The position numbers and the translations under genes were made by a program. Positions 1-64,000 of a DNA stretch of 64,000 nucleotides are shown piece after piece. The stretch lies in NCBI GenBank assembly GCA_951406725.2, contig OX597817.1:33294001-33358000 (forward strand), read 5' to 3'. The notes beneath the pieces are model-generated. The model saw nothing but the letters and a program-made list of their open reading frames with translations. It was not told where the DNA came from and made no database searches. Each line of letters begins with the position of its first letter. The first letter of the stretch is position 1. Source of the stretch: Octopus vulgaris (taxonomy: Eukaryota).

Positions 1-765
1 ATGATATTCATCTGAACATCTTGTTTCAGAAAGAGCTGCAATATCAACATCAAGACTCCTTAGCTCCTTAGTTATTAGAGCTGTTCTTCTTTCAGACCTA
101 TTTGTTCAATGTAAAAGGGTTCTCACATTCCAACAGGCCAGGTTAAGAGAAACCTTATTCTTTGCAAACTTGTTATCATTGTTTGTATAAATTCTTTGTT
201 CATTCCTGCTAAACTGAACCACCGTTAGCCGCAGTAAACTAACCAGCAGAGAGAGAGAACAAACAAGTTTTAGTGCACCTTTTCTAGCACCTTCCCATTA
301 TATCCAGGTGAGCAGTGATTTCCTTAAAAGGGCTGCTTAGACACAAGATTCTCCACCGAAAACAGTTCCTGTCCATGAAAACATGTTAGCGATGTTAAGA
401 ACCCTGCCGCCTTATGTGCAGGTTTGTAAATGTATGCTTCCAATCGGTCAAGTCTGCATACGTCATCACGTCTCTATCGCCATAGGACTTTTGAAAATTG
501 ATGATTGTACGATGATGGTGTTTTGTGACAAACGCTTGCACAACACTTTTGCCAAAATAGTAGATTCCAGTGACAAGCAAAGCAAGATGATGAGTACTAA
601 GTTGACTGCAGGTTTTATATTGGAGTACCTTCTCCTAGGCTTTTTTCCTCAAAAGGATACTGCAAGCTAGCAGTGGTAAGACAATTTGAATTCAGAGCTT
701 TATTCTCCTATACTGGTTGTCCTAATCACGGCTTCGTTTCAAAGCAAGAGCCCAGTCTGCTCCCA
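1..765 (-). mobile_element. 5' part of a decayed RTE (BovB-like) LINE: 5' UTR and start of the AP-endonuclease domain
   Basis: Minus-strand translation of 150->1 gives SLNLACWNVRTLLH*TNRSERRTALITKELRSLDVDIAALSETR, the typical RTE APE N-terminus (WNVRTL...DIAALSETR), with one in-frame stop. The element runs off the window edge; the 765 boundary is approximate. Confidence 0.85.
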
Positions 766-867
766 TCGATCATATGATAATATATAATAATATATACATA
801 CATATATGTACATACCTACATGTATATGTATATATACATGCATACATGGGTACAGGACGTCAAAATA

Positions 868-1066
868 TTTGTGTGTCTGTGTTTGTCCCCCCAACATCGC
901 TTGACAACCGATGTTGGCGTGTGTACGTCCCCGTAACTTAGCAGTTCGACGAAAGAGACCGCTAGAATAAGTACTAGGCTTACTAAGAATAAGTCCTGGG
1001 GTCGATTTGTTCGATTAAAGGCGGTGCTCCAGTATGGCCACAATCAAATGACTGAAAGAAGTAAAA
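868..1066 (+). mobile_element. 3' half of tRNA-derived SINE family S1
   Basis: Matches the 3' halves of the full copies at 17330, 30743 and 37518 (tail ...CAAATGACTGAAA.AAGTAAAA). Confidence 0.9.
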
Positions 1067-1542
1067 ATATATATTGTTGGTAATAAAAGATGTTTTCTAG
1101 TAAATCAAAAACACACAAAAAAATCCATAAAATAACTCACTTTACGTTTAATAGCAAAAAAAAAAAAAGAAAAAAGTTTGGACAAGAGCACTCAGAGAGT
1201 GCAAGCCTCCATCAAGGCAATACCAACGTTCTTTCAACGATTAGCTGGAGATGATTTTTAAAATGAGAATATCTGAAATAAACTCACACAAACGAGAATT
1301 CTAAAAATGAACCTGACCGGTCTCAAAAATTAAGTAAAAAACAGGAAAAATAATCCAAAATCCTTGTCCGGCACCGATCGATGTTTAGTGAATTAATGTT
1401 GAGAATTATTGTTTGAAGAAGGTGAAAGTTGTTAATATTATTGGTGAAACGTCTCGCGCGTGCTACTTGCTGCTGTTGTTGCATTTTGCTATTCTTTTTT
1501 TGCCCCCATTTTGGGTGAAAAGAGAAACGTAGTCATTCCGGT

Positions 1543-3184
1543 ATGGAGAGCTACGCAAAGGCTGCTGCTGCGAGAACAGCCGCGTCATTAGAAGCAAAGC
1601 AGATTAATGTCAATATGGAAGAAATTTTGAGGAGTGAACAGTTAATAAGAAAAGAGGGAGATACTATTAAATTGATCCCTCCAACAGAGACTACAAATGA
1701 TAAAGTTTGGAAAACAGTGGTGTACAGAACACAAGCGGTTGCCACCAACAAGATAGAGTGACGGAAGAAGAAATAGAAGAATGTTTGGGCGAGATTGTAA
1801 AGAAGGCAACGTACATTGGCAGAAGAAGAAGATTTGACACGGTGGAGGTGAGGTTTGCCACAAAGGAAGAGGCGGCCTCACATTCCACCGCCATCCTGAG
1901 GACAGTGAAGGTAGCGCTATTGCCCACGTACAGGGGAAGGCGCAGTGTACGAATTAGGATACCAGAGGTACCACCTGATATCAAAACCGAGTGGTTGGTT
2001 GCAGCTGTGCTGGCTGCAACAGAGGACGACCCTGAGCTGGGACCAGTTGGAGAGACGAAAAAGTTAAACTGGTGGGAACTTGGTGTTGAAATGTGGCTTG
2101 TGGCCACATTTGAGGATATAGAACGAATCCCCTACCAGATTAAGGTTGAGGAGGAGAAAACGTTGAATGTGGTGGCGGAGGGACGGAGACCGAACTGTTA
2201 TACATGCGGAGTGAGAGGTCACATGAGGACCGAGTGCTGGTTATTTGAATTCTCGCATATCGAAAATGTGGTGGAGAAGGAGCAAAGGATAGAGCAGACG
2301 GAGGAGAGATTACAAAGAAAGAAAGATAAAATTGAGAAGGAAGTTAAAGAGAAGAAAAAGAGCGAAGTGAAAGAAATAAAGGAGGAGAGTGACGGGATTG
2401 TCAGCCCCAAAAGAAGGAAGAGATCTAAGAAGAACGCAAGAAAGGTAAGGAAAGACGTGAAGCTAAAAATATGCAAGAGAGAGAGAGAGAGAGGAAAAAA
2501 CAAATGATGAACTATGTAAATGTAAGGGTGCTTTGGTAGCGTATGAGAAAAGTGTGGATGCGAAAAGAAAAATTGCGAAAGTGAAGGGACTGGTGAGAGT
2601 GAAGCTGCTAGGAAACAGTTTTGATGCAGATGATAGAGGTGTTATAGGAGGCGCAATGGCCCAGTGGTTAGGGCAGCGGACTCGCGGTCATAGGATCGCG
2701 GTTTCGATTCCCAGACCGGGCGTTGTGAGTGTTTATTGAGCGAAAACACCTAAAGCTCCACGAGGCTCCGGCAGGGGATGGTGGTGATCCCTGCTGTACT
2801 CTTTCACCACAACTTTCCCTCACTCTTACTTCCTGTTTCTGTTGTACCTGTATTTCAAAGGGCCGGCCTTGTCACTCTCTGTGTCACGCTGAATATCCCC
2901 GAGAACTACGTTAAGGGTACACGTGTCTGTGGAGTGCTCAGCCACTTACACGTTAATTTCACGAGCAGGCTGTTCCGTTGATTCGGATCAACCGGAACCC
3001 TCGTCGTCGTAACCGACGGAGTGCTTCCAACAAAAGAGTTGTTATGATACCTGAAGAAAAATACGAGAGATTCAGAGATGGGTTTGTTGGAAATGTAAAA
3101 ATGGTGCAATGGGTTTGGTTGTATAAGATTCCACCCTCTGTAGTCGAATACGACGGGTTGAAAAGAATGGAGTTACAAAAATAG
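1543..3184 (+). pseudogene. Tx1/L1-type ORF1 (gag-like nucleic-acid-binding protein with one CCHC zinc knuckle), disrupted
   Basis: Starts MESYAKAAAA. Frameshift near 1750 into the 1707-2507 frame, which contains CYTCGVRGHMRTEC (CX2CX4HX4C, 2196-2237) and a K/E-rich region. Probable second frameshift near 2500 and a SINE insertion at 2648-3033. Reading resumes MIPEEKYERF...ELQK* at 3184. Confidence 0.75.
2648..3033 (+). mobile_element. tRNA-derived SINE family S3 inserted into the ORF of element A
   Basis: A-box TGGCCCAGTGG and B-box GTTTCGATTCC. The 3' ~200 bp is shared with the SINE at 5402-5973. Imperfect duplication AGAGGTGTTAT / AGAGTTGTTAT at the flanks. Confidence 0.85.
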
Positions 3185-3653
3185 AACTTTTAATTTGAGA
3201 AAAGGAAAAACTGGAAAAAAAATTCTAATGTAATTTTGTGACAAATGAAAAAAAAAAAAAGGACTATTGAAATATATATTCATTTTATGAAAAAAAGAAG
3301 ACTGTCTGAATGTAACCACTCGATTTCGGGGTTCGAGTGGGCATTGCGCCTCATTTTATACTCTTTCATATTATCATTCGTTTCTTTTATTTGTTTCCTC
3401 TTATTTCATCTTCTTTTGTAATTTTAAGTTCTCCGAGTTTGTTTGTCATGTTTTGTATTCGTCCCATTCTTTGTGGAGCCCCTTGTGGGTAATAAAGAAA
3501 TACCTGTCCTGTACTGATCGATCCCAAAGCCGAATCAATGCGTGCCAGTTGATATTTTGTGTTGGTGGTTTTTTGAATAGTTTTTTTGTGTTGCTTTGCA
3601 GCGGTTTGGGTGTTGACTTGTGTTTTGTTTGTGCTTTCTCTTCTCGTAAGAGA

Positions 3654-3891
3654 TGTTATGTAATCACCACCACAAACATGAACAATCAACGTTGCCCATT
3701 GTCTCCCTTGATACAAGGACATTCAGTAAGTTTCCCGCCACAACAAATACCTTGTACAACAACGGTAGTCTAATAAAGTATCTCGTATCGTTAACACGTT
3801 TTTTCAGTCTCTCTCATTTTCTTAATCTTTCATACTAAGTACTCACTACTTCCTTTAATACTCAATACATTATATATATATAACAACAACA
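3654..3891 (+). mobile_element. Solo LTR (238 bp) inside the 5' UTR of element B
   Basis: TGTT...AACA termini, perfect 5-bp TSD AGAGA (3649-3653 / 3892-3896), and an internal AATAAA at ~3772. Confidence 0.7.
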
Positions 3892-3910
3892 AGAGACAGC
3901 TGGTTGAAGA

Positions 3911-4324
3911 ATGTCTGAATACAGTTATAGTTACTCAAACATGTCATTGTCCGAGGAAAAGTTATTGGAGGCAGTTAAGACAATGGACCAGAAACTGATA
4001 AAAGAGAAGAGGAATTTTGTTGATGCAGCAAAGAAACCCCAAAACCCTTCCCCCAAGTCAAAAAAGAGAAGGGAAAAGTGTAGGATTTACATGTTGCTTA
4101 GCGACGAACTGTTAAGGGATTCGGCGGAATGGGACATAAAATGTATTGGAACTGCGGGGTATGATAACGCGGCGGAACATCACTTGTGTGTAATACCAGA
4201 TAAGAAGCAGGAGGAAAAAATACAAGAGTATATGGTTGGATTTTACTTTTGGGAGGTGGACTGTGATAGGTGGTTAGAGGAAACGGGTATCGATGTGTTG
4301 GAAGGTTCAGGATTTAAAATGTAG
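3911..4324 (+). CDS. Open 137-aa ORF of element B, unknown function (possibly a reduced ORF1 derivative)
   Basis: ATG-to-TAG open frame with purine-rich composition like element A. Basic SPKSKKRREK patch. By-eye similarity to the C-terminus of the element A ORF. Expression unknown. Confidence 0.45.
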   Translation: MSEYSYSYSNMSLSEEKLLEAVKTMDQKLIKEKRNFVDAAKKPQNPSPKSKKRREKCRIYMLLSDELLRDSAEWDIKCIGTAGYDNAAEHHLCVIPDKKQEEKIQEYMVGFYFWEVDCDRWLEETGIDVLEGSGFKM

Positions 4325-4565
4325 AAAATGAGGCCACTCGTGTAAGTGGGGCGAGAGGTTCAATTTCCATTTTTCATATTCATGTCTTCATACATTATGA
4401 TAGTCATTTCTACTTTTTTTATATATGTTTTATGTCCCACATGTTTTGTTTTGACACCTCTATGTTAACCCTCATGGGTAATAAAAATACAGATCCCAAA
4501 ATCTAATCAATTCGTGCCAGTCACGAGGCCAAACATCCTTGAAAGTTTCATCCGAATCCATCCAG

Positions 4566-4920
4566 CGTTACGTTCTGAGTTCAAATTCCGCCGAGGTCGA
4601 TTTTGCCTTTCATCCCTTCGGGGTCGATAAATTAAGTACCAGTTACGCACTGGGGTCGATGTAATCGACTTAATCCGTTTGTCTGTCCTCTCTGTGTTTA
4701 GCCCCTTGTTGGTAGTAAAGAAATAGAAATAAAGTGTCTTGCTCAAGGACACAACGCATCGCCGGGAATCGAACTCACGACCTTACAATCTTGTGCCGAA
4801 TGCTCTAACCACTAAAGCACGCGCCCTCACTTCATGTATTAGTCGTTAGGAAATCAACTTCTTCAAATTTGACACTACTTTTGAAGGGTTGCGAAAATTA
4901 AGCATTTACTGGAGCTGCAG
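4566..4920 (-). repeat. Inverted copy (~355 bp) of 5310-5674
   Basis: Reverse complement of 5310-5674, covering unique DNA, the S4 SINE head and most of the nested S2 SINE. One ~10-bp deletion and scattered substitutions. Confidence 0.92.
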
Positions 4921-5401
4921 ATATCTTGTCCACGGACAAACATACAAACACGACTGAAAACAATGCATCCGCCTTAGCGAAGGCGGCGGTAGTAACGAAC
5001 TACATATAGTTGATTTTTTTATTATCCACAAGGGGCCAACAATGAAATACATATAGTATCCACTCTCTCGGGAAATGACGCTTATGTTTTTTTTACTCCA
5101 CGGACTAAAAAAGCCACATGATCAAATCAATATCATATATATATTGTAATAAAGCTGTGAAAGGTTCATTGTTTAAAAATTTAAATACTTCTGAAACGCC
5201 ATCGATAAGATAAATTATGAAATGCGTTAAATGATGCTATTTCAATTACAGTTGCTTATGGTTTGTGTCTTTGTTGCTTAGTGAGTGAATCTCTAACCTT
5301 TCATGTCCCCTGCAGCTCCAGTAAATGTTTAATTTTCGCAACCCTTCATAAGTAATGTCACATTTGAAGAAGTTGATTTCCTAACGATTAATACATGAAG
5401 T

Positions 5402-5973
5402 GAGGGCGCGTGGTTCAGTGGTTAGAGCATTCGGCACAAGACTGTAAGGTCGTGAGTTCGATTCCCGGCGATGCGTTGTGTCCTTGAGCAAGACACTTTA
5501 TTTCTATTTCTTTACTACCAACAAAGGGCTAAACACAGAGAGGACAAACAAGGACAGACAAACGGATTAAGTCGATTACATCGACCCCAGTGCGTAACTG
5601 GTACTTAATTTATCGACCCCGAAAGGATGAACGGCAAAATCGACCTCGGCGGAATTTGAACTCAGAACGTAACGGCAGACGAAATACGGCTACGCATTTC
5701 GCTCGGCCTGCTAACGTTTCTGCCAGCTCGCCGCCTTCAAGACACTTTATTTCACGTTGCTCCAGTCCACTCAGCTGGCAATAATGAGTTGTACCTGTAT
5801 TTCAAAGGGCCGGCCTTGTCACACTCTCTGTCACGCTGAATCTGCCTGTGAACTACGTTAGGGGTACGCGTGTCTGTGGATTGCTCAGTCACTTGCACGT
5901 TATTTTCAGGAGCAGGCTGTTCCGTTGATCGTATCAGCTGGGACCCTCGTCGTCGCAACCGACGGAATGCTCC
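5402..5973 (+). mobile_element. tRNA-derived SINE S4 interrupted by a nested S2 SINE
   Basis: A-box TGGTTCAGTGG and B-box GTTCGATTCC. Split at 5505-5737 with a 16-bp TSD CAAGACACTTTATTTC. Confidence 0.88.
5505..5737 (-). mobile_element. SINE family S2 (core GCCTTTCATCCTTTCGGGGTCGATAAA)
   Basis: Full-length copy with a perfect 16-bp TSD (5489-5504 / 5738-5753). Confidence 0.92.
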
Positions 5974-5996
5974 AATACATACGTACATAATACAAT

Positions 5997-6374
5997 CTTT
6001 TGCTTGTTTCAGCCTTTGAACTGCGGCCATGCTGGGGCACCGCCTTGAACGGTTTTAATCGAACAAATCGACCCGAGTACCAGTTTTTAATTTGGTAGTT
6101 ATTCTACCGGTCTCTTTTGCCGAACCCTTGATTTATGGGGACGTAAACATACCAGCACCGGTTGTCAAGTGTTAATAGGACAGACATAGACGCAAAAACG
6201 CGCGTGCGCGTACGAGCTTCTACACAGTTTCCATGAACCAAATTTACTTTGTAAAGCATTGATCAACCCGACACTATACTAGAAGACAATTGCACAAGGT
6301 ACCGCGCGGTGGGACTGAACCCCAAATCACGTAGTGGCAAAATATGCTCTTAACCATACAGCCATGACTGCACC
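5997..6374 (-). mobile_element. SINE S1, diverged copy
   Basis: Reverse-complement match to S1 head and tail. Confidence 0.85.
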
Positions 6375-6743
6375 TATAAGCCATACCTAATGGAATCAGA
6401 CTACTCAGAATCACATACAGTGCTGAATCATATGCAGAACAAATTGAATTAAAAGCATTAACTTTTTACTCGGTGCATAAAATGCAAATGCAAATGAAAA
6501 ATTTAAAGCTGTGAACAGCGAAATCAGTCACAATTGTGAATATAGAATTCAGTAAATTCTTTGTTTCTGTTTCTCATTCATGGCTTTATCAATGATTATC
6601 ATAAGAGATAACAATTTGCAGATGTGTCTGACAAGAGCTGAATCCAAAATTATGCAAGCGTGTCATTATAAGTGAAAGAAGATTTTGTTCGTAATCTCTT
6701 AAATCAACAGATGCGATTTTAAGTGTGCTTAAAAGAATAAATA

Positions 6744-6777
<34 letters not shown>

Positions 6778-7175
6778 TTCTAAAAGGTGATTTTAATAGA
6801 GTATAAATTTTCCGACTTTTTCACATTTTCTGAAATGCCGTCTTTTACCCTAAAGTTTGCGCGAATCTTAGACCCGAGCTTTTGGTTTAGACCATACAAA
6901 ATCTAAAGAATAAGCGAATATACGGTGAAAGAAAAATAACGTTAATTGGTGACATTTCTTTCTCGGCAAATACAAGAGACAAATTCGGCATGTTTCATCC
7001 TTGTTTGTGATCCGCACTAGAAACTTAGTCTTATTGTAACTTAGCGGAGATCCATCGAACAAATTATTCAATAGAGCAGCGATTTTCAACCGTTTTCGAT
7101 CCACGCCAACTGAATGAAGAATTAAAAGTGTTGCGGCACACCAACAACTTTCTAAAAGTTCTGTTGCATAAAAAT

Positions 7176-7385
7176 CCTTTCTAATTTTGGCACAAGGCCA
7201 GCATTTTTGAGGGGAGGGAAGTTGAATATATCTATCCCAGTGCTCAACTGGTACTTATTTTATAGACACCGAAAGGATAAAAGGCAAAGTCGACCTCGGC
7301 AGTATTTGAACTCAGAATGTAAAGAGCCAGACGAAATGCCGCTAAGCATTTTGTCCGGCGCGGTACCGATTCTGTCAGCTCGTCC
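7176..7385 (-). mobile_element. SINE with S2 head/core and an alternative tail (..GGCCTTGTGCCAAAATTAGAAA)
   Basis: Shares the S2 head and core. Similar older copies at ~15890-16085, ~16400-16530 and ~62915-63145. Confidence 0.8.
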
Positions 7386-8278
7386 CCATTCTTGCATAAA
7401 AATCGAATATTGACATTGTTTTAAAATATAGACACATGCCGCAAAGAATACATATGAGCTGGTGCACTGAATTTTAGGGCACTGAAATTTTCTAAATATT
7501 TCGACATTCTATGACCCTTTTGAAAAAAAAAATCGCGGCATACCCGTGAACCATACACAGTACACATGTATACTGCCACACAGATGTTAATATTGAGAAT
7601 AGTTCAAATATCAAATAATTCTGAGACATCAGCAGTACAAATAATAGTTCGGAAAGTGAACGCATTTTGTGCTTGTAACTTTTAGAAAGACAGAGTCAAA
7701 TAGAAAGAGAAAAATTAGTATTAATTGGGGATGTTATTATTTGTAAGAGAGATAGTCTAGTGGTTATAATATGAAAGACATCATTGACACCGATTTCTCG
7801 TTAGTATTAAAATAAATTGTTTGTGGGTGTTATATTACGACTCAGCATTACCTATGTCACATTCCATTACTGATGTAAATGTTGAACTGATGTCGCTTGT
7901 GAAACGAGAGGGCATGTGACGTGCAAATGCATTGTGTTGAGTCAAAAGTTTTGCAATATTTTGGTAAGTTATTTGTTTTATACGCCAAGTTACGACAAAA
8001 GCAGCCTAGCATTCAAAGTAGAAGCCATCGTGCTGCACCGCCGAAACCACCTTTCTGCCAGTTCTTTGCTTCCACGCTGAAACCAGTTCTTGTCATTCTA
8101 TGCGAAGAACTTCTTCACTGAAGCTTTCACCTCCACTTGGTTGAAGAAGTGTCACGGGCATAGGAAATGAACCGTGGACCAGACCAAATAAGGGAGGTGA
8201 AAGCTTCCGAGAAGAAAAGGAAGAAGGAGGAGAAAAAATTGCCAACATTCCACGTATTGTTACGTCTTAGAATGACCT

Positions 8279-8486
8279 GGTGTGCTGAAAAGTTCCTAGC
8301 TTTAAGGGCATCGCGAAGGACCTGGTTGGAGGCACAACCTTCTGAGTTCTTTTACAGGGCTTAGAAAAATTGAAGGACTGCTGCAATAGGTGTCTGAATT
8401 TGAGAGGGGAATATGTTGAATAAAATCATAACTGATCCTCCTCCTGTATTTTCCTTTACCCAGAGCCAGGAACTTTTCTGTCCCAC
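8279..8486 (+). mobile_element. Internally deleted mariner element (MITE-sized)
   Basis: Degenerate TIRs GTGCTGAAAAGTTCCTAGCT / AGCCAGGAACTTTTCTGTCC. Retains the transposase C-terminus WLEAQPSEFF..GLEKLKD.CN.C.NLRGEYVE*. Confidence 0.85.
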
Positions 8487-9069
8487 AACCTGTATATGAG
8501 AATTGAATATTTATTTTTGGTAAATTTAAATCTATTATATTTACTACATTTAAATTCTGTCTTATCGCAAATCTGTATTTATAACCACATACTATATAAT
8601 TTCTGTTGTATTCGTTGCATTATTCTACCAATATGATCTGAAGAGGTATATTTTCTGACGATCCGTAGAAAATAAAATGAAAGATTTTATATTATCTGTT
8701 GCTGTTGTAATCTATATGAACATCTTTTTAATTTCCTACATGCTACATTGTTTAATGAGTTATTTGTGTTAATTCTTGTTCTTAGGCAGTATGGTGCGTT
8801 TGACAGAAATTGGCTGCTATCTCTAACAGGCGAACGATAGCGAAGATACTCTCTCATTGGCTCGTTAAATCCATTTGTCAAGTTGCGAAATTAGGCCTCA
8901 TGGTTAGTTATACACACCTTTTTTTTTTATACATTTTAATAAGTACCTTTACGTTGTTATTGTTTGACACATTGGGAAGGAATCTGTCTTTCTTTTTCCC
9001 TCTGTGTGTGTGTCTCTCTCTATTTCTCCCATTGTCTGTCTGTCCCTCCCTCCGTAATAACAATAAGTA

Positions 9070-10170
9070 CAGCACCTGCTAAGTCAAATTCACTGACTCT
9101 TACTTTTCTCTGTCACCTACCAGTGGTCCTTTGAAGAATCTGGTGTGTGTAATGGTGTCATCTTTGACTCAGCAAAGCTTTCGACTGTATTTGACATGTA
9201 TATCTCCGATCGAAACCTTCTGCCCTTGGGCTCCATCCACCTCTTAACTCTTACATCAGTAACTTTCAGTTAGATCCTTCAACTGCCGTTTGTTCTGACA
9301 GAACTCTTTCTGTCCTACATTCTATTAAGTTTTACCTTCTACCCTTTTCTGTCTGAACATCAATGACTTACTTGCTACCACACCAACAACACTTACTCTT
9401 ACGAAGATGACACTATCCTTCATTTCTCCCTAACAGGCATTATCTTCTCGAATTCCCGACAACACGGACTTAATACCCACTGACTCCAAGAACAGAGACT
9501 TCGGAAGCATTCTCTGTTGGAGATATGCAAATTTTGTCTCTTCTAAGAGCACAAAAATACAAACGATAGTCATAATTTTAATCATTGGCGGCATTCAACA
9601 AGTGCCCTCAGAATGGCTCCAATCATTGGATATCTCCTGGCGGATGTACATTCGTAGCATAACTAACACTGCAACCCAATGACTGTCCCTTCTCTTTGGG
9701 GTCTGAAAATATTCCATCCTCCAATAATTATTGATACTTTACAAAGTTCATACAAGGCTCACACTGGAGTATTGCTCTCACTTCTGGGACGAGGTTTGCC
9801 TCTACATGCATAGATATCATGAACAGCATCCAGAGAAGGACTACTTGATTGATTGGTATAAATTTACTGCCGGACAAGCTCCAGCCTCTAACCCACAGGT
9901 ACGCTCACCATTTTCTGCAGCTACTAAAACGACTTTTGCACATTGGAGTTGGTTCGATTCGTACTACTTCAATTCAGTCATTCTCGACCGACTCGTCCTC
10001 TCCTCCTCCCCATCAACCTTGTTGTGTCCAATCCACCTAGGTCCCCTATTCACTTCTTCCAGCTGTTCCTTCTCAGAACGCCAGTCCTCTGTAATTTCCT
10101 CCCTACTCATATATATATCCAGACGGTGTCCGCTTATAATGGTTTGATACGAACATTAACATCAATCTCA
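9070..10170 (+). mobile_element. Decayed CR1/L2/Jockey-group LINE, RT and C-terminal part
   Basis: Degenerate motifs SKAFD (~9170), INDLL...SY(E)DDT (~9360-9415) and LILYK.H.R.TLEYCSHFW (9731-9790), with many frameshifts. Confidence 0.75.
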
Positions 10171-10664
10171 CGCGTATAGGAAGGTCTGCAAAGACTATGG
10201 GCACTGCCCCTTTCTCCAGACCAGCAACCAAAAGAAAAATATATATATACTTAAAGATTAACGGATTTATCCACGATGTATTGGTACTCTTGTTAATACA
10301 AACGGTTTGCGAATTCACTGTTAGTTTAGCATCGATTTAATGGAGACCTATCTTTAGGTAGAGAAAGAGGCTCGTTGAAACACAAAGTTTATTTGTTGTC
10401 AACAACATAAAATTAAGCCAGACTCAAGCTAGTCACGAAAGGAAAAGCTAATTGAGGTTCAAGTGTGGAACAGAGACTCCGGATTCGCATTTCTGATCCA
10501 GTGACCTTTAAGCTACGATTCTGAATTCGTAACATATCGCCTGAATACTTATAATTAACCTGCTTTCTGTGCCTTAGAACATATAATTGGTGTTCCAATA
10601 AAGCTGTCTTGTTTCATTCATTATTTTGTATTTGAGAACTGTAGACCAGGGATCGCTAAACTGG

Positions 10665-10985
10665 AGATGGTCGGGACCCCCTTCGGTCATGACATTGACC
10701 TTGGCATTGCACCTAGAAAGTTATCTTCCTAGTCACAAGTCTGGGCAAGGTGGCTTATGGAAGACCAGTAGTCGCCCATGCATACGGCCTCCCCTCTCCA
10801 CGCCACCGTTGTTATCCAAGGGAAGGGCAGCAGCCAATACAGCTTGGCACCCGTGACGTCGCAACTCATTTCTACAGCTGAGTGAACTGGAGCAATGTGA
10901 AATAAAGTGTCTTGCCCGGTCCGGGATTCGAGCTCACAACCTCACGATCGTAAGCTCAACGCTCTAACCACTGAGCCATGCGCCA
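10665..10985 (-). mobile_element. tRNA-derived SINE with S4-type head and a different tail
   Basis: Minus strand reads GGCGCATGGCTCAGTGGTTAG...GCTCGAATCC...CAAGACACTTTATTTCACATTGCTCCAG, then a 3' part unlike that of the 5402 copy. Confidence 0.8.
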
Positions 10986-11899
10986 GCACTACATACGCTT
11001 TTATGTCTTGCGGATCGAAGCAAATAAAAACTGAAACCATAATCAGACAAATCTGTGGAAATAACTACATCTACTACCACAGTTTCATTGAAATACTTTG
11101 CTTTTGTTTCTATTAATTTTCAGAGTAATGAATTTTGGTATATAATTAACACGAACTTTGATGCAAGATCTTTGGATCACTTTAAAACAGGAAGATTTCA
11201 TTATAGAACCAAGTACGGTCTCAGGTAGTTTGGTATCAAAAAAGTTTTTTATATATTAAACGTCACTTGTGACGAAAGAATTGTTGCAAATTTAATAATG
11301 TAGAAATTGAAATGAGCCATGTACAGTAGCATGCAATAAAGAGGTAAATCATTTTTGAGGGAGAATATTTACTTTTTAAAATGTGGCATTCGGGACAACG
11401 TTTCTTTTTTAACATATGAAGCAGTCACTCTAAAAGGGGGGAAAAAAAGCTTAGTTTCATTGATTTATTTGAAGCTAGAACAGAAACTAAACTTTTATTC
11501 TCTTGTTCGATACTGGATTCTATTGTTTGCTAACTAAAGATAGCTAAAGAAAAAAGAATTTAGCGTGCAACAACTACTCCTATTCGATAAAGTCAGTAGA
11601 CCGGATGAAATGAGTTCACGAGCTTGTAAGTTTGTCGGCCGCTCGCTTCAGACTGTAAGAAAAAAATAAATAAAAGCAACAGCTGGGCGAATGGAAAGGT
11701 TGTTCAACTGACGACCAAAGGATCAGCGGTTCGAATCTTGTCAGTGGCTTGCGTCGTGTTTAGCCTCAATACACTTAGTTTTAATAATAATAATAATAAT
11801 AATAGTTGTGTACAGTGCTCAGGTGCACTACAGGTGCTGATGCAGTACACTTAGTTGCAAATATCTGTTATGAGGGGTTGTTTTATTAATATCATGTCC

Positions 11900-12075
11900 A
11901 CGCTAACCTAGCAGATCTGTGCTGAAAGATATATCAGTCGCCACCCCAACCCATTTTTTGAGACAGTGTATTTTGGACTACAGAATCATTTGTAGGACAG
12001 AATGATGTGCTATGAAGAAGATTTGGCTGCTATTTCTAGTCGGTCGAACGAATGCATAGACGCTCCCTCGTTGGA
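11900..12075. repeat. Old dispersed repeat with core GATTTGGCTGCTATTTCTAG
   Basis: The core recurs at ~8810, 16310, 17765, 24315, 31735, 38035 and 56610, and in reverse at ~25965 and ~33685. Class not determined. Confidence 0.65.
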
Positions 12076-12949
12076 TGGTACCATTAGAGGGGAAAGCCCA
12101 GTGTTGTAGTCAGCATGAGTATTGTTTTACTTGTGGTAAGCTAATTAAACAGAGCTTAGATCCTCTCATTGGTTTTTCGCCTGGAAAGAGCGTGATTCAT
12201 CCTCGATATATATACTATATAACGACTAAAATTTTTCAGAGATGTCCCGCTTACTTATGGAACTCACCAACAATATTGTAACATTTATGATGCTAAAAGT
12301 ACATCCACCCCCACTAATGACTCATGGGTGTCATTCGCTCATAAGCCTTGGGTGGGTATCTCTTGATATGAAAATAAAATATAACAATTAAAACCATCGA
12401 AAGGAAGAGAGTTTCTGTAAAATTTCTTGCGTTTTAATTTACAAGATTATCTGCAAGTAAAATGCCTGGCAACTTCAAGCATTTTTTTTTTAATCGCCTT
12501 ATTTGTAATTTTCTAAAATATAATTAATTTCATGCAGGCAATAGCTAATTTATATAGTAGAAGAATTACAAATGATAAATATCCGATGAATAGCAAACAA
12601 ATTAAATAGATAACCGAAGAGATATTCACGAAATATTTACATTTTCCTATTATTTTAATTTAATGGATATTTTTAGCCTCGTGTAACATTTCAACAAATA
12701 CCAGCCATATTTTCTACATTATTTCTAGTAAAAGCAAAATGCAAAAATAAAAAAGGATTTCGCAAAAACTTAAAACACAATATAAAAACAGTACAATGTA
12801 AAAATAAATAAATAAAATGACTGTTGCAAGGAAAAGCAAATATATACTAAATAGAATTTTGTTTTGTATAATGGATGCGTCAAAATAAATCAAAATCATT
12901 GTTAATTATATCTGTGATGTGGTAAAAATTATTTATTTGATATTTGCTA

Positions 12950-13140
12950 CTGAAAAAAGAAAAAAAAAAAAAAAGTCGGTAGCGGGGGTTCCGATCCTGC
13001 GGGCGTGTCAAAATAAAATATGTAAGTAATTGTGGATTTTGGTAGTGGGAGGTCACTAACTACTAAGCAACAAGTGGCACTAGCAAACCAGCAACTTCTT
13101 TTGACAGTTGCGTGGTGTTCTACACCACACGTTGCTTGAC
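12950..13140 (+). promoter_or_regulatory. Probable promoter / TSS region of a large + strand gene
   Basis: Repeat-free, CpG-retaining stretch. A poly(dA) tract is followed by GC-rich GTCGGTAGCGGGGGTTCCGATCCTGCGGGCGTGTC (GC-box-like GGGCGTG). It lies ~3 kb upstream of the onset of CpG depletion. Confidence 0.5.
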
Positions 13141-13415
13141 AACATTTACTCATCCTCTATTTGTCTATCCCCTTTTGCATTTTTCTTTCTTTCTTTCACC
13201 CTCTTCCTTCTTTTTACGTAGCTGCACTTTGCCAGATGTTTGAAAATTCCAAGACAGACTGACAGTAGCTTGTAGAGCAGAGAGTAAATAAGGAGCAAGA
13301 CCGCTTGTTCTTGCTTCTACACACTTATTTTCTCTCTGAACATCAGAAACTAGTGGAGAAGTCCGTTTTAGTAGTTTGCACTCCACAAATAGTCCCGGGA
13401 ACTTGCATGTACTGA
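13100..13415 (+). other. Probable non-coding first exon (5' UTR), start uncertain
   Basis: Ends at a consensus donor ACTGA|GTAAGT (GT at 13416) followed by a very T-rich intron-like sequence. No long ORF. Confidence 0.45.
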
Positions 13416-16400
13416 GTAAGTGATTCATTTATCGATTAATTTCTTTCTTTTTTCGTTCTTTTTAATTTTTTTTTTTAATTTTGCATTTAAAACAAATTAT
13501 CACTAAGTTTAATTTTCCTTTGAATTAATTTATTTACACTTTCTGTTTTCTTGTTTTTTTGTAACTTCGAAGTTTAAACACCGAAAACATGATCTTTAAA
13601 CTATACTTTGCGCGCCACTTGTCCATTTTTTTCGCAACACAATCCCGTCAGATTTAAAATAAGCACAGATGACTCACATCTTCAACATGAAAAAAGAAAA
13701 AAAAGATAGAATCAATACGCTGCATTTAATATTATCTGGACATTATATTTTTATTCAGTCCCACATTACTATTATTTATATTAAAAACCGCAAATTCTTT
13801 TTTGCTATTCGCGTATAAACAATATAATAATCACCACTCCGAATATTCAGATATACCTAGAAATGCAAATGTTTGTCAACATGAATACCTGGACTCGGAT
13901 TTGATGCATTTGATCGGGCTTCGGAGTAGACGCTTCTTTATAATTTTTTCTTTTCTTACTATTTCCATTGAAGAAAAAAAAGTAACTGCCAATCATGTAC
14001 GCGGCGGTTGGTGGTGGATTCTATTTAATCAATTATAAGATATATTTTCTTCTACAAAAATTACTTCAAAAAGAAACCGATGTTATCTACACAAACTGTT
14101 GTTCGGCAATTAAATTATTATTTGATGTAATTACATACAACAGAGTAGCCGAAACTTCTACGGACTGATTGTAGTGTTTGTTATAGCAATTTTCTTTTAA
14201 AAAAAAGTTAAACAGTCTTGTAAAAAGTGCTTAGAATGCAGGAACTGGACTGAAAATATAACGCGTTTGGTAAATCCATGTAAACAAATATAAAGCCGGT
14301 TCTAGAGTATCATATATACAGTTAGTTAACGCGATGAAACATGTCAATCCCGATTGATTATTTGAAGCGAGTTTAGCCTTCTTATTCTTTTCAACAAAAG
14401 ATGAAAAGCCGTAATAATAATTTTCATTTGTTGTTTATTATATTTTCTATTGTACAATTGCATATTTTATTTGTCTTTTAATATAACTGTGTTTTGACAC
14501 TATCATCACTATTGCCATCATATTCGACTGGCGCTACCCAATATTGAGTTGTCTCCGTCAAATAATACAAATACTTAAATCCTGTCGATCCTTGTTTTCC
14601 TACAAATAATAATGGGCGTTGCCCATGTTTTTACTTGAGCGAAAGAGGGAGAGAGAGAGAGAAATTCGAAGCAAGAGAATGAACGGGGAAAGGAAAAAAA
14701 TAATAAATGAATAAAATAAATTGTAGTATCAGCAGCGTAATGTACTTATTTACAAGTTGATTAGGATACTGCTAGTAGTAGTAGTAGTAGTAGTTAGACG
14801 GGAGCTTGAGCCATAAGTTAATGCCGGCAAAAAGAATAAAGGGGAGGCTTTAAATTACGTTTAGGGGACACAGTAAAAATAAATGATAGGAATAAACAGC
14901 AACTAGCTTCCACTTAGGACACTTGAAGTTCTAAACATTTCACTATCGATTTTTAAAAACGCTTCTCTAAAGTTCGTTGCCTGCAGGCGTTTGCATGCAA
15001 AAGGAATTCCAATATCATGTAGAATAAAATAAAATGTACTCTAATAGTTGATGCTGTACGATTCTACAAGCGATACAAAAAAAAATGTACATTTATGGAT
15101 ATACAGCAAATTTTTTTTCTTCTCGTTTTGATATAAGATTTCAAATATCACATAAAGTATGTATGTATATTAGTGTTATTAGATAGCGATATAGCATCAG
15201 TATCTCAACATATGCCAGCACATATATTGGTATGGGAGGGTGTGTGTGTGTTCTGGTGGTTTAAGTTATGCATATGTGTTGCTTGCGTCTGTGTGCAGAA
15301 AGATGCATGTCTACTGGTGATGTGGAAGTCTGCAGGTATGAATTGGCACATACGGTAAAATATATTTTGCATACATGAAATGTGGTTGGATCATGTACTA
15401 TGTTTATTGCAGGGTTGAATTATGTGTTGGTGTTCGTGCATTTAGTTTAAGCTGCTCTGCATTTCTTCATGTGCAACATTCACCTGTGGAAATTTATACA
15501 ATAAATATTTATGTAGGTATGCAATGTTTAGCTACATTTCAACCGTCGTAGACAAGACACAAGCTTATAATCAAATGCCGTCCCAGCCATGGCAGTATCG
15601 TTATTTATTTATTTATTCGTCTAGATTAGTAAACTTTGACATCAATATCCAATGTACCCATTTCTAAACCAGTAGGATGTTGTTATTTCTAGCATTTTGA
15701 ATGACTTGTCAGTCGCACCTTTATAGACATGTAGTTACATGTGTTAAAGACGGATAGTTAAGATTCTACATAACCTGTGCAACAATGGTAAATCATCCTG
15801 TAACAAACCATTTCTACACTCCTGGAAGAACTGAGTTCTATAAATCTGTTCTGCAAGCTGTCCATTAATTATGCAGTTCTGTATCAGGCTGCTAGCCGGC
15901 AGACTCGTTAGCACGCCGAACAAAATGCTTAGCGGCATTTCTGCATTTAAAATCCATCGAGATCGACTTCACCTTTCACCCTTTGGGATCGATAAAATAA
16001 GTAACAGTCGATCACTGAAATTGATCTAATCGACTAGCTTCCTACACCAAAATTTCAGGCCTTGTGCCTAAAGTACAGGGGTTAATTATGTAGTTTTCTT
16101 ACTGCTTGTAACAATGTAGTACTGAATGTAGTTAGGTGGAATGGACCAGTGGGAATTAAGTCTGTTGACCATTCATACAGCTACTTGATCAAAGGTGTAC
16201 TGGCATTGATTACACCATATTTATCCAGATTCTGGATATTAAGGATTACATTATGTAATGTGTTTCTTTATTATTTTTACAGCAGTAGAGTATACAGTTT
16301 GAAGGAAATTTGGCTGCTATTTCTAGCTGAGCGATCGACCATGCAGAGACTTTCCTGTGGTTGTAGTTTAGAAGTTTGCTTTGTGACCAGGTGATGCTTA

Positions 16401-16974
16401 GATTCCATCATATGGTACCTTGAAATTCCACAGAAGTCAACTTTGCCTTTCATTCTTTCAGGGTCAATAAAATAAATACCAGTTGAGCCCTCCCTTGAAA
16501 TTGCTGGCTTTGTGCCAAAATTTACAACCATCATGTGGTATTTTGGGCAAAATGTCTCTACTGTGGCCTCAGATCAGCTAAAATTTTGTAAGCAAAATTT
16601 GTTGAATGTATGTTACTCCTTGACTTTTCACCACAGGATCTAAACATATTTATGATTTAATCAACCATAACCTACGTCTTTGTTCATAGAAGTTTGCATT
16701 TAGATCTCATTTTAAATGCTAGCTTTTGTACACAAAGAAAGTATAAAGGTGAAAGTGTTACTATGTGGTTAAGAAGCTTGCTTTCCATGTGCAATACTTT
16801 GAGTAAGTGTCTTCTATTATAGCCCTGGGTTGATCAAAACCCTGTGTGAAGTCTGTTGGTTATGTGTGTGCACCCTTGTCTCGATGTCATGTAATGGTTG
16901 TATGACCTCTGTGCGGTCATTTGTCCTGCAAGAAATGATAGTGAAATCTCCCTCAAATCACCATCATATAAACT

Positions 16975-17282
16975 GGTGGTTCTCAACCACTTTTTTTCTA
17001 TGGACCACTTTGATTACTATTTTACTCTGGTGGACCCCTATTGCCATTCAATGTCTAAAAACTAGTTCTATGGAGACTTCTTTCAAAATTCCTACTTTAT
17101 TTATTACATATTCACTTGTATAGGCAGAGCTGTGTAGAACATCAGAGAAAGAAGCCTGTTTCTTGCAATAAATACATCTAAAACATTTTCTCAAGGATCC
17201 AATTTACTATTTTTGCTTGTGTGGACCCTCCAAAATCTCATATGGACCTCAAGGTGTCATGGGCTCTAGTTGAGAACCACTG
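16975..17282. mobile_element. hAT-type MITE
   Basis: TIRs GTGGTTCTCAAC / GTTGAGAACCAC with internal repeated TGGACC motifs. Confidence 0.75.
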
Positions 17283-17329
17283 GTATATCATCTTTCATAA
17301 ACATGTCTGGCCATAGGAAAATATTTATA

Positions 17330-17492
17330 GGCGTAGGAGTGGCTGTGTGGTAAGTAGCTTGCTTACAAACCACATGGTTCTGGATTCAGTCCCACTGCAT
17401 GGCACCTTGGGCAAGTGTCTTCTACTATAGCCTCGGGCCGACCAAAGCCTTGTGAGTGGATTTGGTTAACGGAAACTGAAAGAAGCCCGTCG

Positions 17493-17523
<31 letters not shown>

Positions 17524-17735
17524 TTGTATATGTTTGTGTGTCTGTGTTTGTTCCCCCAACATCGCTTGATAACCGATGCTGGTGTGTTTACGTCCCCGTC
17601 AATTAGCAGTTCAGCAAAAGAGACTGATAGAATAAGTACTAGGCCTACAAAGAATAAGTCCTGAGGTCGATTTTCTCGACTAAAAGGCAGTGCTCCAGCA
17701 TGGCCACAGTCAAATTACTGAAACAAGTAAAAGAG
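17330..17735 (+). mobile_element. SINE S1, full length
   Basis: tRNA-like head GGCGTAGGAGTGGCTGTGTGGTAAG, internal TA/TG microsatellite, S1 tail. Confidence 0.93.
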
Positions 17736-18119
17736 CATTATTATCTAATGTGTGTTGAGGTCGATTTGGTTGCTATTTCTTGGAGCCCAAGCAGTTACCT
17801 AGAGGCTCCTTCATTGACTCTTAGTTGAAGGGTGTGGCATCTAACCACACATTCTTTTCTCTGCAATATATGATCTCATCCCATTTATATTTAGTTTGTA
17901 GACAGTGTGACCAAACATGACTTGTATTACAATAAAAACTAGAATAATTGTGGTTGGACTAATTTGGAATTGATCTTAGTTTATAAACAAAACTTTTCAT
18001 AGATTAGTGGTCTGGTAGGTTAATCGATTATTTTATATCTGCCTAATTTAAACTCATAGCAATCACAGTTCATATCATTATATATATGTTTTTCTATGTT
18101 TGCATGTGTTGGACGTGTC

Positions 18120-18590
18120 TTTGTTTTCTCCACCATAGCTTCCTGCTATCTATTGCAGTTTCTTGTCCTCTCCACTTCTTCCCACATCTTTCTTGGTCTT
18201 CTTCTTCCACAAACTCCTTCCACTTGGAAGTTCTCATCCTTCATACACATCACATCTGTACCAATACAGTCTTCTTTCTTGTACTCTACTACTGAGTCCT
18301 CTTTCATCCAAAGCTCATTTGTACTCCATTGTTCCTGCACAGCAACGTTACACATCCAGCAGATGATGCTCACATCATTTATTTCCAGCCCTTTTATATC
18401 ACCCACTTTCGGTGTCTCTACTTTGCTGCCATGCAGTATAGTATTTTGTACACAGGCATCAAATAATCAACCCTTCACTCAGAAAGGGAGTCCTTTTGTT
18501 GCCAGAGGAGATAATATCTCCCTGAACTTTTTCTACCCTGTTCTTATTCTATGCTTTTTTGAACACCCACTACTTCTGCTAAGTAGGTTA
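18120..18590 (-). mobile_element. Decayed RTE LINE ORF C-terminal region
   Basis: Minus-strand remnants DACVQNTILHGS..., WMCNV and VEGVCGRRRPRKMWEEV, homologous to 27157-27446. Confidence 0.75.
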
Positions 18591-18943
18591 CCTAGGTAAA
18601 AAGCTGTCAATTCCAGGGGTCCTTGTAGGCAGTTGATAACTCTTCCTGGGCAACTTTTACATGGAAAGTAACTTTTTTAGAAGCAGAATGGTTAAGTGTG
18701 CAAATACCATATCTTTGATTTTGAGACCAAATCTATTTCAAGTATTACACTGCATATTCACGTATCATCTATAACTACAAATGGAATGAGGTCATATATT
18801 GCAAAAAAGAGACTGTGTGACTGGATGCCACACCCTTTCAGCCTAGAGCCAATGAGAGAGTCTTTCCAGGTGGTTGCTTGACTTATATAGCATAAAATCA
18901 AAATTTCTGGAATAGTTACTGAGAAAGTTATTAGCAATTGACT

Positions 18944-19330
18944 TCATCATCGTTTAACGTCTGTTTTCCGTGCTAGTATGGGTTGGGTGGTTCGACCGGG
19001 GTCTGGGAAGCCAGGAGGCTGCACCAGACTCCAGTCTGATCTGGCAGTGTTTCTACAGCTTGATGCCCTTCCTAATGCCAACCACTCCGTGAGTGTAGTG
19101 GGTGCTTTTTACGTGCCAGAGGGGAACTGGTAGCGGCCATGATCAGTTGGTGCTTTTTACGTGCCACCAGCACAGAAGCCACTCAAGGTGGCTCTGGCAT
19201 CAGCCACGTTCGGATGGTGCTTTTTACGTGCCACCGGCATAGGTATCACAACTACAATTTCCATTTGATATTTATTTTGATGTTGATGTACTTGACTCTA
19301 TAGGTCTCCTCAAGCACAGCAGGTCACCCT
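18944..19330 (-). mobile_element. RTE LINE 3' UTR/tail fragment
   Basis: Reverse complement of the 3' UTR at 27540-28005, with a (GAT)n tail. Confidence 0.85.
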
Positions 19331-20407
19331 ATATGAGATATTTATCTATCATTTACAGATAAGCAATGGCCCTTAAGATTTGACCTCTGCTGTTATGGTG
19401 CACACCATAAAGCTGAACTTTTGGCTAAGCCCACAAACTGATTTTCTTTCTTGGTTGATGTCATATATTTCATAACTCTTATACTAAGTCTTTAGGGAAA
19501 GAGATAAACATCACAAATTCTCCTTTCTCCTGCAAATCCTGAAGCCTTGCTCATGTGCATGAGATCAATACTCATTCTGCCGGCATGCACAATCAATACT
19601 CTTTGTACTAACATGTGAAATCAATACTCTTTCTCTTGTACTTATGTAGGCAGTTGATACTCCTTTCTTTCCTATATTAGTAGTACTGATTAGAGGGTAC
19701 CAGCTATGTATTTACCAGTGGGCTTGTCATTAGTAAAAAAACTACAGGAAACACAATTTGTATTACAAATTATATAGTTGTGGATGAGTGTGTAACTGAA
19801 TTGTCTGGTACATTTATCAATGAAAATAGCCTTCTGTATTTTGTGAGTTTTGTGATTCTTCATGCGATATGTTTTTACTGTATATTACCCGGGGTGCTGA
19901 CTTGGCTCTCCATGTCAGTGTATGTTAACAATCAATACTCTTTTTCCTGTTCCTATGCTAGCAATCCATATTCCTTTCCTTATGCTTTTGTTAACAATTA
20001 ATACTCCTTGTTGTGAAGGTATTATAGAGAAATACAGAACTGATAGTGTGCATGTACTCGTCTTCTGATATATATATATATATATATATATGTATATGTG
20101 TGTGCATGTGCAGATGCTCAAGATACATGGAAGAACAATCAATGATATACAGATTACGGATTGATAAGTGGAAGTTCACCTTAACTTAGGGCAATCAGAA
20201 TCATTTGCTGTACATGTTGTATTGAACATTAGGCAATCCATTCTATTGTATCTGATATATAAATATTGTTGAACTGTTATTTTGATATAATCTTTGTATA
20301 TTATTTGCCATTTAACAATGGTGCTGCAGGCTGGATCAGAATTGGTGTTGACTCAGTTTGACTTTGTTGAAGCATAGTTAACCCTTTCATTGTTGAAGCA
20401 TAGTTAA

Positions 20408-20628
20408 CCCTTTCATTACTGTATTTATTTTGAGATGCTCTGTGTTTCTTTCAATTAATTTTAAATATAACAAAGAATTTAATAAAATAACTTGGATATC
20501 ATTCAGCTAGTGTTAGGAACATAAATTGTGGCTAAGGTTTGGTGAAAGATTTTAATTCAAAACTTATGAAAACAAGACATTTGTACTTACAGGCAGAGCC
20601 GGTTTCAGCTGGGTTGGTAACTAAAGGA
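20408..20628. mobile_element. piggyBac-type MITE
   Basis: TTAA|CCCTTTC...AAAGGA|TTAA. Second copy at 24960-25168. Confidence 0.85.
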
Positions 20629-21103
20629 TTAAGATGATTTGCAGTTGTCCTAAAAGTAAATAAATTAAAGATTAGTGATGAATGCAGTGGTCTGAAGGTT
20701 TATATGTTATCAAAGGTTGGTAGTGAGGCTATCACTAATGGTTCAACTGAAGTGTCAAGAGAACATGTAGTCCAGCAAAATATGGAAGATGAAAATAAAC
20801 CATAGATTATGTTTTATATACATACATACCCGGCCCTATTTCCCATTTTTTTAGGAGGGACTAGCCACAACAAGACACACACCAGGCATTCCGTTCATTT
20901 TCCAGCTCAAAGAGGTGAGCTCTGTCCTATGCTTGAGTCAAGGCATAGAACACAACCCCTGATATCAGCAGCGGGGCCTGACAGTGTAGTGTGTAACCAT
21001 TTTCAAATAGTACCGCCAATTTGTGGTAGCTGGCAATATGGTGTAATGTCATATTGCCGAAGAAATATGATTGTCGTTTTTCCATTGGTTGAAATAACTG
21101 CTC

Positions 21104-21378
21104 ATATAGGAATTCTGAAAATTAGTTAAAGAATATTTTTATGTGATTTCAATTCTTTAAAGTCAAGTTTAGCAGTTATAAAAACCCCGGATTTTTCATA
21201 GACATGGCATAAAAAATAACCAATGTCTCAAAGGAGTGAGTGTTGTGGAGTTTAGTTACATCCCACAAACACTAAAGTTTTCCCCCAAAATCCAGGGTTT
21301 TTATAACTGCTCAACTTGATTTTAAAGAATTGAAATCACATAAAAATATTCTTTAACTAATTTTCAGAATTCCTATAT
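21104..21378. repeat. Foldback/MITE-like inverted repeat, ~92-bp arms and ~91-bp spacer
   Basis: 21104-21195 is the near-perfect reverse complement of 21287-21378. Confidence 0.85.
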
Positions 21379-21715
21379 CCCGTGTCGCCTAACTGGCACT
21401 TGTGCTGGTAGCATGAGATAAAACATTCGAGCGAGGTCATTGTCAGTACCGCTGGATTGGCACCTGTGCAGGTGGAACATAAAAAGCACCATTTGAGTGT
21501 GGCCGTTGCCAGTACCACCTGACTGGCCCTCGTGCCGGTGGCACATAAAACCATCCACTACACTCTTGGAGTGGTTGGCGTTAGGAAGGGCATCCAGCTT
21601 TAGAAACTCTGCCAGATCAGATTGGACTCTGGTGCAGCCATCTGGTTTGCCAGACCTCAGTCAAATCGTCCAACCCATGCTAGCATGGAAAGCGGACGTT
21701 AAATGATGATGATGA
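21379..21715 (+). mobile_element. RTE LINE 3' UTR/tail fragment
   Basis: GGTGGCAC.TAAAA repeat units, TGGTTGGCGTTAGGAAGGGCATCCAGC and a (GAT)n tail. Confidence 0.88.
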
Positions 21716-21899
21716 GTATTCCTACTTAGATCTAACATTAGATCAATTGAATTGATCTTAAACTCAAGCAAAATACTGTTTAGTTCTGATATGACGTATA
21801 TGAAGGGAAATTCCATAACTATTTCATGTGTTATTTTATTTGTCAGCCCATTTACTGTTTTATCCTCATGAATTATTTACGTCACAACATTTTTACTGA

Positions 21900-22170
21900 T
21901 GCTGACAATCAGTATTCCTTTCCTTATGCTTCTATTAGCAATCAATCCTTCCTTACCTTGTGCCTATGTCAGCAATCAATCCTTCTTTACCTTGTGCCTC
22001 TATTAGCAATCAATACTTCCTACCTCATCAGTACACTTCTCTTTGTGCCTGTGTTAGTCATCAATACGCATCTTTTCATATCTATGTTAGCCATCAATAC
22101 ACTTTTCCTTGTGCCTCTGTTAACAATTAATATTTCTTACCTTGTGCCTATGTTAGCAATCAATACGCCT
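21900..22170. repeat. Degenerate ~33-34-bp minisatellite (AGCAATCAATAC...CTTGTGCCTATGTT)
   Basis: About 8 tandem units. Related units at ~19560-19680 and ~19920-20010. Confidence 0.8.
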
Positions 22171-22865
22171 TGTATCGATATAATCAATCAGTAACCAGGC
22201 AAATATTGTGGTAAGTTGATTATCACATAGAACTTATTTATTCAGCTTTATACCACTGGGGGAAGCACTTGTAAAATCGTTCCTTCCTTCTTTTCTCTGT
22301 GTTATAAATTTGAAGATTCATGTAAGTAACAGTTCTTTAATTTTAAACTACAAATATACTAAACTCATCTTTTTCATCGTCATTGTTTCAGCATTTTCTT
22401 TTCTGTTATAGATTGATTAGATCTGCTGTATCGCATCTCTGTCTGTGTCTCCCCTTTCTCAGATACTTCTATGTATGTTTGTTGTTACTGTTGCGCTATC
22501 TGGTCAGCTCTTAAATAGCTGATCACAACTAAGCATTCAATTAGCTTTTTTTTGATATAACAATCTTATCTGTACTTATTGCTTGTATGTAATATTTTAA
22601 GAGATTTTGTTGCTTATTGACATGTCAAGAATTCATATTCAAACAGATTCACATTCACCCAGATTTCTTATACAGTAAAATAACAATTTAATTAAGTCAT
22701 TTGAAGACACAGGCATGGCTGGTTGGTTATGAATTTCACTTTGCAATCATACAGTTTCAAATTCAGTCTCATTGTGTGGAAGCTTGGGCAAATGTTTTCT
22801 ACTGCAAGCCCAGGACTGATCAATACCTTGTCAATGAATTTGAAAGGCAGAAACTGAACAAAACA

Positions 22866-23400
22866 CATCATCCTCATCATCAATTAACGTCTGTTTTCCA
22901 TGCTGGCATGGGTTGGACGGTTTGACTGAGGTTTGGCGAGCCAGTAGCTGCACCAGGCTCCATTCTGATCTGGCAATGTTTCTACAGCTGGATGCCCTTC
23001 CTAATGCCAACCACTCTGAGAGTTTAGTGGATTCTTTTTACATGCCACAAGCACAGGAGCCAGTCAGGCGGACCTGGCATCGATTATGTTCAGATAGTGC
23101 TTTTTACATGCCACTGGTATGGGGGCCAGTCAGGGGTTATTGGTATCAGCCACATTTGGATGGTGCTTTTTATGTCACCAGCTTTGGAGGCAGTCTGGCA
23201 GACCTGGCAGTTACCACGTTTGGATGGTGCTTTTTATGTGCCACCAGCATGGGAGCCATTCTTGGAGGTACTGGCATCGGCCATGTTCAGTTGGTGCTTT
23301 TTTACATACCACCAGCATAGGAGCCAGTCAGGGGGAATTGGCCACAGCTACAATATTAGTTTTACTTGACTCAACAGGTCTTCTCAAGCATATCGTATTG
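22866..23400 (-). mobile_element. RTE LINE 3' UTR/tail fragment with ~5 internal tandem units
   Basis: Repeated GGTGCTTTTTA(C/T)(A/G)T.CCAC about every 58-66 bp. Confidence 0.85.
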
Positions 23401-24959
23401 CCTGATGCATCATGTAATGATATACATGGATGTGCATGCACACACACGTGTGTGTTTGTGTGGGGGGAAGTAGGTGGATGCATGTGTGCATCTGTATGAA
23501 TGTTTGCATTTGTTACTGAACTGAGCTATGAACATGATGCTTATTTATGTTTTCCTGTCAAGAGATTGTAGTAACCCTGCACATTTGAAGACTTGAAAAG
23601 AAGTTTTAACAACAGGAAGGGTATCCAGCTGTAAAATAATGCTCCAGTTATAAGTGATTACTCATCGTATGCTAAGCAGGGGAAAAACATAAGAAACAAA
23701 TCTGCTATCAAAAATGCTACCAAAGATTATTTCTCTCCTCTAGTTTTACTCAACCATAATATTTATTCATCACCAAAAACTTTCAAAGTATGGAAAAAGA
23801 ATGCTAATTAATTAGGGTAGAAAATGAGCAATAATCTATGATAAATGTGTTGTGGTTTATTTAAATTGTCAGTCAAATTACATACACGCATGCTGCTTAT
23901 TAGTAACAATCCTTTTATTCTTTTATGTGAAGCATAACTACTATTTAAATGCTCCTGCCAGATAAAATAAAACCTATTTTTAGATTGTCATTCTTTCTAA
24001 AACTTCCACCCACAAAACATATTTCTGTGTTCTCAGGTCACAGTATTGAGGTTTAGTGTCTTGGCCACTACTAGGCCCTGTTTCAACCAAACAAAACAGA
24101 AATGAATTATATAACCCCTCCCATCATTGTAGTTAAAATTATTTCAAATATTTTACTTTCAAATTTGAAATATCAGGCTTTATAGAATCCCCACCACTAC
24201 CTTTTCTTCGTTATTATCGTCTGTTCTTTACCTAAATCCTTTCTCTCATCACTTGTACTGTCTTACACTTCCTAAGCCCTGTGCTTAAGAACTTTAGAGT
24301 CATTCTCCTCCAGATTTAGCTGCTGTTTCCTTCAGGTTGAGTAACTGCATAGAGATTCCTTCATCTTGCCAAAATCACAGTATTTCCTCCATTGGTTGCA
24401 AGTTGTGCATTTAGTGAAAATAATATTTACTGAACATGAGTTTTGGTTGCACAGCTTACAGTATATCTCCTTAAGTCAATATCAGTATATTACTGGCACT
24501 TAATAATCTCTAAAGTTGATTCTGACATTTAAAAAATTCAGAACTATGAGGTACAAAACTAAATATATCACATTTAGTTTCTTTCTTAATAACAATATGC
24601 AACAATTCCCCCTAGTTTGATGCCATTTGATTTGTCAACACCGGAATTAATTTGATGTTGGCAACAATACAAATTTTTACCTTCCAGTTCTTTTCAAGTG
24701 TTATTATTTTTTGATTAGACTTTTATTTCTTAGATTAAATAATTAACACTTTGTTATTATCAGAAATTTTTACATCTGTCTTTTCGCTAAATTAGTTTGG
24801 ATGGGATAGGCTTATAAATGTGAATTTTTTTCTTTTAATGCCATAATCTAAAGAGTTATCCACTGGTTGGCAACCTAGCTTGAATGCTTGTTACAAAGTG
24901 CGCTCTGCTAAAGTCACTTGAAGGCCCAGGTAGTAGTTTCAAACCAGGTTGTGGATTAA

Positions 24960-25168
24960 CCCTTTCGTTACTGTATTTATTTTGAGATGCTCTGTATTTC
25001 TCTCAATTACTTTAAATATAACAAAGAATTTAGTAAAATAACTTAGTTATCATTGAGTTAGTGTTAGTAACTAAGGTTTGGTGGAAGATTTTAATTCAAA
25101 ACTTATGAAAACAAGACATTTGTACTACAGAGCCAGAGCTGGTTTCAGCTGGGTTGGTAACGAAAGGG
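24960..25168. mobile_element. piggyBac-type MITE
   Basis: TTAA TSDs (24956-24959, 25169-25172) and perfect TIR CCCTTTCGTTAC / GTAACGAAAGGG. Confidence 0.9.
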
Positions 25169-27156
25169 TTAAGTCTATCATACACAAGGTTCGCTCACAA
25201 GAAATTGGATGACCCAGAATTATGGCTGACACTTACCCACAGTATCCTATAGTGAGATTGAGCCTAAAATCATATCTGGGTTCAACAGTTGCCTTTTGTT
25301 TTATTGAATACCATTCTTATTCAACCATGAAAGGAGTGGTACTTGTGGCTTGGCTGTTTTTTTTCTTTTGTATTCCCCAGGTTAGTTTTGTACTAATTTT
25401 AGATTTTTCTACACAGGAATAAGTGCCTGGTAAAAAGCAGGTCAATGTTAAATTTGAGCTGTTTTGAGTTAGGAGGAGGTGTGGAAATATGTGTGAAGGG
25501 AATTCCTAAAGAAAAAAAAAAAAATGAGCACCACTGGTTCAATGATAGTTGATTTGGTAGGAGAGGTGTGAGGAGTTAAATGGGTGTATTGAATATATGT
25601 AAGCATAAAAGAGTGCCGTAGAGAGACAATCTATTGTACTAGAGGATAGGAAAGACAGGGGATTGTATGCCTTTCTATAATGAATGTACTAAAGTTTGAT
25701 TTCCTGATGACATTGTCAATTTCCCAGCATTTTAATTGCAAGTACAAACCCTGAATTGCCGAAATATAAGAAATTTAACAACAAATACCTTACAAACTAC
25801 AGAATTTTCTCAAGAACGCCAAGAGAAAAAGATGTTTTATGTGACACATTCTACAAGTATAGGAAGTTTAAAAGTGTTTAGTTACAAAGAAATTATTTTT
25901 AAAATCTGCCGGTCAAAATGAAAAGATCTCAAATCCTCACAGTGGGTTTCAAACCAGTGAGAGAGCCTGCTAGAAATGACAATGAAATCTCCCTCAAATC
26001 ACATCCTTCTGTCTTAAAAGCTAGGAAGATGCTACATCTAAAAAGCAATTTTAAAGACTCCATAGAGCTTCCTCCTTTCATTAATTGCTGTATTCCTAGG
26101 AATGTATACATCTGCATAGATACTAAGAGCAACATGAAGCCATACATGCACAACATTTGTCAGTATAATATATCACCATCTTCATCATATCTATTTTAAA
26201 ATGATTTTCTGTAACTTCAAGTAATGCAATTTATTCTGTGATGTTACAATCAATGATAAGCACTTCAGCTGACAGCTCGTTGCATACGTATTTATTTCCT
26301 GACATTAGAAGACAACTATAAAATGTCTTTATTTACTTCCAGCTTTCCTAACATGTCATCATGACAGTGAATTTGTATCACCGTGTAAGAATGTTTGTCT
26401 TATTAAAATTATCTACCACGTGGGTTGAATCTCAGGATATGATTATCTTTGAAGATTATTTCTGAAGATATGAAACTCTGGGGATTATTAAATATATCAC
26501 CACTGGATGATAAAAACGAAAGTAGCTGCTCATCAGCCTATTTATATTATAGCTGGTATTTCCTTATATACATAAGTTACAAAATGAGAACTGAAAGAGC
26601 AATAGAAAAGTTCAAGGATCTTGTCATGTTTAATTACTGTCAGATAATTAAGTTTTATTATCAATATATTACTATTGTTATTAATATTGTTGTTGTTCTT
26701 ATTATTACTAATTATAGTTCATATAATTCCCCATAAGATATGCACCAAAGTGTGATTAGTTTAATGTTGCATGGACTGCTGCACACTACAGCAGACAGAT
26801 GATAATCAAATAATTAAAACTAAGAACCAAGCTGATCAAAACAATGACTCTGATCTGAGGCTCAGTAACTTCACATTTTTTTCTTTCTTTTTTTCCTTTT
26901 TCCACAAATTTCTATACACACTGAAATTCAGTACAACAACCTGATAAAATTTTCATTGTTTCATTGTTTTAATGTCCAATTTTCTATGCTCACAAGGGTT
27001 GGAGAGGAATTTATTGAGGAAGATTTTTTTCAATGGCTGGTTCCCTTTCTGCCACTAACCTTTACTTGTTTTCCAAGTAAAGTAATATTTACCCATAGCT
27101 AGACATATTTTTGTGGAAGATTGGAAATGGACACCACTTTATAATAATAATACTCA

Positions 27157-28005
27157 AGAGTGTAAGTGCCTTGAGAGAAAAGTTGGACTTAAGAAGCATC
27201 AGATGTGATGTGCAAGAGAGACGACTGTGCTGGTATGGTCATGTGGTGAGAATGGATGAGGATAGCTGTGTGAAAAAGTGTCACACCTAAGTGGTTGAGG
27301 GAACCTGTGGTAGAGGTAGACCCAGGAAGACCTGGGATGAAATGGTGAAGCATGACCTTCGAACATTAGGCCTCACCAAGGCAATGACTAGTGACCAAGA
27401 CCTTTGGAAATATGCTGTGCTTGAGATGACTTGGCAAGCCAAGTGAGACCATAGTCCATGGTCTATGCCAGTGGTATAACCAGCCCACTTATGTGTACCT
27501 TTCCTTTATTGGACTCTAAACCCTGCTTGCGAAGACCTGTTGAGGCACGTGAAATCAAAATCAAATTCAATGACAGCACTGCATGACTGGCATCCGTGCT
27601 AGTGGAGCGCTAAGAGCACCATCCGAGCGTGATCGTTGCCAGGGTCGCTGACTGGCTCCCGTGCCAGTGGCACATAAAAAGCACCATTCGTGCATGATCG
27701 TTACCAGTGTTGCCTTACTGGCACATAAAAAAACATTCGAGCAAGGTCGTTGCCAGTGCCGCTGGCACATAAAAAACACCATTTGAATGTGACTGTTGCC
27801 AGTACTGCCTGACTTGCCCTCGTGCCGGTGGCATGTAAAAGCACCCACTACACTCTCGGAGTGGTTGGCGTTAGGAAGGACATCCAGCTGTAGAAACTCT
27901 ACCAGATCAGATTGGAGCCTGGTGCAGCCATCTGGCTCGCCAGTCCTCAGTCAAATCGTGCAACCCATGCCAGCATGGAAAGCGAATGTTAAATGATGAT
28001 GATGA
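27157..28005 (+). mobile_element. 5'-truncated RTE LINE (ORF C-terminus, 3' UTR, (GAT)n tail)
   Basis: LREKLDLRSIRCDVQERRLCWYGHVVRMDEDSCVKKC...EGTCGRGRPRKTWDEMVKHDL...DLWK is the classic RTE C-terminus. It links the many tail fragments in this window to an RTE. Confidence 0.92.
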
Positions 28006-30169
28006 ATATTGAAATGATTGCGTATGGTGCCCAGGTGCACTACAACTCATCAAAGGTGCATGTATAGTACATAGAATTATGTACAAATGTCAGGAAAGTG
28101 TATGAGTCATGATATACATGTGTGCATGCATACTTTATGATAGAGACGCCCATTTATAACTCATGCAATTTCAAGATAATAAAATAGTAACACACACATG
28201 TATACACACAGAATAGTTTTCTTTGAGTTTCCATCTATTGAATCCACTCTCAAGGATTTGGTTGGCTCATGGTTATAGAAGACACTTGTCTAAGGTGCTA
28301 TGCTGTGGGACTGAACTTGTCACCATGTGGTTGGAAGGCAACAGTTTGATAGGCTAACTAACAAAGTTATTCTTTTTTTCTTGAGAAAATTGATCTTAGA
28401 GCTAGCTGGCCAATACCTTAATAATTTCACTAGCAGACTAGTTACTTTGGGATCTGAAACATTTGGTATATTTATGTTACTATGTAAATATACCAAATAC
28501 TATTTCTATATATGAGTAAGTAGCTGAAGTCTAAATGTTGCTAGTTGTAGGTTCTAAACCTGCTCATATCACTAAATTGTGACCAATGAGTAATATAAGC
28601 TATATAAATGCCTTGGTATGAACCTACTTAACAATACTGTTAAATACAAAATCATCTACATATTGTGAATAGAATTGATGTTCAGTAAATGTAGTTCTTT
28701 GTGAAACAACCTGAATATAACAATAGGAATATCTGTCTGCTCTTCTAGTGAATTTAAAGTTGGTGGTAATCTCAGAAAAGTTGATTATTTTAAAACTTTT
28801 TTGTGTTGTCTTATCAAAAGAAAGGGAGAGAGCGTTTTCAACAAATGTACATCAACAAAAGTTCATTATTTTGTTAATTACAATCGATTGATTCAAGAAT
28901 AAAACAAATAGATATTAAATTTGAATCATTATTCTAAAATCATAGTCTTAATTACTGTCTGTTTTCTATGCTGATATGGGTCAAATGGTTTGACAGGAGC
29001 TGGTAAGGCTAGGGTCCCACCAGGCCCCATTGTCTGTTCTTGTAGGGTTTCTATGACTGGATGCACTTCCTAACGCAAACCACTTTACAGAGATTACTGG
29101 GTATTTTTGATGTGGCACTAACACCAGCATCAATTCTGCTGTGGTGGACAGGTCTTCTTGAATACAGCAAGGTGGCAGATATCTTGATCCTTTGTCATCT
29201 CCTTCACAAGGCTCAGTGTCTTGAGATTGGCTATCTGTACTTCATCCCATGTTGTCTAGGATCTTCCTCTTCTATAAGTACCATTACAAAAAAAAAAAAA
29301 AAAACCCCTTGAAACATTCTTGCAGATGGTTTGGTAAATAAATACAGGTCATATTATGAAAACAAAAATGGTTCAAATGTAAATGAAACCAAACTAGTAA
29401 TCTATGGTTAAAGTTGAGATTTGAGTATTGTGAAGACATTTTCTGACACAGTTTATGTTTAAGAGAACCACACTTTAGGATAGTCTGTAACACTGCTTTG
29501 AAGGACAAGATATTGAAATAATTAACTTTCAGCTGGTTTGGTTGCTTAGTTTCAGAGCTTGAAACAATGAACGACTTAATAAAGATCAAAGCATCTTACT
29601 GCTCTGTCTCTGCAATAACAGGCTGGGTTAGTGGGTTTGATATAAATGATCTTCCTTTTAATATTGTATCCTGGTGTTTATTGATTGACACAGCATCAAA
29701 GAAAATTGACTGCTTCTAATTCATAATTTGTAAGATGTTATTGACTGTCTAAATTTCATATTTACATGATTTTTATACATTTTTTTTCCATATTGGTCTA
29801 TATAGCAATTATTAATCACATTGATTACAGGTTGTTTTAGAATACTGAACCACACAAAACAAACATCAAGACATTCAGTGATTAATCTATTTTATCATAC
29901 TGAATAGTTATGGTGAAATTGCCATGACTTCTCATTTTATGGAATCGATAGCCTAATCTATTGCTGTATAATATTAGTAGCTCAGTTCTGAACCATTTGA
30001 TTTTTATATTCTGTATGGATATATAATTAAGAATATAATAATAAACTAAATAATTGCTTTCCATTCATTAACATATCTTGGCTTAGGTACCACCCAAAAT
30101 TTTCATTTTATTTTTTTTTATTTTGGCATGGATCGACTATGTCTACTGTACAGTATTTTTTATTTTTTA

Positions 30170-30505
30170 TGTGTTTGAGTCATTGGAATATGGCCATGCT
30201 GGGGTACCATCTTAAAGGGTTTGGTTGAACAATTGAATTTTAGTGCTTATATTTTCAATGTCTGGTACTTATTCTATCAGCCCCTTTTGTCAAACTACTT
30301 AGCTACTGGGACTTAAACAAACCAACATTGGTTGTCAAGTGGTGGTGGAACACACATACACGACAGGCTTCTGTCTACCAAATTCACTCACAAGGCATTT
30401 GTTGGCTGTTGGACTATAGTAGAAGACACTTGACCAGTGTGCTGTGCAATGGTACTGAACCCCAAACCAGCTAGTTGCAGAGTGAGCTTAACCACACAGC
30501 CATAC
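30170..30505 (-). mobile_element. SINE S1, old copy
   Basis: Diverged reverse-complement match to S1. Confidence 0.75.
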
Positions 30506-30742
30506 GCATGCCTAATAAATAAGTTTTGATTCTAAGTTCCCTCATGTCTAGTCTAATTTTTTATTAACCTCTCACCTATTTTTTCCTCACCAAATATGCA
30601 TCATTATTCCTTGCAATATATAACCATCAGTCTCAACTTCCCTGCAAATTTCTGTCAATGCTTCTGATACCTGGCCACTTTCTCAATTCCCTTTTGTGCA
30701 CCAAGCTTATGTCATTATATCATATTATATACACCATACATA

Positions 30743-31160
30743 GGCGCAGGAGTGGCTGTGTGGTAGGTAGCTTGCTAACCAACCACATGGTTCCGGGTTC
30801 AGTCCCACTGCGTGACATCTTGGGCAATTGTCTTCTGCTATAGCCCCGGGCCGACCAATGCCTTGTGAGTGGATTTGGTAGACGGAAACTGAAAGAAGCC
30901 TGTCGTATATATGTATGTATATATATATATATATATATATAAGTGGGTGTGTATATCTTTGTGTTTGTCCCCCTAGCATTGCTTGACAACCGATGCTGGT
31001 GTGTTTATGTCCCCGTCACTTAGCGGTTCAGCAAAAGAGACCGATAGAATAAGTACTGGGCTTACAAAGAATAAGTCCCGGGGTCGATTTGCTCGACTAA
31101 AGGTGATGCTCCAGCATGGCCGCAGTCAAATGACTGAAACAAGTAAAAGAGTAAAAGAGT
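30743..31160 (+). mobile_element. SINE S1, full length
   Basis: Head GGCGCAGGAGTGGCTGTGTGG, tail (GTAAAAGA)2. Confidence 0.93.
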
Positions 31161-31792
31161 AGTGCCAGGGGCATGTAAAAAGCACCCAGTAAGCTATGTA
31201 AAGTGTTTGGCATTAATTAGGATGGGCTTCCAGTTATAGAATATATACCAAAGCAGACATTAGAACTTGGCACATTGACCAACCTCTGTTGAACCATCCA
31301 TTCTATGCCAGCATGGAAAACAGACATTGAATGATGATAATGATGACGTCACTCTGTAAGAGGGAATTTGAATGAAATTAATTCTGCTTAGGTTAAAATG
31401 TAATTATCTCAGCAAATAAAATGCAACTGAAATTTTAATTTTTAAGATGTAGAAACAGTATTTAAGATTGTGGAATTTTGTATAAGAATTGCAGATAGCT
31501 GAGTCATTAAAATGCTTTCCTGCTGGTTGAAATATTGGCATTTGCACTACCTCAGTTACAGACAATGTAAAGTTTGACTCCATGTAATTGCAAACAATAA
31601 AATGTTCTTTTTCCATTGTTGTTTAGCTTCAGGTATTTTAGCTATGATTATTTGTTTTTATATTTTTTTTACTGTTAGATGTACTTATCCAATGTGTACT
31701 TCTGTTTCAAGACAGTAGTGTGAGTTAAGAGAGATTTGGCTGCTATTTCTAGCAGTTGGAGTATTGACCACATAATGGTTCTATTGTTTTCT

Positions 31793-32170
31793 TTCTTTTA
31801 CTTTTACTTGTTTCAGTCATTTGACTGCAGCCATGCTGGAGCACCGTCTTTTTAGTCGAGCAAATCGACCCCGGAACTTATTCTTTGTAAGCCCAGTACT
31901 TATTCTATTGGTCTCTTTTGCCAAACCGCTAAGTGACAGGGACATAAACACACCAGCATCGGTCGTCAAGCAATGCTAGGGGGACAAACACAGACACACA
32001 TATATATACATATATACGACGGGCTTCTTTCAGTTTCCGTCCACTCACAAGGCTTATGTCGGCCCGAGGCTATAGTAGAAGAAACTGGCTCAAGGTACAA
32101 CGCTGTGGGACTGAACCCGGAACTATGTGGTTGGTAAGCAAGCTACTTACCACACAGCCACTCCTGCGCC
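31793..32170 (-). mobile_element. SINE S1, near full length
   Basis: Reverse complement of the 30743 copy with the same diagnostic variants. Confidence 0.93.
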
Positions 32171-33212
32171 TGTTGGTTTGTTTCATTTGTTTTCTTTTGG
32201 GTTATTGCTGTGGATTCAAATCCTTGCATGGATTTTCTGAAATATAGACTTATACTTTATGTATTGAAGATAGTGGTAGAGTTTGGCCATTATCAAACTG
32301 TATTCACTATGTAGTTTCAATTCTTAGTATGATATTTTTTCTTACCTTAGTTTCCAATTCCTCTCACATAAAAACTATGGACTTTATGTCTATCAAGTAC
32401 CTGCAGTAGAATTATTTCAAAGTCGCTTCCCTTCAGTTTATGACCTAGTAAGATGTGTCTAAAATCAGATAAGCTCTTGAAGGAGGAGGTGCACAGAGAA
32501 AGTATTTATTTAGTTTAAATAGTTGTGATTACCAAAATAATGCTAGCTTGTCATAGTATCATTGTAGATTTCTTTCTTGTTAGCATTAATTTTGTTGGTT
32601 ATTCAGAGAAGAGCTAAAAAATAGATATATCTTGTGTGCACTTAAGTGTAGTCAACTGTGCATCTACTTAAAAAAAATTCATGCAAATTGATTTATTGGG
32701 TCAAAATATATATATATATTACTCTGAGTGCTACAGTTTTTTTTTTTTATGTAAAGATTCAGATTTGTTGAACCAGTTCAACTATGTTAGTGTGAAAAAA
32801 AGTAATTTGTCTAAATGAATTCATATACACTCTTATATACGTGCATAGCATTATTATAAAGACAAACAAAAAAAAAACACACAAAAAAAAACGTTTAAAA
32901 TAAGAAAATATATTTTCTGTAAATTTAAATCAAATACTTGCTTTCAGGAAACTACATCTAAAATTATTTAATTGCAAAGCATTGTCTGCAAAATACTAAT
33001 GAAATGAATGCAATCCTCAAGAGTGAAATATTTCATGCATAATAATGTAAGTTAATTTAACATCAGCAAAATACAATATCATTAGCCTACATTATAACTG
33101 TGAAAGAAATACCAAAAAGAATATAGAATATTGAAAAATTTTAGAATAACAATAACATTCCATAAGTGTTAAATGCGACTGCAATGAATTACCAATAGTT
33201 ATATTGACGTTC

Positions 33213-33500
33213 TCATCATCCTCATCATCATCGTTTAACGTCCGCTCTCCATGCTAGCATGGGTTGGATGGTTCAACTGGGGTCTGGGAAGCCCGAAGGC
33301 TGCACCAGGCCAGTCAGATCTGGCAGTGTTTCTACAGCTGGATGCCCTTCCTAATGCCAACCACTCCGTGAGTGTAGTGGGTGCTTTTTATGTGCCACCG
33401 ACACAGGTGCCAGACAAGGCTGGCGAACAGCCACGCTCGGATGGTGTTTTTTATGTGCCACCGACACAGGTGCCAGACGAGGCTGGCGAACGGCCACGGG
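33213..33500 (-). mobile_element. RTE LINE tail fragment
   Basis: (CAT)n start and two near-identical internal units (33380-33500). Confidence 0.85.
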
Positions 33501-35749
33501 ATAGAATATTTTGAAAGCCCATTATTAAAATAGGGTACAATAACGTTTCATTCTTTATTTCCCCCCCTATAATCTCAGCTAATATAAGGGGTCATTATAT
33601 CAACACCAGTTTATGTGTTTAACTCTTATTGTTTTTCTTTATATGAGCCAACAAAGAAACCTGTATGTGGGTCACTCAACCAGTTAGATGTAACAGCTGA
33701 ATTTTCCTCACATCATATACTGCAAAAATGGCAGTATATAAAATATACAGGTAAAACGGAATAATGTAGTTAGTCTTAGATTTAGACTCTTAAAAAAAGA
33801 AATGACAGGATGACCACAGCTTGAATGATTTTAATCATAAGCCTGACCAATCAGGGCTAACTTTTGATTAAACAACTCCTCTCTTTTTTAATATATACCC
33901 ATATATGTTAAATAAATGACTGTTCTTTGAACAATGGTTATAAAATTTTTTGATTACTGTTATTTTGCCTGTCGTCCCTTCTGGAGATGCTAATATAATT
34001 ATTGGTTACATTACTGAAAGTGTGTGTGTGTGTGTGTGTGCATATACATGTAAAGGTCTTTGACAATACTTTTCCTTTTTTTTTTTTTCAAAATGAAGAC
34101 TATATTGCCAATCTAAGACTAAATATTAATTTCTGATATTAGCACAAAGAACGTGAACTATGTACATAATTTAACAAACTAAGGGTTTTAGACTAATAAA
34201 TTGAATAGTACAGATCAAAATATTTATGCCGCCTAATCATATCACTTTACCTTCATCATTATAATCATTTTACATCCATTTTCCATGTTGGTATGGGCTG
34301 CATTATTTGACAGAATCTGGTGAGCTGCAGGGATGCATCATGATTCAAGTCAGTTTTGGTATGGTTTCTATGACTAGATACCAAATTCTGAGTTCAAATC
34401 CTTCTAGAGTCAAATTCAATTTTCATTCATCTGGAGTTTATTAAATATCAAATTAGTTTAAAACAATGAATGTAGAGAGAATCAAACTGTTAACGAGAGG
34501 AATTTATGCTGTGAAGAGAAACCAATACCTGTCATTTATTCACAATGCTTTGACTTTTTTGGTAATTACAAGCTTATTAGATTTTAGAGAAGCATAGGTT
34601 TCACTTATTAAAATAGTAATCATAATTCAAGAAACTAATTAGTGGTATTTAGTGTGGTTTTTCATCACTTCTGAGCTGCCACTGTCTTCTGTTAATTGTT
34701 AATTTCAAAATTGTTTTTTCTTCCTTTTTGAAAATATTGTGTCAGTTCGCATAATTACGCTCAAGTGAAGTAAAGAAAGGAAAAAGTTCTTTGAATGTTG
34801 GGGATTGGGTTGTCGTTTTGATGTTCCTTCAATGAGGAGATATTGGAGAAAGCCTGGAAATTAATTTGGCTTCGAGTAATAAATCTTAAGGTTTTACGCT
34901 AACGGAACATTGAAAGTACTATAAAGCATTGATTATGTCTATTATTTCCAATTGTTTGAGTCAGCATTTATGCAGTCAGGATGATTTACTATTATTGAAT
35001 TCAAATATTACATTGGGTTAGCAATGTGTCTTGCATTGGGCACAGCTGTGACTGTGTTCTACCCCCATCCTACCACCATCATAACAGACACTGTATACTA
35101 CTTTAGACCGCTGAATAATTGTTTCTAACATAGGCACAAGGCTATAAATGTTGGGGCCAATTGTTGTACGGTCAGAGGAAATAGGTCAATGCCCAAAGAT
35201 TATGTATTTCCTGATCAAATGTGTCTTGCATTCCAGTTTATTTAAATTAATGGTACTGTGTACATTTATGTATAAACATGTACTTTTAGTTTATCAATGG
35301 AAAACTTATATAGTTTAAAGTTGAACTTGGCTAATCAATTGCTTAATTGCTTGGTGTATGCGCATATGTGTACATCAAAATTAAAGATTTGTAAATACAT
35401 GAATGTCTATAAGTATGAATGTACACTTGTAGTATATTTAGCAAATGAATCATTGATTTTCCAAGTTCAGCTCTAAAGTGCATAATTTTTTTTCATTGAT
35501 GTATTAGAAGTACTCTCTATTGTATAACATCATTTTGATGCCCACTCTTCTGACTTAAAGTTGATTGAGGCACATTTCTTACAGCCAGTTGCCCATCCTA
35601 ATGCCAACTCTATGGCTAGACATCGTTTTTTTTTTGTTTTGTTTTTTTTTTTGCTGAAGATTGGAAATGAATGGCACTATTTGTATAACAGTGACAGTCA
35701 TTTACAAATATCACACAATATCAAGACAACAACAAACCTACACACATAC

Positions 35750-36120
35750 ACATGACAGGCTTCTTTCAGTTTTTGGTCTACTAAAACCTACTTGCAAGGC
35801 ATTGATCGACCTGGGTTTGTAACAGAAGACATGTACCTGACGTACCATGCAGTGGGACTGAACCATTGGAAAGTAAGCTTCTTAACCACACAGCCATTCT
35901 TGCACCTATGTTTATCCTCTCTCTCTCTCTTTCGGAGAGGCACTGAACAGCTATACGCACACATACACACACGGCAGTAACTTCCACCTACCGAATTCAA
36001 TCTCAAAGCTCTGGTCGGCTCAGGGCTATAGCGGAAGACACCTACCCAAAGTGCCACGCAGTGGGACTGAACCCGAAACCATGTAGCTCAGAAGCAAGCT
36101 CCCTAACGACACAGCCATAC
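35750..36120 (-). mobile_element. Two tandem S1 SINE 5' halves
   Basis: Two successive reverse S1 heads (GCAGTGGGACTGAACC...CACACAGCCA). Confidence 0.75.
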
Positions 36121-37517
36121 CCATTTGAATTTATCTAATTTTTGTGTCAAGTTGGAAACAATTTAGAATATGACAGAAGAAATATGCACCTCTGGATAAC
36201 CATCTTCATTAAAGAGCTGAACAGATAAGGAACTCTTACAGTGTATGGGGCAGCTGAACATTCTTAAGACATTCAGTGGATAACATGGTAGTTGGATTTG
36301 GAAGAAGAAATATTTTTCATATCTGTGAACTTTTACAGAACTTTTACAGAGCTTTTAAGGGTGTTGAGAAGGAGGAAGGTATCCTCAAATTAGAAGCTTG
36401 GCATGAATGCTTGAACATAATGAATTCTGCTGAAGGCACTCAAGATGTTAGCAGTGATGTTAACCTGGACGATAGATTAATAAGACTACATAGAAGAAAA
36501 GAAATAGCAAAGAATGAACAGTCTCTAATAGCTGGATGGAACACATGATATCAGGTGTGTAGGAGGGAAGTAAGTAGAGTAGAAATTTTGTTCTGTGCAC
36601 TGTATGATAGGTTTTGAATTACAAAATAGTGTCAGAATGATGAGGATACGATTGAAGAAATATATATTTGAAATGATAAGAACACACTTATGATCATTGG
36701 CAATTTAGTAAAAAAAAAAAAAAATGCATGGAAGCATAATTAAAATACAGCTGAAGTTTGAGCCTGAATGGGACAAGAGAGGCCTGGCTTCATTAGTTGG
36801 GCATATTCTAGACAAAAAAAATAACCAAAGATAGTAAAGCAATTAAGGATATGGAAACAAGGAAAGGTACTGAGATGTTAATAAAATCTGTATTATGCTA
36901 CCTGATTGTGTAGGTGCCACATCATGCTGGTGCCATGTTAAAAGCACCCAGCACACACTGTAAAGTGATTGGCATTAGGAAGGGTATCCAGCCATTGAAA
37001 CCAAACCAAATCAGACTAGAACCTGGTGCAGCTCTGGTCAAACCTTCCAACCCATGCTAGGGTGGAAAACAGACATTAAAGGATGATGATGATGATACAG
37101 TTTTTCTTCTTTAGATAGGTGCTACCTGTCTCCTCCCCACTAATATCTTGTTAAAGAAGCAACATCAATAACTGTTATAAAGATAAAGGAAATACATTAG
37201 AAGGTGGGTGGGGAAGTTATATAGTTTTTAAGATAATTAGTCCAGTTATGAAGCTGGGGTACATCATTACGAGGTAGAATTAGATTCAATAAGATTTTGA
37301 GATTGTACTGGGGAATTCCATTACTTCCATGTGTACCTAGATTGCCCCAGCCATCAAAATTGCTGGCTCCTTATTGTCTATGCCCAATTATTAACATCAG
37401 TTCTGCACTCACTATCACTGGACAATAATTCTCCACTTTAGAAACAAAAGTTACACACACACACACACACACCAGATATAATATCTGCATGAATTCATAT
37501 ATGAATATATACATATA

Positions 37518-37915
37518 GGCGCAGGAGTGGCTGTGTGGTAAGTAGCTTGCTAACCAATCACATGGTTCCGGGTTCAGTCCCACTGCGTGGCATCTTGGGC
37601 AAGTGTCTTCTGCTATAGCCCCGGGCCGACCAATGCCTTGTGAGTGGATTTGGTAGACGGAAACTGAAAGAAGCCTGTCGTATATATGTGTATGTGTGTG
37701 TGTTTGTGTGTCTGTGTTTGTCCCCCTAGCATTGCTTGACAACCGATGCTGGTGTGTTTACGTCCCCGTCACTTAGCGGTTCAGCAAAAGAGACCGATAG
37801 AATAATTACTGGGCTTACAAAAAATAAGTCCCAGGGTCGATTTGCTCGACTAAAGGCGGTGCTCCAGCATGGCCGCAGTCAAATGACTGAAACAAGTAAA
37901 AAAAAGAAAAAGAGA
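37518..37915 (+). mobile_element. SINE S1, full length
   Basis: Very close to the 30743 copy. Confidence 0.93.
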
Positions 37916-38619
37916 ATATATCCCCAGATGATCTCTGATTGAGCAGGTCTATCATCAAAGGTTTTCCAATTGTGTCACCAAAACTACATTATTCAGTGTT
38001 GTCTTTTTTCTTTCAACGTGTAATTTAAGCAAGATTTTGCTGCTGTTTCTAGCAGTTCAAATGGCCATTTAGAGGTTCCTTCTTTTGATTATGAGTATGT
38101 GCATGTCTGTATATATGTGTGTATGTATGTATGTGTGTGCATGTGTGAGTAGAGAGTTAAACTCCTGTTATATCTTTACATGGTGTTTACATTCGTATTT
38201 ATGTTTATCTTTCATGTCTCAAAAGCACCTCAGCAACAATTGTTGTTTATATCAATTAACTTTCTTTGTATACTCTAAAAAAATTCCTATGTTCAGTTTG
38301 AAATTTTGAATATGTTATACTTATTCCTATGGTTATAGTCAACACTGGATTTTAGTTTTGTTTGATAGTGACTAATAGTTGTCACTGGTTTCATGACATT
38401 TCATTATATCACTACATACACTTTTGTATAGCTTTTGCTGTCTCTTATTACTTCTCATTCGTACATGCTTGCTCACATAATAATCTTTAAAAAGAAACAG
38501 ATTAACACAGACTTTGATGGAAGTGAGTTTTTGTCTGAGCACTTTTATTGTTTTCAGCCTTGTTGAAAAGCTGAAGGCAGCAAAAACACTCTCAAACAAA
38601 AATTAAAAAAAACTGCTTT

Positions 38620-39262
38620 TTACCTTTTACTTGTTTCAGTCATTAGACTGTGGCCATGCTGGGGCACCACCTCGAAGAATTTTTAGTCAAATGTTTCGAC
38701 CCCAGTACTTCTTTTTATATAGTATGGTCATTGACTGCGCCACCGTAAAAAGCACCATTTTAGCTTGGGTGATGCTAGTGCTGGCTGACTGGTCTCATGC
38801 CGGTCATTGCCAGTGCCACCTAACTGGCTCCCGTGCTGGTGGCACATAAAAGCACCATTCAAGCATGGTCGATGCCAGTACCACCTGACTGGCCCTCATG
38901 CCGGTGGCATGTAAAATGCACCCACTACACTTTTGAAATGGTTGGCGTTAGGAAGGGCATCCAGCTGTAGAAACTTTGACATTTTTGACTGGAGTCTGGT
39001 GCATCCTTCTGGTTTGCCAGCCCTCAGTCAAACTGTCCAATCCATGCCAGCATGGAAAGTGGACGTTAAATGACGATGATGATGATCACAAACACACACT
39101 CAATGGGCTTCATTTAGTTTCCATCTACCAAATCCACTCACAAAGTTTTGGTTAGCTTGAGATTATTGTTGAACACACTTGCCCAAGGTGTCACACAGTG
39201 GAACTGAGCCCCAAACCATGTGGTTGAGAAGCATGCTTTTTACCACACAGCCACACCTGTGC
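38620..39262 (-). mobile_element. S1 SINE (minus) interrupted by a + strand RTE tail (~38722-39086)
   Basis: S1 tail at 38620-38715 and S1 head at 39087-39262, with an RTE 3' UTR and (GAT)n between them. Confidence 0.8.
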
Positions 39263-39555
39263 CTTTTATTTAAAGATTATATATATAATTAACAATTTTT
39301 AATTAAAGATCATGGATTTGTTTTCAAATATCATGGCTATCAAAAATTTTTAATAATTTTTTTTACCTCTTTGCCTTTTCTACCACTACTATAATAAACT
39401 TTCTTCCTCAGAGCTAGTTGGGCTCATTCTCATCTCTTCCTTTCTAATCACCCTTGCTGTGTCCCCATCTTAATCTCTATATTAATCACTGTCTTGTTTT
39501 TCCTTTTTTTGGTATTGACTTGCAAACGTTTAAGAGGAACATTACTACTTGGCCA

Positions 39556-39775
39556 TTTAGCATTTAATCTGGCCTTATGCTGCCTAAATATTCTTCCTGC
39601 TATATGTTCAAACTGGCCAGATTCAGCCACTCACACCTACCTACAATGTCAATCTAGAAATAAGCAATCATACCAGTAGAGGCTCAAGGCTGTGAGATAA
39701 TGCATGATTAATTCAAAACAATGTTAATAAATAGGAATTACATTTGACAAAGTAATCTAAATGCTAAAGGGTTAA
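39556..39775. mobile_element. Second piggyBac-type MITE family, older
   Basis: TTTAGCATTTA ... TAAATGCTAAAGGG|TTAA; left terminus eroded. Confidence 0.65.
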
Positions 39776-41558
39776 GCCTTTTACTTCTTATGGACCCCAA
39801 GCCATTGACAACATTTCTCCCTACTCTGGACTGTCTCTTGCTTCTCTCCTGTTGGATCCCTACTTTTTCAGCTCTGCCTCATCCAACGTTGTATTCTTCC
39901 CTCAAGGAAGGCCTTCCTCTCTACGGTCTTGTTGGTTTTGAATTGTCATTGATGCAACTGTAAAGACTTTTTTCTTTTGTTTTGTTTTTTTTTTCAAGGT
40001 AGGGGTGTTGACCCTATGAAAATCCATTTTTACCTCTGAGAAGAGATATTCTGTACTAGCCTGGTCTCTATCCTTAGACCTATCCAGCATGGATGGCCTT
40101 GCAAAGAACTTGCTCTCCACTGGCATAGCCTTTGTGGTCATTGAAGCACATATGCCACCACATTGTAACAGGGACTAGACCTTGTGATGGAAGGGGAACA
40201 TTCATGGTATTAGTCTGGCAAGTTTAAGAAAGTCTACAAAAGCCATAAGTACTGGTCCTTCCTTCAGACCCAGCAAGTAAAATAAAAATAAAAAAAACAT
40301 GACATTGAGGGATCCAACAATGAAAAGACATGAGTAATGTTAGTTTAGTGCTAGGTCTAGTGTCTAGTTTAGTGCTAGGTCTAGCCAACTGTCGTGTTGA
40401 ATTTCCTTGCTTTATGTCATAGTTCTGAAACCTGACTCTTTAATTCAGTGACCATAAGAGCAAGAGGAAGACTATTTATCTGGTTTGGTCTATACTTGTT
40501 GGACTTTCTTTCTCTTTGTTTCACTTATGTATTTGGAAAAAAAGTTAAAGCTAATAAATCCATATTGTCCGCTTTGCAGTCAATATGAATGATTGTCATG
40601 TTGATGAATAATAATCATGAACAGTTGAGTAAGAAATCCATATATTTGATATTTAATTATATTCCATGTGTATGTGTGAAAGCATAATACCTTACCACTC
40701 TACATGTGTCTGTGTGATATATATATAGGCACAGACATGATTGCAGTTAAGTTTGCTTTGCAACCAGATGTGCTATGTAGTTCAGAGTTCAGTTGTACTA
40801 TACAGTATCTTGGGAAAGTGCTTTTAATAAAAGTCTTGGGTAAGCATGTTTTGTAAGCAGAATATGGCAAACAGGAATTCTCCAGAAGCCCATCATATGT
40901 GCACATGCTTGTGTGCACATACATGCACACGTACACACACACACGCACACACACTCACACACATGCATGCACACACTCAGTAAATTGCAATCATTCCTGT
41001 CTATACTATATTGCTTGTGTCCCCTCACAAACCAGGAAAGCACAGTATTTCCTTGTTGCAGGTAGGTGTGTGTGTGTGTGATGTGTGTGGCGCCCAAATC
41101 ATTACAACAAAATGTCTGCCAAGAAGTTTGAGTCTTGACATATATTCAAAACTGGGGTCAGTTACAACGGTGAGCAATGACCAGACCAATCTACTTGGTC
41201 TTCCTATGCATGTCTCACAGCACCATTGCAGGATATTATCTTTCTGCTTAGTGAAACTTTACCACTGATTGTAGGGTATCTTTCATGGCTGGGTTCTTCA
41301 TGTTCAGAATTGAATAAGAGCTGGAGAACTTTGATAAAAACTTATAGGGGCCCAAAGAAAAAAAGTCATTTCTAGTGGTCAGTCATTGCTAGGATGGCTA
41401 AGTTAATTCAGCATATAACCCCTACCCATTACAATTGATGAAGGTAATCACAGAGCAGCTCAAAATGGCTGAGTATACTGAGGTATATGAAGGCATTGGG
41501 TACAATTCTACATGAGAAAAATTTAGTTAATGTCCCACATAGAAGAACTGTGGTCTTG

Positions 41559-41788
41559 TGGTGAGCTGGCAGAAACGTTAGCATTCCAGACGAAATGCTT
41601 AGCGGTATTTCGTCTGTCTTTAACTTCTGAGTTCAAATTCTGCTGAGGTCGACTTTGCCTTTCATCCTTTCGGGGTCGATAAATTAAGTACCAATTATGC
41701 ACTGGGGTTGATGTAATCTACTTAATCTCTTTGTCTGTTCTTGTTTGTCCCCTCTATGTTTAGCCCCTTGTGGGCAATAGAGAAATAA
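41559..41788 (+). mobile_element. SINE S2
   Basis: Full head and core, tail TTTAGCCCCTTGTGGGCAATAGAGAAATA. Confidence 0.92.
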
Positions 41789-42467
41789 GATATATTGTCT
41801 TTTAGCTGTCTTTATTCTCTGGTCTCCTGTGCCATGGGTGCCAATAATGGGAGAAGAAACAACCAACAGTTCTACAATGCCAAGGACACATTGGGTATTG
41901 CAGTGGTGGGTGATATGTTTGGGGGTCACCTGATCCTGTCATGCTTTTGCTTATTTGCTGCATCAGGGCTCTTGCTGGGGCTAAAAGAGATTTTGATGAA
42001 TAACCTGTGTCCCTGTTGTATCTAGTTGATTGCATGTGCTGTTTTTCTGGATGTTTTGTTTTTCTTGCTTGGTATCTTTGTTTACTTTTTTTGTTTTGGT
42101 TTCCATTGCCTAGTGCGCTTACATATAACCCACACATATTTGTATATATTTATTTGTGTATATGTGGGGGTGGATTGTCAATAAATCATTGCATTGATTG
42201 TATTTCTTCTACGTGAGTTAAATTCTCTTTAGCCAAGATAGATTTAACTACTCAGTAAATAAATGGAAAAAGAAAAAATAAGTACTGAAAAATTATTGAG
42301 GTTATTATAATTGATTAAAACCCTTGAAAACAAGGGTTTTAAAAATTCTGAAACCATTAAAAGAATTAAAGAATCATGTGTATATGTGTTCCTTCATGAA
42401 AGGAGGTTGCAACATGTAATGCACACCTTATTAAGCCAATAAGTGAAATAACTGCTTTTTTTTTTAG

Positions 42468-42611
42468 GAATAGAAGTGGCTGTGTGGTAAGTAGCTTGCT
42501 CACCAACCACATAGTTCCGTGGCACCTTGGGCAAGTGTCTTCTACTATAGCCTCGGGCCGACCAAAGCCTTGTGAGTGGATTTGGTAGATGGAAACTGAA
42601 AGAAGCCTGTC

Positions 42612-42644
<33 letters not shown>

Positions 42645-42870
42645 GTATGTATGTATATGTTTGTGTGTCTGTGTTTGTTCCCCCAACATCATTTGACAAC
42701 CGATGCTGATGTGTTTACATCCCTGTAACTTAGCGGTTTGGCAAAAAAGACCGATAGAATAAGTACTAGGCTTACAAAGACTAAGTCCTGGAGTTGATTT
42801 GTTCGACTAAAGGCAGTGCTCCAGCATGGCCAGTCAAATGACTGGAACAAGTAAAGGAGTAAAAAGAGAA
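42468..42870 (+). mobile_element. SINE S1
   Basis: S1 head (short internal deletion) and tail. Confidence 0.9.
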
Positions 42871-43208
42871 TATAATCAAGGTTCCAAAGTGTGAGAGCTT
42901 GTGTCTATTTGATAAATCTACAGCATAGTATTCTTGGAAGTGTTCCCAGTTATTTCATTCTAAAATTCTTGATTTACATGTTATATCTCTTTTGGAATGC
43001 TTGCGGTATATTCTGCTCCATTTAATTCTCTTACCATTATGTTTATTTGAATTTTATTTGTACACTGAAGATACTGTGTCTAGTTAACTACTCCTGATTA
43101 ACTAAGACTAAAGAACTAGTCAAATCCTTCAAATTAGTAGTTATGTGATAATAATGATTGCTGTTGTATTCATTTGTACTCTCAAGTATTGAATTGTCCT
43201 CTATAATA

Positions 43209-43373
43209 GGTGTAGGAGTGGCTGTGTGGTAAGTAGCTTGCTTATGAACCACATGGTTCCGGGTTCAGTCCCACTGCATGGCACCTTGGGAAAGTGTCTT
43301 CTACTATAGCCTCAGGCCGACCAAAGCCTTGTGAGTGGATTTGGTAGTTGGAAACTGAAAGAATCCCATCGTG

Positions 43374-43406
<33 letters not shown>

Positions 43407-43643
43407 GTATGTATGTGTGCATGTATGTATGTGTGTATATGTTTGTGTGTCTGTGTTTGTCCCTGCAACATTGCTTGACAACCGATGCTGGTGTGTTTAC
43501 ATCCCCGTAACTTAGTGGTTCAGCAAAAGAGACCAATAGAATAAGTACTAGGCTTACAAAGAATAAGCCCTAGGGTTGATTTGCTCAACTAAAGGTGGTG
43601 CTCCAGCATGACCACAGTCAAATGACTGAAACAAGTAAAAGAG
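43209..43643 (+). mobile_element. SINE S1, with many CpG transitions
   Basis: Full-length match with TG/CA at positions that are CG in other copies. Confidence 0.92.
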
Positions 43644-44326
43644 CATACTCTCACATTTGTATTGTGTTTTTATATGTAGGGCAACTGATTTCCTTTATCA
43701 GTCCACTGTTCTTAAATTTAACTAAACATCTTTTTCTAATGCTTTTGGTGTTGCTATGGCTTTTCATCGAACCCACAAATTGTTTATCCTCCTTTAGTAT
43801 GTAGCAAATAAAAACTACATCTGTCATAATGTACATGGAAACCAACTTGAAATTTTTATCACACACACACATATATACAATCATACATGGGGGAGAAGTA
43901 TAGTTTTAAAATATTTAAAACTCATTTTCTTCTCTTTCTCACTTGTGTGTGGGTGTTGCAAAAATTTCTCAATATCACTTTCATCAACTAAAATTTAATT
44001 AAAATAATTTTTTTTTTTTGTCGCCAGCAAAGTAGGCTACAAGAACTTTCAGTTAAAAACAGTTTTGGAAAAGGCACGATTATAATTCGGTGAACTTTGA
44101 TAGAGAGAAACTGTATAGAATCTCATTGTGTATGTGTATATCCATTCTTTGAAACACATATATACACATACGCATGCATGCCCTCACTCTTTTCTACACA
44201 CATGATAGGATTCTAGGCTTATGAACACATTTCAACATTTCAGTACAGCAGTACATATTTTGAAGTTTTATTTTCAAATTATTTCAACAAATTTTGTATG
44301 TGAGATATATATATATATATATATAA

Positions 44327-44415
44327 AGTTAATCCAAACAAGAAAGCACAAAAAAACACAACAATGCAAGGACGTGGAACAAATATAGTATTATTGGATG
44401 CTCAGGAAAGAAGGA

Positions 44416-44420
<5 letters not shown>
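44327..44420 (-). mobile_element. Terminal fragment of a Penelope-like element embedded in (TA)n
   Basis: Reverse complement resembles 59296-59399; (TA)n on both sides. Confidence 0.65.
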
Positions 44421-44461
<41 letters not shown>

Positions 44462-45534
44462 AAGATAAATTGTTTAGCTTTTTATATACCAATGAACATG
44501 TAAGCAAACAAAGATACTCATCATAAACAGAAGCATTTAATTTCTTAGCGGATGCATTAAGAGAATGATGGTAGTAGTTCACAATCATCATAATCATCTC
44601 TGTCAAAAGACTTCTTGTTTGCATCATGTTTCTTTCTTTTTTCTTTTTTTTTTTTTTTCGCATATTATCAAGTGAGTTTATTTATCTGGATTTTTTTCTT
44701 TTCATTTTTGGAAAGTGTTAATATTTCAGGCAGTGAATTAGACATCAGTGATATTAATTAATGATTTAATTACAGAAAGATAGCTCAGACTTGGATAAAA
44801 TAATTAGTGATATTTCAATGTCATCTATAAACACCAGCTTATCTAACTGATGTCAGCATTAACTGAGTTATCCTATACTTGATATTGTGTTGATGCTTTT
44901 ATTTGTGAATAATGGTAAAAATTAAAGAATAAATATTAGTTTTCTGATACAATTTAAATGAAGGATCTTTACATATTTTGTGGATTTGTGAGAAGAGCAT
45001 AAATATTGTAACAAGAGTACATAGCATCCATTTGTTGAGCCCTCAAAGTCTTTGAATGCTGGAGATGGAGGCATATTTTGGAACTTTTTCTCTAAAGAGA
45101 ATTATGTAACTTCTAAGTTGCAGAGGCTAACTGGTACTCAAATTCCACTCTGACACAAGAAATTGATACCTTATAAATATATTTGAAAATACATGTAATT
45201 AACTTAATGTATTCAACCTACTTTTGCAGGTGAAAGTGGCATGACAACAGGTATACAATGTGCACAAATGCTCATCATATTGTATCAGCAAATTTCATTC
45301 AATTTTGTGCAATGGCTATATTTAAAAAAAAATTATACTGAACTACATTTCATCAGGCTCTAGTTTCTAACAGGATCGGGAGATTTATATGCAGAAAGTA
45401 CTACATGACTTCAAGAGTTAAGCTGGTTATAAAAAAATGTCACTACTGCCCAAATAATGTAAATGTGAAGACACACACATTCATAAACATGCATTCATGC
45501 ATGACATGAATCGGTGCAGGCATACATTTATGTC

Positions 45535-45604
<70 letters not shown>
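45535..45604. repeat. (TA)n microsatellite (others at ~6750, 51937, 52483, 59400, 59780, 63967)
   Basis: Directly visible. Confidence 0.97.
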
Positions 45605-45606
<2 letters not shown>

Positions 45607-46378
45607 ACACACACACTTGCAAGATGGATTTCCATACAGTTTCAATCTACCAAATTTCATGTACAAATTATTGCTCAACCCGAAGAAGATATTTCCTTTA
45701 GGTACTATGCAAATCAACTTAAGTGCATGTAATCATACAGTCATGTCTTCATCTCTCTCCTCTCCCTCTCTCTCATATATATATATATATATAAAACATT
45801 CTTGCACATATGCTAATAATAGCAGTAAAGAAATAAAGACATTTTTAAGCAGAATTTTTAATGTCCTCCTCATGTTAGATGAAGTTTCGCATAACTTTAT
45901 TAAAACAAAATGAAGCATATTTTGCTTTGCCAGATACTATTATACCAAGAATCAACTGTGAAAATACACAACTTCTAGTGGTAAAATATAGCACTGTGAT
46001 ACAGTTTAATTTCACGTAGAGAATAACTAAATATTTTAATTCTTGAACATATTCGAAATGGTTAATTTTTTATCTTACATGTTATTGCCAACATTTAAAA
46101 TTTACTTGATTGAATTTTATTCACCAAGACTTCTTATAAACAATTAATGAGTCAAAATTCATGAATTCAAATGAGTCATGAAAAGCAAAGGCTCCAGGCA
46201 ATTTCTTAAGTTACAAAATTTGTCATTCATTCCAAATGTTTCCCTTGAAATATAACTTTCTAATTTCAAACATTTTTATATGGTCGACTCTATTAAAATC
46301 TTTGGAGACTTCAAACAATATCTTTCTTAGTTGCTCTGCTTGAATCAGTATTTTTGGAGAAGGATATAAAGTGTGTGT

Positions 46379-46620
46379 GGAGGTGCATGGCTTAATGGTT
46401 AGGGATTAGCGCATTGCAGTTGTCATCAGGAGATTGTGGTTTTGATTCCTGGAATGGGCAACGTGTTGTGTTCTTGAACAAAACACTTCATTTCATGCTG
46501 CTCCAGTCCACTAAGCGGGTAAAAACGAGTAATCCTGTGATAGACTGGCACCCCATCCAGGGTGGGGTGGGATAGGGGAATATATATACATACACCAGAG
46601 AAAATGGGAAACCAATCCTA
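46379..46620 (+). mobile_element. Old tRNA-derived SINE with S4-type head and a third type of tail
   Basis: TGGCTTAATGGTTAG...TTGATTCC...ACTTCATTTCATGCTGCTCCAGTCCACT, then CCTGTGATAGACTGGCACCCCATCCAGGG. Confidence 0.7.
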
Positions 46621-49600
46621 TGCTCTTTTTAAGTGTCACCAGCACAGGAGCCAAACAGGTAGCCCTGGCATCGATCACGTTTGGATAGGGCTTTTTATAT
46701 GCCACCAGCATGGGAGCCAGTCAGGCGGCCCTGGCATTGATCACATTCCTATCATTGATCACGTTCAGATATTCATTCATATATATATACATATGTATAT
46801 ATATATACATACATACATACATACATATATAAAGGCATCTTTCAGTTTCCATCTACTAAATTCACTCACAAGGCTTTGCTTGACCCAAGGTTATAGCAGA
46901 AGACACTAGCCCAAGTCGCAACATAGTGGGGAAAAATATGTATGAATCTGTATCTGGTGAATTTGGATACTTAATCCAGTATAGATATTTGCAATAACTT
47001 CTAATAAAATATCTTCATTTATCCCTTTTTATTTGAACCTTTTTCTTTTATCATCTTTGGGGACATTTATGTTGATGAAACCTAAATTCCAGCTAATTAA
47101 TGTGATAAACTAGGCCAATATGCCATTATTAGCTTCTAACATTTCCCATGCTACTTCTTGAAATTAGCAACAATCAATCATTTTTGAATATTTAGTAACA
47201 GCTGCATTTAGTTCTAAACGTATTTGTTGGTTTGTTGACATACTGTACAAATGACCACATTTTTTTTTTTTTTTTTGCTAGAATGTAGGTTTAGTGTTTT
47301 CCCCTCCTTTAAATTAATATAATTTTGATTGGGCTCTATTATTTTTTTGTGACTTTATGCAAACATGACTGAACCAGAAAAAATAAAGATTTTTTATTTT
47401 TAGGCTATCCTCTGACTCAGTTTAAAGCTTGCTGTTTGTAGACATAACATGCAAAGAAACATTAATTCAACTGTGTTGTGTATAACTGGAACAAGGCATA
47501 ATAGCTACAGTGCATACTGTCACAGTTGTGTGTGTGTGTGCATGTGCGCACACTCTTAATAGAAGAATGAATGATAGCATTCATTTCTATTATTTGAATT
47601 ATTTTGATTTTATTTTTTTTTATTTTGAAGCTATTGAAAGCTGTCTGGTTGTTTAATTGTTATGGTGAATTAAGAAAACAATAGGGGGGGGGAATCCCTA
47701 ACAAAAACAGGAAAATCATTATAACAATGTTGTAGCAGTAGGATTTTGAATTGACCAGGACTTTCATGGTTCTGTGCTGAATGAAAGAATTCAGGTTAGG
47801 TTCTTTAACCTTAACTGTTATGGTAGTGGAAAGATGAGGAACTGTGTGGAAAATAAGTACTGTCAATGTATCAAAAATCTTTTAAATCTTTTGTTCAATG
47901 ATAAGGAAACAAGGGTACTTGTTTTACTCTCACATTTAGCTGATGCGGAGCATATATTAGCAAAATAGTACAGGCTTTTTACACATGTAAATCCTAATAT
48001 TTTTACAGTCACAATTTGCACTTTAAATCCTAGATGGTTGCATACATTTTCCAGGTCAGGCCATCATCAAATAGAATTTCAAGATCTCTAATATGTTTTC
48101 AAGGGTAGAGGTTTTGTTTTTCCAACAACCTTTTGTTTCTTGTAGATTGACAGTGGCTCTACATGCATATCAAATAGTGTCAATGGGTTTGTTAATATAT
48201 TTCACTGATATGAATTAATAATCAGAAATTATTCTTTTTGTGAGACAAAATACACTGAATGCAAGTACTTGAACAGATGCTAACAGATGATTTTTTTCCA
48301 AAGATCTTTTCATTATTACAAAACAGAAATATAACCTTAACGTGTCCTGCAGGGAATCCTCTTTTGATGAATATAGGGTGTTGTTGTTTTTTGCTTTTTT
48401 TCTGAAGTTTTAATGGGTCAGGCGTCAGTGGAAAAAACATAGCACCTTTGACAATTTCCATGGTCTCTGCAACTGGTGAAAGAAAGGGAAATTGTCCTAA
48501 GACTGGAGGCATAGCTGCCTCAATGCTTGCAAAAGAGCGGACTCCATTAAAGGGTCCTAGAAGTCAGATGGTAGTGTTAACCTAGAATATAGATTAAGTC
48601 TGCCTCACTAGAATCAGAACATTTCCTCTGGCTGGCTTCCACTCAGTTTCTGTTTACCTAATTTTCACTCACTAGGCTTTGGTTGGCCAAAGTTTATGGT
48701 GAAAGACATTTGCCTAAGGTGTCAAAACAAGAATAATTAAAGAATTGGACTAATGGTTTATGTATGTAATCTCCTTGAAGCTTCAAATATTTTGATTGAC
48801 ATGATAAAAGGACTACTCTCTGTAGATGTAAGAACGTATCTTTAATGATATTTCTGTTTGTCTCTTTCATATGTATGTGTGTGTGTGTGTGTGTGTGTGT
48901 ATGTATATGTGTGTGTGTGTGTATAAGTAAACCTAAATATTTTGTAGATGGTGTAAGCTGGTCAATTTGTTAACTCTTACTTACTAACCTTCCCTTCCTC
49001 TGTTTCTTTCATATTTATTTGTAACTTTCTCTAGCATTTTTCTGGATTTTATTGGCTACCTGCTTTATTATTCAGATGTGATGCTTTGAGAATGTGGTTT
49101 TATATCCATGTATACAATATATATATGTATATATATATACATTTATATGTGTGAGAATTTATGTGTGTGTGTCATTCATGTGAAAAGAAAATATAAATAC
49201 TTGACATAATAAATGTTGAATTTTAGAAAATGTCCGGTCCCTTTAGATAACATAGGTGGTGTACATGTGTGGAATTTGTGTAGGTGGAAGAGCAAATTTT
49301 TGTTTGAATTTGAAAAGTGGGTTGTTTGACATGACAAATATCTTTGGGTAACTATTTAAAACTTTTGAATTGGTGTACAGAGTTCCATAGAATTGGAAAT
49401 ACATTCACTTAGCAACGGCACCTCCATAAAGCTGGTTATTAGCATAAAGATACTTTTTCTTTTGTGTTAGTGTCTATACACATGCACACCTCCTGTCACT
49501 GACACGTACATACCTCCTGCCCTGGTTCAGACTTAGCTTTTGTGGAGGTGTTTTGACATACATAAATCTAATTGTTAAGAGACTTTGCTGCTTTCAAAAC

Positions 49601-49954
49601 CCAAAAGAACTTTCAGATTGTGACTTGTTCTATTTTTCCACATTGACTGATAGGTGTTATGACAACATAGCCACTGAAGATTGTAGATTTAATAGCTAAT
49701 GTCTGTTATATTTTATATTTTTCCCTTGATTTTTTTTTCTTGCCTTATTTTTTTATATATGCATCATAATCATCGTTTAACATCCACTTTCCATGCTAGC
49801 ATGGGTTGGACGATTTGACTGAGGGCTGGCAAACCAGATGGCTGTTCCAATCTTGATCTCGGGTGGTGCTCTTAGCACCCTACTAGCACGGGCACACACT
49901 CACAGACACACATACACATCCATGAGTATATCTTCATACCACACACACACACAT

Positions 49955-49989
<35 letters not shown>

Positions 49990-50807
49990 CACACACACAT
50001 ACATATATTGTTTAATAGATGGTGTTTCTCCCAGCAAGGGATATTGATGAAAAATATTCAGGACCATGTCCCTAGCTTAGCTTATTCTTAAATGTAGCCA
50101 TTCCACTCATTTTTTTTCTTGTAATTTTTAAGGTTTTAAAGAAAGGCATGAATATCAATATTTTCCTTTCTGTTGCTTTAAAAAGAAAATTTTAAAAGCT
50201 TAAGTCTATATATGAAAGCAGCATCAATTTGTTCTGAATTTAGAGTCACAAAAGCTGTTAGATCTAAACAACTTCTCTCACAATAACTGATATTCATGCA
50301 ATATTAGTTACTGATAGCACAATCACTTGAATGTAACCATTTGAACCAAAGAGAGGTCTTCATGATATTGCCTTATCTGCTTAAAAAAAAACCCTGAAAA
50401 ATGTCCCTCAAATCATATTCTTCTCTCTTAAAAATGGAAGATGTTTGCATGTGTCCAGGACCGTTCTTGATACTTTACACCATAATCATGACTTTAACAC
50501 CTTCTGATCACAAGTCTTCTGGTTTATGGTTAACCTGTGGTAAAAGAGCAACAACCTGCATAACCACAAACAAAGGAAACCTGTATGCAGTCACTTATTC
50601 GCAGGCATTAGTTAAATCTCAGGCAAACCACTTCCTAACATTGTGAAAAAATAGGAAAAGATACAAATAATGTAGTCCTTTATATTCACTGTATCTAGAT
50701 AAAGAAACAAGACAGTCATGGCTGGAATGCTTTTGTATCATAGGTCTGCTGAGCAAGACTGATTCGACTAGACTGCAAAATTTTCTTTGGAATGTGAAAA
50801 CTATTCA

Positions 50808-51233
50808 GCACACACACACCCACCCACACTTATGCACATACACACTCTCACACTTATGCACATACACACTCTCACACTTATGCACATACACACTCACACT
50901 TATGCACATACACACTCCCACACTTATGCACATACACACTCTCACACTTATGCACATACACACTCTCATACTTATGCACATACACACTCTCACACTTATG
51001 CACATACACACTCTCACACTTATGCACATACACACTCCCACACTTATGCACATACACACTCCCACACTTATGCACATACACACTCTCACACTTATGTACA
51101 TACACACTCTCACACTTATGCACATACACACTCTCTCACTTACACACACACACTTGCTCACTTACACACACACACACACACTCACTCACTTACACACACA
51201 CACTCACTCACTTACACACACACACTCTCTCAC

Positions 51234-51270
<37 letters not shown>

Positions 51271-51565
51271 CACTTACACACACACACACGCTCACTTACA
51301 CACACACACGCTCACTTACACACACACTCGCTCACTTACACACACAGACACACACACACACGCTCACTTACACACACACACACACACACACACTCGCTCA
51401 CTTACACACACACACTCGCTCACTTACACACACACACTCGCTCACTTACACACACACACTCGCTCACTTACACACACACACTCGCTCACTTACACACACT
51501 CACTCACTTACACACAATCACACACATTCACACACCTACACATTTTCACACACACACACACACAC
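50808..51565. repeat. Compound satellite: 24-bp unit CTCACACTTATGCACATACACACT grading into CACTTA(CA)nCTCGCT units
   Basis: About 13 near-perfect 24-mers followed by variable (CA)n-rich units. Explains the long His/Thr ORFs. Confidence 0.95.
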
Positions 51566-51569
51566 CAGT

Positions 51570-51890
51570 GCAAGAGTGCAAAATGTAAGAAGATTTCTTC
51601 TTAGATACAATGATAAGATGAAAAATGATATCAAGCATACTAGGATAAAGGGATCAGAATTTGATGACCTTAATCTGCTGATCATAACAGGTGAAGGGAA
51701 GTCTGTATAAACATCATCAGAAGTCATACGAACTCAAGGATTGAGCAGCTATGGGATCTAAGGCAAGGCTAAGAGAATCCAGATCCCTTTTAATGTTTTG
51801 CGTGTGATGGATGCTGCCTGGTTTGCAAAAACAAAGATCTAGTGCCTAACAGAAGACACAAGCATTAAAGTGTGAAATAAAAAAAAAAAA
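51570..51890 (+). mobile_element. Decayed 3' end of a BovB-like RTE LINE
   Basis: LRYNDKMKNDIK...I..SEFDDL, then a frameshifted ADHNR and a terminal C..C....C...H-like remnant, followed by poly(A). Confidence 0.55.
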
Positions 51891-51932
51891 GCAAACTTTT
51901 TTGGTCTTCATGCATTGAATACAAGACAGTCT

Positions 51933-51975
<43 letters not shown>

Positions 51976-51986
51976 TTTATAGAAGG

Positions 51987-52037
51987 AGCTTCTACAGGAC
52001 TAGAACTGTTTCATTCAAAAGAAATCATCAGGAAGCT
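51987..52037 (-). ncRNA. Type I hammerhead ribozyme, mirror copy in the left arm
   Basis: Exact reverse complement of 52347-52397. Confidence 0.78.
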
Positions 52038-52346
52038 AGGTGACAAGAGTAGTTTTGGCATTTATACATTTAGGCAGGTTTAAAGGGGTGGTGGTGGTGG
52101 ACTTTTTGGGGTAGGCATGGCGCAAACTATCATTCTTAGGGGAGTGGTCAAAGGAATCGGTGGTAAAGTAGATAAAAGAATAAATAGAAAAATAGAGTTT
52201 TATTCTTTTATCTACTTTACCACCGATTCCTTTGACCACTCCCCTAAGAATGATAGTTTGCGCCATGCCTACCCCAAAAAAGTCCCCCACCACCACCCCT
52301 TTAAACCTGCCTAAATGTATAAATGCCAAAACTACTCTTGTCACCT

Positions 52347-52397
52347 AGCTTCCTGATGATTTCTTTTGAATGAAACAGTTCTAGTCCTGTAGAAGCT
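52347..52397 (+). ncRNA. Type I hammerhead ribozyme
   Basis: Stem I AGCTTC/GAAGCT, core CTGATGA, stem II TTC-TTTT-GAA, GAAA, stem III ACAG/CTGT, cleavage triplet GUA (after 52391). The 10.1-11.1 position is a U-U mismatch. Confidence 0.8.
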
Positions 52398-52479
52398 CCT
52401 TCTATAAAATAAATTAATTTACTCTGCTATGTATTGAGTACCTTATTTACTGTGGTTAACCCCGACTCAACCCGGGACC

Positions 52480-52570
<91 letters not shown>

Positions 52571-52665
52571 ATAATGTGTACGTACGCCGCTATATATATA
52601 TATATCTTTCATTTTTTTTCATTTTTATCTAGTTTCAGCTCATGAGTTGTGGCCATGCTGGGGCA

Positions 52666-52836
52666 CCAGCACCCACTACACTCATGGAGTGGTTGGCGTT
52701 AGGAAGGGCATCCAGCTGTAGAAACACTTCCAGATCAGACTGAGCCTGGTGCAGCCGTCTGGCTTCCCAGACCCCAGTTGAACTGTCCAACTCGTGCTAG
52801 CATGGAAAGTGGACGTTAAACGATGATGATGATGAT
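52666..52836 (+). mobile_element. RTE tail fragment fused to a minus-strand SINE tail (52625-52667)
   Basis: GCACCCACTACACTC...(GAT)5. The junction lies at a repeated GCACC. Confidence 0.85.
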
Positions 52837-52840
52837 ATAT

Positions 52841-53489
52841 AAAATGCAAAATGGGACAAGAACGCAAAACATCCAGACAACTACGTGATACAAAAAGGGA
52901 AAACAAAACATCCAGATAGACGATACAAAAAAACAAGGATGGGTCATTTGAAGCTTTCTATCCTCAGTCAAGAACCGGATCCTCACGTGACTGATAGGCC
53001 AGACTACTAGCCCTTTTTTTGCATCTGACTGTAGTCACTGCTACATCGATGTTCTTTCCTGTGTTTGTGAAAGTTTTGTATCTCTGCCATAAGGCTTCAT
53101 TTCCACACATGCCAGCTGAATTCGATTCGTCCCCAGTCGAAAGACACCTGTTGTTATGACCTGTTATTATTATTATTTTTATTGCATTTTGTATTTATAT
53201 TCGTGTAACATCATCTGTTTTTCCGTCCTTGTTTTCATATACATTCGATGCTTTCTTCCAAGGAATCTAATGCTCTTAGCTTAGTTTTTCCTTGGGGATG
53301 GCTAGATTGGCGCAATCTCAAGATTAATCAGCTGAAATTGCAAGGATGATCCGGTTCTTGATTGAGGATAGAAAGCATCGAATGACCCGTCCTTGTTTTT
53401 TTTGTATCGTCTATCTGGATGTTTTGTTGTCCCTTTTTGTATCACCTAGCTCTCCAGATGTTTTGCGTTCTTGTCCCATTTTGTATTTT
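52841..53489. mobile_element. Element with ~141-bp inverted arms abutting TA repeats (probable second Penelope-like family)
   Basis: 52841-52981 is the reverse complement of 53348-53489 (roughly 90% by eye), with a 366-bp interior and TA repeats at both ends. Confidence 0.6.
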
Positions 53490-54237
53490 TTATATATATA
53501 TATATATATATACATACACACACACGCGCACACATATACGCACGCGCATGTGTACACACACACATGTATATAATGGGTTTGATACTTTTATATTAATTGA
53601 TGTTCTGGCAGTCAAGTGTAGGCTTAGATATTTTTATAGCTCTGTATTGATCCTTGCCATTTCTTTATAATCACTCTGTTATCTCTTTGTCATCACCTGT
53701 TATTGCCACAATTCTCACCATATTTCTTTCTACTATCATTTTCATCAATCATTATTAGATTTGTATTGGTTATTTTCTGTTAATATGAGTAGAACTGGCC
53801 TACTGAATAGCCAGACATTTTCTGTGAATCTTTAGCTTAGTTTATTTCATCTGTGCTGGTTAATTTTTCAAATCCAGTTAACTATTCCACTCCCTAAGTT
53901 TTTTATGTCTCACCTTTCTCTTTTGGCTATCACATCTCTAAAGTCACAGGCAGTTTTTTTATCTATCTTTATCTCTTGATTCTCTTCATAATAATTAATT
54001 TCCATTTGTTTTCCCTGAGTCTATCATACTTGTTTGTATTGCCCAGAGAATTATTATAGATTATAGTTGTTACTTCTGTTGTCTTATGCATGCATCTTAA
54101 CTTTCAGAGCTTGAAATTGCAGCTTTGAGCAACCTAGAATTTACTTTTACAAACACTCAAGAATTCTTTTGTAGTTTTTAGGGGTGAATGTATTAAAATT
54201 TTGTTAGATTAAGCAAAAAATGGGTAACTTGGAAATA

Positions 54238-54478
54238 ATTAAAAAGCACCAACCGATCGTGGCCATTTGCCATTCTCCTCTGGCCCCTGTGCTGGTGGCA
54301 TGTAAAAAGCACCCACTACACTCATGGAGTGGTTGGCGTTAGGAAGGGCATCCAGCTGTAGAAACACTGCCAGATCAGACTGGAGCCTGGTGCAGCCTCC
54401 TGGTTTCCCAGACCCCGGTCGAACTGTCCAACCCATGCTAGCATGGAAAACGGACGTTAAACGATGATAATGATGATG
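54238..54478 (+). mobile_element. RTE tail fragment
   Basis: Same 3' UTR and (GAT)n tail as the other copies. Confidence 0.88.
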
Positions 54479-54658
54479 GTTTATATAGTCATATTAAAAG
54501 GAGTGATATCTAGACATGGTTTGTTGTGTTACTAGAGCATGGAGAGGTTCTAGCAGGACAGAACAACAGTGCCAAATCCTCTACAATCTAATTCTGTTTG
54601 AGTGCAAAATTGTGACACACTTGTCAGTGAACTGCACTTATGTTAGCTATTCATAGTA

Positions 54659-54875
54659 AGGCCGCGAGCTGGCAGAAACGTTAGTATGCCAGGTGAAATG
54701 CTTAGCGGTATTTCGTCTGCCGCTATGTTCTGAGTTCAAATTCTGCCGAGGTCGACTTTGCCTTTCATCCTTTCGAGGTCGATTAAATAAATACCAGTTA
54801 CGCACTGGGGTCGATGTAATCGACTTAATCTCTTTGTCTGTCCTTGTTTAGCCCCTTGTGGATAGTAAAGAAAAA
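54659..54875 (+). mobile_element. SINE S2
   Basis: Head GGCCGCGAGCTGGCAGAAACG, tail TTTAGCCCCTTGTGGATAGTAAAGAAA. Confidence 0.92.
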
Positions 54876-55399
54876 GGTAGCTATTTACAGTTAGGTAATG
54901 TGTGCCATTGAGAAAGAGAGAGTTAAATATATTTGCCACTGATATGTCACTGATGTTGGGGTACCAACTACCAGCTCTTCAGTCAGTAGTTCAGTACCAT
55001 ATTTTGGCTTACTGAACCCCTCATTGACAAACAACTTCTTAGGAATTACACAATTAAAAAAACAACATAAGTATAACTATTCAATCCAAATTGTATAGAA
55101 ATTGGTCTGCTGCTTTTATATAAGTAAACCTCTTAACATATATTCACTGTATATATAAAAACAAAAACAAAGAGGTATTGAGCAAGGTTGTTGACATATT
55201 TAATAAGAGTTACATTTTTTAAATATCTGAATCAACTGTGACTATACCGTTTTAATATTTCATCTAAAAACCAAGTGTCTGTCTGTTTGTCACACAAAAA
55301 CTAGTTTAATACTATAATGTAAGCTAATATTATTCAAATTGGCTGAGAGGAGAGGAAGCTGATTATATTATGTGAATTTTCTTCAAAAGTATTCATAAT

Positions 55400-56252
55400 G
55401 TGTGACCAGTGCCCCCTGACTGGCTCCTGTGTTGGTGGCATGTAAAAAGCATTATCCGAACGTGGTCAATGTCCGGTCCGCCTGACTGGCTCCCATGCTG
55501 GTGGCACATAAAAAGCACCAACCAATCATGGCCAATGCCAGTACCCACTGACTGGCTCCTGTGCTGTCGGCATGTAAAAAGCACTATCTGAATGTGATCA
55601 ATGCCAGGCACACCTGACTGGCTCCTGTGTGGTTGACACATAAAAAGCATCCACTACACTCTCAGAGTGGTTGGCTGCAGAAACATTACCAGATCAGATT
55701 GAAAGAAATGAAGCTAGCATTGCTTCACTGGATGTGTAAGGTCAGTGTGCATGTACAACAGCATCTTGAGAGAAAAGTTGGGCATAATAGGCATCAGATA
55801 TGGTGTGCAGGAGAGACAACAGCACAGGTGTGGTCATATGATGCATATGGATGAGGACAGCTGTGTAAAAAAGTGCTGGTCTCTAACTGTGGAGAGAAAC
55901 TATGGAAGAGATAGACCCAGGAAGACGTGGGACAAAGTGGTGAAGCATGGTCTTCAAATGCTGGGTCTCATTGAGACAATGAGTAGTGACTGAGACCTTT
56001 AGTGATATGCTGTGCTTGAGAAGACCTTTCAAGCCAAGTGAAATCATAGCCATGGCCAATGTCAGTGTCCTGTAACTGGCACCAGTGCTGGTGGCACATA
56101 AAAGCACCCATTACACTCTGAGTGGTTGGTGCTAGGAAGGGCATCCAGCCATAGAAATCATGCCAAATCAGACTGGTGTCAGTGCAGTTCCTCAGCTTGC
56201 CCTCGTAAAACCATCCAACTCATGCCAGCATGGACAAGGGATATCAAATGAT
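55400..56252 (+). mobile_element. Two adjacent RTE pieces: a 3' UTR with 4 tandem units, then ORF C-terminus and 3' UTR
   Basis: 55745-55993 translates ILREKLGIIGIRYGVQERQ..CGHMMHMDEDSCVKKC...GRDRPRKTWDKVVKH. Confidence 0.88.
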
Positions 56253-57198
56253 AAATTGTGTGTGTGTTTGGATATATAGAGTTAGTGTGCTGTAGCATGT
56301 GCAATGTTAGAATGTAGAAATAGTAATTAAAGTGGAAATATGAGGTTTAATGGCACATGTTTAACTTGAAATATATTATAAAAGTATCAGATAACTAGTT
56401 AAGTGTATGGCAGTTTGTATCCAGTTGCTATGGAATCTTCAGCTAAAATACATAACTCTCTATGGCAAAATTCCAGGGGTTTTTTCTTGTTGTTTAACCT
56501 AAGATCAACCCTAAATGAACAGATCTGTGTTCTGATGTTCCAGTCATAACTACCCAGTCTTTATTCCAGACAGGGCTTTATCCAATGTGTTCATCTTAGA
56601 TTTGATAGAGATTTAGGTGATATTTCTAGCAAGATGAATGACCATGTAGAGGCTGCATCACTGGCTTGCCTGTTTCTAGATAGCTGGTATAATCCACTGC
56701 TTTCAGCAGTGGAAGCACTTTGAAATTTCCTAGTGTTTCATTGGTTTGCATTGCTAAGTTGGACTCCTCTTCGAGAAAAAGCTAAGTTATTTGTTATAAA
56801 TCACAGTCATCACCAAGGGCACACAGGGCTCTAAATTGCTTAATATTGGGAAAACTGGAATTTATCATTGACCTTGTGGAAAAGGATTAGCGTTTCTGTT
56901 TTCCTAGAAGAATTTACCTTGATCATAAGCTTGCTTATTGATTATATATTGTATTTGTCAACTCTGACATACTTCTCTTAAAAGGCTCCACAGTGAAAAT
57001 GTTTCTGAGATGCCTCTTATCAAATCAATCACAAAGTTAAATTGAAACTAATGTTTGGTAGCAACAGAGTACCTTTTTATGGAATCCATTAACACCTGGA
57101 TCAACAGGATCACAGAGTTGAATGTTTCTGATATACTCTGCAATGCTAGTGACAAAATAGGAATTGTTTGCACCATTTTTGATTCAGCAAAGTTGCAT

Positions 57199-57425
57199 CT
57201 CTTTTACTCTCTTTTACTTGTTTCAGTCATTTGAATGTGGCCATGCTGGAGCACCACCTTTATTCAAGCAAATCGACCCCCAGAATTTATTCTTTGTAAG
57301 CCTAGTACTTATTCTATCAGTCTCTTTTGCCGAACTGCTAAGTTATGGGGACGTAAACACACCAGCATCGGTCTTCAAGCGATGTTGGGGGGGACAAACA
57401 CAGACACACAAACACACATGCGTGC

Positions 57426-57470
<45 letters not shown>

Positions 57471-57641
57471 CATATATACGACAGGCTTCTTTCAGTTTCT
57501 GTCTACCAAATCCACTCACAAGGCTTTGGTCAGCCCGAGGCTATAGTAGAAGACACTTGCCCTAAGTGCCATGCAGTGGGACTGAACCCGGAACCATGTG
57601 GTTGGTAAGCAAGCTACTTACCACACCGCCACTCATACGCC
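57199..57641 (-). mobile_element. SINE S1, full length
   Basis: Reverse complement of S1. Confidence 0.93.
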
Positions 57642-59189
57642 TATATAACATATTTATAACACCTTTATAACATATTTGGTTCTATGTCAACCAGTTACTC
57701 AGTTTCCCTTCTGGAATATATATCATAGATTGCCTGACAGTTTTTATCTTTTTTAATAATGATTCTCAATAAAATGAATTGCTATTATAACTATTTTCAT
57801 TCTATAAAATAGGTTCCCATTGTCATTATTGATTAACAGCATATGGTTGTGAAAACTCATTCCAAATTTGTGTTCCTATCAGTGGCCTAAATTTCATTCC
57901 TCACCTAATGATTAAAACAAGTACCATATTATTAAATTTATTCAATTCTGCTTTCATTGGTGGTTATTATGCTTTTCATTTACGTCAAGTATAACTGGCG
58001 ACAACTAAGCATGTTCGGAGCTGTCTTTATTAAAAGCTGTTTGTTTGTGGCTTCCCCATTAACAAATGGGAGATGAAGAATAAGAAATACCTTCTGGATA
58101 ATAGCATTGAACAGTGAAATAATCTTGAGAGGTATGATTAATTTATTTTTTAAAGAAGTCTTACTCAACTGAAGTAGCTAGCAACATTAAATATTGCAAG
58201 AATAGAAAGTTATGAAATATTTCAAGTTACTTGAATTTATTTTTTTATTTCTTTTATAAGGTAATAAAATACTGCGCTAGTTTAGTTTAACTTCCAAATT
58301 TGTTTTGTTTGTATCTGATCCAGGGTTCTGCATTATGGTCTTAATTTGTTTATTCTCGCTGAAAATCAGGAGCCAAGACTGATTGTTTACTTATACACAA
58401 TATGAATTGGCTGAATTAATCCAAACAAAAAGTAATTTAATGTTATCCATACACTACTTGTTATTAAGAGTAAAGTTAGATTAAATCCGATTTATTTTTA
58501 ACTATTAAATAATCCGCAATGTGAGTGCTAGAGATATTTTTCATCTAGACTGTGTAGTCACAATTTGCACCAGACTCCACGTGATAATAAAATCCTGTAC
58601 AGATAACTTGGGCAGTCAATGCTCTATTACTGGGGCCATGCCAAATCTAGGCATTAAATAGCAATGTGAATTGTTTTCAACATAAACAATAGAAATTTTT
58701 AAAGGAATTATTAGTTCTTAATTGTTATTTACATTTTTGAAAGTCTGTAAATGTTTTTAATTAGCAAATACCCATAAACCTAATTAAATATCATCAGCTA
58801 AAAATATAACAAGTATTAATGTGGATTAGACTATAACGAAATATTAGCTTAGTCATCAAAATCCTTGTGCTTACATAATTTTGAGTGTTAAAGAAGCTAT
58901 CAACAGACCGTTAACCTATTCCACAGTAACATCTTTACTAAAACAATTAATTATTCAGTGATGACTATTTTCTGTGGAGCTGGAATACAGATATGCATGA
59001 AAGAAGGAAACCATTTTTTGCAGATTAAAGAATTTTGTTGTAATTAAAATAAATTTCTGTTGTAGTTTTGATAATCTACTCAATACTTTTCTGGTATCAA
59101 ATCTAGATTTAATTATTAGACTGATTTCTGATGCTAAGGAGGCTTGCCCCTTTTGCCAATAAGAACTAAAATATCATAGATATATATTC

Positions 59190-59399
59190 AATGTGACCAC
59201 GTGTGTATCGTTGGCGATTTTTTTTTACTCTGTCTTCCCTTCCTTGGATCTTTCCTTTTTCTATGTTTCTGATGAAGAGCTCCGCTCAAAATGTTAAATC
59301 CTCCTTTTTTCTTTCCTTTCCTGAGCATCCAATAACACTATACTTGTTCCATGTCCCCGCGTTGTGTTTTCTCTTGGTGTTTTCATGTTTGGATTAACT
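59190..59399 (+). mobile_element. Penelope-like 3' end with a mutated minimal hammerhead, ending in (TA)n
   Basis: TTT-CTGATGA-A-GAGC-TCC-GCTC-AAAA-TG-TT-AAA (59266-59298). Terminus shared with 44327-44420. Confidence 0.7.
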
Positions 59400-59467
59400 A
59401 TATATATATATATATATCTATATATATGTATATATATATATATCTATATATATATATATATATATAT

Positions 59468-59776
59468 ACACAAGGTGCAGTGAATATATTGTCTAAATTA
59501 CGCAAAAATGAAAATAACATTGACTTCGCATTTTAACAGATATATTTACCAAAATTACATTAAAATATCATGAAATATTAGGGTAAATTTATGCAATAAA
59601 ATCGGCTTCAACCACAGCCTCCATATGACTTCGGAATCTCCTGCAACTCTTCTTGATGGTATCCTTGTTCAAGTTGGTGAATGTTGTCATAGTCTTTGCC
59701 ATCAGTTCATCATTGGTGTTACAAGGAGTTTTGTTGGTCTCTTGTTCAACTGTGCCCAACACACAATAACCAAGGG

Positions 59777-59780
<4 letters not shown>
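59468..59780 (-). mobile_element. Tc1/mariner-superfamily transposase C-terminus and right end
   Basis: NTLGYCVLGTVEQETNKTPCNTNDELMAK...KKSCRRFRSHMEAVVEADFIA matches the NP(L/I)(D/E)..W...K.....L......R...V....G.. pattern. Confidence 0.8.
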
Positions 59781-59824
<44 letters not shown>

Positions 59825-61233
59825 TCATCATCATCGTTTAACGTCCGCTTTGACCATGCTAACATGGGTGATGCATGCATGCATGCATGTATGTATGTAT
59901 ATGCTACACTTTCAGTCTACACTGTTGCTAATGAAATTCTGAAACATTATTACTACTACAGCTCCCTTGATTTTGCATTACTAAGATAAATGCTGGCATG
60001 ACTGTGGTTATAAGGTTTGCTTTGCAACTATGTGATTCCAAGTTCAGTCCTTCTGTGTGTTTTTAGCATAGCTTTGAGTCAACCAAGTGAAATTTGCTTG
60101 AAACTATGTGGAAGACAGTCAAATGGGCTATTCCTGTTCTTGAGTGGCAAACTTAATATGTTACCCAGTTTAATACCACTATTTAGCTCATGTGTCATTA
60201 GTAGAGTTTATTCATTCTATTGCAAGCATCCAAGCCAGCCTCTAGTCTGAAAATAACTTTGTCCATTCCTCAAACCAGTCACAGTGGTCTTGAAAAAGGC
60301 CTGTTGTTAGTCAGAGGATGATGATCTGAGTAAGCCATTAAATAAATAAAAATTACACTTCATGCTGTTACTAGTGTTTCTCATGTAACTGAAACATTCA
60401 CAGATACAAACCTTACTTTGAGTTTATCTTTTGCTTTTGACCATGCTTCTGATGTTTGTTAATGTTGAAGATTTCTTTATAGCCTCTCACTAACAAGAAC
60501 ACAAAACACTTTTTAGTTAACCACCAAATTCAGTTATTTATTTACCTGGCATACATCAGTGGTTATTCTCCAATCCCTCATATAACCTATACTGACTAGG
60601 GAATAGCAGCAAGCAACTGAGAAGGCAAGATATGCAATGAGTATTAAAAATTAGCTTTGGTTGTTGTGATAATCTGTAAAAACTAGTGATGGCTTGTGTT
60701 AGTAAATAGTGATATGTGAAGTTCAAATATTGGGTTAAATTTTATGCCTTTTGGCAAAAAAATTCTGTGAGGGGTCCTACATGTAATTTCTTTTCCTCAC
60801 AGCATGAAATTAATTCTACTATTTGAACTTTTTGTGAAAATATGAAAGTTTGTTCAACAACATTTTAGATGGAGAAAAACTTCGTGGTTCCTTTTATTAA
60901 GCAAGGTATTTTCTGAAGGCAGGCTTTATAATGTTCTTCAAAAACAGTAAACAATTATTAGAAAAACATCAGATGTTGCAACATGGATACAATAATTATA
61001 ACATAATTATAATAATGGAGAAGGGCATAGTTGGATTAGTGTTAGTGTATAATTAAATCTGCTTGGAACATTGGAGTTTGATTTTAGCTTTGTTCATGGA
61101 TAAATATTAGTTTGGGGTACCAGATGTACGAAGTGGTTTAAACAGGATTTGGTAAATCTTACAAACAAGAACATTTTGACAATATAAGCTGCACTAGAAT
61201 TTAATATATATAATATGTCCTTGCACTTCTCTC

Positions 61234-61278
<45 letters not shown>

Positions 61279-62085
61279 GAGTTCATAAGGTGGATTAAGA
61301 TGTCTGCTTTGTCTTGTGGGAGTTGAATTCTATCTTCTAAGAAGCTACACAAATGCTTTAGATGAAAGCATTAATGTAATTGTTTATGCAAATAAATGTG
61401 ATGTTAGGAGTAGATTGATTCTTTTACTTGTCATTTACTTTGGGATTCACTTTTGTATATACACCTGTAACTAACAGAAAATATGGATTTGTGCATTTGT
61501 TTAGTTATTTCATCTCTTGGCAATGCTATAAATATATGATCTCTCTCTCTCTCTCTCTCTCTCTTACACACACACTTCGTTTCTAGGCATATTTTTGTTT
61601 TCTTAAGATGCATTCTTTTTTATATCTGTTAAGCATATTTTATAGGTTTATATTTTCAGAAGCCAGAATCTAATATTTCAATTTAGGATGGAGTAATAAG
61701 TGTGCATGTGTGGGTGTGTGTGTATTCTCATCATTTAACAGCCATGTTTCATGCTGGCATGGGTTGGATGGTTTGATAGAATCTGATGTGCCTATGAACT
61801 ATATTGTGCTCTAATGCCTGCTTTGGTTTCTATGATAGGGTACCCTTCCAAACACCAACCACTTTACAGTGTGTACTGGGTACTTTTTCTCATGGCACTA
61901 CCATAAGTGGGGTCAGCATGCAGTTTGCAAGACTGATTCCCTTCAACTGAATTGGGCTGCAGTAGAAAGAGAGGTGGCATTATGCTAGGAGATGAGGTGT
62001 AAATGTATGAGAGAAAGGAACAGAACAGGTTTCTTGCCGAACTCTGTAAAAAAGAGCCATCATTTAATTTGTTTGGAATTTTCTT

Positions 62086-62315
62086 ATTTCTTTATTGCCC
62101 ACAAGGGGCTAAACATAGAGGGGACAAACAAGGACAGACAAACAGGTTAGGTCGATTACATCGACCCCAGTGTGTAACTTGTACTTAATTTATCGACCCC
62201 GAAAGGATGAAAGGCAAAGTTCACCTCGGCGGAATTTGAACTCAGAACGTAACAGCAGACAAAATACCGCTGAGCATTTCACCCGGTGTGCTAATGTTTC
62301 TGCCAGCTCGACGCC
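62086..62315 (-). mobile_element. SINE S2 with 18-bp TSD
   Basis: TTTGTTTGGAATTTTCTT at 62068-62085 and 62316-62333. Confidence 0.93.
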
Positions 62316-63963
62316 TTTGTTTGGAATTTTCTTTTAAAATCCTAGAAATTTAAGATGTAACCAGTGACTTTGTGATTTGTTAGAAACTTGACCAGGAATG
62401 AGTAATAATGTGTGTAATGGGTGTGAGTGTTTATTTTAAGGAATGGCAGCACCCTTGCAAGTTCTAGCAGATGGTGAATGATCAGCTTCTGCAGATTGCT
62501 GCTGACAGAGAGGATTCTTAGAATATTAGTCCTCAGTTGAAAAAGTTGAGTAAAATGTTTGTATAGAATTTGGTGGGCAAGATAAGTGGGTGGATGTATA
62601 GTTATGCATTGGGATATGCAGCCTGCTGGTTATAAGAAACAGAAGCTGCTATAATAAATGGAGAAGAAGAATTTACAGAAAGAATAACACTCCTACAGGT
62701 TAGTAGCTGAAGTGTGTTGGTGAGCTGAATATACTTTATATAAGGATACCTTTAGGATTGCTTAGTCTGTGGCTTGAAGACCATCCTTTATACAGGTCAT
62801 AAACAAATGAGGCTTACACTTGAATTTTCTGGTCTAAAAGTATTTCAGATGCAGTAATAATGAATATAGTGTTACTGTGAGCCTTGATTAATATTGCAGC
62901 AACTGATTAAGTAGTGGATTGGCAGAATTACTAGAGTTGGATAAAATGATAACTGATAGTATTTGTTCCAGCTCTTTAGATTCTGAGTTCAAATCCTGCT
63001 GAAGTTACCTTTGCCTTTCATCCTCTGGGTTCAATAAAATAAATGCCTATCAGATACTGGCAGATGTGTGTGTATGTGTGGGGTCACTGATATCAACTAA
63101 CCCTCTCTCCTCAAAACTCTTTTGTCTGATTTAGGAACAATTATTTATAATAGTTATTGTCAGAGACACTTTTCAGTAAGCTTTTATGAAGGGGTTTGCT
63201 CTCCTCACCCTTATCTCTGTCAACAGCAGTCTGTTGACAGAGCTTGCAAGAGTACTGCCACAAGTTTACTCAGCATTCTAGAGGGTCCTACATTCTCCAC
63301 CCTCACTGAGTTAGTCTTTCTTTCTTTGTTTCTAATTGTTGAAGTTCTGAAATTTCGTAACTTTTGTGCCAAAAGCATTTTAAGATTTTTCATTTCTTTC
63401 CACACAAAATTTGAGTTTCAGTGGGATATTATAAGGCGGTGAAATATAACAAAAGAATGAAGATATACAGTGATTATAACTAAAGGTTCATTCTTCATTT
63501 GACTTGTAATGGAACATATAACCAGTGGTATACTAGTTAAAATAAAGCTCATATTTTAGTTGGTTTCCCTCAAGTATTGAAATAAGTACTAGTGGTATAT
63601 ACTAGTTAAACAGATCAGGAACAGAAATTATTGTGACCCATATTTTTGGAGAGAAGTTAATAAAAAGAAATTTTAAATAGGGTCACATGAAATTTTGGAG
63701 TGTTTAATTTCTTTCCAGCTTGTTCTAGTTTACTAGAAGAAAAAATAGGTGTAAGACCTGATGTTCTTGGGCAAATCTGGAAAAGCAAGGTAACTTTAGG
63801 AAAAAGGATGCATAAAAGTCTTCATTTAACGCAACATTTCTCAACTGGAGTTCTCTGGAATCCTAGGGGTCCACAAAAGGTTCCTAGGGGTTATGTGAGA
63901 GTGTGAGATATGCTCATTTCATGACTGTGATATTACTATACATGCACAACATATTGGTTATTG

Positions 63964-64000
<37 letters not shown>

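Follow-up and report, generated by a model that had tools for sequence, protein, structure and literature searches.

Two neighbouring elements in the genome of Octopus vulgaris, here called A and B, are best read as decayed retroposons without a reverse transcriptase (RT) that end in the tail of the SINE S2 and likely represent ORF1-only (half-LINE) families copied in trans by a predicted LINE, likely of the Tx1 clade; we put the probability of this reading at about 55%. The DNA examined, hereafter the window, comprises 64,000 nt (GCA_951406725.2, contig OX597817.1, positions 33,294,001-33,358,000, forward strand), and all coordinates refer to it. The initial annotation had proposed a three-tier system of a Tx1/L1-type master, protein-coding non-autonomous elements and a SINE; the tail held in common, the missing ORF2 of these copies and an ORF1 present in multiple copies speak for this proposal, but it is not new in kind, as non-autonomous LINEs with an ORF1 already have a class name (PMC5786205). 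The features of the two elements are:

1358-1382, + strand: left copy of the A target-site duplication (TSD); right copy 3498-3522, 20/25 identical
1383-3502, + strand: element A, with 5′ UTR, broken ORF1, 3′ UTR and tail, without ORF2 (from TSD and Pfam screen)
1543-3184, + strand: A ORF1, about 413 aa when read through with X; two frameshifts
1543-1761, + strand: N-terminal part of A ORF1
1758-2507, + strand: likely RRM region and CCHC knuckle of A ORF1, followed by a basic/coiled part
2485-2645 and 3046-3184, + strand: C-terminal part of A ORF1
2646-3034, + strand: secondary SINE inside A ORF1, with an 11-bp duplication (10/11); another copy at 5788-5975
3316-3340, + strand: CCACT...AGTGG hairpin of the A 3′ UTR, 8-bp stem
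3440-3502, + strand: A 3′ tail, common to S2, with a 4-bp stem and 5-nt loop, then an AATAAA-like signal
3520-3549, + strand: left copy of the B TSD; right copy 4492-4521, 26/30 identical
3550-4490, + strand: element B, with 5′ UTR, ORF, 3′ UTR and tail, without ORF2 (from TSD and Pfam screen)
3654-3891, no strand assigned: solo-LTR-like insert in the B 5′ UTR, 238 bp, a high-copy repeat
3911-4324, + strand: ORF of B (137 aa), likely fused in frame over a deletion inside it
4334-4349, + strand: CCACT...AGTGG motif of B, 5-bp stem
4446-4490, + strand: B 3′ tail, likewise of the S2 type but further diverged

Both elements bear the insertion marks of target-primed reverse transcription, namely a TSD, a defined 3′ tail and empty host sites. 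When alignment scores were compared with those of 3000 random window pairs (99th percentile 23), the TSDs scored 30 for A and 44 for B, and empty sites, in which 1341-1376 is joined directly to 4492, were found in 3/3 usable sequencing runs. For contigs and depth, four of 24 listed runs were compared with the locus; the fourth, X22, was left out, as 23 of its 12.9 million reads fitted, none at 95% identity or above and almost none on the abundant SINE. In the Pfam screen of the 93 stop-free frames of at least 78 aa across the 64-kb window, none matched an RT or endonuclease family.

The description of A as a CCHC ORF1 directly before a 3′ UTR stands with respect to the missing ORF2, 318 bases separating stop codon and tail, but this ORF1 is dead, being disrupted by frameshifts near 1758 and at an (AG)n run near 2480 and by a 0.4-kb SINE; likewise, the 2.1 kb given for A is correct for the span 1383-3502 but falls to 1.7 kb once the inserted SINE is subtracted. 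A nevertheless encodes an ORF1p homologue, as seen from a Pfam zf-CCHC knuckle (E 7e-4, just under the curated cut-off), from Atlas clusters of CCHC (0.90-0.92) and ZCCHC3-type RNA-binding proteins (0.87-0.88), and from four O. bimaculoides gene models which are 57-76% identical to it and span its broken frames. RRM proteins made up most top rows of a Foldseek search with the poor AlphaFold model (pLDDT 43), none of them significant, and a PDB sequence search returned two weak matches to the knuckle only. The A ORF1 looks like a CCHC, likely RRM-type ORF1, a type that points weakly to Tx1, and Transposase_22, the L1 type II ORF1 family, had no Pfam match in A or B.

That B carries only a 137-aa ORF was confirmed: the frame is open, its length is reached in 0/2000 shuffles, it matches no RT or endonuclease family, and 166 bases lie between its stop codon and the tail. 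For the LTR noted in B, a solo-LTR-like insert with TG...CA ends and a 5-bp duplication was confirmed. Speaking against the half-LINE reading, the B protein has no Pfam family, no Atlas match and no fold match (with a poor AlphaFold model, pLDDT 47), and among 1.84 billion protein representatives it has one 45-residue match; the protein P0004 fits it over residues 1-45 only. Its C-terminal part, modelled with low confidence mostly as beta strands, bears a weak likeness to that of A (score reached by 334/1000 shuffles in local alignment and by 18/2000 in a hand-trimmed global one). Seven variants of the ORF among the best-supported rows, two silent and five not, look private to the window copy. 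Rather than a 137-aa protein family of its own, the ORF is probably what remained when a longer one was shortened, likely by a deletion inside it that fused both sides in frame near codon 40-45 (positions of about 4020-4045).

What joins A and B to each other and to S2 is the tail. The S2 copies of the window are:

5505-5737, - strand: S2 with a perfect 16-bp duplication
41560-41787, + strand: S2, no duplication found
54658-54875, + strand: S2 with an internal tail deletion; duplication 15/18
62085-62317, - strand: S2 with a perfect 17-bp duplication and the best tail match to A and B

The long TSDs reported for A, B and two S2 copies (20/25, 26/30, and perfect 16 and 17 bp) were all recovered, and a third S2 copy adds one of 15/18. 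Over a common length of 45-60 nt, the tail of A matches S2 best at 62086 (63 columns, 81%, E 2.7e-7), and its score is reached by 0/300 shuffles for 4/4 copies; for the B tail, scores against the four copies are reached by 0, 0, 1 and 63 of 300 shuffles. The claim that A and B end in the S2 tail is therefore upheld as to the sharing (0/300 shuffles for the best pairs) but not to the letter, since the quoted sequence TGGGTAATAAA is found in A and B only and all four S2 copies differ from it. The last letters of the tail are AAAGAAATA, no poly(A) being present, and its terminal stem-loop is present in A, B and 2/4 S2 copies. Because the same short tail is shared, A, B and S2 likely borrowed the enzyme of one LINE. 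The tail pattern gave no matches in metagenome, prokaryote-genome and viral collections, which is no evidence in either direction because these collections contain little octopus DNA. The S2 core we take to be of the Deu/Nin type; ARAGORN found no tRNA genes in the window, and an Rfam scan of it returned only miRNA noise of the microsatellite type.

By the proposed mechanism, an ancestral LINE would have lost ORF2 while keeping its 5′ UTR, ORF1 and 3′ UTR, and the half-LINE RNA would make its own ORF1 protein and package itself. The RT of the master would recognise the last 45-60 bases, with their small stem-loop before an AATAAA-like signal and no poly(A), and would prime reverse transcription at a nick, giving rise to duplications of 16-30 bp; S2 would have taken the same tail and would use the same RT. 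The present B ORF would be what is left, shortened but in frame, of an ORF1-type gene that was once longer, and the master would prefer a site in a Helentron-like host, as the Tx1 of Xenopus prefers the Tx1D transposon.

A serious, if rather unlikely, rival assumes that A and B each stem from an ordinary two-ORF LINE by a one-off internal deletion, arisen during reverse transcription or after insertion, that other ORF1 copies reside in full LINEs, and that in the B ORF the start of an ORF1 happens to be joined in frame to the end of the last ORF, which would leave a two-tier SINE-LINE pair. From a single TSD-flanked copy, a family is indistinguishable from a later deletion. A multi-copy ORF1 family, as expected by the initial annotation, does exist: besides the O. 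bimaculoides relatives, some contigs on the A ORF1 are 8.5-20% diverged, next to near-identical ones (0.3-2.1%). Recurrence of the ORF-to-UTR junction without ORF2 is seen for B in two diverged contigs, X9-23 (7.9%) and X15-16 (7.4%), which keep the stop codon, UTR, tail and same host flank; for A, no contig piece among those listed crosses the stop codon into the 3′ UTR, and UTR-bearing contigs seem to lose likeness to A near 3240-3250, both of which would suit a deletion. The same holds for the break of B relatives at codon 40-45, where the match of P0004 ends and from where X9-23 begins to fit (from 4029, with 670 other bases upstream), and for the deeper bins of the A UTR (about 68 units vs an ORF1 median of 6), even though depths at single positions are only 400-1400 vs 200-600. 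This ten-fold step at the start of the UTR had been considered as proof of a master and was discarded, the single-position depths being far below the bin means and the stretch A-rich. Contig X9-21 carries the A UTR and, upstream of it, 753 bases without a fit to A, which may be ORF2 of a master, a diverged ORF1 or plain flank.

Against one-off deletions, two independent clean losses of ORF2 at one spot are unlikely, no ORF2 remnant lies within the 318 bases of A, and the C-terminal part of B has no ORF2 match among the 1.84 billion proteins and is modelled, at low confidence, mostly as strands; in addition, a search with the A ORF1 among proteins of 437-2000 aa gave one match, itself an ORF1-only model, which is weak evidence. 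A metagenome scan with the ORF1 alignment yielded 589 pattern matches, of which 0 were confirmed. Counting against the half-LINE reading, the depth summed across the two ORFs reaches, for most bins, only about 4-15 times the value of the contig from this very locus, which is low for a successful parasite (depth not being copy number).

The half-LINE reading could also be right with a master that is not of Tx1/L1 but of a different clade whose ORF1 has RRM and CCHC (Nimb, I, CR1 or L2), as is usual for SINE partners in molluscs, an option we regard as distinctly improbable. Several knuckles are the rule in ORF1s of the I and Jockey groups, which counts against it. A single CCHC after a likely RRM, together with the ZCCHC3-type Atlas rows, fits a Tx1-like type I ORF1 (PMC5203782), and insertion into a host of the DNA-transposon type is a Tx1 habit as portrayed in PMC4494074. 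Such a master would, however, agree with the SINE partners so far found in bivalves (CR1, CR1-Zenon, L2 and Nimb; PMC11481361), with the missing poly(A) tail and with a single Atlas row below 0.9 for A with PRE_C2HC. The Tx1/L1 identity of the master rests on the weak ORF1 evidence and on L1-Tx1 elements being known as abundant in O. vulgaris, where 80 families, 13 of them recently active, have been counted (PMC13282606).

A single high-copy host repeat, on which the initial annotation was silent, harbours both A and B at a distance of about 20 bp from each other:

1179-1382, + strand: 5′ part of the host repeat, very high depth; 9-bp subterminal inverted repeat at 1179-1187
4492-4990, + strand: 3′ part of the host repeat; inverted-repeat partner at 4924-4932, 3′ hairpin at 4969-4986

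With its 9-bp inverted-repeat pair and a hairpin with a 7-bp stem, this host resembles a non-autonomous Helentron or HINE-like element. HINE/DINE-1 elements as characterised in PMC4067079 share with it a subterminal inverted repeat, a 3′ hairpin, a T-rich 5′ flank and the lack of coding sequence; the inverted repeats expected of a HINE are at least 11 bp long, and those in mites 12-15 bp as opposed to 9 bp here. At 4566-4920, an inverted copy of 5310-5674 (94%) breaks up the 3′ part; the S2-like piece at 4566-4726, once considered a third insertion into the host, belongs to this copy. As the nicks of A and B lie about 20 bp apart and the S2 copies of the window lie outside the host repeat, there is therefore no strict target site. 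It is very improbable that A and B were inserted once and then multiplied as cargo by rolling-circle copying of the host or by segmental duplication: the shared host flank of both diverged B contigs, the host ends with features of Helentrons as outlined in PMC4067079 and the templated inverted duplication in the same host copy would agree with this, but X9-23 is unlike B upstream of 4029, about 990 bases downstream of the A UTR in X9-21 are not listed as fitting, and the divergence of ORF1 relatives (8-20% in the runs, about 40% of amino acids in O. bimaculoides) exceeds that of one composite.

HaTad1 is the ORF1-only half of Tad1. In Blumeria graminis, SINE2-1_BG, Tad1-24_BG and HaTad1-3 and 1-5 unite a SINE, a LINE and further elements under one 3′ tail, according to the account in PMC3747384; that case belongs to the fungal Tad1 clade and has a known master, whereas the octopus is an animal whose master is only predicted. 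The bipartite non-autonomous LINEs with ORF1 covered in PMC5786205 and PMC5753468, HAL1 (L1), HeT-A (Jockey) and Ag-Sponge (CR1), resemble A and B in having one ORF1-type gene, no ORF2 and LINE-like ends, and their protein is thought there to help packaging while RT is supplied in trans. The octopus elements differ in their likely Tx1-type CCHC ORF1, a structured tail shared with a SINE, no poly(A) and a low copy number, and in having a putative family-wide loss of ORF2 and a predicted parent LINE; mammalian HAL1 proper is set apart further by its Transposase_22 ORF1 and poly(A) end. A short conserved 3′ stem-loop common to a SINE and an L1-clade LINE, as in the octopus, is reported for maize ZmSINE2/3 with LINE1-1_ZM and Chlamydomonas SINEX-3 with L1-1_CR; for such stringent pairs, the relevant passages of PMC3747384 name plants and algae and no animal L1/Tx1 tail pair. 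Non-LTR elements inserted in series, and separated by a duplication, within a DNA transposon that is itself non-autonomous are described in PMC4494074 for Xenopus Tx1, which inserts into Tx1D, and for crocodilian SINEU-3 in Mariner-N4; unlike Tx1/Tx1D, the octopus has a Helentron-like host, RT-less elements and nicks about 20 bp apart, and the preference derives from one locus and two contigs. Full-text literature searches returned no cephalopod report of ORF1-only LINEs, and the elements may already be catalogued in Repbase, Dfam or the Zenodo library of PMC13282606.

At present, the case amounts to a pair of dead copies from an already known type of element and will interest chiefly specialists in mobile DNA. 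If confirmed, the half-LINE reading would name the likely enzyme donor for one main SINE tail of the octopus, in which tRNA-Deu SINEs make up about 61 Mb (PMC13282606 supplement), would place Tx1 among the clades from which ORF1-only parasites arise, and would provide natural tests of whether an RNA can secure RT in trans by virtue of an ORF1 protein produced in cis and of the shortest tail that an RT of the L1 group recognises. A bolder version, tentative and in our view unlikely, would have at least two ORF1-only families and an abundant Deu-type SINE depend on one Tx1 RT via a structured tail of 45-60 nt, with the half-LINEs homing to one fixed site of a rolling-circle element, by which they may then be carried further. 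Tail recognition by this animal Tx1 would be strict, and its three parasite tiers would be stacked on a DNA-type host.

As for the stem-loop noted in both 3′ UTRs, that of A forms in the predicted fold, while the version of B is weak and missing from the lowest-energy fold. The CCACT...AGTGG pattern is absent from the S2 copies; the + strand of the window has 11 instances of it, against a mean of 1.0 in shuffles, and most of them belong to a repeat that is unrelated.

With a probability slightly above one half (about 0.55), the two retroposon copies A (1383-3502) and B (3550-4490) would be LINE derivatives with ORF1 only, to which the parent LINE supplies reverse transcriptase (RT) in trans by way of a common 3' tail, with the SINE family S2 as third user of this tail and with insertion favouring the high-copy host repeat in which both are nested. 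In line with the initial annotation, neither copy encodes an RT: the 318 bases from the stop codon to the end of A hold no trace of an ORF2, and none of the 93 long frames of the window matches an RT or endonuclease family. In A, a 160-base 5' UTR precedes the start of ORF1 at 1543, and the proposed order of a CCHC ORF1 (Pfam zf-CCHC, E 7e-4) followed directly by a 3' UTR stands, but the frame is broken by frameshifts near 1758 and in an (AG)n run near 2480 as well as by a SINE (2646-3034, 11-bp duplication) before its stop codon at 3184; bridging the breaks with X gives about 413 residues.

Three protein searches returned four related gene models of O. bimaculoides (P0001, P0002, P0003 and P0005). 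P0001 aligns with pieces one and two of ORF1 in one frame (57%) and with piece three at 41% (0 of 1000 shuffles), and this alignment across the broken pieces confirms the read-through as far as the SINE, while for the final 46 residues these searches gave no confirmed relative. In the Atlas protein cluster collection, where scores under 0.9 are leads only, CCHC clusters scored 0.90-0.92 and ZCCHC3-type RNA-binding clusters 0.87-0.88, and Foldseek with a poor model listed many RRM proteins (best E 0.07). The putative protein thus agrees with an ORF1 of type I, which combines RRM and CCHC and is tied to Tx1-like elements of non-mammalian animals (PMC5203782). Related contigs carry 12 more bases at 2337, in frame with ORF1, which the window copy may have lost.

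Without its 238-bp LTR-like insert B measures 0.7 kb, as first described, and its 137-codon ORF, similar in base composition to that of A, exceeds the longest ORF in all 2000 shuffles. A search of 1.84 billion representatives gave a single hit to the protein, a model from O. vulgaris with 58% identity that is confined to residues 1-45; the protein has neither an Atlas match nor a fold match nor a family. Contig X9-23, from sequencing run X9, matches B only from 4029 (codon 40) on, its 670 further upstream bases not being among the stretches listed as matching. Since both relatives break at codon 40-45, we infer that the ORF is probably an in-frame shortened version of a longer one; an insertion within the copy carried by the contig would also explain X9-23. 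The C-terminal parts of B and A are weakly alike (334 of 1000 shuffles in local alignment, 18 of 2000 when hand-trimmed). At 4260, related contigs have about 33-37 more bases, possibly lost from the window copy.

The common tail of A, B and S2 was borne out. Between A and S2 it spans about 60 bases (81%, E 2.7e-7; 0 of 300 shuffles for all four S2 copies), between B and S2 about 45 (0, 0, 1 and 63 of 300 for the four copies), and the UTRs of A and B can be aligned over about 140 bases, the last 100 at 0 of 300 shuffles. The motif originally quoted is exact in A and B but not in S2. In their folds, A, B and two of the four S2 copies show a short stem-loop directly 5' of the AATAAA-like signal. 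Three further SINE copies in the window combine the S2 head and core with another tail, which does not match A or B:

7165-7382, minus strand, SINE with S2 head and core and the other tail
15886-16090, plus strand, SINE with S2 head and core and the other tail
16420-16540, plus strand, SINE with S2 head and core and the other tail

By this comparison the S2 tail is a swapped module, as expected of a LINE-derived end. The other tail in the copy at 7165-7382 forms a stem with a CTTGT loop as in the S2 tail, with different paired bases, and the copy at 15886 folds differently. A short element at 5012-5110 (minus strand) ends in the shared tail (30/35 with A), has a hairpin-like stretch 25 bases upstream and is possibly a third, truncated user; neither a duplication nor a 5' end was found for it. 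The S2 copy at 5505-5737 lies within another SINE (5400-5975), which is related to that inside A ORF1.

In the family test, contigs of four runs were compared with the window, three being usable after X22 was dropped. Contigs on A formed one group diverged by 0.3-2.1%, by that measure the same locus or near-identical copies, and another diverged by 8.5-20%. Summed depth, which does not equal copy number, was in the median about 6x that of the same-locus contig for the A ORF1 bins and 4-8x for the B ORF, and these values point to small families. In run X9, A and the host 5' flank have a depth of 80-96, the high-copy LTR-like repeat about 20. The stop codon, UTR and tail of B, followed by the same host flank, recur in X9-23 (7.9%) and X15-16 (7.4%), contigs from different studies; as A diverges by only 1-2% in the same run, both are too diverged to be the window locus, so that the ORF-to-tail junction of B is, on these alignments, not unique to the window. 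For A, no piece among the best-supported matches listed spans 3184-3250, an absence of little weight, since 179,542 further pieces lie beyond that list. Contig X9-21 carries the A UTR (3248-3496, 12% substitutions) preceded by 753 bases unlike A, which could be ORF2 of the RT-bearing master, a diverged ORF1 or flank. That A and B are one-off deletions of two-ORF LINEs is less likely than the main reading but a serious rival to it.

For trans-copied ORF1-only derivatives, Tx1 is the likely enzyme donor, given the many L1-Tx1 families of O. vulgaris (80, with 421 insertions from the 13 that were active recently; PMC13282606) and the frequent targeting of other repeats by Tx1 elements (PMC4494074). 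A master from another clade, a reading overlapping with the former, is unlikely. The bivalve SINE partners named in the accessible part of PMC11481361 are CR1, CR1-Zenon, L2 and Nimb, with Tx1 unmentioned there. Non-autonomous LINEs retaining ORF1 are named in three clades (HeT-A, HAL1 and Ag-Sponge; PMC5786205), and one tail is common to SINE2-1_BG, Tad1-24_BG and HaTad1 elements, the same source also giving plant and algal L1-clade pairs (PMC3747384). The main octopus SINEs are tRNA-Core and tRNA-Deu (PMC8967140). The accessible portions of PMC4758252, PMC4824008, PMC5753468 and PMC11203168 contain nothing on an A/B/S2 family, and the full-text literature searched, with subscription papers, Repbase, Dfam and the Zenodo library outside its scope, contains no account of such a tail pair in cephalopods, nor of cephalopod elements restricted to ORF1. 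The arrangement of A and B is real, was recognised correctly at the outset, and is likely a new example of an already known element type; its two most interesting claims are the hypothetical loss of ORF2 throughout the families and a hypothetical Tx1 master with a strict tail.

The surroundings in the window are AT-rich animal DNA full of repeats, and every named relative of the window proteins comes from Octopus. The stretch 1100-5800 reads as nested insertions, with the host repeat, very abundant in the read contigs, as outer layer:

about 1179-4990, host repeat with subterminal inverted pair and 3' hairpin
1179-1187 and 4924-4932, its 9-bp subterminal inverted pair
4969-4986, its 3' hairpin

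It resembles HINE elements (PMC4067079) in the inverted pair and the 3' hairpin, although its pair is shorter. In all three usable runs, contigs join the left part of the host (1341-1376) to 4492, an empty version of the one site that A and B both occupy. The long target duplications claimed for both are present, with 20/25 identical bases (score 30) for A and 26/30 (score 44) for B against a 99th percentile of 23 for random window pairs, and the nicks lie about 20 bases apart; that A and B are cargo of the host is the least probable reading. Mismatches between the duplicates suggest old insertions; the substitution rate used in PMC13282606 would put them at some 20-30 million years, a crude figure from only 25-30 bases. 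Within the host repeat, a 355-365-base inverted duplicate (4566-4920 versus 5310-5674, 94%) contains parts of two SINEs and has the look of templated break repair rather than of retro-insertion.

The CCACT...AGTGG stem-loop noted in A and B is solid in A, but it is missing from the lowest-energy fold of B; it was not found in S2, and the pattern is frequent in the window (11 plus-strand sites), mostly in an unrelated repeat; it is weak evidence. A palindrome of this kind, unrelated to A and B, belongs to an abundant repeat of tandem 65-66-bp units with a (GAT)n end:

21414-21720, repeat of 65-66-bp units
27583-28010, repeat of 65-66-bp units
38746-39087, repeat of 65-66-bp units
52668-52836, repeat of 65-66-bp units
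54221-54478, repeat of 65-66-bp units
55416-56263, repeat of 65-66-bp units

At 50739-51600, an array of a 24-bp CA-rich unit grades into shorter CA-type repeats and contains long low-complexity open frames.
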